64,000 bases of DNA from Octopus sinensis. Its lineage: Eukaryota. Of this stretch, positions 1 to 64,000 are shown in pieces. Below the pieces are notes generated by a model, which was given only the letters and a program-made list of their open reading frames with translations, searched no databases and was not told where the DNA came from. How positions within the stretch are numbered: the first letter of the stretch is position 1; every line of letters begins with the position of its first letter. The stretch spans positions 24,750,464 through 24,814,463 of the forward strand of contig NC_043011.1 of assembly GCF_006345805.1 (NCBI RefSeq), given 5' to 3'. Both the position numbers and the translations under genes were made by a program.

Positions 1-960
1 TGAAATAAGGGAAAACTCAAAATAAATAATACATTACAACAGAAAGTCATAAAACATTATTTTTTTGTATTTGGTTAGCAAGATTTTTAATACGAGATCA
101 TTTGTTGAAACAGACTTTTATCTATCTTGGGACGGTCATTATGCCAATTATAAACACATACACTGGTTCTATTTCACTTATCATTATTATGATTATTATT
201 ATCATCATTATTATTTAGTAAATTAGTTAACTAATTGAATGATTATTTGACAGACTTGAAGAGAGAGTGTGCCCTTGATGCAGTCACAAATGGCGATGAA
301 AGAACTGACATACATAACTGACTGAATGTTTGACCGAACAATTAATCAAACCGTTAATTAGTTAAATGGTTGACTAATTGACTAATCCAAACAATATAAC
401 TGAAACAGAACCTCTGTGTGTATGTGAGAGAGAGAGAGTTTATTGATCCTCTTGAGATGCAACAAAATCATAAAACACAAACATTTGACATTCAAGATAG
501 CCATCATAATCATCTACTGATGTTTATGAAGGAACCTTTAATGGTTGTCATATATGCTAGAAATAACAGTCAAATCAATTTCTAACCAGCCTTCAAAAAC
601 AAAAAATTACATTGGATATTGTATGTAATTTTACAGTGTTTAAAGAAATAAGGCAGATGGCCATGTCAAGAATATCCTGCATCATTGGTCCTTTCTATCA
701 GGATTGGCCTGTAGATGATCACAACAATATCAATTTGTCTCCAATATTAATTTGTTTATATTGCAATAGATACAGGTGTCATAAATCACTGACAGTGACC
801 TAACAATTAAGCTCCTGAGTACCATGACGAACTGTTTAACCCAGGTCTTGTACGAAATAGTTCAATTAGTGTTTAGATATTTATTCTTGTCTGCTATCAT
901 CTATGCACTAAGGGCCTATGTGGGAGGATCTCTCAAGGCTTATAATGCAGTAGTTGAAAA

Positions 961-1233
961 CATTCGAGCGAGGTCATTGCCAGTGCCACTGGACTGACTC
1001 CTGTGCAGGTAGCACATAAAAAACACCATTTCGAGCGAGGCCGTTGGCAGTACCATCTGACTGGCCCTCGTGTTGGTGGCACATAAAAGCACCCACTACG
1101 CTCTTGGAGTGGTTGGCATTAGGAATGGCAGATCAGATTGGAGCCTGGCACAGCCATCTGGTTCGCCAGTCCTCAGTCAAATCGTCCAACCCATGCTAGC
1201 ATGGAAAGCGGACGTTAAATGATGATGATGATG
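961..1233 (+). mobile_element. Meta-domain-like SINE with (ATG)n tail and internal tandem duplication
   Basis: GTGGTTGGCATTAGGAA core; tail CCAACCCATGCTAGCATGGAAAGCGGACGTTAAATGATGATG. Confidence 0.8.
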
Positions 1234-2307
1234 CTGACTCCAACACAACCTACCAGAGGGTTGTGGTGGTACGTCTGCAAGACCCACACAATCTACTGGT
1301 GGATTGTGGTTAATAAACAGCATCAGTGATCCATGCCTCACATATGATAGAGTGAAAAAAATATGGCTCTCATATCAAAATTAAGATACCATATTGGTAT
1401 TCTGGAACAAAATGAGAAATGAAGCTCAAGAGCAAATGTGTTAATATGATGAGGGTTAAATAGGGTAACTAGGAATAATTATTCAATGGGAAGGGGGCAA
1501 GAATAACAATATTAGTCAATTGCTAAAATTTTCATTTTCTCAAATATATGGGAGACAACTCTAAACGGATTTAAGGCTTATGCCTTTATCAGTGAAGTAT
1601 AGCCTTCATTCTGCTGGCTGAAATAGTAATGAGAGAACTGCTGAGACAATAATTCAAGGAAATCATCCATTCGAAAATCAATGGTGACAGGAAATGAATT
1701 TTATATAATACTCTCTCATATTGTCGAACTTTAGTCAAACAAACAAACCCTGTCCCCTGCATTGATCAAATTCTACCACCAACAGTGAATTTGAGCTAAA
1801 AGATCTCAAAGGCAGTATTTAGTGAATAAAACGTAAAAACGACTAAACAATAAAGGACTGAAGTTCTTTTGACGCCTTTAAGTATGGGGGGGGAGGGGTT
1901 CGCAACTCTGACACAGAAATGCTCAGCAACTAAAACTGGAGTTGCAATATCTAGGATCTCATGAGCCAATAAAGGAAACTATGTAGTCACTAGAAATAGC
2001 AGCCAAATTCCCTTAATCTTTTTCATATAATATTTGTTGAAATACATTGCTGTTAACTTTAAGTAATTGCAATAGTTCAATGATGTCCTCATATTTCAAC
2101 AAACATCACAGTACAGTTAATCAGAGAAATGCTTTTAATCATATTCTATAATTGGTTGCCTTCAACATGTGTGTGTGTGTGTCCATTAAAGACAAGACTG
2201 AAGAATTTAGCGAAAGAAATAAAAAACAGTTCAAGAAAGGTTGGACAAGACACCAGAAAAGACATGCTACTATGTTATATTTCTTTTTATGGTGTTGTAT
2301 CACACAC

Positions 2308-2513
2308 AGGTGCAGGCATAGCTGTGCCACATAAAAAGCACGCAGTACACTCTGTAGAGTGGTTGGCATTCGGAAGGCATCCAGCCATAGAAACCAAGCC
2401 AAAACAGATTATGGAATCTGGTACGGCTCCTGGCCTTGCCAGTTCCTGTCAAGCCATCCAACTTATGCCAGCATGGAAGATGGACATTAAATGATGATAA
2501 TGATGGTGATGAT
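2308..2513 (+). mobile_element. Meta-domain-like SINE
   Basis: GTGGTTGGCATTCGGAAGGCATCCAGCC core and GACATTAAATGATGAT tail. Confidence 0.75.
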
Positions 2514-2694
2514 AAAGAGCATAGTGATGACATACTGAAACTAAAACAATTGTAGTGTGAAAGACACATTAGCCATTCAAAGAAAAAAAAAATCGGCACC
2601 AAATAATGTTGAGATGAAATTAACAGATTTAGAGTGTTTTTAAAAGGTTAAAGTGTCTTCCATACTGTAACTGTTATATTGTCATTGACAGTAC

Positions 2695-2835
2695 CTGGTG
2701 TCCCATCAGTTGCAGGTGCTGCTCCTGGAAGAGTCAAAAGACCACCTTCTTTTAAATGCTTTGCCGCTAAACTAGAGGCAATGACAGATGACCAAACACT
2801 TTGCTTCCACATATCATCAGCACTCTTCAGAAAGT
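2695..2835 (-). CDS. QDPR: Dihydropteridine reductase, coding exon 3 ([48 protein letters not shown])
   Basis: CAG acceptor (2838-2836), GTACTG donor at 2694, 141 nt, phase 1-1. MWKQS...[12 protein letters not shown]....GTPG is typical of QDPR. The next exon (MIGYGMAK-like) was not found in 1-2694. Confidence 0.97.
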
Positions 2836-3117
2836 CTGTAATTAACAAATAAAATTTTTCTTTTCAATATTAATTATTACCATTTAATATGAAAAAGGAA
2901 AATTGAGAATACAATACAATATTTTATTTCATTCTATTGAGTTTCACCACAATTAACTATTCCTGTTGTTCATCTCCAATTAAAAGACTGACTGACAAAC
3001 AACTGCATGGACACATTCACAGAGACACAAACATACAGACAGCTAGCCAGACACATTCACAGACAGTTACACACACACACCACATGTACTGACATGTGCA
3101 GACAGATATATGTAAAG

Positions 3118-3335
3118 CGGCGAGCTGGCAGAATCGTTAGCACGCCGGACAGAATGCTTAGCGGTATTTCGTCTGTTTTCACATTCTGAGTTCAAATTCC
3201 GCCGAGGTCAACTTTGCCTTTCATCCTTTCGGGGTCGATAAATTAAGTACCAGTTACGCACTGGGGTCGATTTAATCGACTTAATCCGTTTGTCTGTCCT
3301 CTCTGTGTTTAGCTCCTTGTGGGTAGTAAAGAAAT
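3118..3335 (+). mobile_element. Young tRNA-headed SINE (Deu/Nin-domain-like) with 14-bp TSD in QDPR intron 2
   Basis: A-box-like TGGCAGAATCG, B-box-like GAGTTCAAATT, core GCCTTTCATCCTTTCGGGGTCGATAAA. TSD AGATATATGTAAAG at 3104-3117 and 3336-3349; CpGs intact. Confidence 0.88.
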
Positions 3336-3552
3336 AGATATATGTAAAGAGACATGCATGCATGCAAACATGAGATGTGCACACAGGCAGACATGCACAC
3401 ATACAGTTGTGCATACATACACAAAAGCACAGATGTGCATATACATACTCAGACATATGCACACAAATACACACACACACTCACAAACACATACATGCAC
3501 ACATTCACCAAGTGTGCAATAAATTTAGGTAGTGACAATATAACCCACTTAC

Positions 3553-3739
3553 CTTTAGAATCAGCGTTGCCACCAGCCCATCCTCCTGCCACACACAATA
3601 TGGCATCTAACTTGTTCCCAGCAAGACTTTCTGAGAGTTTCTTTGCGATTTCTTCATTTTGCTCATGCAAAGTAGAACCAGTGACTTGTACATTAAAATG
3701 GGCATCATCATTGTTGATCCTGTCAACTGACCCAACCCA
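3553..3739 (-). CDS. QDPR: Dihydropteridine reductase, coding exon 2 (WVGSVD...KLDAILCVAGGWAGGNADSK)
   Basis: CAG acceptor (3742-3740), GTAAGT donor (3552-3547), 187 nt. Contains the diagnostic DAILCVAGGWAGGNA motif. Confidence 0.97.
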
Positions 3740-4376
3740 CTGCAACAAAGAGAATTGAACAGGTTAAAACTAGTGGCTTACTATGGGCCCTGGCACAGTA
3801 TTACACACTGTAATTAAAGCTGAACATTGAAATTAATATTCACTCTAAAATTAACATTTAAAAAAAAAAAAATGATTTAAACTAACTGTTATATTTATTG
3901 ATTTCAAATTTTAGGGGAGGCACTAAGTTGAATACATCAACCTTGGTGCTCAACTGCTATTTATTTTATTTTATGATTACTTCAAAACAATGTGAATAAG
4001 TATTACATTTGACAAGGTAATATGCATGCTAAAGGATTAAACCATCTTTAAGTAAGAAGTTTCTATCCTAAAACCAGAGATGGTTTCAGGAAAGTGGTAT
4101 CAAAAAGGTTAATTCTGAAAGTAATCTAGCTAGAAATCTGTGACTGCAGGTGAAACCACCAGTAAATAAAGAAAGCATGTTCTTTATGGCAATGGTCATG
4201 TCTATCGGAGAACAAGTTCCATCTGTGCTGACTAAATATGATAGTGTTATTCAATAAAAGGTGCAGCTGGAAGCAATGCATTAAGACAGTAAGTTATTAT
4301 CATCCAAATGGTTGCAGCAGTGCAGACTCTGCTGAACAATTCCGAGGAACCAGTTAGTAATATTAAACAAGGCAAA

Positions 4377-4592
4377 GGCAGTTAACTGGCAGAATCATTA
4401 GCAGGCTGGGAAAAATGCTTAGTGGCATTTCTTCCACCTCTATGTTCTGAGTTCAAATGCTGCCGAGGTCAAATTTGCCTTTCATCCTTTTGGGGTTGAT
4501 AAAAAAAATGTACCAGCTCAACACGGGTTGATGTAATTGACTTAACCCCTAGCCAAAAACTGCTGGCTTTGTGCCTAAATTTGAAACCAATA
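4377..4592 (+). mobile_element. Deu/Nin-like SINE, older copy
   Basis: Homologous to 3118-3335 (GAGTTCAAAT, GCCTTTCATCCTTTTGGGG). Further copies: 6668-6840(-), 11320-11450(-), 13204-13410(-), 23420-23530(+), 31607-31970(+, tandem), 34370-34640(+), 45485-45669(-). Confidence 0.8.
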
Positions 4593-5006
4593 TTAGATTA
4601 GGCAGCGAATTAGGTTTCCCATTTCAGTGTGCCTTGAATAACATTACATTATGTGTGATGGTGCTGTGCAATGATAAGAAATTATGTTGCACATGTATGA
4701 CAACATTTAAAGCATATGTTTGTAACTGAAAAAAACAAAAAACAATTGCTAAACTTTAATGTTATGATAATAATGCTTTCACCTTTGAAGATTAGAAAGC
4801 ACAATGCAGATTTAACACCAGCCAACACCACTGCAAGATAAATGCTAACCTTATCTTAATTATCAAGTCTACTTGCACTCAAAAATATCTCTAGAATCTT
4901 ATAGTGCCTATGACCCAACATTTTTCTTAGTTGCTCCCTTTCTTATGGTTTATCGTTACACTCCCCATCCGTCATTACAGAACAGAAAGACAATATGGTC
5001 CTTTAC

Positions 5007-5411
5007 CTTTTACTTGTTTCAGTCACTAGACTGTAGCCGTGCTGGGGAACTGCCTGGAATTTTTAGTTGAATGAATCAAACCCAGGACTTTATTATTTTG
5101 TTTTTAAGAAGTCGGTATCTTTTGCCAAGCCGCTAAGTTACGGGGGACACAAATACACCAACACTGGTTGTTGAGTAGTGATGGGGGTGGGGACAAACAC
5201 AGACCCAAACATATATACATACATAGGCACAGGAGTGGCTGTGTGGTAAGTAGCTTGCTTACCAACCACATGGTTCTGGATTCAGTCTCATTGTATGGCA
5301 CCTTGGGCAAGTGTCTTCTACTATAGCCTCGGGCTGATCAAAGCCTTGTCAGTGGATTTGGTAGACGAAAACTGAAAGAAGCATGTCGTATACACACACA
5401 CACACACACAC
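5007..5411. mobile_element. CORE-like SINE with its head (5226-5390, +) inverted relative to its tail (5007-5210, -)
   Basis: Head GGCACAGGAGTGGCTGTGTGGTAAG...ACCTTGGGCAAGT is on +. Tail CTTTTACTTGTTTCAGTCA...GGACAAACAC is in minus orientation. Confidence 0.75.
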
Positions 5412-6140
5412 TAGCTGATGTACCAGTAATTCCCGGGAAAGTGGAGTTTATTCCTTGGTTTCGTTCTCATAATTATTCCAACAATTCAATAACAATAGAA
5501 AGTAGCCCTTAAAACGGTTTTTGTGCATTTACAGAGAAAACCGAACTGTCTTACACAGGATCTTATTTTTAGGAATTCCCAAACTGTGAAGTCAGTTTTG
5601 TAATAACATGAAATTAGTTACCCGATAGTAAGGATTCAAATAAAGTAGCCCCAAAATGGGCTTTGTGTTCCCAGAGTATATAGAACCTAGGAGGAAATAC
5701 TAATAAGGTATGTATAATAAAATTGTGAAGCATGTTGCATAATAACAGGCTAATCAGATATAATGTCGCAACAACTCAAATTAAATAACTCTGAAAAGGG
5801 CTTTTGTGTGTTCCCAGAGAATATTACCCTCAGCAGTGCTAGTATTGATATATTCATGAATACTAAGAAATAAGCATATTCAATTTGATTTATACCAAAT
5901 GATTTAGGAAAATGAATGGGTTATTTCCCTTGGTTGTTAAAATGAAATATATTACATATATGTAATGATCTTTTCCAGGAGCTCTATTATCAATTTTTTC
6001 AACAATTTGATTATGCCATGAGGTTTCCAGTAATGAGTTCTACACTCATGTCAAGTTTCATCAAAATCGATAAAATGATGTAGGAGTTAGCTAACAACTC
6101 CACAAACACACCCATAGACAGAATTTCCTACATATGTAGT

Positions 6141-6369
6141 AGATATGTGTTTGTGTGCGCCCCCCCACCATTGCTTGACAACCAATGTTGGTGTGTTTAC
6201 ATCCCCATAACTTAGCGGTTCAGCAAAAGAGATCAATAGAATAAATAAGTTTACAAAGAATAAGTACTGGGGTTGATTTGTTCAACTAAAGGTTGTGCTC
6301 CAGCTACTATAGCCTCAGGCCAACCAAAGCCTTGTGAATGGATTTGGTAAACAGACACTGAAAAGCCCA

Positions 6370-6444
<75 letters not shown>

Positions 6445-6655
6445 AACACACACACATATATGTATGTATTTGTCTGTCTCTTATCACTTGACAATCGATG
6501 TTGGTGTGTTTACGTCCCTGTAACTTGGTGGTTCCGCAAAACAGACCCATAGAATAAGTATTAGGCTTACAAAGAATAAGTCATGGGGTCGATTTGTTTG
6601 ATTAAAGATGGTGCTCCAGCATGGCCACAGTCAAATGACAATACAAAAGAAAAAT
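6141..6655 (+). mobile_element. Tandem chimeric CORE-like SINE (tail - half head - microsatellite - tail)
   Basis: The tail is repeated at 6141-6304 and 6471-6655. The junction GTGCTCCAGC|TACTATAGCC joins tail to mid-head. Confidence 0.75.
6369..6470. repeat. Compound (CA)n(TA)n microsatellite inside a SINE
   Basis: Long pure TA run at ~6388-6442 flanked by CA runs. Confidence 0.95.
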
Positions 6656-7120
6656 GAATTAGATATGTGGAGAGGGGCAAGTCAGTTACATTGACTCCTG
6701 TACTCAACTGGTACTTAATTTATCAACACCAAGAGGAGAAAAAGCAAAGTTGACCTCAGTGGAATTCAAACTCAGAACATAAAGCCATACAAAATGACAC
6801 TAAGCATATGGTTCAGCATGTTTAATGACCGCCACCTTGCTGTCTTGGTTCGTTAATATAATAAAAGAAAAAAAAAAACATTTACATACCAGTTTTATAA
6901 ACCAGATTTTATTGCTAAAATTTAATATCACACATAAACAACAATTCCAATTTATGACATTGTTTAAGGGCACTTGTTAAATCTTCATGTCTCATAAATC
7001 TAGAAATCCGACATCACTTTTTACATTGTTAATCACTTGTAATATTTACTTTTAGTTACACCAGCATTTTAGAACATAAAAAAAAAAAAAATGTACAGTT
7101 TATTGTATTATCTTTTATAT

Positions 7121-7482
7121 TTTATTTGTTTCAGTCATTTGACTATGGCCATGTTGGGGCACTGCCTTGAAGGATTTTAGTCAAAGAAATCAACCCCAGG
7201 ACTTATTTTTTAAGCCTAGTACTTATTCTACCAGTCTCTTTGACTGAATCACTAAGTTATGGGGATGTAAACAAACCAACACCAATTATCAAGCAATGGT
7301 GGAGTACAAACACACACACACACACATTATATATGATGGGTTCCTTTCAGTTTGTGGCAACCAAATATACTCGCAAAGCTTTGGTCAATGCAAGGCTACA
7401 GTAGAAGACACTTGCCCAAGGTTCCACGCAGTGGGTCTGAACCCAAAACCATGTGGTTGCATAGCAAGTTTCTTACAACACA
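7121..7482 (-). mobile_element. Full-length CORE-like SINE (head + microsatellite + tail 1)
   Basis: GACACTTGCCCAAGG core and tail ending TTTGTTTCAGTCATTTGAC on +. Sister copies: 9011-9328(+), 12488-12770(-), 35632-35985(+), 60049-60408(+). Confidence 0.82.
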
Positions 7483-9529
7483 AATATATGTGGGTGTCCA
7501 TACTTGCCCAAGTTAGACGGAAATCTACAGGCTAAGCTTCACTAATTTCCAAACAAGGAATTATTTCCCCATGGCCAGGTATGCTTTTCATGGAAGACTC
7601 GAAATAAATAACCTCACTTATATAACAATGATGCTCATTTACAACTATCACATGATGTCTACAACAGGTTTCTTTCGGTTTCCATGTGTTAAATCCACTC
7701 ACAAAGCTTTGGTCAGCCTGAGGCTAAAGAAGACTCCTCTCACTACCACCAATAATAATTCTATTGTGTTTCAGCTCAGAAGCTGCAGTCATGCAGGGGC
7801 ACCACTGTTTGTTAAACCATGTCACTCTTCTGCATCTACTTTGATATAACTGAACTGAGAAGTGAATTTAAAATATTGATTGATTTAAAAGAATTGGGTT
7901 CTTTAACACCAAGTTGTTCTACGGGAAGACCTATGATCAAAAGGCATTTCAACCATGACCATACTTCACCATTTTTTCAAACATAGTATATCATTATATC
8001 TAGGACTATATTGTGATATATATTTTTTTTTTTTATTAAAGGATAATAGGATATGAGGAAGGTGATTTAGCTGCTATTTCTGGCACAGATAGAGACTAAT
8101 AAAGGCTTCCTTATTGGCCCATGTATGGAATAAGTATAACAATCTAAAAAAATTAAAATGGCACATGTTAGAATGAGAACTTGAAACCAGGGAGGTGGGG
8201 AAAAGAGAAATCTGAAGAAAGCTAGTTGTAGGTCAAGTGTAAAAGAATAGTCTTGTTCTCTTTTAATCTGCCTTATCCCCTCCACCACATATTGAAGAAG
8301 ACAGGATTTTTTTTTTTTTAAGCTCAAGTGTCTATAAAACAAGACAGCAGCCCCCCACTTTCACTGCTGCAGGTACTATTAAAAACAGAACAAATAAGCT
8401 CTTGAAATACCATCACTAGACAGTAAAAGACTTTTTTTTTTATAGATCTTTATAGTTGTTTTTATTATTTTTCATAAACACATAAAAGATGAGAAGTGGG
8501 GGGTCACATAATCTAATGGAGACACTTGTTTGTACAGAGACAGAAGTGAAGAAAGATTACTTTGCAGTCTTTTACTGACTGCAAACCTAATACAGTTTCC
8601 TAATGGAATGAAAACACTTGCATAGAGAGATAAGAGCTAAGATCACTGCAACCTGATTATTGGTACCATTTCATATCCACAGTCAAACGATGACACATGC
8701 TTCCGTAAAACTCAAAAATGATTAATAAGATATATTAAACATTAGTGTCACACCTAAACTGATACAGCACCAGCTTTTGGAGCCAAATATAATTGGTCTC
8801 TGTAGAATCCAATCAATTAAAGCTGTGCTGTGCTTTTATGAGATAGTCTAATTCACAATCTCATTAAACTGTAAAGGGGTATCGTGGGAAGGAGAAATGA
8901 GGGAATGAGCAACCCTGCAGGGTGGGGAGATGTTGCATAATTGCAAGGTTTTATTAGAATGCACTGTATAATTGTTGCGCTTTGCTATTTTGCACAGATC
9001 TTCAAGAAGGGATCATGGCTGTGTGCTTAAGAAGCTTGCTTTTGCAACTACATGGTTTTGGGTTCAGCCTCATTGCCCAGCGTCTTGGACAAATATCTTC
9101 TATTATAGGCCTGCACCAACCAGGAGACTGTAGATGCTTGTCATGTATATACACACACACACTCATGTATGTATGTGTCTTTGCCCTCTCCACACCACTT
9201 GACTACTGGTATGGGTTTGTTTACATCCCTGTAACTTAGTAGTTTGGCAAACACGACCAGTAGTATAAGTACCAGGCTTAAAATATAAATACTAGGATCA
9301 ATTTGTTTACCTAAATCCTTCAAGGTAGAACTTTAACAAAAAGTAAAAGAAAAATAATACAACTCTCTTGAGTCACTAACTAAATGAAAATTTTAAATCT
9401 TTAATGATGTCCCAATGTTAAATATTTAGTAAATAATTTTTTACATTGGCCATCACAAATTCAACGCCATACTGGAAATGTCTCAAGCCCAGCACACTGG
9501 TCATTTTTTAACATAAAATCATACCAAAG

Positions 9530-9810
9530 CAGACCTCGCCAGTGTTGGTGCCATGTAAAAAGCACCCAACCCACTCTGTAAAGTGGTTGGCATTAGGAAG
9601 TGCATCCAACCATAAAACCCATGCCAAAACAGACCTCACTAGAGGTAGCACCTAGTCGAATTTGTAAAGTGGTTGGCATTAGGAAGGGCATCCAGTCATA
9701 AAAACCATGCCAAAACAGTGGAGCTTGATGCAGTCCTCTGACTAGCCAGCTCCTGTCAAGCAGTCCAGCCCAAGCCAGCATTGAAAACTGATGTTAAATG
9801 ATGATGATGA
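9530..9810 (+). mobile_element. Meta-domain-like SINE with duplicated core
   Basis: TGTAAAGTGGTTGGCATTAGGAAG.GCATCCA occurs twice (~9581 and ~9663); tail GTTAAATGATGATGATG. Confidence 0.78.
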
Positions 9811-10272
9811 CTTCACAAATTCATAAGAAAGAAAAAAAAAATGCAGCTCTAAAACCAATTGATGATATCTAGGTGTTGCTTAGCTCTGACCAACTGTGTT
9901 CAAGCCATAACCATTCCACATCTAAAAGAAAGAATTATATGATGTGCTACATTATCCAAAAAGCCATTTGCTTTTCAAAATAGAATAAGATCTGAGGGAG
10001 AATTTGGTTGCTATTTCTAGTGGGCTGAACACAAAAGCTTCCACATAAGCTCAACATTATGTATTCTCTGTCACAACTACCACCACCAAACACACACAAG
10101 TATTGATTTATCAGACTGGTTCAGTCAGACAATAGAATATGAGAACAGAAAGACAAAATAAAAGGAATCTGAATGATACATAAATGTCACCAGACTGTCA
10201 CTACCATTCCCAGCCTTGTAGCATTATTGTAGCTTTGTTTCTTTACCATTCAGTCCCAGATTCTTGTACATT

Positions 10273-10480
10273 TTAACCCTTTAGCATTTAAACCTGTTAT
10301 ACCTAGCCCAAATATTCTACCTGTTTTATGGTCAGGACAGCCACATCTAGCCTTTCACATCTGCCCTACAGTGTCATTATAAGAGATAAACAGTCATATC
10401 ATTGAAGTCTTGATGCTACAAGACAATATGAATAAATAAGCATTATGTTTGAGAGAGAAATCTGAATGCCAGAGAGTTAA
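10273..10480 (-). mobile_element. TTAA-flanked ~200-bp MITE (piggyBac-like), full copy
   Basis: TTAA-CCCTTTAGCATT...AATGCCAGAGAG-TTAA with imperfect terminal inverted repeats. Homologous to 12325, 14457, 39237 and 42510. Confidence 0.7.
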
Positions 10481-10720
10481 AGGCTTCTGGCTCTCCACAT
10501 CACAGAAACAAGTATCTGGAAAACAAATACTTTCAGCTTTGGTTGAAACTATAGCAATTTCACAATTCAAAATATATTAGATGATAGAACACCTATAGAT
10601 GACGAGAGGATGGATCCGGAAAGAAGTCGACAATCCAGTTCCTGTCTGGTTTAACACTGTATTGCCTTCAGTTATCTACGGAGAACTTGGTATTTATGAC
10701 CTCAACCACAAAAACTGATA

Positions 10721-11056
10721 CATCATTTTAATGTCTACTTTTCCCTGCTTGCATGGGTCAGATGGAAATTGTTGAGATGGATTTTCTACAGCTGGATGCT
10801 TATGCCATTACCAACCCTCACCTGTTTCCAAAGTGAAGTAGTATTTCCCCATGACTAGTCATGTTTTCATGGAAGATTGGCAACAAAGGACACTGCTTGC
10901 ATGACAGAGAAACTTGCTTAACACTACCATATTATGTCAAGACAAGGAGACTAACACACACTCAGAGGCCTCTTGCAATTTCCATTTACTAAATCCACTC
11001 ACAAGACTTTGGTTAGTCCAGAGCTGTAGTAGAACACTTGCCCAAGATGCCACACA
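10721..11056 (-). mobile_element. Composite SINE: CORE-like head + body + Meta-like domain/(ATG)n tail
   Basis: Same head as the tail-1 family, followed by TATTTCCCCATG..TTTTCATGGAAGA body and GCTGGATGC Meta segment. Sisters: 7552-7735(-), 29830-30405(+), 49247-49721(-), 61421-61800(-). Confidence 0.75.
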
Positions 11057-11107
11057 CAGCCCAAAAAAACCAAATCACACACAGCCCAAAAAAACCAAAT
11101 CACACAC
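11051..11107 (+). repeat. 25-bp tandem duplication CACACACAGCCCAAAAAAACCAAAT
   Basis: Two adjacent copies at the head end of a SINE. Confidence 0.85.
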
Positions 11108-12068
11108 TTTGTGTGGAGTAAAGCTAATTGAACTGGTAACAAGCCTTGATAAGAAAGCAAAAAATTCTGTTATGTTCAACAACCAAGGACCAGATAGTGG
11201 TGTTAAAGTGGATAACAGATTAAGTTTGCCACAAAAGTAGGCCATGGTAGGATTTGATCTTAGAGCATGAAGAGCCAAAACAAATTACTGCAAGGCTGAT
11301 GCTTTAATAACTCCACCAATTTACTGCTCCAGACTGGTACATTATTTAGTAAACCCAAAAGAACAAAAAGGTATGGTTGACTTTGGCAGAATTTGAAATC
11401 AGAACATAAGAAGCTGAAATAAATAGCGTCAAGCATTTTCATCCAATGGCTGCTTGGAATACTAGAAATATAGACCAAAAACTGACATTAATTTATTAAG
11501 TAGCATAAACCCTTTTAAAACAGGCAAGAATAAACATATATTATGATAACAGCTTTTCCCAAAAAATATCAGAATGCAGGGAAAATGGATGTCAATTTGG
11601 GTCAGCGTCTATTAAGATTTAAAGATTGCTTTTCTTATTTTTCTGTTTAATATGCATAAAAGTAGAAACAAATATATTAAGCTTCAAAATATTTTCTTGA
11701 ATTAAAAAAAATTTTTTTCCTTTTTCTTCTCTTCTGGAAAATGTTATCTCATTTGTGAGAAACAAAATTTAAATGTCTAATAATGTCAAGGCTAGTAATC
11801 TGAAGAAAATGTAAAGATCAGACTTTTAAAATAAGCACAAGCATCATAGCATTTTATTTGTATATTTGTACGTTTGTAGTTTTTGAAGAAATTTGTTTAT
11901 ACAATTGTCTTCAGTACAGAATTACAACAACGCTCCAAGACACATCAAGCTAAGTAAAATCGTGACCATCCATACAAACAGGCATGTTTTTTTATGGCCA
12001 TGCCCCCCACTCCCTATCCCAGCTGAAAGGTCTTTGTCTTGCAGGTGCTGGTGTCATGTAAGTGTGTC

Positions 12069-12263
12069 TGTGCCGTTAGCACATAAAAAGTACCCAGCAC
12101 ACACTGTAAAGTGGTTGGTGTTAGGAAGGGTATCCAGCTGTAGAAACCATGCCAACACAGACAACTGAGGACTGGACATCTCACTGGCTGACCAGCTCCT
12201 GTCAAACTGCCCAACCCATGCCAACAGAAAACATGTGTTAAATGACAATGATGATGAAGATGA
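12069..12263 (+). mobile_element. Meta-domain-like SINE
   Basis: GTGGTTGGTGTTAGGAAGGGTATCCAGCTGTAGAAAC core. Other copies: 28297-28485(-), 42843-42990(-), 50085-50270(-), 59525-59600(-). Confidence 0.78.
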
Positions 12264-12324
12264 ATCCTTCACAACAAGAACCTACTAATTCCTGATATGG
12301 TTGCGCAAAGTGCTTGAAACAGTA

Positions 12325-12467
12325 GCTTCAAGATTTCAATGACATGATTGTTTCTTTTTATAATGAAATTGTAGGGAAAGTGTGAGAGGCCAGATCTCAC
12401 CAGTTTGAACATAAAACAAGTAAAATATTTGGGTTGGATATGGGTGGTTTAAATTCTAAAGGGTTAA
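12325..12467 (+). mobile_element. Same TTAA MITE family, 5'-truncated copy
   Basis: Ends ...TTTAAATTCTAAAGGG-TTAA and shares the body GTGTGAGAGGCCAGATCT..CAGTTTGAACATAAAAC. Confidence 0.7.
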
Positions 12468-14456
12468 TCAAAGCAATCAATCCCAATACTTATTTCCATT
12501 TAAGTCTGGTATTTACTTTATTGGTCTCTTTTGCTAAGCTGCAAAATGTAAACAAACCAACACCAGTTGTCGAGTAATACAAATGGAGAAACAGACACAC
12601 ACACATGAATACAACAGGATTCAACAGTTTCCATTTATCGCTCAAAAGGCATTGGTCAACCCAGGGATATAGTGGAATGCACCTGCCTAAGGTGCCATGC
12701 AATGGGACTGAACTTGAAACTGGTTTGATTGCAAAGCAGGTTTCTTAATGAAACAGTTATACCTGTGCCTATTAAAAAAAAATATATATAAACAATTCAG
12801 AATTGTTTTTAGTATCAAATGTAAAATTTATTTGATACATTGTTTGAACAGCTGGCAAATAGAAAAACACTCAACTGAGTGAGCACTTCTCTTGAATAAG
12901 TCCTTCAAATAAATATACAGACTGAACATACATTTAGCAACAGGTTTTCAAGCACTGATTGGAATAAGAGTGGCAAATTTCTATAGTAACACAGAAAGAA
13001 CGCCTGCAAATGCACGAAGTCAATCTCCGCTGAGCTCCATCCTAATCCCATTTTCTCTTTAGGATTGAAAGTTTCCTTTCTAATCAGTACAGTGTGCATT
13101 GCTGGGTCTCTCTCCCCACCTCCCTCTCTCTTTCACACACATTTTATCAACTTCTGATGTACTCTAAGGCTTTGTAATGTTTCCCCACACACTTCCTTCT
13201 CTATACTGGTTTCAAATCTTGGCACAAGGTCAGCAATTTGGGGGGAGGGGGTAAGTCAGTTATGTCAACTCCTAGTACTTATTTTATCAACCCAAAAAGG
13301 ATGAAAGGCAAAGTTGACCTCAATGGAATTTGAACTCAGAATGTAAAGACAGACAAAATGTCATTTAGCATTTTGCCCAACACACCGTTTCTTCCAGTTC
13401 ACCACCTTACTACCTTCTCTATATTAACGACGAAACATTATTATAATACTTTATTATTACTTAAGACTTTTATGCAAATGAAGCCATCCTTACATCTCAA
13501 CATTCCACACACAAAAGTATCATCCACAAACAACCTTTATCTATCATATCAGAAATACCCTAATTCCATGTTTAAAGAAGACCCTAAAAACATCCTTTAT
13601 TGGTTACATAATCTCTTTCAACAGTATCAAGACACAAATACTATACTTATCATAAGAAAACAAGTCTAGTCCCTCCCTACACTAAAACAAAACAGAAAAG
13701 GCTTAAATTTGCTCCAAATGCCAGATTTCACAATCTGTTCCTTTGTAACAATCTTCTACATATATACAATGGGTCTCCAAGTGTCAATGATCTTTGATCA
13801 ACTGGATTACCTGCCCATTGAATCAACAGACCAATAGCCAAGAATTCTACAGAGCCATCTAATCAAAGTATTCCATTCAAGGGGTTTTTTTTTAACAATA
13901 TTCTACACAATATTATTTACATTTGTCAACTTCAACTTCCGCCACTTAAAAAATTATTTATTTACATTTGCTTTTTATTATAATCAAATACCAACATATA
14001 TGGATGATTTGTGAACAGCAGTAACAAAGTGATCAGTATTTTATTTGAAATTTACATTGTAATGTTTCTTGTTCTAAATTTTTTGTTTGTTATTTAAATG
14101 TACTAATAATATGAATTTGTTTTTTTATCTTATTTCAGTTAGCTTTTTTAATCCTGGTACTTATTCTATTGGTCTTCTTTGTTGATCCACAAAGTTACAG
14201 AAATATAAACACACCAAATCTGTTTGTCAAGTAGTGGAGGGGGGGGGGCAGAACAATTAGACACACACAAGGCAGCTTTCATCTAAATATCAAATTTTCG
14301 CCGTCAGTAATTTTTTGATTAAAACAATCTGGACTTTTTAACAAGTATGGAAAGGAGAAATTTGTTAATTACCACTTAGTGAAAGAGGGTACTGTGCCAC
14401 AATAGGCTGGCCAGCTCTCCCCAGACAGGTCCCTACTTGAGACACTCATCCCTCAG

Positions 14457-14681
14457 CCTTTAGCATTCAGATTACTCCAGTACATGTAATGCTTATTCAT
14501 TCAAATTACTTTGAATTAATCATGCATTATCTCATTGCTTTCAGATTTCAAGGATGTGATTGCTTACTTTTAGAATGACACTGCAGGGTAGTTGTGAAAG
14601 GCCTGATCTGTTTAGGTCTGAACATAAAAAAAGGCAGAATATTTGGGCCTGATATGGCTGGTCTGAATGCTAGAGGGTTAA
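14457..14681 (+). mobile_element. Same TTAA MITE family, near-full copy
   Basis: CCTTAGCATTCAGATTAC...GAATGCTAGAGGG-TTAA. Confidence 0.72.
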
Positions 14682-15054
14682 ACCCTTTGCCAAACCAATC
14701 CCCCTCAAAATTCAGCCTTCTACTGCTTTTGTTTCCCAGCCAACCTTTCTCTGACACAGTGAACAAAGTTTTATAAGCAATGAATTTGAAAAAGATGAGT
14801 TTTAAAACATTTTGATAGAAAAGAATTTCCATTTCTTAGATGAGACTACTTTTCTTGTAAGATATAAATCTTTTCTCTGAATGTACATCCCATCAAACAA
14901 GAACAGCTGCATGCTTCTAAGAGCTTACAATTTATTTTTAAAACAAATGTTTACTTCTCATTTTCAGATCTACCCTTGACTTTGCCAACACACACATATT
15001 TTAGATATACTTGTTTCTTTGCCAATGTACAAACAGGTTTGCTCAACTAACAAA

Positions 15055-15222
15055 AAATGGCAACCAAATCTCCCTCAAATAACATCCTACCAAATAAAAA
15101 AAAAAAAAACGGGATACAGTGGATAATATAGCCTTATATACCCGTAAAAAGACGGGATGGTCACTGTTGGAATACCTTTCATCAAAGATTTCTTTGATTA
15201 GAGATGACCCAGGATAAAACAT
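15055..15222. repeat. Unclassified dispersed repeat (family Y)
   Basis: Recurring motifs GAAATAGCAGCCAAATCTCCC and GACCTATGATCAAAG. Also near 555, 1990, 7905-8092, 9870-10030, 18181, 28985, 44020, 44995, 51800-51965 and 60465. Confidence 0.5.
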
Positions 15223-18200
15223 CTGCAGCAGTCCTTGCTAAGACAAACACATTTTATATTTGTGTCTTGCTAACTTGCAAACACAATAATATTCCAAAAA
15301 TAATGCTATGTATATAAGTATGAGACGGGAGAAGCAATATCAATCAGCAAGAGTTAACCAGCTAAGAAAAAATTTTCTCACCCCAATGAGGACTTCTTCC
15401 TTTACCCACATCACTCATTCTAACTGTACTTTTCACCCCACATCGTTAAATATGGGATTATTATTATTATCCTTATTATTATTTCATACTTCTACTCCCC
15501 TATCAACCACTGTCTTCTCAAGCACCCCATCAACGCTCTACATGCTTCTGCTTCTGAACATGTAAAAGAATGAGATAAATTGAAAGATAACAGGAATTTA
15601 GCTCTATCTGAAACAAAACTAGGATATGGGGGCAAGGAATGGGAACGGTTGCAGAAGACTCGTGGGAATTATAGCCTTTGAAACAATCTGTGACAGAAAA
15701 AAAAAAAAAACTGAAGTGTTACTACATAGAATGGGGCGATCAAACATACTGCGCCAATAAAGCATTTACATGGGAAACTATTTCAGGGCCCTAACTTTCC
15801 CCAATTCATTGCTAAGTTTCAGAATTCCAGAGGCGAGTGAGGACCGACAACTACACAGCATGCTGATTGATTTCGAAATAATTCAGGGTACAGTCTAAAA
15901 AATAACTATTTGAGTAAAAGCAAATTTTACTCAATGAATTATATCTGTATAATTACTTGAATTACTGTTAATTAGCTTCATATAAACAATTATGTTTGGG
16001 AAGTTATCTTGCATATGTTTCACACCCATTTAAAGTTTTAATTCTATATGGAGCTCATATTTAGAATTTACTGTTGTTTAGCCCGAGGTTTGCCGTTACT
16101 TAAAACCATATTTCTCACAAGGACATGTCCTCCTGAAGGAGGGGCTGCGAGGATTGAAAAGGGAACAGGCAAATTGACAGTTTTACTAAAATCAAGGTAG
16201 TCTTGATTTTAGTCCATCACCATATTGGGGAAAGAAAAAAATAATTGTACAGATGTAAAATATGTTGTCTTCACATTAATAAAGTTGGGTCGGGACCCAA
16301 ACAATTACCCTATTTTCTGGAGGAAGGGAGTTAGCTGATATTTGTCAGTTTGAGAACTATTTGAAAGGTGTTGCAGCCAAGACCACTACACCTTGATGAC
16401 AGACCAAAATATCTTTCTTCAAGAAGAAAGAGTGTGACTTGAAGGAGAGTTAGTTATTTTTGAGCATGTCAAGCTCTCTCTCTCCACCCCCTTGACTCGC
16501 ATGAATATGCATATTTAGATATAATGTGTCCCATTTCCAGCGATCAAAGTTCTTTAACCTTCAGCCTATGTAAAACGTCAGTGCTACCTAACAAAAGAAA
16601 TGTTTAACATCTAATATAACTGTAAAATCTTTTAAATTATCAGTAAACTGCTTTAATAGCCATCATTTTCATTTTACACCTGCTTTTTTCATGTTGGCAT
16701 GTGATAGAATTATATGCTAACAATTCTACCAGCTCATCTCCTGATCCCTGCTATGTAATAAGGCAATTAGTGATTTATCTCATAAAATTTACAATATTAT
16801 CCCATACAATGTGCTAAATAAGGGAGTTTCTGGAAGAGTGTCATAACCTCAAATAAAAGATGTGAAACTTCAACTCCCTGCTCTTCAGCTGAGAGTAAAG
16901 AAGGAAGGACACAAGCACACTAATTGTACTTATCAAACTACACGCTCTGTAGACTAATTGTTGCCAGTAGAAACCAACACTAGATTCCATGTATTTCAGA
17001 TTTTATTCTCACAAAAAAAAAAAAAAGAAAGTCTGATCTTTTTAATTTTAGTGATCTTAGCTTACGCTTATTTCATAAAAAAAAAAGTTTCAAGTCTTCA
17101 TGAAAAGACTTGTGGTCTCTGGTTTTAGCTCTGGTATGTATACTGGAGTTAATTGGAAGTGATACATCCTGGGATAGGATGCTAGCCCATTGCAGGTAGT
17201 ATTCCCCAGGTAGTTTGGTTCTTATTCTTAACTTAAAGAAACTCAAGTGCAAAAATGCATCCATAAAAGTGGTTCCTAATATGGAACTGAATCACAAATC
17301 TGAACCAATTACCTCTGTAAGCAGGGCTACATTATAATAAAAAGCTTCATATACTGAAGATGTTAAAGAGAGTCATCTCTTACTATAATTGTTTCTGTAA
17401 TGGGATTTATACATTTTTGCATATTTCAATTACAATATTTGATGGTTTTATAAATTACAAATCCCATAAATATAAATAAAATTCATCATTAAATATAATT
17501 TTATAATAAATATAGCATTAACAAATTAGTATGCAAATACATAATAGAATATTATATTTATGAAAAATAATAACCAGAAGTCTTATAATGTAGTTAAAGG
17601 GCTCTGAATTTGTAACCATTAAATTTAACACAGCTGTCATTCTGTGAACACTAGTTATTTCTATGATAATCTAATTGGGTTAACACAATCTCCCATGTAA
17701 TTTATTACATTATGCATCAATGAAATATAGATCCCATCCTATAGCCAATATTTCAATCATATAGTTGTATTTTTTTTTTCAAGTGGCTTCCAGTACCTTA
17801 ATAGTGTATATAGCCACAGAGGCATATCAGGATATTAAAAGTGATGGCTTGAGTTTGAAAAGACAAAGTGATTATCAGAAAGTGTCAGTTAAATAAAAAG
17901 AAGCGCAAAAACGGAGAAATGCTGATGTATTTGAAGAAACAGTTAATGCTTAAAAGGCAGGGCTGAGTGAGAATGGGAATCCTTCAAAGAAGAGTCTTAT
18001 CTGAAACTTTTTTTTATTTCCTTATCACATTAATATCTCAATTTCTTTTCTGTTTTCTTAACAATGCAGTGAAGTTTTGAACCTATTATCTAAGCTGAAA
18101 ATATATTAACTAGGACCAAGAGATAAGGTGGTTTTTTCGTTTACGTTTTTACAAGTACCAAGCAAAAATGTACCTACTGCATAGGTCTGCTTGATCAGGG

Positions 18201-20264
18201 TCGACCTGGGATAGTAGACAAACACTACCCAATGCTTACATTAAACATGTAAATTTGCATAACTATACAACCCTTGAGAGAAAAAGGACCAGCGGAAAAG
18301 GAAAATATAGAATACTTAAACTGCAGAGAGAGGAAAAAATCTGCTGTGTCTTAGGGGCGTTTTTTTCTCTCTCATTCTCTCCACTTTTTTTTTTTAATAC
18401 GGACTTTAATATTTTTTTGTCAATTGTATTTAAATTTAAAACCTCAAAATATTCCCAACTATTGTCAACGAACCTTGGGTTCCTCAAATTAATAAAATCT
18501 AGGTCTTCCAAAAATAAAATAGTAAAAAAAAAATTTTGTCTCTACCACCTCTTAATTATTAAAACCAACTTTTCATTCATATAATTCTTTAAAACTCAAT
18601 TTTACAAACTATGGTACTTTCTCTGCTGCTCAACGCCTTCTCCCTTAGGACAACCATTACTCTTGTGTCACATCATATCGTTTGGAATAGCATCTCTATG
18701 AAGAACACTAAGTATAATGATGGAAAATTGGCTTGTATCGATTTCGAGAATATATACTGATAAACTGGTGTGTGTGTGAGCATTGTGCGTGCGTGCGTGT
18801 GTGAGAGAGCATGTGTGTGTGCGTGTGTGCGCGCATACACACACACATTCTCATTTAAGCCAGATAATTCGGAGAATAAGACATGAAAATCAAAAATCTA
18901 GTTCTCTATAGCAAGGATGAATATTAAAAAAAAACATCAATATATCCCAAATGCAATCAGCGTAAGAGAAAACTGAGCAGAGACACATATACTATTCCTG
19001 GAAGAGAGAGAGTGATCGATGGCACCATGAAATGGCAGGTGTTCCTGTCATGGTATTGTGTCGATCGATAACTGCTTTGAAAACGAAGATTAAAAATTAA
19101 AAACAAAAAAAAAAGTCTTGTACTGAAAAGAAAGATTAATGCAATTGGGGGAAAAAAAAACAGAATGGGAGAAGATTAAATTCTACTAGTGTAGAATGAC
19201 AGAATAACAGCGTTGATTCTCCTCCAGTTTCTTCAGTTAATCAATAGGCCGGACTAATATATGAACAAATTCTTCGAGGAATAACTGAATATTTAGCAAC
19301 CTATTTATAAGTAAATAGCTAGGGAGAAAATACCAAGGGACACCTGCTGTATGAAAACTTATAAATAATGTGGAAGTTTTAATTACATGTTTAGTGAAAG
19401 TTAATTCTGGCAGGGTGATTACGACTATCCTTTAAATTTCAGTGGGTTTGGTTTTTAAAAGTACGGTGTAAATCCTGGCGTGTTTCGGTCTTATTCGACC
19501 TCATCAGCGAAGCAGAGTCTAACTGTTTAAGCACATTTTTAACTTACTACAAAAGTATACAGGAATTTAGTGAATTACTACAGTGTGGGGTTATAAATTT
19601 AAAAAGGTGATAGGCCCCGATGACTGGGAATATATAACTAGGGTTTATTTGAAGATAATATTCCTTATATAAATATAAAAATAATTTAAAACTTTATTTT
19701 AAATCAATTGTTGTAACTAATAAAGATTTACAAAAATGAAAGTTAAATGTAATATAGACCCATAATTTTATGTACGAGTGTGCATATATACATATATATT
19801 TACACACACAAATCATAAGCGTCGGTTTGATTTTCTTTTTGTTTCTAGAAGTACAGGTAAATTCAGTTTCATTTTTATAAAAAAATGGATCATTCGGAAA
19901 AATCGTAATGTATTCAAGAGTACGAATGAGAGAAAAAGCATTGATTATAAGGAAAACGAAAACAGCGCAAAATAAGACGTAAAGTTAGAATAATAATGAC
20001 GTCGGTACAAAATGCAATTAGATGCGACAATCAGATCATAAATACCCGATTTATCACAGCCACTATCAAAACAATGTAAATTTTACCAAAATATAGAATG
20101 AACAGATCTCGTAGAGTATTGTTTAATTTCCTTTCATTCATCAAACGAAATAGATGTAGAAAAGAATGAAGAAGATAATGTTAGTTTCAATAATCACAAA
20201 TGTGAAGAAGGTACTATTGGGAAAGAGATACACTAAAAAGTATAAATATAATTGGGTGTCTTAC

Positions 20265-20351
20265 AAAATTCTTGCTCTTGAAATAAGAAACACAAGTGGA
20301 GCCGAGCGCACCTTTGCCTCCGTAAACGAGAATACGACCTTGCACTGCCAT
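20265..20351 (-). CDS. QDPR: Dihydropteridine reductase, coding exon 1 (MAVQGRILVYGGKGALGSTCVSYFKSKNF)
   Basis: ATG at 20351, 87 nt, phase-0 GTAAG donor at 20264. The Rossmann GGxGALG motif matches the QDPR N-terminus and the exon joins in frame to the one at 3739. Confidence 0.96.
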
Positions 20352-20816
20352 GGTTTATGTTACAATGACACACGAGATGCTACAACCGGAAGTGACCTCC
20401 CAGTAAACAGCAGGAGTAGCAACCGCTAATGGAAGCGTCAGTATTACCAGTTGTCGTCACTAGGACAGATAATGATTTTTTTTTTCAAAGTAATTAGAAA
20501 AACACCAAATTAATTGAATTTTTTATGGAAATATTGCATAAAAAGATAAAATATGCTAAAAATTGCTAAAAAGCATTACTGAAAGAATCAGTGCTTCAAA
20601 TCACACTGTTACCAAACAAGACGAGATATTCTCGTGACGTCACCATGGCCTCGACTTTTCCAAAATTCCTACTGGGAATTTTGAAGCAGACGTACCTGTA
20701 AAAAGAAGTCATAATTACAGCAGAAGACAGAACTTGCTATACATGAGTATAATCTTCCATATCAGTTCACGTTTTCGGAATATTTACTCGCCACTCTCGC
20801 GGTCCGTTCAGCTATA
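20352..20816. promoter_or_regulatory. Shared bidirectional promoter/5'UTR interval between QDPR and KCMF1
   Basis: 465 bp between divergent ATGs, CpG-retaining in an AT-rich background. Contains ACCGGAAGTG (ETS/GABP-type, 20385-20394) and palindromic GTGACGTCAC (CRE, 20634-20643). Confidence 0.8.
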
Positions 20817-20832
20817 ATGTCTCGCCATGAGG
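20817..20832 (+). CDS. KCMF1: E3 ubiquitin ligase KCMF1, coding exon 1 (MSRHE-G)
   Basis: ATG TCT CGC CAT GAG G followed by a GTGAGT donor. MSRHEG is the conserved KCMF1 N-terminus and splices in phase 1 to 32404. Confidence 0.93.
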
Positions 20833-20853
20833 GTGAGTGCATCGTAAAATTTT

Positions 20854-21037
20854 CAAGATGGCTCCGTTCTGCTTTGAAGATGTTGTTTGATAATACAATG
20901 TGCGCAGTGCGCGTTCTACTCTCTCAGAGTAGAATGTCTTTTAAATACACTTCTATGTTAATCTGAATTATTTTTCCTTCTGTTTGGTGTCATATTTTAA
21001 CGTATTTTAATCTGAAATTCTACTACATCCCGGAAGT
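20854..21037 (+). promoter_or_regulatory. Promoter-proximal motifs in KCMF1 intron 1 (YY1-like, NRF1-like, ETS)
   Basis: CAAGATGGC at 20854-20862, TGCGCAGTGCGC at 20901-20912 and CCGGAAGT at 21030-21037. Motif matches only. Confidence 0.45.
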
Positions 21038-21903
21038 AAAGGGTGAAAAAAAATTGTATACCATGTCTATGACCAGTTATAACTATCTAGTTCGGAAATG
21101 TATTTTCTCTAGCTTTCGTTGCTTAAATAAGATTCTTGTAGTTTGTCGATCGTTGAATGATAATCTAGACGACTAGTTGAAAGAGTTTGCTTTTAAAATT
21201 AGAATAGAATCAGTAATGTTCTGTTTTTAAAGCGTTTGGAAAGTATGTCCTAATGCCGCTTGTCCCCCTCATATATATATATGTATAGTATATATATATT
21301 AACTGTAGTTAAATGCATTTATGCTATCTATACACAATATTACGTACTTTATCAGCAAACTAGAGAGCTTTTAAAAGATTTATTTTTGCCTTATCCTTTT
21401 TAAAAGAAAAGAATTAACTTTACTAGAAATCATCATTGATTTCGTAAACATACATATTTCAAAATAGCGAAAGATCATTTCACATACTTAAAAAAAAAAC
21501 GCCCATAAAATACTTGTATCGATAAGTATACTATGAATATATATATTTTACGTGTGTGAGTGTATATATGCTTAATATATAAATATATAATGCGTGTGTG
21601 TAAAAATTATCTATATAAAATTTACCTAGCTAATTGTATGTCCCAACATCTTATTTTTGTGTCGTTTCTTATGTCCCTGCATATTAAAATTTTACCCGCA
21701 CCTAGATATATCGACCATGAAATCTCAAACTTGATATTTGCAAGTACATGTCTTTAACAGGGTCGATTTTTATCATATAATTTATTTTACAGTTTCTATT
21801 TAATGATGATTTTTTTTTCTTGTGCGGTTTATTTTCCAATAACCCAATAGATGATAAAAATGTGTGTTTAGACTTGTCTGATACAAGCTGGCCATTAGTT
21901 TGA

Positions 21904-21934
<31 letters not shown>

Positions 21935-24900
21935 CGTTTTGAGGTACAAAATGAGAGAAAGAGTACTCGATGCATGTAGAGTTTTAAAGCTGATGATTCA
22001 CTGAATATATATATATATATACTTATATTGCACATACACATACAGATGTATTAATGTTTGCGTGTGTACATAATGCGTCATACGCTTTCTTTCGGTTTAA
22101 AACTGTTTAAATAATATTATCGTCCTTTGAATGTTCGGTATAAATTGTGTATTCTTTTTGTTGCAGATATCCGAAAGCTAAGCTATAGCATAAAACGTAA
22201 AACAAGAGAACCATTTTTAAAAAAAATTTATTTGTAATATCCTCTTTCTAATATATTGTTAAAATTCTTCAGTTGTCCAAACACCTTCTGAGTTAGTCAG
22301 TGTCATTATACACTTTTGTGTTTATTGTTTACCATATGATCAACTAAGCAAAATTACTTTAGGAAGTAGCAATTGTAAAAGTCAGGATTTTTTGTTTGTT
22401 TTTCTTTTTAAATTTATTATTGTTGTTGTTATGACTGTGCATGTGACTAAAATAGACTGTTTGACTGAGTGTCGTTTATTTAGGTACTCTTAGTATAAAT
22501 GAATTAAAGTGATATATCTGACATTAAAATATTGTTTCAAATACTGATTTGCTTTGGGAAAGTATTCTACCTATTTTTAGTATTGATGTGACGATCTGTT
22601 TTTGTCGTTTTACTAAGCAGTCAGGCCCTATTGTTTAGTTAATTATTCTATTTATATAAAACTATATGTTATGGTCACTTAACTAGGAATAGTTAATTCG
22701 GCACTTATTTTGTTACATAAGAAAATGTTTGAGAATTTAATCATCTAGATAACACCCACATACTGTACTATTTTCAGCTATGGTTGATATATGAATTACA
22801 ATATAAACGGTTTTAGATTAAAATGTTTAGGAAAAGTCAGTAATGAAATGTAATACTGAATAGTGTTAAGGATTTCAAAATGATTAGTGTTTTTTTTTTT
22901 CTCCTTTTCACTTTCTTCCTATTCGTTTAATTTTGCTCTATAATCGTTAACATGTTAACACTTTACATACAGAAAGAGTTATTTGTGTAGAATCCAGAAT
23001 AATAATCTCAAGTTGTTTCTTGTTATTCTCAATGTAATATTTTAAGCTAAAAAGACCGTATAATTTGTATAAATTAACATCGATGTTTAACATTCTGCTG
23101 GTGTCTGTTTAAACTGTCTTCCAGAATTTTCTTTTGTGCGTTGAACTGTTTTATTTTCTAAGTTATTGCGAAAAAATATGTAAACCTCACTAAATCAAAT
23201 GTTGCATGAGAAAGTAAAAACTTCCACTCATTGAATTCATTCATTATGCAGCAGCATTTGTCCAGTTCATATTTGTCATTTTTTCTCTCGTCCTTCATGT
23301 TGTGATATAGTAGCTTGGTTTCGGATCTTTAGTATTCACTTAATTATTATAATTATTCGTCCCCTTTTTTTTTTTTTCTTGTTGCTTTGGGAGAGTTGTG
23401 TCTTGGGTAATAACCTCCGACATTGACTTTGTTTTTCCTCCTTCGATAAAATTTGAATCAGTAGTTTATACTAAGATCAGTTGAATTGACTTACCCACAC
23501 TAGTACAAAGAATTGACCTTGTGCCAGCTCAATAAAATCGTTATACTCAATTTTTCGGAATTTTGTCGCCTCAATTTTCCGTGAACATGTCAGCTTAGTT
23601 CTTTGCGTCTTCAAAATACTGGTTGAAATAAATTAAAGATTACCTGTAAGCAATTTACATAGGCACGCAATCCAACTTACCAGATAACTGGATTTTAGCA
23701 AAGTTGGTTGAGCCACAGTATTATTATGACTTTCTCAGGGAAATCATGTTCTCAGCTCTCATTAAATATGCTAACTATATGTTTGCTAAGTTCTCAGCAG
23801 ATTTAATTGAAATTCACCTTCAGAATGTTTAATATAAATAGCATTGATATATCACAGAAATTTTTAATTAAAACAAGGTATTGAGAGGATCATTTTTGAG
23901 AGTACATTAGATAAATGTAATGCTGAAATTAATGAAGCTATGAATATTGATTACACTCATTGGAATGGGATAAAATTCCAAAAGAGGTCTCTGAGTGGGT
24001 GGAAATAGTATTGCACAACTTGTTGCTCATATTGCTGTGTATCTACAAAACTGAAAGTGTCAGCTTTCCAAGTGCAGTTTAGATGAACTAATTGGATTTA
24101 TCCCTTAGTTCATAATGAAATCAAAAGATTTTAAAGATTTATTTTAAAGCTCTTTACAAATTACATATTTTGTGTGTGTATTGCTTTCCAGTGCACAATT
24201 CAAGAAAGAGAAATTGGTATTGCAAAATTCTTGTGTAAAAATAACTAAATCAGATTTATGTGGAGATTTCACGGGAAAATAAAACACATAATACAAAAAA
24301 TATATTTAGCATTTTGTGTTTGTAATAAATTTTAGGTTTTAAAATCTGATTATTAGTAAAATTTCAATTTTGAGTCCTTCAATGAAAGTGTTTTACCACA
24401 AGTTTGAAATGGGAGGGTTATAATCTGCCCTCAAATTTCAAACTTAAGATGTAATAACAGGAATATATTTTGGAAATATACAAATTATCATTGTGATATT
24501 TTTTGTTTTTAAATTCAAAAAGTTCTCTCTCTTTCTGTAGGGAATTACCTTCAGATGACATCAAGAAACAGCTCTACAAATGCCTTTGTCATTTTAGTTG
24601 AATTAAAAAAGTGCAATATTGAAAACTTGTAGGCAATTAGCCAACAATGCTTTTTCCATTTCATGTTATTTTCCTATGCTTACATATTTTTGACAAGTTT
24701 TCCTAACTTTCAAAAGCCATATTAACTGTACAATGTGGTATTATGTAATGGAGCATTGTTCTAAAGTCTGTACAGACCAGTGAATTGTATTTTCTTGAAT
24801 TCGTCATGATTTTAGAATTTTTTTTTTAATCAGTAAAAAAAATAAATGAAAGTGGCAATTCCCATCAACTTATTTTTAACAACTGTTCACTAGTGATTTA

Positions 24901-25817
24901 ATGAATCTGATCTATCTATTTATTTATGAATATCTTTATTCTGCACCACCTCTGTTTGCAGCTATGGAAACCAAGTTGAAAATACAATTGAAATACAGAA
25001 CTAAAAAAATATGCTCTAGAAACTTTCATTAATTTGTAATGTTCACTGATACTTCACACGGTTTTTTTTTTTTTTTTGGTTACTGTGATGCTTGTAGTAA
25101 CAACTAATGTTAGTATTTTACAAAAGCTCTAAGTCAGAACTCAGTATGACACTATAACCAGCCATTAGTGAAAGAACACTTAGAGGGATCGAAGATGTGG
25201 ATATATTGAATGAGCCATAAATCTTAGAGTAATAGATACCAGCTGAGTATAAGAAGTATTTGTGATTAGGGATTAGAAAAATATTTGCAATTGTTTGTGA
25301 CAGACAATTGGTACTGTAAATAAACTAAATTTATGTAAATTGTTGATATTAAGATGTACTTGACATTTGTTTTGTCCACAATCTATTGTGCACTATATAT
25401 ACATATACATATTTTTTTATATTTGTCCAACCCATGCCAGCATGGGAAGAGGACGTTAAATGATGATGAGTATTATTGTATGTGTGTATATATAAATATC
25501 TCGTAGGGTGAGGTAGATGTTATTGTAAACAATACTTGTGTATAGTAAGCCCTTTAAGGAGGAAGTAGAATTGATTTTTTTTTTATTTTCATACTAGAAC
25601 CCTTCCCTTATGATGGCTAACAATAATTTTTGTCATAGTAATAAAAGGTTTAAGATTGTGAGCTTTCATATGTTATTGGTTTCATCTGTTATATACTCAA
25701 TAGTTTCTCATGTCAACACTGACTCATGAGCCATTAATAAATTACTGCTGTGTTAATAATGTCTAGTGTTAGTGCTACTCTGTACTACATTGTCTATCTA
25801 TAGATTTTAGCCAACGC

Positions 25818-25970
25818 TATGTAATAGGCATGTGTAAACACTCTTTATGTACAAGTACATTCATCTGTATAATCCCAACACAGAAATTGAAATAAGTCTG
25901 ACTGATCCCTTTTATTTTGTCCACAAAGATACTCTCTTTAAAAACAAGGTGTTTACATGCCTATTACATA
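25818..25970. repeat. Short foldback element with 22-bp inverted arms
   Basis: TATGTAATAGGCATGTGTAAACAC (25818-25841) versus GTGTTTACATGCCTATTACATA (25949-25970), perfect except for a 2-nt indel. Confidence 0.7.
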
Positions 25971-27398
25971 CAGAATTGATTAAAATATTTACATAGGCTC
26001 TGTAGCACAGGATAGCATTAAAACAAAAACACTGTTAACACACCAGAAATGTACCAAGAAAGTGTTATAAAAGCTAATTGGTTTATCCAGTTTACTTACC
26101 CGCTTTATAATAGTGGGTCTGTAAGCAATTTCCCTGGACAGTTAAAGAGGATACTCAGTTGTTGATGAAATCCCAATACAAAAATGAAACTGACAAATAT
26201 ATATTGTATATAGAGACAAGGTGTTTACATCTGTCTATTTATTACATATAGTGGTGGCAAAGCCGGTGTGCTGCTTATAGCACATATGTTGTGCAGAGAT
26301 AGTTGAACTGCCTCATTGTTTGTAGCAGCTGGCCTTCACTGAAAGGCAAGAGTGAAGTTGCTGGTGTTTCTTCTGTATAAATCCAGAGGAACAGTATTAA
26401 CTTGTTCATAATTAGCAGGTCTGTCCTCAAGAATAACTTTGTTTAGTGACTCCTCATTTATGTTATTTAAAATACCTTGCTAAAGGTTATTATGCTTAGT
26501 CCTTAATTCCATACTCTACAGCCATCTGGACCCCCCCCCCCTCATCCACATTTTTTTCTAAAATGAACCTGTAGAATTTAAAATTTAGCCTCAATCTGTC
26601 ACTACCTTTATGAGGGTCTGCTATAGCCCTTCAAGGATTAAATAATACAGGGTAAAGAAGTGGGGTCTTCACCTGGATTATCAGATTTTCGTTTGCAACA
26701 ATCAGTTCATTAGCATTTTATGGCATCTATTTTAAGTGTTAGTTAAAAGCACTCATACTGAATTAAAATTGGAGTTTCCTATTCTGTAAAGTTTACTACA
26801 TAGAATCTTTGCAGGATGAAAGGAACAATTGAAATTAGACCAGGTGTAAGACCAGATTTAAGATTTTCTAGAGTTAAAAAAATAAAAAAAATAAGCCACC
26901 CAATGTTTTAAAATTATCCAATGGAAAGTGTTGAAATATTTCTGTTTTCTGAAAACACAACCTGATCTTAAAGCCTAAATGTTTGCTCTATTTCTTAAGC
27001 TTCAAAACAAAATTAAGACAAAACGAATATTAGATAACACTATAGGTGGTATTTTTGGAAAATTCATCCCTATATGCATCTACCATGCAGTAAAGTGTGA
27101 ATTGTGTGTGTGTGTATATATGTATATATATACACACACTCACACAGTTTGGTTTAGAGGTCTCATTCTGTCTTTCATGTTTGTTCATTTATAACCCAGT
27201 AGTGTTTTGCTGTTGATGCCTCCAAATTGAACAATATTCTCAATAAGGCATTGAAATTGTGATGATTTTTTTGTCAATAACTGATGAGGGGTGAGCATGT
27301 TTATGTCCTTTGTGAGATTTTGGTGGAGTGGTTTCAGTATGTTCCTTCATTGTCCTCCTGTGCTATATCATATTCTCTGTGTGTAATATCTATCTATC

Positions 27399-27399
<1 letters not shown>

Positions 27400-27436
<37 letters not shown>
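27400..27436. repeat. (TA)n microsatellite
   Basis: Direct observation. Confidence 0.95.
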
Positions 27437-27441
<5 letters not shown>

Positions 27442-30142
27442 GAGATTACACACAGGTGCAGGTATAGGTGTGTGGTTAAGAAGTTTGCTTTGGCACTATG
27501 TGTTTATGGTTTCAGTCCCACGGTTTGGGTGCTGTCTACTGGTTTTCAATACTATGGCCACAAGTTGGGCAATATGTTGTCACTGAAATTAGTTAACAGA
27601 GTGAAAAAGCTCATCGTTTATATATATATATACACACACACACACATATATAAGGGATGGGATATATATGTTTATGTCAATGAATTCTTATTTCCCCTTG
27701 CCTTCATATGCATTGGTTGATTGTAAACAAAAGCATCACATTATACTGGTAGTATTGATTGCTTGCAGCTCACCACAAAAAAATTCTTGATGTGTTCTGC
27801 AATCTTTATAAACAAAATACACATTCCAACAGTGTCACTGTGTCCAGTTCTCTAGGTAACTATGTCTGGGCTGGTGAGTATTACTTTCTTTGGAAATAGA
27901 CGAGGGTTGGTATCAGAAAGGCACCCAACGGTAGAGAAATTCCTGTCCCACTGTAGTCTTGTCTGGTTCATGCAAGCATGAAAAAGTACCCTCTTTGTCC
28001 AGTACTTACTGACTTTAATTTTATTGTCAGATATTAAAAAATAATTGAATCTAGTTACAAAAATGTCTACACTCATATATATTACATATGTAGACATATA
28101 CATAGGTTTGGTAATGCAAACAGAAAAATATATAACTCGAATGTGAGTATATGTTTATTATTTGTAATTGGCAAACGTTAGAGAATAACTATAGGCCTGA
28201 GAGTTTTGAGAGTGTTGGCATTGCATGCGACTTTCTGCCTTTGAGTTACCTTGTAACTTCTGCCAATTATTGATAAAAAAAAATGTGTGTGTATGTCATC
28301 ATCCTTTGACAACTGTTTTCCATGCTGGTATGGGTTGGACAGTTCAACCAGAGCTGGCAAGCAGGAGAGCTGTGCCAGGTTCTTGTCTGATTTGCTTTCT
28401 AAAGTTCAGGGCTTGGTTTCTGCAGCTGGATGCTCTTCCTAATGCCAACCACTTTACTGGGTGCTTTTTACATGGCATAGGCACAAAGCTCTTGCAGACC
28501 AATCCTCTTCATAAGGGGAAGAGGCGTTAATGCTTTTGCTCTGGAGGATGAGTATTTGTACTAGGAAATGTATGCAGACAATTCTCTGTGTTACATAAAT
28601 AATGCATTCTTGAAAGTTTGGCTTATGGAATTTGATAATATGAAGCAATTTTTCCATTAAAGTTCTATAGTACCCTGAATTTTAGAAAGCCAATTGGAAA
28701 TTTCAAAAATAGGAAATGAAAAATGGATAGCTATTGGGTATTTCATAATTTTTTTCCATAAAACCATTACTCATTGATGCATGAGCACAAAAAGCAAGCC
28801 AGTCCCTAAATATACACAATTATTATCAATTTAATACAATGTTATTTCCCAGTGATTGAAGTTGACTAATATACTATAGATTTGTGAACTTTTTGAAGAA
28901 ATTAGGAACAATTATTTTTTAATAAGCAATTATAGAATTAGAGCCAATTAGTACTAAACAAAGAAAGCACTTTTACATGGTTATTTGCTAGAAATAACAG
29001 CCCTTCATCACACTAGCTATCATAATCTTATAATGCCTAAATTATCAATATTCATAAAATATTGGCAGATAAAAGCATGATTGAAAAAATTCTAATGACT
29101 GGGTATTTTCATTGCTGACATGCAATAATGTTGTTCAAACATAAATAATCCTTTGAGCTTATCCAAGCTTTCAATTTTTGTCATTTTCTTGTCATTAAAG
29201 CATAGTACTTGAAGCATCAAAAATTATTAGCCAGAGGTGTGATAGCTTTTTAAAAAGTAGGATAAAACAGGTTAGTCATAGTTGGTACGTTTTTAGTCAT
29301 AAATCTGCTGAATTCGGTTAAACAACATTAATGTTAATAAAATATTTAGTGGTGTTCTTGACAAACTACACTCCATATGTTACTAAGCTTAATTTTCCGT
29401 AGTATCTCTGAGGAAAGCAATAATTTGCTTAAATTTCAAAAACAATGAATTGCTTAATTTTATTTATATTTTGTCATTAAAAGATATTGATAATTGTTTT
29501 TATGAAACATGCTGAATTATAAGAGACTTATTCTGAAATATATCTACTTAAGAGTCGATTGCTTTAGAATGAAGAGAGTTTCTGGCTGAGTGCCAATCTA
29601 TATTGCAGGCTTTATAGCTTCTTCATACATGATAAAATAGATGTGTTAACTTACTGCAAAATTTCATGACAAATTATTGTGTTGGCAAGACGTTCCTTGT
29701 TTAAACTGCATTTATATTTGACATTAATAACCTGTTTTCCTTAAGTCGTAATTTAATAAATTATATTATACGTCTCCATCTATATATGGTACCTATGACA
29801 AGTTGCTTGTACTATATATAGAGTACAGCTACATGGTTCTGAATTGGTTTTGAATAGTCCCACTGTGTGATATCTTGGTCAAGTGTTTTCTACTATATCA
29901 TTGGATCAACCAATAACTTTTGAATGAATATGAAATCATAGATGGCCTGTGTGTGTGAGTGTGACACATTGACATCCTTTGCCTGGTGTTGCACTTGTTT
30001 ATGTCTCTTGTCGGCAATATCTGCCAAAGCTTTGCAGCTTCATCTAAAGGCCAGTGAAATAAAAATATTTTGCTCAAGAAACAAGGGTTGGTAGCAGGAT
30101 GGGACATCTGGCTGCAAAATGATGCTCAATAAGTATCTAAAC

Positions 30143-30343
30143 CAGTGCTTTTCAACCTTTTTGCTGGAGCGGAACTCCAAGGAAACATTCCACTGGCTTG
30201 AGTTACCCCTGTGCAATAATTTAATTGTCTTATGCACATATATCTGCACAGGAGAATTAAAAATTACTGTCGATTTTAGCATTTTTGTAACTTCTTGCGG
30301 AACCCCTGGACTGTACTGGCGGAACCCTGGTTGAAAACCACTG
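30143..30343. mobile_element. hAT (Charlie-like) MITE, 201 bp, nested in a SINE
   Basis: 15-bp TIRs CAGTGCTTTTCAACC / GGTTGAAAACCACTG (1 mismatch); perfect 8-bp TSD ATCTAAAC (30135-30142, 30344-30351); subterminal GCGGAAC repeats. Confidence 0.9.
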
Positions 30344-32403
30344 ATCTAAACAATGCCTGCATAGAAAAAGCAGGCTTAAAAGCAATGATGGCAGTCCATT
30401 AGTTACAACTTTCTTCTTTAAAACATTTATATGAAATTTACTGTTTCTTTAATTATTAGAATATTGTACATTGAAACAGTAAGGTCTTGTTAAAATCTTG
30501 TTTGAAGAGCTGGCAAAATAACACTAGAAAAGGTGACCCTGACCAACATTACTCTATTTTGGGTATCAGTTAAATGCAAGCATGGCTGTGTGGGTACAAA
30601 TTTCCATACATAACCCTGCGTCTCAAATCCTATGTCACTATGTGGCACCTTGGGCAAATACTTTCTACTTTAGCCTTAGGATACCCAATGCTTACTAAGT
30701 GAGATAAGTGTATAATGTCATCATCATCAGTTAATATCTGCTTTCCATGTTGGCATGGGTTATATATATATATGTATATAGGCTGTTTAAGGAAAATGTT
30801 TGTATTCCCTGTAAATAGTATATCTTGTAACTCTGTTCTTTCAAAGATTGGTGAAATAATAAATCCTTTGCTTGACTGGGCAGGCATCCAACCATAAAAT
30901 GCTGCCTCGATTTAAGTCTTCATCCAGTCCATGTTAGCATGGAAAAACAAATATAGATTGAATGAACTTAGTAATCATTACATATTGGAATAGTTGAGAG
31001 AAATAATTGAAAATTCAACATAGCCAGCTTCACATGACTGAAATGTAAACTATAATTTAGAATACTAACTGGGATTATAGTGAAAAGTATAAATAAGCAA
31101 ATCCTGCTATGCATACAATAGCATAAAATTTTTACTTTTTAATGTTTTGTATTTTCACTAGTTCTAGTTTGTGAACATTTGTATCAAAAGTTAAATTTGG
31201 GAAAAACATTGCTGACTAGAATAACATGATACCAGATATCTGTAAAAGGTGGTCTTTGTTTAAAATCAAGCTAAAAATGGACTGAAATCAAGAAAATTTA
31301 TTAATTTCCCTAATACTGATATAGAAATATGTTTGGTTCTTGTCACTTTTTATTATTGGATTGATAAAAAGACAATAGATTGGCATAATTTAATAGAACA
31401 TCAGAGAAAATGCCTTACTGTATTTAGTTGCAGTCCCTTACATTCTAAGTTGAAATCACACTGTTTTACTTTGCCTTTTATCCTTAATAAGTACCCATTG
31501 AATGAGTTTTGGGTACTTATTAAAAATGACTGTATCCATCTCTCAAAATTTTTGGCCATGTGCCTAAATCAGAAACCATTATGATTATCTTTATATTCAT
31601 AATAAAGACTGTGAGCTGGAAGAATCATTAGTGAGTTGAATAAAATGCTTACTGGCATTTCTTTGACTCTATATTCTCAACTCAAATCCCACCAAAGTCA
31701 ACTTTGCCTTTCATCCTTTTGGGGTCACCAAAATAAGGTACTGTTCAAAGTATTGAGTTTGATGTGATGAACTTATCCTCTCCCCCTTTACATTTACTGG
31801 CCTCATGTCAAAATTAGAATTATTTATCTCAAGTGCCACCAGATTCAACTTCCCTTTCCATCCTTTTGGGGGCTATAAAGTACCAGCTGATCAATGAGAT
31901 TGATATGATCAACTTACCCCTTCTCCCTAAAATTACTGGTGCTATACCAAAATTTGAAACCACCATTATTACTAATACAGATACATTTCCAAAGACTATT
32001 TCTATAGATTAACATGCACAAAATTTCTGAGATATATATTCTGTTAATTTCCTCATGGCAAATGAGAAATCTAATAGTAGCAAAAACTTTTTCCTTCTGT
32101 TACAATATAAACATATTGCAAAATGTGAGATTACCATCTCAATCACTATATGTCATTTAAGATGATATTCCCAATTATGTTTTTATAATTCTATAAATTA
32201 TGGTTTACATTAACAAGTTTGCTTATGACTTCTATCTATCTTTCATTTCTTTAGAAGCATGTATAGAGCTAAAAAAAAAAAGAAAACTATTAAATTTAAA
32301 ATTAAAAAAAAAACTATCTTTAATTTACTTGTGTATTTTGTTATGAATACTACAAATTTGCTCTTCATTTTGTGTTTCTATTCTTTTTTTCTTATACTTG
32401 TAG

Positions 32404-32571
32404 GTGTGAGCTGTGATTCCTGTTTGAAGGGCAACTTTCGTGGGAAAAGATACAAATGTCTTGTCTGCTATGATTATGATCTCTGTGCAAATTGTTATGA
32501 GGCAGGTGCCACCACAACCAGACATACTACAGATCACCCAGTCCAATGTATACTTACTAAGGCTGATTTTG
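32404..32571 (+). CDS. KCMF1: KCMF1 coding exon 2, ZZ-type zinc finger (VSCDSCLKGNFRGKRYKCLVCYDYDLCANCYEAGATTTRHTTDHPVQCILTKADF)
   Basis: TAG acceptor at 32401-32403, GTACTA donor at 32572, 168 nt. Has the ZZ cysteine/histidine pattern. Confidence 0.97.
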
Positions 32572-35500
32572 GTACTAATTTTTTTCTTTATATCTTTACC
32601 ATTGTTTATATCCTTGGATATATATGCATAATGTAATCAGTTAAGCAAATGTCAGATTAGTTTAGTATATAATTATCATGTATTCTTTTTCAGTTTAAAC
32701 TGGATTTATAATATCTTATGTTTTTGTATAATTACATTGAGCAAATTATTCTGTGCAGAATAGGTAAAACAACAATGGTAGGTACAGTCTTGACTGTGTG
32801 CTTAAGATGTTTGCTTTGTAACCAGGTGGTTTCAGGTTCAGGCCTACTGCTCACTCCTTGTCCTCTACTATAGCTTCAAGTTGACCAATGACATGTGAAC
32901 AAAATTTGGTACATGGAAAATGTATGGAAGCCTGCCATTTGTATTTGTCATCAGCATGTCATTACATGGAATTGTTCAGCTCATGGTAACAATGATTATG
33001 TCTTATATCAACAAAAGGTTTGGCAATTAATGTGAATTTAAGGAATAAATTACATTACTTGAAAATATGTAAGAGTTGATATCAGAACAGGCATGTGACC
33101 ATAGACCACTGATGCCAGTGTGGAGAAAGTAGACAAAATTAATGAAATAGTAATATTATTCAGTAATATAGAATTTGCATAAATCTGGTGTAATGGCAAC
33201 TTGTCATTAATGTTTTGTGTTTTTCTCTTCATAATCAAATTTTTTTAAAAAGTTTTAACAGTTTAAAGAAACAGTCTGTGAGAATTGCATATATATTTTT
33301 CCAACAATAATCTTTGTGTGCCAGTATCTCATACAAAGAAAAAGTACAAGTACACAATATATTTGTAGTCATATAAAAGTTGCCTAAAATGTCCTCACAT
33401 TTATCAGTTACCCTTTCCAATAACATTAGTTTCCTTAACTTTTCTTCAACCCATAACAATATTTTACACTCTTATTTAATCCATGTAGGATTCGGTGATG
33501 TCAAGGTCCAAATGTTAGTTACCTATAGGAAATTGAACTTGTCTTCGCTTTTTGTTTCAACAATTCTCAATTGTTTTATCTCTTTAAACTTATGAATCTT
33601 CTTTAAATTCTTACTGTTGTGTTGGTTCCTATTTTTGCTTCTGTTATAACAATTTCTGCTCCTCATCTCTTTTTCTACTATTATTTGTTTTCATCAAAAA
33701 TCTTTTACCAATGTACTAGCTTTCCTTTATAAAATGACATAATTATGAAACTGCTGATTTTTTTTTTCTCTCTTTGAAAATAATAATTGTATTGTCTTCA
33801 TTTGAATCTCCTATCGGCTAAGGATTTTATCTGCCCTCTCTCCTTGGAAAACAATATCAAAAAGAAAAATCTGTCAAGTTTGGGTTTGCGGTTTGGATTG
33901 TTTATTTTAGCATTGAGGTGAACAAGCCTATTAACTCCATTAATAGCGAATATTGGATCCGGTGTTTTTATCACAATTTAGTTCCAAATTTAACTTTAAT
34001 CATTTCGCTAACTTCTAAATTTGTTCATATTCTTTCCACTTGGCTTGTTAATAATAGAATTGTTTAAACAATTCTGCTGAGTAAGCATCCCTTTTATGAC
34101 CTGTGTTTGTAAGAGAACTTCCACTCAGCATTGCAGGATACTGAAAGACTCAATTATCTAGTGTCCCAGCTGCTGGCAATAGTTGTATTGTTACATAGTA
34201 TCTGTTTTTGCCTTGGTGGACTGGACCATTGAGTGCTAAGTGATTTTGCAATGGCCACTATGCATTAAATCATTTACTGGAAGTTGACTGCTAATTTTTT
34301 GGCTGGCATTAGAGAACCATTTCAACTCTCAGTAATCAAAGAATATGATTTAACCCAATCCAAAGTATCAGGCAGTAAATTAATAGAGTTAAACCATTAT
34401 ATGAAATGCTTTTCAGAATTTATTCCAGTTCCTTCCATTCTGAGTTCAAATCTACCAAGGTCTGCCTTGACTTTCATCATTTTGGGTCAATAAAATGCTA
34501 TTCTAGAGCAATGGGCTGGTAGAATTTTTAAAGCATTGGTTGAGATGCTTTTTAGTATTTGCCCTGGCTTTTTGCATTTTGAGTTCAAATCTCATCGTGG
34601 CTTACTTGGTGATAAACTTAATCTGTTATCCAGTTTATCACCACCACCTGGTCCTTAGTATCTCTAGTGGAGTCCACTTAGTTGCAAGCACTCAAATATG
34701 GGTCTCTGGTTTGAGGATACCTTCCCCATTCTCTCCCAGTTTCAGAGACTCTCAAATGATACATGAGCCCTGCCCTTACCTCCTGAATAAGTGATATAAA
34801 AAAAGAAGTGACCATCTATCTCAGTATCACAAAATTTTTCAATTTAAGCAATATAATTCATAGGTTATTGGATTGTTTACGATTCTGAACACAAAACTGT
34901 GCCAATTATATTCAGAACCTGCCAAAATGTCATTTTCCTTTTTGAGATTGTGAAAAATGCTTACATCTGAGCCTCTTGCAAAGAAAATCTCTTGTTTTGT
35001 ATTTTCAGTCTCTTAGTTTAATTGACTGACTTCCATTCCTGTAACATCATTCAGCTCCATCTAAACTATGTAACAACACATTTGTTGAAAGTCATTTTGT
35101 CACACACACCCACTCTCTCTCAGAATGTAAAAAGATCCTAATACATATATACATAAAGTGTGACCTCCTCAAAATCTTGACTAAATTCCATATTTTGTAA
35201 CCTATTTTTATCAAGATTAACAAATCTTAGAAAAACTTCATTATTAAAATGACATTACAAATCTTTCATTGTTCTTTAAATGAAAGCCTTTTTAATAGGT
35301 ATTAATTTGACATTAATCCCCCCCTCCCCTGTATTTATTTACAAAACATTAATCTTGCTTTTGACTTTCTATTTTTCACCAACCTCTGTTGTTGTATTTT
35401 GCTTTTATCCCTTTTAATCCAGATAATGAAGCTAGAGATTTTCGGCACCTCAACAGCTACTAACAAATAAAAAAGAAAAACTGTTCTTGGTTTGTGATTT

Positions 35501-35631
35501 TCATAGTGGATTGTTTTTTTTAAGCATCATGATTTCCAAAGTCCAACAATTTCCATATTTTATAGAAGTGTATTCATCATTTTTTAAATAATCTCATACA
35601 TTATTTTGCTTGTTTAATTTATAAACAATTA

Positions 35632-35985
35632 GGCACAGGCGTGTTGTAAGAAATTTGCTTCCCAACCACATGGTTCTGGGTTCAGTCCCACTGTGTTGTA
35701 CCTTGGGCAAGTATCTTCTACTACAGCCTTGGACCAACCAAAGCCTTGTGAGTGAGTTTAGTAGACAGAAACTGAAAGCCTGTTGTGTGTATGTCTGTTA
35801 GTCCCCCACCATCACTTGACAACTAGTGTGTTTACAGCCCTGTAACTTAGCAGTTCAACAAAAAAGATTAATAAAATAAGTACTAGGCTTTAAAAACATA
35901 AATCCTGGGATCAATTTGTTCGACTAAAAGCCTTTCAAGGTGGTGTCTCAGCATGGCTGCAATCAAATCACAAACAAGTTTAAAA
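35632..35985 (+). mobile_element. Full-length CORE-like SINE (tail 1) in KCMF1 intron 2
   Basis: GGCACAGGC...GGTTCAGTCCC (B box)...ACCTTGGGCAAGT...tail ending CAAACAAGTTTAAAA. Confidence 0.82.
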
Positions 35986-37959
35986 AAAAAAAGATATGGT
36001 TCAGTGACTTCTCAGAATGTTTCTATCTTAAATGATATAGTTAGTATCCATTTTCACACTGCATTATTCTGGGTTATTTCATTGAATCTCTCTCAATTTT
36101 CTTGGAAATATTTTGTAGATGGGGCTTCAGGTTTCTAAGTCCCTCTTCCCCTCTTCTTTTTTTATTTGCTTTTTAACCAAAAAAATACATTGTGTGTTTA
36201 GTTAATTGACTTCACTCATTTTTAATTTATAAAAAAATATGGTGAACTTTTCCTCTGTTCAACTTTTGAGGACATGAGTTCTGTGTTTTTTTAACTCAAC
36301 TTAGTTAAGATTCAATTTAAAAGCTATGCTGTTTTTACTATAGGTTTCAAAATATTCATGGTAGAATACAAATTAGACAAATTAACAATAAACTCTGTTC
36401 TAATTAAATGTTTGCAACATGTTTCTTCTTTTGCTTTTATAATTTGTAAACAATTAGTGTTTACTTGTATATTTCCAAATAGTGGTTGACTTACATTTTT
36501 TTAATTATTTTCTAAATGTCTCTCATTTAAATTTCTTTGTCTTCTGTTTTTGTATAGTATAGACTTTCAAATGGAAATTTGAATGCTCTACCTTTCACAA
36601 GTATTTATTAGTAATTTTAAATGTTAGTAGGTATCAATGAATAAAAGGATTATTTTAGGACTGCATAAGTAATTGAAATCTTAGTTTGTTTTCCTTTCCA
36701 CTCTTGGCTTCAAATTTTCTGTCCTAATTTCATTAAATTTAAATATTCTTATCGTTCTTTTCTCTCTTCATGTTTTGAACCTAACACTTTAACATCATAA
36801 TTTACCATTTGCCAGAATGTTCTAGTTTAATGTTTTGAATAAAAAAAAAAGTTTAAAATGTCATTGTTATTATTGAGAGGACACTGGTGATGGTTAAAAT
36901 AACAGTGGGCAGTTACATTTACTTTTCCCCTCTACTGTTTAGTGTTCTGATATTATCAGAATCTACGTTGCTTTTTGTCCCTCTAAATTGATAAAACAAA
37001 CACCAATAACATGCTGGATATGTTGGTTTATTTTGCAATTTGTTAACCATACCATCACTGGATACAAAATTCTACAAGACCACTGATTATATTTCTGATA
37101 ATGAGAGTGATAAGGGAGTGTCTAACTCAGATGACTTCATTCAAGGAGCACTGTTGTTTTGCCAATGTTTACATCCTTTACTGTGTTAAAAGAAATAATC
37201 ATATATATACCCTTTAAATTCGTTTGTAGGAAACACTTGAATATGCATATAAAAGCTTCTATATTATCATACCGGCAACAGCAGTTTTTTGGGGTTGTAC
37301 CACTTTGTGCCAATATAATATAGGACAAATATAATAATAATGATAATAATCCATGGATAGAATTTATAAATATTTTAAAGCATCACGATGCATTAAAATA
37401 TAAATTTCATCTGTGGATTGTTTGTGGCCAGTGCCAGTGCCACCTGACTGGTTCTCATGCTAGTAGCACGCAGTAGGGACAATCCATACATGGGTCATTT
37501 CCACTGCCGCCTGGCTGGCTCCCCATGCCAGTGGCACATAAAAAGCACCATTCAAACGCAGTTGATGCCAGCCCACACTCTTTTCTAAGAAAAGTACTAT
37601 TCCCCCTAGTTCTTTGTACATGTGCTGAAAGGACAGGGAAATACATTGTAAACAAAGACATTGGTACATAGGAGATGGCATTGGTCTTACGCAGCACACA
37701 CACACAATGGACTTCTTACAGTTTCCATCTACCAGTTTCACTTGAAAGGCATTGGTCAGTTTGAGGCAATAATAGGTGCCTGTCCATGGTGCTACACAGT
37801 GTAATCCAGCTTGAATCATGGTTATAAAACAAACTTCTTATCCACACAGCAATGTGTGTATCCATTTCATGAAAGTTTACTTTTCCTCTAAAATAATTAA
37901 TTGATGGTTAATGCAAGTCTGGAATGATGGTACATCGTGTGTGTGTGTGTGCATATATA

Positions 37960-39207
37960 TTGGGTTATCCCATAAATTATGCGGTTTTTTAATACTTCTT
38001 TTATTTTTCAAAATTAAAATAAATTTCTTTTTCAATCTAAAATATACTCTCCTCCATTTTCTACAATGCTCTTCCATCTATCTGGTAGACTTGCAAGGCC
38101 CCTCTTCCAAAATTCACTTGCTGTGATGAAAAATACTCCTCCAGGACTGTTCTGACCTCATCTACAAAATTCATATATTTTCTGTGCAAATGATTTTGAA
38201 TACTACAGAATAAATGATGATCAGATGGGGTAATATCCAGCGAATATGGTGGGTGGGGCATAGTTTCCCATTCAAACTGTCATCCTTACTGTATGTAGCC
38301 AAGCTTTATCCTGATGGAAGAGCACCTTTTGTCTTGAAACCAAAGATGATCATTTTTCTTCAATCACTGACTTGAGCCGCTCAAGCTGCTTGCAGTAGAT
38401 CTCCTTTCTTACCATTTGGTTAAGCTTTAAATGTTCAAAATGGACTAAACCCTTCGTAACCCACCAAACAGATAACAACTCCTTACACGGGGGAAAACCT
38501 TCTTTAGCCTGGAGTGCCAATGTTACTCCTTTCCCTACCCAATTTCCTTGGTGCTTGACATTTTCATAGAGAACTCATTTCTCTTCAACAGTCACTATTC
38601 AGTCCAAAAAAGGTTCATTTGTGAGATGTGACAGCAAAGAAGAGCACACATTCACTCTCTGCACATGTTTAGACTTGGAAAGTTTGTGAGGAACCCATTG
38701 ACCTAATTTGCTGACTTTTCCAATGGCACGCAGATATCGATGAATGGTTGAATGACCAAATCCAATCTTCTCTGCCAGTTCCTCAACAGTTATGATGGGA
38801 TTTTGTTCCACCAAGGTTTGCAGGACATCCTCGTCATGCTCTACAGATCTTCCAGGACAAGGCTCATCTTCTAGTCTGTAGTTTCCTGCTCAAAATTTCT
38901 GGAACCACTGTTGACACTGGCTTACGCTTATTGTCTGATCCCCATATACTGCTTTAATATTTCTCATACTTTCCATTGTGTTGTTGCCTTTATTGAACTC
39001 ATAAAGCAAAATATGCCGAATATGCTCCTTTGTCATTTCCATTATAGCTTTGAAAAAATAACTGTTAAAATCAAACTGCACTCTTCAAAACTTGCACTAA
39101 AAATCAATACAAGGTAAAATTACTACCTGCTTTCATAAGTTGATGCAGGTAGTTTATCCTCTCCTCCTTCAATTTTTAGTCCATGCAGTTGAGAAAACCA
39201 CATTATT
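37960..39207 (-). mobile_element. Mariner (Tc1/mariner, D,D34D) element copy A, decayed, in KCMF1 intron 2
   Basis: Left TIR TTGGGTTATCCCATAAATTATGCGGTTTTT follows TA; the right TIR is degenerate near 39190-39207. Transposase remnants run ~39042 to 38032 (MEMTKEHIRH..., FLD*IVTVEEK*, HPPYSLDITPSD) with stops and frameshifts. Confidence 0.93.
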
Positions 39208-39236
39208 TATGGAATTACACACACATATATATTAGT

Positions 39237-39377
39237 CTTTTAGCATTCAGATTACCGTTGAATGTAATATTTATTTATTCACATTGTTTTGAATTAACCA
39301 TACATTATCTTGTAGCTTCAAAATTTCAATGACGATTATTTTTAGAATGACATTGTAGGTTTGGTGTGAGGGGTTAA
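39237..39377 (+). mobile_element. Same TTAA MITE family, internally deleted copy next to mariner A
   Basis: TTTAGCATTCAGATTAC...TTTTAGAATGACATTGTAGG...GGGG-TTAA. Confidence 0.65.
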
Positions 39378-40493
39378 AGCGCTATGATTCCAACCAAATA
39401 AACTTTGCTTTCTATACTTTATTATTCTACAAAATAAATTGAGTCACTCAACTATACCTACCTGTCTTTTTCTAAAGGTGTGCATGTGTTTGAATGAAAT
39501 CATTATTGTTTAGAGACAAGATAACTGACTTGTGGAAAAACTAGATTTTTTTTACTGTCTCTACAGTAGCATAATGTATATAATACTGAAAAAAAAATAT
39601 ATTATATTTTTTAGCAAGAAATCTATTTTAAACCATCCTAATATATAAAGGTCAATGTATGTTTCTAGTTGTTTTGCATTTAGGTAGTTGCAGCTTTGTC
39701 TAGGGGTGCAACTTTCTGTGAAGAAGTCATTGACTATGTGACTCACTTTCCTCTCTCTCTCTCTCTGTCCCTCTCATATATAGTTTCTATAAATTTCAGT
39801 GTGGCTAAGTATTGCTGCTAGTTTTTATTTCATAATCAACATCAAAGATTTTAATGTAAATAATATTATAGTCGCCAGTGGGAATTAAAAAGATTATCTA
39901 ACCCATTGTTGATGCCAACAATGTGCTTGTCAGTTGTTTTCATACTTTGTAGTGCTAAGTTGAGTAGAAACAATCACTGCTGTGTTAACTAATTCAACCA
40001 CTGGTGAAATAATGAAATTAAATAATTTAAATTACATCACATTACTTCTATTTCCTCTATGCTTAAAACTTATATTGCCTACAAATGTAATCTTTAAACA
40101 ATCTTTTATATATATATATACACACATACATACACTCTGATTGATTGATTTTGGTACAAAAAAGTTTTCCATGCATCTCTATATTAGGAGTTAGTAGAAT
40201 ATATAATGTTTGTCATGTATAACATATTCACATTACATATCCACATGAAAGTTTCATTCAGTCAGAATTTTTTGTTGACTGATCTGTAAATAAATTTATT
40301 CCTAATCATCTACTCGTCAGCACAGTCATTGAAAATTGAAATAAAAAGAAATTTTGATTTAATATGTAATCTTGTTTACCTTACATATATTGGAAATTTT
40401 TAGAATTGCTTGCATAACATCTTCTAAATTAGATGTCTTTTATTTTATTACTTTCACTTCAGTATTTTAAAATATACCTGCTTGATATTTCAG

Positions 40494-40633
40494 AACTGTA
40501 TTATGGGGGAGAAGCATTGCCTGCCGAGCAGGCCCAGTCTTTCACTTGTCCATATTGTGGCAAAATGGGGTTTACAGAAGCAACTTTACAGGAGCATGTC
40601 ACATCAGAGCATGCAGACGCCTCTACAGAAGTA
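40494..40633 (+). CDS. KCMF1: KCMF1 coding exon 3, C2H2 (Di19-like) zinc finger (ELYYGGEALPAEQAQSFTCPYCGKMGFTEATLQEHVTSEHADASTEV)
   Basis: CAG acceptor at 40491-40493, GTTAGT donor at 40634, 140 nt. CPYC...H...H motif present. Confidence 0.97.
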
Positions 40634-41818
40634 GTTAGTATAATCTTTATTTTTCATTGAGTGTTTATTTTCCACATCTTTTTTTTTTTTCCCTCGTTAT
40701 TTTCATTTGTGTATTTCTTATTATGAAACAGGGAAACAATTTTTAATATGTCTAAAATTATTAGTTTGATATTTTGTCTATATTGTTTTTTCATATGTTA
40801 ATAAAAGAAACAGCATACTGTGTGATTAAGACATGGGATTATAGACTGCAAGTTTAAGAGTTTGAGTCTTTTTACAGTTACTGTATTGTAAAGTTATGCA
40901 GGTTATTGTAAAAAAAATTTTCGCCACAATTCATGTCCAAATTTACAACAAAATAAAAATTCTTGCCTTTTTGATGCTTATGAAAATATATTCAAACTAA
41001 AAAAAAATTTTTTTAATGTGGTAATTTACCAAATTTTGGAAAGCTAGCTATTTAGTTGAGGAAAACTATTATATTTAAATTTTGTTCGATACTTTGGATT
41101 TTTTTTTTCTAAGATTATTTTTTCAAAATTTGACAAAGGCATTCCAACAATTCATCATAAATTATAAAGAAATAGTTTCTGATACTTGGTATTTTATGAT
41201 AATTATGTGTGAATGTCTTTCAAGACAAAAATAGATATTTAATAAATCTTTACTATAAGAAGAGGATTAGGTAAGAAATATGAATAATATTGCTGTATTC
41301 TATACAGTGCATATAGAACATTTTTTTCTTATTTTCTTGATTGCTCGCTGGCAAGACTTGAGTCAACACGGTTTATATTGAAATTCTTCAGATCAGTCAC
41401 ATGTACGTATTGTTGGATATCCTGAAGGCTATCTGCTTTGAAACTAGGTACAATCTTCTGTCAACCTGTTCTCATGAAAATGCTGCAAGTGATGAAACAT
41501 CTTCTCCTGACATTTTCTTCAATATTGTACAAATCTAAAAGTCCTTCTAATCCTGGCAAGAACTTTCTGAGAATTTTGCAAAGCAAATCTTTTTATTCAT
41601 GGTACTCATTTTCAGAGAAACTATATTGTTGACATTAACAAACCTGGATTTCACTTACATAGATATAATTGCATTATAAGTGTTGCTCCATAAAAACCAA
41701 GGGTATCAACAGAAAACCACCATTTTTTGTTTGTTTGTTTTTTAGCTTCTTTTTATACATATCTTTACAATACATAGCTCAGATTTTATGTGTAAACATT
41801 GTCATTATTCTTTTTAAG

Positions 41819-41920
41819 GTTTGTCCAATATGTGCTGCATTGCCTGGTGGGGATCCTAACCATGTAACTGATGACTTTGCTGCACACCTCACATTAGAAC
41901 ACAGAACACCAAGGGAATTT
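41819..41920 (+). CDS. KCMF1: KCMF1 coding exon 4 (VCPICAALPGGDPNHVTDDFAAHLTLEHRTPREF)
   Basis: AAG acceptor at 41816-41818, 102 nt. Ends at the U12-type donor ATATCCTTTT (41921). Confidence 0.95.
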
Positions 41921-44535
41921 ATATCCTTTTCGTATTGTCCAGCTACTGCAAAAACATTTTTGGGATTTTTTTTTGTTCTGTATAACAAGTTTTTTAAACT
42001 TTTTCTAAAAGTAAAAACTCAGTTTAATTAACTGAAAAAATGGTTACATTTTTAATTTCTTTTTGAAATTCATTTTGAATTGTATCTTTTATTATCTCCA
42101 TAATCATGTTTTTTTTTCTGCTCACTTGACAACTTTGAAACGTATTTTTTTTAGCTGTCTTATATAAATTCACTTTCAGTTACATTCAATCACCAGCTCG
42201 AAACATTCCAACCTGAATACATCTCATCTCCCCTTCACATTCAAAAGATTACACTGAACAGCTTCTTATTTTCAGCTAGATGGCACTCAGTCTATCATTC
42301 ATTCATAATAAACTTCAAACATTCATAGTTTTATGACCTGTGTCCACTCCTATTAGCAAAGAATCTTTACTAAGTTTCTTTCAAACAATACTGATTTTAG
42401 TTTACTCTACTTGTTAGCTCCATTCTTGACTCTAATTTCAATACTTTGCTAATAATACCTATCCCCTTATTCTAATGTTAGTGTCAAACTCTGCTACAAA
42501 CTAGCATTTCTTATAGCTTTGAGATGTTGATAATGTGATTGTTTATTTTTAGAATGACAGTATAGGTAACTGTGAGATGCCAGATCTGGCCAGTTTGAAC
42601 ATAAAGCAAGTACAATATTTGAGCCAGTTTAAATGCTAAATGGTTAAATTGCTATCAGTTATCAATTGTGTGGCCTGTTAAATGACTAAGGCTATCCCCA
42701 GATTTGGTGCTCTCTATATACTGTGCATCTGTTTTGTTGAAGACCAAACTATACACTTCAGTTTGCAGTATTACCTGGTCTGTTTTTGTGTCCTTGTGTC
42801 AGCTTTTGCCCACCTCTACTAAGGCCACCACTAAAAGCTACAATCATCATTTATTGTCCATGTTCCTTGCTAGCATGGGTTTGATGATTTGACAGGATCT
42901 TAGGGGTCCAAGTACTGCTTTGGCATGCTTTCTACAGCTGATTGCATTTCCTAACTCCAACCACTTTACTGAGCCTCTTTTCATGCCACCAGTAGTAGTT
43001 GTCACCATGCAGCTTGCAAGACTACAAATCCCAGTGGAAGCAGGAAGTGTGGACAGTTTTATACTAAGAGATAGGGGTGTGGGTGAAGAGCAGGTCCTTC
43101 TTGTAAAAGAGCTACATAGTTATTGACATTTAGGTGGAGTTGGAAGTAAACTAGCAGGTGCATGAGCCAGATGAAACTTTGTTGAAGCTAGATGCTCTGT
43201 CTCTTACCAGCCCTCACCAGTTTCCAAGTAAAGTAATATTTCCCCTCGTCCTTTCAAACAGTGAACAGCTCAGTAGTTGGATGATGGTAACTTTCATTTA
43301 CAATTAATGCATCCATGTCAGGACAACAGGAAACTTACCTTCACTCATTCCTCAGACACTATCATCATTATCATTTAATGTTCATTTACCGACACTACAA
43401 CAAGCTCTCATGTTAGCTTTGGTGTGGTCTCTAACTGATTACTCTTCCTAACACCAAATCTAACATATATACAAACAATGAGTTTCTTTTAGTTTCCATC
43501 AACCAGATAACTCTCACAAGACTCCAGTCAACAGTGTCCATGTAGCTCCTAAGCAAATTTCTTAACCATATGGCCATGCCTGCACCACTATGTGTGTCCG
43601 AGTGTTTGTTTTCCTGTATTGTCTCACCTTTGCAGTTATGTCCTTCATAAACAAAATCTTGCAGCCAAGTAATCCGACATGCAAAGAAGGGCCAGTTAAA
43701 TAAAAAGTACCTTACTTGAAAAACATGTAAAGGTTGGCAACAAGAACATCTTAGCATAGAATTCTACCAAAAAATCTCAGCATTTAATGTTGACTCTTGA
43801 TTGAGCAGACTAGTATTGAAAAGTTTGCCAGCCAGTACCAGCTTAAATTTTATTTCAAACAGTGTCAGTGTGTAGCTAGGACTCCAAGCTTTTAGAGGGT
43901 GATTTGATGTAAGTTCAACATCTATATTTAACCATTTGAATGACAACATAAAGGCTCTCTCTCTCATTGGTTCTGATGTTGATTATATTTTGTGTTACTG
44001 GCAGTTATTTACCTTCATGTCATCCCTGATTGAGCAGACATATGATCAAAGGTATTCTGGCTGTGCTGACTGCATTCTTTGCATGTTGAATCTGTGCTCA
44101 AACAATATATTAGTGAAGACATACAAGCACACACATGCAGATACTGATGATGTGTTTTCACGTTCCTGTCTACTAAATCCACTCAACACCCTGATCAACC
44201 AAAGATTAAAATACACACCTGCCCACAGTGCCATGAAATAGAACCAAAGCAGGAACCACTTGTTTACAGATTAAACAGATATGGCTGTTGGTGATTGCAC
44301 ATCTGAATGCTACAAAGCATAATTCTATGTTATTTGTTGGAAAATGGTTCCACCAACTGTTTTGGGGTTTTTTTTTATGTGCATTGTGATGATGATATTA
44401 TTTACTTTCTAACTGTGGTTGCTAGGTGTGTGGAGCAGAAATTGATGTCTAAAGGAAAATTATTGTTGTCACACCATCAGTTCTGCTCTGATGGTGTGAC
44501 CATCTTGTCTTTTTTTTTTTTTTTTTCGATCTATC

Positions 44536-44574
<39 letters not shown>

Positions 44575-45783
44575 TATATATATCATCATCATCGTTTGGC
44601 GTCCGTTTTCCATGCTAGCATGGGTTGGATATATATATATGCATGCCTACTACATTACATCATGTGTAACAGGCGAAGTAAATGGCCACGTAGAAGCTTT
44701 TTTGTTGGCTGTTTTTGGTGCTGTTACGTGATGCAAAATGTGAGCAATATTGGACTGTCCTATAGCAGATTGTGAACAATTATGTTGTTGATTAGATATT
44801 TAATGGGCCCTTCACTTGTTCATTGCATTGGTTTTTCTGTGTAGTGTTTAAGTGAGTTTTGATTGATTGTGTTTGGTACTGGAATACTTGTAGCTTTTTG
44901 ATATTAATAGTGTCTATTTTGTGTAATTATTTGAATTTGTTCATGCTTGGTGTTCATCTGCAGGTTTTCACACGGTTATTCACTGTTGATGTTATTTAGC
45001 CCTAGCCCGTTCTTGATCAGTTAGACCTATGATCAAAGATGCTGTCCAATTGCAACTATTTATTTCTGTTTCTTTCAACATATTTTATCTACAACCACAT
45101 AACTAGTGTGTCCTTCCTTTTTTCCCTTTTTAAGGCAGTTGGTCTAAAGAAAGCTGTTATTTATAGCAGGTTTGGTAACCATCTAGAGTCTCTTGGTTAT
45201 TGTATTGTCTTCTGCAGTTGACTGACTTCCCTCTTGTGGCGTTTGCATTGTTAACGTTCATTGATAAAGTATTAATTGCTTTTTTCATTCACATTCCTTG
45301 CGTTACTCACATTGATGTCAAGATAAAATACAAGTTTATACCATCACACATTAACTACTTAAGAAGAACATAAACCATTATTTCTTCAGAAAATGCATTA
45401 TTGCCAGGAATGTAACCAAATGCACCAACAGTGGCAATATGCATGCATATTGTTTGAAAATAAAACACAGATTTATCTAATATTCGTTTCAAATTTTGGC
45501 TCACGGTCAGCAAGTTTTAGGGAGGGGTTAAGTTAACATCAACCCAGTTCAACTGGTACTTATTTTATTGACCTCAAAGGAATGAAAGGCAAAGTCCATC
45601 TTGGCAGAATTTGAACTCAGAACATTAAGGCAGACAAAATGTCAGATTTCTACCAGCTTGCCACCTTAAGGTTCATCTACTATTAAAATGTCTGGTTTCT
45701 TTCTTTTAAAAAAATCATCTCCAAAATTTGTTATATTTCTTGTACTCCTTCTTGGATGTATTTGTCCTTAACTTTTTTCTTAC
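41921..45783 (+). other. KCMF1: U12-type (minor spliceosome) AT-AC intron, KCMF1 intron 4, 3863 bp
   Basis: 5' site ATATCCTTTT, branch consensus TCCTTAAC ending 11 nt before the 3' end, terminal AC. Removing the intron joins ...TPREF to EESSGMRHVRR in frame. Confidence 0.93.
42510..42647 (+). mobile_element. Same TTAA MITE family, partial copy inside the U12 intron
   Basis: GTGATTGTTTATTTTTAGAATGAC...CCAGTTTAAATGCTAAATGG-TTAA. Confidence 0.65.
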
Positions 45784-45943
45784 GAAGAGTCAAGTGGAAT
45801 GAGGCATGTAAGACGAATACCTCATCCAGCACGGGGTGTTGGAAGCACTCGTTCTAGGAGAGCTAACATGCATATACCACCTGGAGGATCTACTTTATCA
45901 GGGCTTTCACCTAATGGCAGAGAATCAATGGATCCTATAGCAG
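45784..45943 (+). CDS. KCMF1: KCMF1 coding exon 5 (EESSGMRHVRRIPHPARGVGSTRSRRANMHIPPGGSTLSGLSPNGRESMDPIA-E)
   Basis: Preceded by TCCTTAAC (45765-45772) and TAC (45781-45783); GTTTGT donor at 45944; 160 nt. RHVRR..HP.RG and RE.MDPIA match KCMF1. Absent from the supplied ORF track. Confidence 0.93.
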
Positions 45944-48900
45944 GTTTGTTACATTTTTAAAAAAAAATTTCCTTTGTTTGGATTTACTTTTATTTGTTTT
46001 TGGTTCATATCTTTTACACGATTTACTTTTCCTTTTACTTCACCTTTTTTTTCGTTTTTCAATTAACATTTTATTATTTTCAAAAGATATTGTTTTTGTG
46101 TGTACTGTGAATTATTAAAACTCTTTTCTAGTTAAAATGAATTTTCAAAAAAATACAGTATTGTTGGGTCCAGTAAAAATTTAGCCTGCTTTAAAAAAAT
46201 ATTTCCATTCTGTATTTTGAAGGTTAAAAGATATTGGTTATAGAAAATAATGATATATCAATCTAATATGTAATTTTCGTTGTTCAGTAGTAAGAAATGA
46301 TTAAGCTTCTAGGTTTATTAGTATCAGTACTTTCATAGGTCTAGACATAATTTTTAATGTTTCCCAGTTATAATTATTATACATTAACAGTTTACTTTAC
46401 GTAAAAAGAATGATACTATTTCAGAAGCATTAGAACAATGGAGCTATAATTAATTTTTTAATTGTTATTTGTTATTTTTTTAAAAATATATTCAGTTTTT
46501 ATGTTTAAATTTGTTTTGTTATATATTATAATGTATATTATTTATTGTATTATATCATAGTTTTCTATAGCATTTCTTCTCACGCAGTGGCTTTTTTATA
46601 TTTATTTTTTTGTCAATTTAAATTTTATGTATTTTAATTTTAGTTTTGAGCTTTAGCTTCAGGGATCTACTTTTTAAAGTAGAATTAATAGTATGGTTCA
46701 TTTAAATAGTAATCCTCAGTATGCTTTATTTATTTGGATTATATAATCAACTGTAATATGATACTTTTTTTCCTACTTATACTGGACAAAATTCTTCAAG
46801 TTCTCAGTTGGGGCGGCAGTTAAATTTAGTTTGAGGTTTGGTTCTTAACTCTATTACTAATTCATACCACACATATCTCTATACCATTTTTTTTTTCTTT
46901 TTTTGCAACTTTCAATGCTTCACTAGCTAACTGAATACTCCTGGTTGCATTTATTATAATATATGGCTATGTATGCCATGAACATGAATTAGCTAGATTG
47001 GGGCAAAATATTTTTTCATAAAAATGAAGAAAAACGCTACTAAGATGCTCTTATACATTTTTGTTTGTTATTATTTACATTTTATAAGCTATAACTTACT
47101 AATCACTATTTGGAAATTATTACATGAAATGTCAGAATTGTTGTTTTTGTTAGTCACTATCATCTTTGTCATTCACCTTTTAGGATGGCAAATTTATGGC
47201 TTTGTCTGCTTCTTTACTGAATTATATATATTAAAGAGATATTAAGTTTGAACATACACATGTTAGCTTTTGATTAGACTAAAGAATTAAATTTAAGACT
47301 ATCGAGTTTTCATGTTTTTAGTAATATATCTATTATATGCTGTGTATTTTTGTTTGAAACTAGCAATTCTGTGTGATAAATGTTTATAAAACCTTTGAGG
47401 AATAGAGGCGAAGAATTAAGATATGTAAGGTGATGTAATGTCAGTGAACGAAAACAAAGATAAGGATGTTGTATTGCATTGCATAGGTTGTTATTTTGGG
47501 GATAAATCCCCCTTTTCAAATAATAGATTTTTAAAAAAATGAAAGTAATGAGTTTGAAGAAATTTATTATTGACAAACCATCACAGTCTGAGACAGTTTG
47601 CCAATAGCAGTAAATTTCGCTGAACTCTGATTATTTTCTTTTATTTGAAAGGGAAAATTCGTCCCTAAAGATACAATTATTAAGCAACCACTGTAATACA
47701 ATATCTATTTTTGTTTTAATTCATTTACGTCATTATACATGTTTGAAGTTCTTGCCTGCATTGCTCAAAGGTTTTAAAAACATCACATTTTTATTTACTG
47801 CAGTGCTTCAAGCAAATTACAATACTTTATTTACCAAATCTGAAGATTTGTTTTTTAATTTATGCATCTAATGCTTAATCAAATTTTCAAACATAATTGC
47901 ACCTTAGAACCAATTTTCATGTCTTAGCAGTTGCTTTCATGATTTAAACTGAATTAATTTTGGATTGCTTCTACTGCTGCTGCAAGTCATAGGTCTTGAT
48001 ATGAGACAGTTGTGATGGTAGGATGACAAGATGCATTTTTATTGGTTGTATATGAGAGTTGTAGCTTGTAGTGTTGCTTTAACCAACTCTTCTGTGCCTG
48101 CATTCACCTTACATTTAAGCAGTTTGTTTTCTGATAGTCTTCAGATGCCTTACTTACATGTACACATTGAATTCAGATCCAATATTTCTAATGTAGTGTT
48201 TCAAAACCAGCTACCACATTGTGCATAGATCTGTGTTTTGACAATTCATGTAAGAAACAAAAGTTATAAAAATACTTTTTTCTAATCAATTGTATGTACA
48301 TAGAAATACAGCACCTGAAAATGATCAAAAAATAGACTGCTTGAAGTGTGGGTAGACACACGGGAGTTGAGAGTAAAATATGCATTTTCTTAGTAGAAAG
48401 ATTTCTTTAAATGCAAACATTAGAAAGATTTGTTGAGGTTTCTCTTTTACACTTGAATGCCCTTCTCAGCATGAATAACACTCAGCTATGTGTGTGGAAA
48501 ATTAATCCTCATTTTTAGTTAGACTGATCTTGAAAAAAAATGTACCTTGGCCAAAGTCAGAACAATGTCTACGGTGAAGTCTGAACATGAGTTTTTTGTT
48601 TTGTTTTTATATTTAAGTAGTGCTCTATGCTATGTGTTGGACAGGTCATTATGGTCCGTGTCAGTTTTCATTTACTTTAATAGAGAATACTGGTTATCCT
48701 TGACAGCAAATGCATTTTATCATGTTGTCAGTGCTGGAAATGGAAATATTTTGTGAGAGAAGGACACTGTTATTCGAAGATATTACCCTTCTAGGTGGGT
48801 AATGTGATGCAGCTGTGAAATTGATATATACTATTATCTATTAGGAGTTACTCTCTTCTTAGCTTTACCATTATCTGTCTTGCAAAATAACTTATTCTCA

Positions 48901-49246
48901 GTGTATTTGAAATACCAAGTTTGATAAAAAATCAACTTTTTTAATGGTTTCCTAGAAATGCAGATAATGTCCAACCCTGGTAAAAATAAGTAATTTGTAT
49001 AATACTTTGAAGCTTGTCAAACCAGTATTGTCTTTTCTTCGAAAGATTAAATTTGTCTGTGTGTATACAAATATATGTATGTATAGTATTTTACAGCGGT
49101 AACCAGTAATTGTCTGTATCTGAGTTGAGTTATCACTATGACAACTTAAATTTTTCTGACCAGTATTTTTATCTTTCAAATTTTTGTCTACTACACTAAC
49201 TTTCAATCTGTTCACCATGATCATCAAGAAGTGATATATATTGTTG

Positions 49247-49721
49247 TCATCGCCATCATCTTTGTTTTAACATTTATTTTTCCATGCTTGCATGGGTTGG
49301 GCAGAATTTGTTGAGGCAGATTTTCTATGACCAAGTGCCCTTCCTGTTGCCAACCCTCACCTGTTACCAAGAAAGGTAACATTTCCCTGTGGCTGGATAT
49401 ATGTTTACACAGATGTTTGAAAATGAAGGCCATCTCTTGTGTGACAGTAGCACTTGTTTGCTTATTTACAGCAATCTTGCTATGTCAAAACTAGGAGATA
49501 CTAACTCTCTTCCACACACATGCACTCACTCTCTCACACACACACACACACACATAATGATGAGCTTCTATCAGTTTCCATTTACCAAATTCATTCACAA
49601 GGTTTTAGTCAACCTAAGGTTATAGTAGAAGACATTTGGCCAAGGTGCCATGCTGTGAGTCTGAACATGGGACCTACTAGTTGTGAAGCAAAGTTCTTAA
49701 CCACCGAACTCTGCCTGTACC
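49247..49721 (-). mobile_element. Full-length composite CORE+Meta SINE in KCMF1 intron 5
   Basis: Read on the minus strand: head, (TG)n, body, Meta-like segment and (ATG)n tail are all present. Confidence 0.78.
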
Positions 49722-52604
49722 TTTCTATATAGCGTCCTAAACTGAGTTTGAACTAAGAATCTTTATTTCTACTTGTTGGGTGTTAAAGAATACTTAGCCA
49801 CATAATGTAGCAGGGGAATACTTAGGCAAAATTTTGAATATTTGACAAATGCACAAAAGATGAAATTAATGGTCTGTCAAATTTAAGCTCTATAAATTGC
49901 AAACTTTACAAGAAAAAAGGAACCCATTTTAATTGATCTGTGTTGTTGAACTCTTGAGATTTGCTTTAGTGATCAGCTAGAATTTCTAAAGTTCTGATCA
50001 TATGAAAGCTTATTGTTGAAGCAGATGTGATTGAATAATTGAATAATACTCAGTCATTAAAAGGCAAAAAAGAGAATGATAGTTTATTTCCATTTTTCAT
50101 GTTGCCATGGGTTGGACAGATCATCGGTGTCTCTCAGTTTTTTTCCAGAGTTGCTGCCTGAGAGCTACACCTCATTTGTATGTGCCATTTTGGCATGGTT
50201 TCTATAGCAAGATGCCTTTCACAAAGTGTACTGGGTGCATTTTATTATAGCACCAGTGCTAGAGAAGTTGCCTTGTCCAAGGCAAGATAAAGAGGTCCTC
50301 TCTATTCTATATAGTCTCCAAGAAACAAGAAGTTACATTCTAACAGTTCTATTGTTTAATTTCCTTATATTCAGTTATAAACAATAATTATAATAATCTT
50401 TACCATTACATCAAAAGTGATATTTGAAAAGATTCTAAAATGTCAATGTTTACATTTTTTATGAATCTTGGTGCATCTTTCTTAGCACAAATCCACAAGA
50501 TTGGTGCCACAATTGTCATCCTGAAACTTTATATTTAGCTTTGTTGAGGCCCACATTTAAAAACAGCAAAAGTGATCCTATATCTGATATTATCAAATGT
50601 CACATGTATTGTTGAAAGATATGAAGTTATGGAGACTAACTAGAAACTTTGCATGGAGTAATAGTTATTAGAAAAAATATGAATGTATATGATTATTAAC
50701 TGGGTGGAAGATTGGTGTTATTTTGTATTTACTAGTTGGCTCTCAAAAATTATTTTTCTTTCACAATAATCCCAGTTAAAAAATAGAATTCTAGATCTCT
50801 TGGCATAATCCAGTGTAAGGAATCAATGGTGGGGAATTATCTAATGTCATATAGTTGATCTTTGCTCTGATTTTAATTGATCCTATGTGAAACCTTTTTG
50901 TCATCAGCCTTACTTTCCACTGTACCCCTTTGCTTGTTAATCACTCCTTATAATAACCCTATCTCTGCCTCTCTCCACTGAGACCATGGGATACTGTTTA
51001 ACAACCCTCACTCTAGATAATAGATTTGCTCAAGTCAAACATCCTGAGCCCCAGTAGTTGATTGTACTTATCAGGACTTTCAACTTCAAGTTTGAATCTA
51101 TAAAATGAAGGATTATCATAACCAAAACTACCCTCTGGTTGCTACATTACTAAGAATGAAACAAGGAAGTAACTTCTACGTTTGGTTAGTGTTCAGTGTT
51201 TGCAAGACCCAAGTCAGTTCATCAACACAAAGAAATGTGTTGATGTGCCATAAGAGGAAATGTTTTATGTTTTTAGCAGGTCATCTGACTGATGAAGTGT
51301 ACTTCCCAAAATATTTGATATTTTTTTTCTCTTCAGAGAGTGTTTTTAAGCAGTTACTTGACCTACTAGAATCCCATTCTACTGTCTTAAAAAGGTTGTA
51401 CACACTGGATAGTGTCATCCTAGATTGTTTTTAATTGCTGTAGGCAGGAAGAAGAGCACACCTGTGTTCTTTGTATGGAGGGAGGATGTTACACCTCAGA
51501 TTGCTGCAAGAGGAAGATGCATCACGTTATCCTCCTCTGACAGGAAACCTGATCTGAATGCTTGCGACTGAGTGGATTCACTAACGGATCAAATGTTTAA
51601 CTTGGGTTAGATGTCACCTAAGAACAGGTACAGTCCATCTAATGACTTTCCACATGGTTTCTGTTTGCTTGATTTCAATTAAAAGACTTGGATCAGCTTA
51701 TGGCTATTGTAGAAGACACCTAAAAGATCAAATCCCTAACCATCTGATTGTGAAGCAAACTTCTTAAACCACAACCTGAAAAAATGCTATGGTTATTGGT
51801 GGAGCATCTTTGATCATAGGTCTTTTTAATCAACAGCCAATATGGTGCTAAATATTTTCGTATTTCTCAGTAGAATGACTTGTTGCTCAAACAGTCCACT
51901 TTGATGATACAATATAATTTGAGTGAGATTTCGCTGCTACTTCTAATAGGCCAAGTAACAACAAAGAGACTTCTTAATTGTCACTATATGAAGTCCAAGT
52001 TATCTTTATAAGTTATCCAGTCAAAAGATCAATGATCTTTAGGTTAGAAAAGTGTTTTGATTCTCAAAGAAAAAAAAACATTGTTATTGTCCACTTGACA
52101 CATATAAGAAATGTGAATGATAAAGATTATGATTATGTTGAAGCTATATACCACAGTGCCTTTTATGAGTTAGTCAAGGGAGATGGGGTGGTGCCTATGA
52201 CATTTGAAGAAGCTGTCGAAAGTGAGGATCTCTTGGATTATCTTTATTCTGTGGGCCTTGTCTGAATGCCAAAGGCACCCAAAGACCTGATGATTTGTAT
52301 GAAGTTGAGCAGTAGATTAAGTCTACTACAAAACTGTGACAGATTGCTTCAGTTTCTGTTCTACCCTATTTCACTCTGTCGTAGGTCATCATGATGCTTT
52401 AATAGAAAGAACTTCTGCAGAACAAGATCAAACCTGAAACCATGTGATTGCAAAGCCAACTTCTTTACCACCTGGCCATTTTTGCACACATTCTAAATAT
52501 TTAATCTTTGAAATTTTCTACATTTCATTATACATATGTTATGATTAGAGTGTTACCTGTCATATGATGGATAATATCTGGAAATAGTGTGTATGTATAT
52601 ATAT

Positions 52605-52800
52605 ATCATCATCATCATTTAGCGTCCGCTTTCCATGCTAGCATGGGTTGGACGGGTCAACTGGGGTCTGTGAAGCTGGAAGGCTTCGTCAGGCCCAGTC
52701 AGATCTGGCAGTGTTTCTACGGCTGGATGCCCTTCCTAACGCCAACCACTCCGCGAGTGTAGTGGGTGTTTTTTACATGCCACCAGCACAGGTGCCAGAC
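52605..52800 (-). mobile_element. Young Meta-domain-like SINE (CpGs intact)
   Basis: On +: TCATCATCATTTAGCGTCCGCTTTCCATGCTAGCATGGGTTGGACG...GGCTGGATGCCCTTCCTAACGCCAACCAC. Confidence 0.85.
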
Positions 52801-52855
52801 AATAATTATAATTATTGTGTATTTATATATATATAAATACACAATAATTATAATT
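52799..52855. repeat. Nested perfect AT-rich palindromes (52 bp and 20 bp)
   Basis: Checked base by base: 52804-52855 is its own reverse complement, and so is 52799-52818. Confidence 0.95.
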
Positions 52856-53601
52856 CGACAATTTCTTGGTGCTTATGCAAAATGATGAAATGAATACTAA
52901 TTTAAGAAAAAAATATTACCTTGAATTTAAATATGACACATTTCTCATTTGTTCAACTCTTCCTATTACTATGTCATTTACTCTCTCTCACTGTGTATGG
53001 TGTTCATTTACTCATTGCTTACCTCCCAAGCCTTGTGTGTGCACTCATCCTGCACCTCTTATGGTAACTCGCTCTCTTACTTCTCTCTCTTGCTCATTTC
53101 TCTCTATATGGCTGTAAAATTCAACCAACTAACATTACATCAGCTTATTATTGTGTAGCCATGATAAATTTGTTGCTATATTAAAACCTATTTCTAGGAA
53201 TCATTGTTTTCTTTTTGTCCTTACATTTGTATTCATTGTTTTCAGACTTTTAAAAAATGTTTTTATAATTATATTGTTTCTAGTTTTGTTTATTCTTGGT
53301 TTTATTTAATTTTAGTGTTGATTTCATTGTTTGTTTGTTTTCTTGTTCTAAATCAAATCAAATGAAAAAAAAAGATTTTTTTAAAACAATATTTCAATAC
53401 TTTCAGTTGTTTATTGAGCATTTCGTTTTAAATACTTTCTTGATGAAAGAAAATCAGTAGAGCTTCAGACAGAGTACCGTGTGTTCTTTGGTTACATCCC
53501 TTTATGCTTTGAGTTCATCCTTTTTTTTCATTTTGGTGTCGATAAAGTACCAGTTCACTTACTTGGTTTGATTCTTCCTCTTCTTGCTCTCTCTCCCTAC
53601 T

Positions 53602-53603
53602 CA

Positions 53604-53670
<67 letters not shown>

Positions 53671-53700
53671 CACACACACACATGCATACACACACGCACA
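53602..53700. repeat. Interrupted (TA)n followed by (CA)n microsatellite
   Basis: Direct observation. Confidence 0.95.
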
Positions 53701-54242
53701 TTGATTCAGCCTAAGAATTATGCTAAGAGTACACGTCTGCAAAACATTCATCCACTTATACATTAATTTCGCAAGTTGGAATTCAGTTAGTATCTTTATA
53801 TCCAGTTCTTTTGGATTGGTATAGTTAGGTTTGTTATAGTCTTAAGAACTTTACGAAACTTATATTATATTATATTATACTAGTTAAGGTGGATTTTGCA
53901 CACAGGCTTGGTGCTTGCTATATTAACTATTTTTCTCCATGGAATCCTAATAGAATTTCTTCTATACATGTGTAAACTTTTATTGATAGGTTATGTGTCC
54001 TTGACTTCATTTTTTGTTTTCTCTTCTGTTTCATATTAATTTTAAGCTTAAAATCAATTTAGAAGATTTATATAACCATTTTACATAAGAAGCACACTGG
54101 AAGAAAATTATGTATCTTGAAAAATATTACAATTTTATTTATATGTGCTGAAAAAAACACTGGGTTGAATTTTAGATTTAAACAAAGAATTGGACTAAAG
54201 ATATTGTATAAAAATATTAAAAGATTTTTTTTTTTTAAGAAT

Positions 54243-54682
54243 TTTTTACTAGAAGACAAAAGCGAGGTGGTACCACAATTTTCCGGAATGATATAACTTC
54301 TCATTTAAATCTGCAGCATTTATTCTATTGCTGGTCCAATTCTGCTTACACTTGTTCTATTTGTCAATGCTTCAACTTTCTTTCTTCCTGTTTCATTCAC
54401 TAGCTAGCACTCCTGTTCAACAATGCCGCCTGTTTAACTTCTGGTGACGTCTTTAAACAATACTCTTTGTACCTTGCTTCCTCAATTTTTTCCTCCTGTT
54501 CATTCTTATAAAGTAAACATATACACACTTGTTTCTCACAGTGAATTGATTTGCTGAACAATAATCTTTGTTGTACTTCAAAAAAGTCATTTCTGCCAAT
54601 AAAATACATGCACTGGTTGTGACCACCATCTAAAATACAACAATAGCTGTTTCAGCATATGATTTCACCTCAAGAACCTTGC
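54243..54682 (-). pseudogene. Probable decayed transposon-protein relic (GCDTTSA-like / EARY / CxC-like motifs)
   Basis: Across frames: G.(D)TTSA..IG..TFLK, CEKQVCICLLY...IEEARYKEYC and PAIE..L...ENCGT. Several stops and frameshifts; recognised by eye only. Confidence 0.35.
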
Positions 54683-55096
54683 AAAACAAATACAAAATGA
54701 ACTTAATATTACTCTACAATTACAGTATTTTTTGTTCCTTCCTCTGGCATTGTATAAATGCAATCTTTGAATGCAAATCATTTAGAGAGTAAATGTTCTT
54801 GCATTTTGATATTGATTAAATTACTCTTTTTTTTTTTATAAAATCTACCAAATTAGGACTTGTAATTTAGAGGGGGAAATATCACTGTGGCAGCTTAATA
54901 TAGTTAACTAAAATTGTCTGTTTTCCATTATACTCTTTGTGAATTGTTTTAGGAGAAATTCTTATAGATTGTGTATATTTTTTTTATGCCTATGGCTTTT
55001 ATATCAACCATGTTTCCATTCTGCTTTATACAATAACAGATATTTAGAATTTCTAATGTAAAAAGAAACTTAATAGCTTAGATTTGCAGCTTTATA

Positions 55097-56389
55097 TTGG
55101 GTCATCCCATAACTAATGTGGCTTTTTTTATACAAATTTGGTTTTTTCAAAATTAAGATTTTGTTATTAAGTTTTTAAGTTAAAAAATTAAGTTTTTCTT
55201 TTAAATCTAAAATATACCCTCCTTCATTTTCTACAATGCTTTTCCATCTATCTGGTAGACCTGCAAAGCCCCTCTTCCAAAATTTTCTTGTCCATGACAA
55301 AAAATACTCCTCAAGCACTGTTCTGACCTCATCTACAGAATTCATATATTTTCCATCCAAATGATTTTGAAGATTGCAGAATAAATGATAATCAGATGGG
55401 ACAATGCCCAGTGAATATGGTGGGTGGGGCATCATTTCCCATTCAAACTACTCTAGCCTTTGGAATGTCATCCTCACTGTATGTGGCTGAGCATTATCCT
55501 GCTGGAAGAATACCTTTTGTCTTAAAACCAAAGATGGTCTATTTTCTTCTAGTGCTGACTTAAGCCACTCAAGCTGCTTGCAGTAGACCTCCTTTGTTAT
55601 TGTTTGGTTTGGGTGTAAAAGTTCAAAGTGGATTAAACCTTTCATATCCCACCAAACAAATAATAACACCTTACGTGGGTGAAGGCCTTTAGCCTAGGGT
55701 GCTGGTGTTTCTCCTTTCCCTATCTACTGTCTTTGGTACTTGACAGTTTTATAGAGAACCCGTTTCTCATCACCAGTTACTATTTGGTCCAAAAAGGTTC
55801 ATTTGTGAGACATGACAACAAAGAAGAGCACACATTAACTCTCTGCACATGATTAGACTTGGGAAGTTTGTGAGAAACACATTGACCCAATTGTTGACTT
55901 TTCTAATGGCATACAGGTGTTGATGAATGGTTGAATGACCAAATCCAAGCTTCTCTGCTAGTTCCTCAACAGTTACAATGGGATTTTGTGCTACCAGGAT
56001 TTGCAGGACGTCCTCGTCAAGCTCTACAGATCTTCTAGGTTGTAGTTTCCAGCTCGGAATTTCAGGAACCATTGTTGATACTGGCTTACGCTTATTATCC
56101 GATCCCCATATACTGCATTAATGTTTCTCTCACTTTCTGTTTTGTTATCATCTTTACTGAACTCATAAAGCAAAATATGCCGAATATGCTCCTTTGTCAC
56201 TTCCATTATAGCTTTGAAAAAATAACTGTTAAAATCGAACTGCATTCTTCAAAACTTGCACTAAGAATAAGAGCAAGGTAAAATTACTACCTGACTTCAT
56301 AGCAAGTTGATGCAGGTAGTTTATCCCATCCCCCTCTGACTTTTAGTTCATGCAATTGAAAAAACTGCATTATTTATGGGGTGACCCAA
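55097..56389 (-). mobile_element. Mariner element copy B, full length (1293 bp), decayed, in KCMF1 intron 5
   Basis: ~31-bp TIRs (TTGGGTCATCCCATAACTAATGTGGC / revcomp TTGGGTCACCCCATAAATAATGCAG) with TA on both sides. Motifs IVTGDEK, FVWWD, QQDNA and HPPYSLGIVPSDY are present, with 34 residues between D2 and D3. The frame is broken. Confidence 0.95.
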
Positions 56390-57264
56390 TATTTAGGGAT
56401 GTAAGCTATTGATATTACTATATAGTATCTTTTACTAGGTTTTTTTTTGTGCTATAAAGCATCAAAATCGTAGTAAATACTCAAATAGATGACTTGAACA
56501 TTTTATAGAAATATTTAGCAATATATTCTTTTCATGTCTGTATTAGTCTATATCATTCAGACTTTTCCACAGCAAACTTATATTGATACTATTTCTTGAT
56601 ACTACACAGCATTATATATTGACTAGCAGTCCTTATAATTTAAGTTCTCTTCACTAGAGTAATATAATTGGTATCTTGTTTTCAAAAATAAAAAAGACCA
56701 AGTAAAAAATTCAGGATTAGATAAATTTCAATAATAAATGTTATGAACTAGAAGTGTTTGCATTCAATTAATTTACTTAAATTACTCAGATAATTTGGGT
56801 GATATACTGTGTAAGTTGGCAACAGTTACATTAGAGTAGATTCAGATTTTATTATTTATTTTATTGAGTAACTGATAAATAATATTGAGGTATATGTTTA
56901 TTCTGTAGCTACAAGTTTATTTTCAGTTATTCTTTCTATGGTTATATTTTTTATCATACAACGATGTGACCCACTCTAATTTTGGACCCAGATATGAAAA
57001 AAGATATTCATTTTTTGCTGTTTAATAAGAATGTACTGTTAAAAGTGAGAAAAAAAACATACAGAAAATTGAAGTATAAATTTTAAAAATCACTTCTCAT
57101 TTGAGATTCATTATTTTGAAGGATCACTTTTTAACTTTGGATGCTTTATTATTTTTCTTCCATACTTTTTTTTTTTTTTTTTAATTAATACTTCATACAT
57201 AATTCTTTGAAATTCATACCATCAGTATTTTTGAAACAGTGTTGCGTATAGATTGGTTTCACTG

Positions 57265-57387
57265 TTTGTAGGTTTCCATTCCAACATTGTCCAACATCTA
57301 CACTGTTCAAATAAAGGACTAAACTGGGCTTTGTAGGTGGGTTTTCCATTCCAACATTATCCGATGCTGTTCAAATACAGACTAAAC
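57265..57387 (+). repeat. Diverged two-copy tandem repeat (~65-bp period)
   Basis: TTTGTAGG..TTTCCATTCCAACATT...CTGTTCAAATA..GACTAAAC occurs twice. Confidence 0.85.
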
Positions 57388-60048
57388 AATTATACCTCAA
57401 ATTTTGACTGCTCTCACATTTAACTACCTCAACAGCTAGGAGGTAAAACTACTGCTAGAAGTAGATAGATATTTTAATATTAAACTAACATATAATTCAT
57501 GTGTTGCTACATATCAGCTGAAATATTCTCTTATCACTAAATCATATTCCTTATTCTGAACACTGCTGCCAATTTTTATTTATTTGTTATTGTTGGTACT
57601 TGATTTATATATTAGTTTCATTTATACCATCACAGGAATGTCATCACTAAACAATTGGACATTGTCTGCTGTATTTGTTTTACGTGGTTAGCATTTTTAT
57701 ATGGTGTCTCTGTACACATACACTCATATTCTTTGGTGTTACTTTTAAAAAATAAATTCGAAAAATGGCTTTAAATGATTTTATGGCAATATAAGGACTT
57801 GTGTGAAAGAAACATGGATATTGAACATGGTTTTGAACTGGTGCTCATTTTCATGTATCTCAAGACCATGATAAAGTAAGTTTTGATACCAGAATATTTA
57901 TTTTTGTTCAACTTCTCTGCCAACTTCACAGCTCTATATAGCTAAACCCAATAATTTGAATGATAATGTGCAAGCATGTATAATGTACTTAACTAAAGGT
58001 TTTCATTTATCAAGATCACAAATTGCTTTGTTATCATCTCTTTTTTTTTTCTCCTTAATTAGTGTGAAATAGTAATTCAAAATTTTGATGGAGAGGAGTT
58101 AATTGACTTACTTTTAATGAACCATTTTAAATAATGATTTTAATGACAGTTTCCACATTATGTTTTGGTGCAATTTTTCCTGCAATGGGATTTTTGCTGA
58201 TGTAGAAGACACCAGTTTTCTGATTGGTTTTTAAAAGGAATTATAGATTTTTTTGTTAAATTTTAGTTATTTGATTTTTAATGTTTAAGCATAACTAAAA
58301 CTAAATACTCATGGAAAGTAAATAGTCTTAATTTGATCTTCAAATCTTGCATCATATTAAATTTTTTATAAGCACTTAATAAACATAAGTTGCAACAAGT
58401 GTTCATGTTTCGAACAAAACTTAGTTTTTCTAGATCTATCTGCATTTGGTGTTGTTTTTTTGTTTTTTTTTTTTTGTCTGGTTTGTAGTTGAATCTCTCT
58501 GTGTTTTGTGTGTCTGTGTATCTTCTCACATTACTTGAAATAAATACATTTTCTACAAATTTCTGACCTGATAATTTTCTTTAGTTAGATATTCATTTAC
58601 TAGGACACTAGATTTCTTGAGATTCTCAGTTTTTACTGTGGTCTAATGCTATGAGCTTATTATATCTTATTTCGCTGTGCATAGAAAGGAATACAATGTG
58701 CTTCAAAACCCTCTGCCACTTGCTTACCTATTCTATTATGAGCTGCATTTTATATATTTGAATCTTCAGTTGGCTGCTTTCAAATGTTGTCTCTTGTTTT
58801 AGGATTATGTAAGCTGTGAATTTGTTTCTATTAAGACTAATTGCCACATATATTAACATACATACATAATTATGCTTATATTTTAAGATATATATTATAT
58901 TTGACTGAAATTCAGCTTTCTAACCTGATCGATTTTTATTGTAAAAGCCCTAGAAGATAAAGCCTCGTGATATCTCCTGTTTTATTTTGTGTCTTTGTTG
59001 AATTTTTTTTTATAGTTATAAAGATTTATTTTTGTAAGATAATATTTTTAATTGTTAGAACTTTAATGTTTAACAATATTCTAGAAAAGTTAAACTTTAA
59101 AAAATTTAAACAGTGGTTTTATATAAATTGTATTGTGTGTGTATTTGTGCAGAATATTAGTACCCATACTTATACTAGTTGATAGTTTGAGCAATGTGTG
59201 GTGAGATAGTCAGCTTGCTTCAGTATGCCTGACTAACTTCATTTTGGCTAGTTACTGCTTAAGACATCCATTTGTAAAAATAAGTAGATATGGAAGAATT
59301 AACTTTTTGCAGTTAGTATAAAAATAAGGCTGTAAAATATAGAAACGGCATAAAATTGTTTTGACAGATTAGAATTAGTAAGCTCTCAGAATCAAGAATT
59401 TTACAACTCTTCATTTTAAATCAACTTTCCACACAGGTATATTTTTGGACAAGTTATCCCAGTTCAATTCTTATTTGGAATTACTGCCCTCCTAAATGTC
59501 TCTCTTGTATTTTGGCTTGAATTTTACAGCTGGGTGCTGTTTCTTAATACCAACCACTCTACAAAGTGTGCTGGTTTCGTCTTTGTAATGTCAACACCAG
59601 AAATGTATCCTGAACATAAGACTAAAGAGTCCCCAAGATTAACATTGTCTTCAGTTGTTTGCAGTTCATATTACTGTGTACTGAGTTTTTTTATTGTAAG
59701 ACTAGCCTGCGAAATGAGAAAGATCCAGACCACTGTATGTTGTCTCAGTTATATTGAAGCAGTTGGTCTAATAGTGTAAGAGTGAGGGTTATATTGAAAG
59801 CAAAAGATGGGGTTGGAGACAAAATGACAGTAGAAGGGACACTTAAAGTAGACTGATTGAGGTAATTAATTTCAGTGACAAATTGGTTTTCGGAAATTTT
59901 TGATACCTCACAGAAGAGTAATTCATGTTTTAGGGACAACAGGTCATTTCACCAAAAATAACACATTGTTGCTTAGCTCCAGGTTAGTCATCATCAAATA
60001 TGTTTCAATAATGACTGTCCCATCTTTCCCCCACTCCCAGACTGCATT

Positions 60049-60408
60049 AGGTGCAGTCATGGCTGTGGTTTAAGAAGCTCACTTTGTAACCGCATGATTT
60101 CTGGTTCAATCCCACTGCATGGCACCTTGGGCAAGCCTCTTACTATAACTCCAGGCCAACTAATGCCTTGAGAGTGAATTTGGTAGATGGAAACTGTGGA
60201 AACCCATTGTGTGTGTGTGTGTATTTGTGCATGTCTTTGTGTTTGTCCATCCCCACTGCTTGACCACTGGTGTTGGTTTGTTTACCTTCCCATAACTTAG
60301 CCGTTCAGCAAAAGAGATAATAGAATAAGTGCTGAGGTTCATTATTCGACTAAACTCTTCAAGCCAGTGCTCCAGCATGACCATTGTCCAATGACTTAAG
60401 AAAGATAA
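60049..60408 (+). mobile_element. Full-length CORE-like SINE (tail 1)
   Basis: GGTTCAATCCC B box, GGCACCTTGGGCAAG core, (TG)n and tail 1. Confidence 0.8.
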
Positions 60409-63400
60409 TGGATAGCCACTATGTCTCCTTATCTTAAGACAGTTGCATATGATTTCAAAAGGATTTCGTTGCTATTTTTAGCAGGTCAAACAACAATTAA
60501 GTGGTTTCATTAGTGGTTACTATGATTAGATACCTTAGAAAGAAATCTTAACAATCTTCAGGCATTGGAGTTATTGATTGTATGGTGTTTCTTAAGACTA
60601 TGATTGTGTTCAAATAAAACAGTTCTATTAGAATCCAGGTATTGGAATAAATGAATTTCTCTTTTATTAATTTGTAAATAGATTGACTTACACTTGTCAA
60701 ATACTTTCCATAATTGATGACAGGCAGACATGCCGCTTTAAAAACCAGTAACAGTTTGTTGCATAGATCAGTGTTACATCTTGGTATATTGGAATGGTAG
60801 GCCTCTACACTTTTGGTATGAATGATACATGATAACAGTTCAATTTTGTAATCCATGAAAGCTTTGTGAAATGCCTAAAATAAAGGTAATGAAATAGTAT
60901 TTAGCTGATAATCAATAATAAAGATAGCTAAAAGTTAATATTTAATTAAAATTGCAAGCTGGTTTGTATGGAAGCTGAGTATCTTTCTGACCTACACAAA
61001 ACAACATAACTTTTACATATCCTCAAAATTAATAAGTTACATTTGTTTCACTACAAATGTTAAAAGCATTGAACTGCATAACATTATTAAAAAGTATTCA
61101 ACACCATATATCATGTCCTTGACCTCTGTGAATCTTGTGTAACCATAAGGTGTACACCTGGGAAGTTCCTCTCCAAGGTGTCTTTGCAAGATTTTTATGG
61201 AAGATAAGCAGTTGCCTGTGCTATCTCGTCTCCTCTCCTCACACCACGATGTCCTCCATAGAAAAGACAACGAATATAGATTGGCATTAATGTCGTCAGC
61301 TGTTACCACCAGAATGCCATGAGCCATAACAAATACCACAAGGCACTCAATCCAATGCTTTTAAAAACTACCTATTCACTGCCTTCATATATACTTTAAT
61401 GTAACTACAAAAAGAATCCTCACCATCATATGTCCACTTTTTCATGCTCTTATGGGTCAAATGGAATTTGTTGAGGTTGATTTTCCTACAGCTGGATGCT
61501 CTTCCTGTTGCCCACCTGTTTCTAAACGAGTTAATATTTCCCTATAGCTAAATATTTTTTCATGGAAGAATGGAAATGAGTGGCATGGCTTGTATGACAG
61601 TGATGCTCATTTACCACCATCACATGATCTCAAGACATGCACACACATGTGCATGTATAATAATTTCTCATTCCATCTACCAAATCTATTTACAGGTCTT
61701 TGGTCAAACTGGGGCTATAGTAGAAAACACTTGCCCAAGGTGCTGTACAGTAGGACTGAACCCATAATTGGGAAGCAACTTTTTTAACCACTCAACCATA
61801 CTTTTCTTCTCAGCAATAAAATTATTGTAGTTCTTATGCTCCCCAGAACATAATTGTTGAGCTGAATGACTTAAAAATATATATATTAAACCAGTTAAAA
61901 TCAGACTGACTTGTTTTGTATAGTGTCTCTCACACGAGGAAAGATAAAATTATCATTTTATTTCCTTCCTAGCTGGATCGAAAAAAGTTGTGCTTTTCAA
62001 ATGAATATGGTACCAAGCTCTCTCTCTTTCTCTTTCCTTTTTTTTTTTCAATGAAAATTAGAACTAATGGTCCAAATTGACTAATGCTTTTATGTTCTCT
62101 CTCTTTCACACATACACACAGATAGATAAATTAAGTCATTTTTTTAAAAAAATCTTGTTCAAAAATATGGATAATCACAAGATATTTTATGACTAAGGTT
62201 TTAAGATTTGTATCCAACTTGTGACAGCAACAGCAAGCAATAATAATAGAAAGAAATCTTGTTTGAAATAATTTTTAGTTTTTAAAACTTAACAGATGGC
62301 TCTACATAAATTTTCTGTGCTTATCAATCAGTATTTTGATGTCTGATAAATTTAATATGTATCATCAATTCCTTGTATGTATTTTACCATGGCATGGATT
62401 GTATATCTAAGTGTTACTATTGAATAATGCTTGAACTCTGGATGTGCAGATCATTAGGTAAAAAGCTTGCTTTAAATTTAAGCAAGTTGCATTAATTCAC
62501 ATCTTATTTTTCGTTACTTCATGGTTGGGTTGAGCTGGCTTTGAAAACAAGTGACCGCTTACTTCACTAATTCATGTCAAAATGCAAAACTGTCTAACCC
62601 ATCCAGCCTAAAAGAATTTATAAAAATTGAAAGAAAAATTTCTTTGCACTTATCTAAAACATTTACTTCTACCTAAACCAAGCTTACTGTTAATTAATTA
62701 CTTTCTCCAAGATTCTTGATTTACCAACGAATGACTAATCTTTTGCATTTATTCATTCAGTCGTAGTCATTTACTCTTGCTTTGTATCTTACTGCTCTTC
62801 CATCTAGACTCTTTAACTCCTAGATAGTTTTTTTCTCTCATTCTCTCTCTTAAATTTAATTTGCATTAATCAAGAGCCACTTGGTCTTTTTTTGAAGAGT
62901 TTAATTGGTGGGAAATTAGCTTAATGATTTTTAGAAAAGTCTCTTAAGGATGATTGACAGTAAGGTTAGGAAAGTTGTACAGGTTTTAAGAATTTCATTT
63001 TTGTAGTAAGTGTGAGGGGTGATGTTTACATAGTCTTAGAAACTGCCTTTGTGTGTGTGTGTGTGTGTTTATTTATCTCAGTTTAATGCTCATTTGTAAT
63101 CATAAATTCTGGTGTATACATATAGGACTGTTTTTATAATTTAAGTTCTAACCACATCACATTGACTATATACCTCCAATTTTCATAATGCTTATCTCTG
63201 ATTTTGTGCTAAGATTTTAGGATCTTTGCCAATTTTTTCATAAAATTAGTATTAAGTATTGCTGGAACTATTGGCAGAAATTAAAGCTTGAACTTGGGAG
63301 TTATTCTTTATATGAGGGATTTTTGTTGTTGTTTTTTTTTTTTAAATCTGTTGTTACCTATTCATTTGAATGACACTTCAAGTAAATTCTCTATCTAATC

Positions 63401-64000
63401 ATAATTATTATATCCCCTGTAACAATATGTCAAGGAGGTAATTTAAAAATTAGATGTATCAAGTATTCCATAAGCCTTGGTGAGCTTGTGATATGAGAAG
63501 GAAAGAGTGAAAGGAAATAATTGTTCATTTGTGGCAGATTGTGAGCAGAGCGAAAGTGAGCCAGAGATAACAGAAATGGGTTTTTTTAAAAAACAGATTA
63601 GTGAAACAAGAGAGACAGATAAACAAAGTGACTGACTTATTATCTATAAAATCAATGCCTTAAAAAAAAATTAGCCATGTAAAAGTTATGGTTATCAAAA
63701 TTATAATTTCTTATAAAACTTGTCAATTTAATGACCTAGATTTGTTTAAATTATTACTTTTCTAAAGCTAATTTTTTTAGTCACAGTTATCTCTAAAAGA
63801 AATATCAATTTCTAGATTTTCCTTGATGTTCATTTCTTCTTGGTTTTAGTATCAGTATTTTTTAATAAGGATTCTATGATAGCTTAGATTGATTGATATG
63901 TCAACATGTACTCAGTTTAAAGTAGGTATTTGTATGTATGAAGTTCTTGTATTAAATACAGCGATGAAGCATTGACCTGGCAGCAGTAAGGTTCCTGATT

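What the first reader, a model, noticed from the sequence alone, without database searches (positions are those of the whole stretch)
41921..45783. Minor-spliceosome (U12) AT-AC intron in KCMF1
Seen directly: exon 4 ends at ATATCCTTTT rather than GT. A TCCTTAAC branch box at 45765-45772 and a terminal AC at 45782-45783 precede exon 5. Splicing at these sites restores a KCMF1-like reading (TPREF|EESSGMRHVRR). Established: RTATCCTT, TCCTTAAC and a short branch-to-acceptor distance define U11/U12 introns, and AT-AC introns are the rarer subtype. From memory, not verified here: vertebrate KCMF1 and Drosophila CG11984 carry a U12 intron at this position. If so, this is an ancient intron retained in a cephalopod that has grown to 3.9 kb with several TE insertions. 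GT-AG-only predictors would mis-model it.
Basis: partly seen in the sequence, partly recalled or inferred. Interest (0 to 1): 0.75.

Follow-up and report, generated by a model that had tools for sequence, protein, structure and literature searches.

The report
Known U12 AT-AC intron, octopus KCMF1

Summary
The intron 41921-45783 starts with ATATCCTTT, has TCCTTAAC at 45765-45772 (branch A 12 nt from the end) and ends in AC. Joining 41920 to 45784 gives ...TPREF|EESSGMRHVRR. The four coding exons I joined from the window (exons 2-5, 190 aa) are 100% identical to RefSeq "KCMF1-like isoform X3 [Octopus vulgaris]", which carries this junction.

The same phase-0 position holds an AT-AC-type intron in two cephalopod-like relatives, a limpet, a pufferfish, a bird (AT-AT there) and an insect-like contig. 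In one relative only the first ~10 and last ~23 intron bases still align. A sponge has a GT-AG intron at this position.

About 115 ORF-called homologues read through the exon end into ISF or VSF, which is (A/G)TATCCTTT translated. Lin et al. 2010 list Drosophila CG11984 intron 3 as AT-AC U12, with an orthologous U12 intron in human KCMF1.

Roughly 15% of the intron is interspersed repeat or microsatellite, so growth by TE insertion is only partly shown. Many gene models mis-handle this intron.

Verdict: correct interpretation, already known, low interest. Side find: insects and myriapods carry an exonised copy of the U12 donor (ISFL) in KCMF1.

The parts
20817..20832 (+). Coding end of KCMF1 exon 1 (ATG TCT CGC CAT GAG G = MSRHE+G), followed by the U2-type donor GTGAGT
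   Evidence: Pattern search gave a single hit against 0.04 expected. Sequence read. It matches the MSRHEG N-terminus of the homologues.
32404..32571 (+). Exon 2 (ZZ zinc finger), flanked by AG and GT
   Evidence: tblastn; sequence; boundaries.
40494..40633 (+). Exon 3 (first half of zf-Di19), with GT-AG introns on both sides
41819..41920 (+). Exon 4, 34 codons (VCPICAALPGG...HRTPREF), phase 0 at both ends
   Evidence: zf-Di19 E=1.6e-5, 25.5 bits, just under Pfam's 27.5-bit gathering cut-off.
41921..45783 (+). U12-type AT-AC intron (intron 4), 3863 nt, phase 0
   Evidence: Orthologous AT-AC introns. The junction is present in the RefSeq O. vulgaris isoform X3 protein.
41921..41929 (+). U12 5' splice site ATATCCTTT, a perfect match to the /ATATCCTT consensus
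   Evidence: It is conserved in L001, L005-7, L008, L013, L016 and L017. It reads as 'ISF' in 79+30 read-through ORFs.
45765..45772 (+). U12 branch-point box TCCTTAAC; branch A at 45770/45771, 12-13 nt from the 3' junction
   Evidence: Conserved as TCCTTAAC, TCCTTAAT, TTCTTAAC or CCCTTAAC at the same distance in the orthologues.
45782..45783 (+). 3' terminal AC
   Evidence: AC is also the terminus in L001, L002, L005, L013, L016 and L017.
45784..45943 (+). Exon 5 (EESSGMRHVRR...MDPIA+G), followed by the donor GTTTGT. Exon 6 is not in the window.
   Evidence: Searches for exon 6 were negative.
41864..41869 (+). Alternative U2-type donor GTAACT inside exon 4, as used by RefSeq isoform X1
   Evidence: My enumeration of in-frame GT/GC-AG pairs reproduces the P0254 junction GGDPNH|SSGMRH.
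45788..45789 (+). Alternative AG acceptor 6 nt inside exon 5, paired with the donor at 41864. The pair deletes 21 aa.
   Evidence: 555 aa versus 534 aa.
42504..42651 (.). Interspersed repeat fragment; three other copies in the window (70-81% identity)
   Evidence: blastn of the intron against the rest of the window.
42843..42988 (.). Interspersed repeat fragments (42843-42900 and 42914-42988); seven or more partial copies elsewhere in the window
44523..44644 (.). (TA)26 microsatellite (44532-44583) plus an adjoining repeat tail of the same family as 42843-42900
45475..45644 (.). SINE-sized (~170 nt) interspersed repeat, seven copies elsewhere in the window (73-80% identity). It ends 120 nt before the branch box.
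   Evidence: No tRNA-like head was found by ARAGORN.

Best explanation
Window 41921-45783 is intron 4 of the octopus KCMF1 gene, which encodes an E3 ubiquitin ligase with ZZ and zf-Di19 zinc fingers. It is a U12-dependent (minor-spliceosome) intron of the AT-AC subtype.

Shown here: it has a perfect ATATCCTTT donor, a perfect TCCTTAAC branch box 12 nt from the 3' end, a terminal AC and phase 0. Removing it restores the conserved KCMF1 reading frame. It is orthologous to the AT-AC U12 intron already described in Drosophila CG11984 and human KCMF1.

Inferred from established knowledge of the pathway: the U11/U12 di-snRNP binds the donor (U11) and the branch box (U12, bulging the branch A) together. 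U4atac/U6atac.U5 then joins, U6atac replaces U11 on ATATCC, and two transesterifications join 41920 to 45784.

The interior of the intron is unconstrained. It has expanded in octopus to 3.9 kb, against 108-2509 nt in the other taxa sampled, partly through interspersed repeats. A flanking weak GT-AG pair (41864/45789) gives a minority or aberrant product lacking 21 aa.
For: Sequence at the sites. Exon boundaries fixed independently by tblastn with KCMF1 homologues.

The joined peptide is contiguous in properly spliced homologues: 104 proteins have the x|DE junction. It is 100% identical to RefSeq O. vulgaris KCMF1-like isoform X3, which contains PREF|EESSG. The other four introns of the gene in the window are ordinary GT-AG.

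Orthologous introns at the identical position and phase:
- L001: 581 nt, ATATCCTTT...TCCTTAAT...TTAC
- L005-7: 952 nt
- Lottia L016: 335 nt
- Takifugu L017: 108 nt
- bird L008: 2509 nt, AT-AT
- insect-like L013: 165 nt

Between the window and L005 only exons plus the first ~10 and last ~23 intron bases align; the interior does not. That is the signature of selection on the U12 signals. In L005 the codons after the AC differ from the window's mainly at third positions (GAA GAG TCA versus GAG GAA CCA), so they are coding.

All 115 ORF fragments that run through the exon-4 end read ISF or VSF.

Literature: CG11984 intron 3 is AT-AC U12 and its human KCMF1 orthologue is U12 (PMC2831892). CG11984/Kcmf1 is treated as a classical U12-intron gene in PMC2952598 and PMC7644725. 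Molluscs are relatively rich in minor introns, and Octopus sinensis was surveyed (PMC10639083). Most mollusc orthologues of human minor introns are minor (PMC11347168).
Against: The RefSeq X3 protein is a predicted model. No U11, U12, U4atac or U6atac gene lies in the window, so the presence of the machinery in this genome rests on the literature. RefSeq also lists an isoform X1 that uses a GT-AG pair instead. The intron is phase 0, the phase least favoured among U12 introns.
Confidence: 0.95

Rival explanations
1. The real, dominant splice uses the major (U2) spliceosome at GT-AG sites: donor GTAACT at 41864 and acceptor AG at 45788-45789, as in RefSeq isoform X1. On this reading the AT-AC match is incidental.
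For: P0254 (O. vulgaris isoform X1, 534 aa) has the junction GGDPNH|SSGMRH. That is exactly this pair among the 22 in-frame GT/GC-AG combinations I enumerated. The TCCTTAAC box also fits a U2 branch consensus, and a T-run precedes the AG.
Against: The pair deletes 21 residues (VTDDFAAHLTLEHRTPREFEE), including the HLTLEH histidines of the zf-Di19 finger. These residues are nearly invariant across animals. The donor lacks G at -1 and at +5. None of the 104 spliced homologues from other species shows this junction. This reading cannot explain why ATATCCTTT and TCCTTAAC are conserved at the exact boundaries while the intron interior is scrambled.
Confidence: 0.03
2. The signals are a relic. The intron has U12-like sequence but is now removed by the major spliceosome, or is mostly retained. 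Retention would give a truncated protein ending ...PREFISFSYCPATAK... with a stop at 42029-42031.
For: In flies lacking U12 or U6atac, the Kcmf1 U12 intron was still partly spliced (PMC7644725). A Pan paniscus RefSeq isoform X2 ends ...PRDLISF, which is intron retention or read-through. The window ORF 41669-42031 reads through the donor.
Against: AT-AC termini with a perfect U11/U6atac and U12 match are very poor U2 substrates (established knowledge). The signals are kept under selection in several cephalopod-like relatives. Molluscs retain many minor introns.
Confidence: 0.02

Closest known systems
Human KCMF1 U12-type AT-AC intron (U12DB; Lin et al. 2010, PMC2831892)
   Same: Same gene, same codon position (after ...HRAPRDL / ...HRTPREF, before DESSG / EESSG), phase 0. 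The same ATATCCTTT donor is seen as 'DLISF' in the Pan and human-like read-through isoforms. It is classified as U12 AT-AC.
   Different: I could not read the human genomic sequence here. Takifugu (108 nt, AT-AC) and a bird (2509 nt, AT-AT) stand in for vertebrates. The octopus intron is longer (3863 nt) and carries octopus-specific repeats.
Drosophila melanogaster CG11984 (Kcmf1) intron 3, a classical AT-AC U12 intron
   Same: It is an orthologous intron according to the protein alignment in Lin et al. 2010. It belongs to a gene used as a U12-intron reporter in U6atac and U12 mutants.
   Different: In insects four extra codons (ISFL/IAFL) precede the donor, so the splice site lies 12 nt further downstream in the alignment (L013; dipteran Phlebotomus P0177). 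The insect introns are short (165 nt in L013).
RefSeq model 'E3 ubiquitin-protein ligase KCMF1-like isoform X3 [Octopus vulgaris]' (P0216)
   Same: Residues 6-195 are identical to the window's exons 2-5 and contain the AT-AC junction PREF|EESSG.
   Different: It is a protein record only; I could not retrieve its locus. A sister isoform X1 uses a GT-AG pair.
Archetypal AT-AC introns (e.g. P120/NOP2 intron F, SCN4A/SCN5A, CDK5) defined by Hall and Padgett 1994 and Tarn and Steitz 1996
   Same: /ATATCCTT donor, TCCTTAAC branch box 10-15 nt from the 3' end, terminal AC (from my own knowledge and the introduction of PMC10639083).
   Different: Different genes. This one is phase 0 and unusually long for an invertebrate U12 intron.

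Membership tests
U12-type (minor-spliceosome) intron, AT-AC subtype | 5' splice site /ATATCCTT (RTATCCTT) starting at intron position +1 | tested here: met
   41921-41929 = ATATCCTTT, a 9/9 match, on the first base after the homology-defined exon end.
U12-type (minor-spliceosome) intron, AT-AC subtype | Branch-point box TCCTTAAC (TCCTTRAY) close to the 3' end (about 10-20 nt) | tested here: met
   45765-45772 = TCCTTAAC, an 8/8 match. The branch A at 45771 is 12 nt from the last intron base.
U12-type (minor-spliceosome) intron, AT-AC subtype | Terminal dinucleotides AT...AC, with the reading frame restored on removal | tested here: met
   AT at 41921-22 and AC at 45782-83. The joined peptide is contiguous in homologues and identical to the RefSeq octopus protein.
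U12-type (minor-spliceosome) intron, AT-AC subtype | Orthology to an intron already classified as U12 in other species | tested here: met
   Same position and phase, with U12 signals, in L001, L005-7, L008, L013, L016 and L017. Fly and human are classified as U12 in PMC2831892.
U12-type (minor-spliceosome) intron, AT-AC subtype | Signals kept under purifying selection while the intron interior drifts | tested here: met
   Window versus L005: the alignment covers 41786-41930 and 45761-45945 only. No interior match at E<1e-3.
U12-type (minor-spliceosome) intron, AT-AC subtype | Junction actually used in mRNA | tested here: inconclusive
   The junction is in a RefSeq predicted protein (P0216). 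I had no access to reads, and no octopus transcript contig was recovered.
U12-type (minor-spliceosome) intron, AT-AC subtype | Splicing depends on the U11, U12, U4atac and U6atac snRNPs | not testable with these tools
   This needs knock-down or in-vitro splicing. Only fly data exist for the orthologue.
U12-type (minor-spliceosome) intron, AT-AC subtype | Host genome encodes the minor snRNAs | not testable with these tools
   The Rfam scan of the 64-kb window found nothing and the rest of the genome is not available. The literature surveys Octopus sinensis and reports molluscs as relatively minor-intron rich.
KCMF1 (E3 ubiquitin ligase, ZZ + zf-Di19) | ZZ zinc finger followed by a Di19-type zinc-binding domain; N-terminus MSRHEGVSCD | tested here: met
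   Exon 4 plus exon 5 hits PF05605 just under Pfam's cut-off (25.5 versus 27.5 bits). PF00569 and PF05605 are precomputed on all the close homologues. The window sequence is 100% identical to octopus KCMF1-like. MSRHEG is at 20817.

The most novel reading that the evidence does not exclude
In octopus the U12 intron is nested inside a competing U2-type GT-AG pair (41864/45789; RefSeq isoform X1). If so, minor-spliceosome activity would act as a switch between full-length KCMF1 and an in-frame variant lacking the zinc-binding histidines of the Di19 finger. This would be a regulated U12/U2 competition, not splicing noise. The 3.9-kb repeat-laden intron would then serve as a slow, rate-limiting step.
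Probability: 0.1. Interest if true: 0.35.

Novelty: already known. Interest (0 to 1): 0.12.

Why it matters
It matters little beyond annotation quality. The KCMF1 AT-AC intron is among the few U12 introns retained even in Drosophila. Its presence in a mollusc fits the published picture that molluscs keep most of the minor introns they share with humans.

It is useful as a positive control:
- A genome annotation pipeline should recover the junction 41920^45784. Many public models of this gene in other species do not.
- It is a handy reporter intron for minor-spliceosome activity in cephalopods.

The one potentially new observation lies outside the window: the exonised ISFL copy of the U12 donor in insects and myriapods.

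Tried and rejected
(1) Chance. The motifs occur at chance frequency in the window, so motif counting alone proves nothing. Chance is rejected because of the exact positional coincidence and the conservation across species.

(2) Canonical alternatives. I enumerated all in-frame, stop-free GT/GC-AG pairs near the boundaries (22 pairs). Every one deletes conserved residues or inserts unconserved ones. One corresponds to RefSeq isoform X1. Another (41932/45794, giving ...PREFISFSGMRH) is the kind of error seen in the Capitella model.

(3) Minor snRNA genes in the window: none (Rfam at gathering thresholds). tRNA-derived SINE heads: none.

(4) TE proteins inside the intron: the three longest intron ORFs have no Pfam match.

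(5) Exon 6 (ELLSQLS...): not found up to base 64000, so the gene runs off the window.

(6) Identifying the Logan samples by accession in the literature: no hits.

(7) Fetching the O. vulgaris locus via P0216 and a bat locus via P0045: not on record.

(8) Supplementary tables of Larue and Roy 2023, for octopus counts: not held.

(9) The first two protein searches returned only proteins up to about 1.75 times the query length. That hid the full-length octopus protein until I used a longer query, made of the window's exons plus the C-terminus of P0101.
Full report
**Observation**

I read both ends of the claimed intron and checked them by script.
- Exon 4 (41819-41920, 34 codons, preceded by ...TTTTTAAG) ends ...ACA CCA AGG GAA TTT.
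- The next nine bases (41921-41929) are ATATCCTTT.
- TCCTTAAC is at 45765-45772 and AC at 45782-45783.
- Exon 5 starts at 45784 (GAA GAG TCA AGT GGA ATG AGG...) and ends at 45943 before GTTTGT.

**Is it more than chance?**

As bare motifs, no. ATATCCTTT occurs once in the window against 1.37 expected from shuffles. TCCTTAAC occurs three times against 2.24 expected. A second ATATCCTT lies in intron 2 (32608-32615).

The significance is positional. Exon ends were fixed independently by tblastn with KCMF1 homologues. The 9-mer starts on the very next base, and the 8-mer places its branch A 12 nt before the homology-fixed start of exon 5. From the window's composition (33% G+C), I estimate the joint probability at fixed positions as about 1e-8 to 1e-9.

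**Gene and organism**

The window holds the 5' part of one plus-strand gene:
- ATG at 20817 (MSRHE, donor GTGAGT)
- exon 2, 32404-32571 (ZZ finger)
- exon 3, 40494-40633
- exon 4, 41819-41920
- exon 5, 45784-45943

Introns 1, 2, 3 and 5 begin with GT, and introns 1-3 end in AG (intron 5 runs off the window); only intron 4 is AT-AC. Exon 6 is beyond base 64000.

The 190 residues encoded by exons 2-5 are 100% identical to residues 6-195 of RefSeq [quoted passage not shown] (P0216). The source is therefore an octopus of that group. The AT-AC junction PREF|EESSG is already present in the public annotation.

**Comparative evidence**

I retrieved orthologous loci. At the identical codon position and phase 0 they show:

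| Locus | Intron length | 5' end | 3' end |
|---|---|---|---|
| Window | 3863 nt | ATATCCTTTT | TGTCCTTAACTTTTTTCTTAC |
| L001, cephalopod-like | 581 nt | ATATCCTTTG | TTTCCTTAATTCTTCTTAC |
| L005-7, cephalopod-like | 951-952 nt | ATATCCTTTT | TTTCCTTAACTCTTTCTTAC |
| Lottia gigantea (L016) | 335 nt | ATATCCTTTT | ATCCTTAACTTTGTTTCAC |
| Takifugu flavidus (L017) | 108 nt | ATATCCTTCC | GTCCTTAACGCGCCGCCATCAC |
| Ammospiza nelsoni, bird (L008) | 2509 nt | ATATCCTTTC | TTTTCTTAACTGCTTGATTAT (AT-AT) |
| Insect-like contig (L013) | 165 nt | ATATCCTTTT | TCCCTTAACCGCATATATAC |
| Corticium candelabrum, sponge (L015) | 1304 nt | GTAAGG | ACGTAG (ordinary U2 type) |

A closer relative of the window's octopus (L002-4, about 81% identical over 3.7 kb) keeps TCCTTAAC...CTCAC|.

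Between the window and L005, blastn aligns only the exons plus the first ~10 and the last ~23 bases of the intron (41786-41930 and 45761-45945). Nothing in the interior aligns. This is the footprint of selection on the U11/U6atac and U12 binding sites. The codons just after the AC differ between the window and L005 mainly at third positions (GAA GAG TCA against GAG GAA CCA), so they are coding, not intronic.

**A population-scale check**

The 332 homologous proteins returned by the three searches include many prokaryote-style ORF calls on eukaryotic contigs. They sort as follows:
- 104 are properly spliced at x|DE.
- 79 run through the exon end into ISF (ATA TCC TTT).
- 6 run into VSF (GTA TCC TTT, the GT-AG subtype, for example a shrimp).
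- 30 read ISFL-ISF.

None that runs through the boundary reads anything else.

**Literature**

- Lin et al. 2010 (PMC2831892, Table 2) list CG11984, termini AT-AC, intron 3 of 6, as U12 in fly and U12 in human KCMF1. Orthology was judged by protein alignment.
- Pessa et al. 2010 (PMC2952598) and Li et al. 2020 (PMC7644725) treat CG11984/Kcmf1 as a classical U12-intron gene.
- Larue and Roy 2023 (PMC10639083) surveyed more than 3000 genomes, including Octopus sinensis. They note relative minor-intron enrichment in molluscs and that about 26% of human minor introns are AT-AC.
- Olthof et al. 2024 (PMC11347168) state that most mollusc orthologues of human minor introns are minor.

**Mechanism**

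Shown here: the sequence signals, their conservation and the restored frame.

Inferred from the established minor-splicing pathway: U11 pairs with ATATCC and U12 with TCCTTAAC, as a di-snRNP. U4atac/U6atac.U5 then enters, U6atac takes over the donor, and the branch A (45770/45771) attacks 41921. Finally 41920 is ligated to 45784.

No RNA data and no snRNA genes were available to me (the Rfam scan of the window was empty). Dependence on the minor spliceosome is therefore inferred, at about 0.95 confidence.

**Alternatives**

I enumerated all in-frame GT/GC-AG pairs near the boundaries. One of them, donor GTAACT at 41864 with the AG at 45788-45789, reproduces RefSeq isoform X1 exactly (P0254: GGDPNH|SSGMRH, 21 aa shorter). 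It removes the HLTLEH zinc ligands and the most conserved stretch of the protein. It has a weak donor and appears in no other species' spliced product. I read it as cryptic U2 splicing or a model artefact. The remaining pairs are worse.

**Intron size and repeats**

The octopus intron is the longest of those sampled. Blastn of the intron against the rest of the window and TRF find the following:
- interspersed-repeat fragments at 42504-42651, 42843-42900, 42914-42988, 44555-44644 and 45475-45644, each with 3-7 copies elsewhere at 70-93% identity
- a (TA)26 microsatellite at 44532-44583

Together these cover about 573 nt, or 15% of the intron. No intron ORF has a Pfam domain and ARAGORN finds no tRNA-like SINE head. 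"Several TE insertions" is thus plausible but only partly demonstrated. Most of the extra length is unexplained with a 64-kb reference.

**Mis-modelling**

The prediction that GT-AG-biased gene finders fail on this intron is borne out widely:
- Capitella: ...PRDFISFSIRHARR
- Lottia: intron partly translated
- Ammospiza P0002: HRALLDYDESSG
- Also Lampetra, Lycaon, Pseudorca, Aldrovandia, Dreissena, Patella, Batillaria, Candidula, Chionoecetes and Strigamia

For O. vulgaris, RefSeq X3 is correct.

**Side observation, outside the window**

In insects (beetles, Lepidoptera, Orthoptera, termite, Hemiptera, a sand fly), in centipedes and in Tara-metagenome crustacean-like contigs, mature KCMF1 has four extra residues, ISF[L/V/A], exactly at the intron position (RDL-ISFL-DEPxG). 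ISFL is what the U12 donor ATATCCTTTCTN translates to.
- In L013 these codons have drifted to ATC TCA TTT CTG, and a consensus ATATCCTTTTC donor follows immediately.
- In L009 and L010-12 the ISFL codons remain but the intron is gone.
- Decapods, chelicerates, molluscs, annelids and vertebrates lack ISFL.

The simplest reading is a 12-nt tandem duplication, or downstream shift, of a U12 donor, with the upstream copy fixed as coding sequence. The literature searches I ran did not mention this, but the check was shallow.

**Verdict**

The feature is an already known, already annotated, deeply conserved U12 AT-AC intron. Interest is low (0.12).

Noticed in passing
Not in the window: L013 3419-3445, L009 ~1770-1790, L010 ~1690-1710; proteins P0107, P0114, P0123, P0252, P0279, P0291 and others: Insect, myriapod and some crustacean-like KCMF1 proteins carry four extra residues, ISF[L/V/A], exactly at the U12 intron position. 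These are the translation of the U12 donor ATATCCTTTCTN. In L013 the codons have drifted (ATC TCA TTT CTG) and a consensus AT-AC donor follows 12 nt downstream. In L009 and L010 the codons remain but the intron is lost. It looks like an exonised duplicate of a minor-intron 5' splice site.
   Followed up: partly
window 41864-41869 and 45788-45789: RefSeq O. vulgaris KCMF1-like isoform X1 (P0254) corresponds to a GT-AG pair that brackets the U12 sites. It deletes 21 aa, including the Di19 zinc-ligand histidines. It could be cryptic U2 splicing competing with the minor spliceosome, or a model artefact.
   Followed up: partly
L015 3560-4863 (Corticium candelabrum, sponge): The same phase-0 intron position in a sponge KCMF1-like gene holds an ordinary U2-type intron (GTAAGG...ACGTAG, 1304 nt). 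So the position predates Bilateria, but its U12 status there is either converted or not ancestral.
   Followed up: partly
L008 9599-12107 (Ammospiza nelsoni, bird): The orthologous bird intron has a perfect ATATCCTTT donor and a TTCTTAAC box but ends in AT, not AC (AT-AT termini). The deposited 121-aa model P0002 mis-splices it (HRALLDYDESSG).
   Followed up: no
window 55175-56245, minus strand: A degenerate mariner/Mos1-type transposase lies in intron 5 of KCMF1. It is broken into at least four ORF pieces (HTH_48 E=3.6e-18; Transposase_1 E=2.9e-16).
   Followed up: partly
window 32608-32615: A second ATATCCTT lies 37 nt downstream of the exon 2 GT donor, in frame with exon 2 and with no intervening stop. 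This is consistent with chance (about 1-3 expected per window), and no partner branch box was sought.
   Followed up: no
window 20635-20642: A perfect CRE palindrome, TGACGTCA, lies about 175 nt upstream of the KCMF1 ATG, in the only locally G+C-richer stretch (about 0.40). It may be a promoter element.
   Followed up: no
window 6388-6446, 21904-21933, 27386-27446, 44532-44583, 53603-53670: Recurrent (TA)n microsatellites, often next to the same ~60-nt repeat tail (e.g. 44569-44629 and 52592-52652, 93% identical). This suggests a SINE-like family with a TA-rich end.
   Followed up: no
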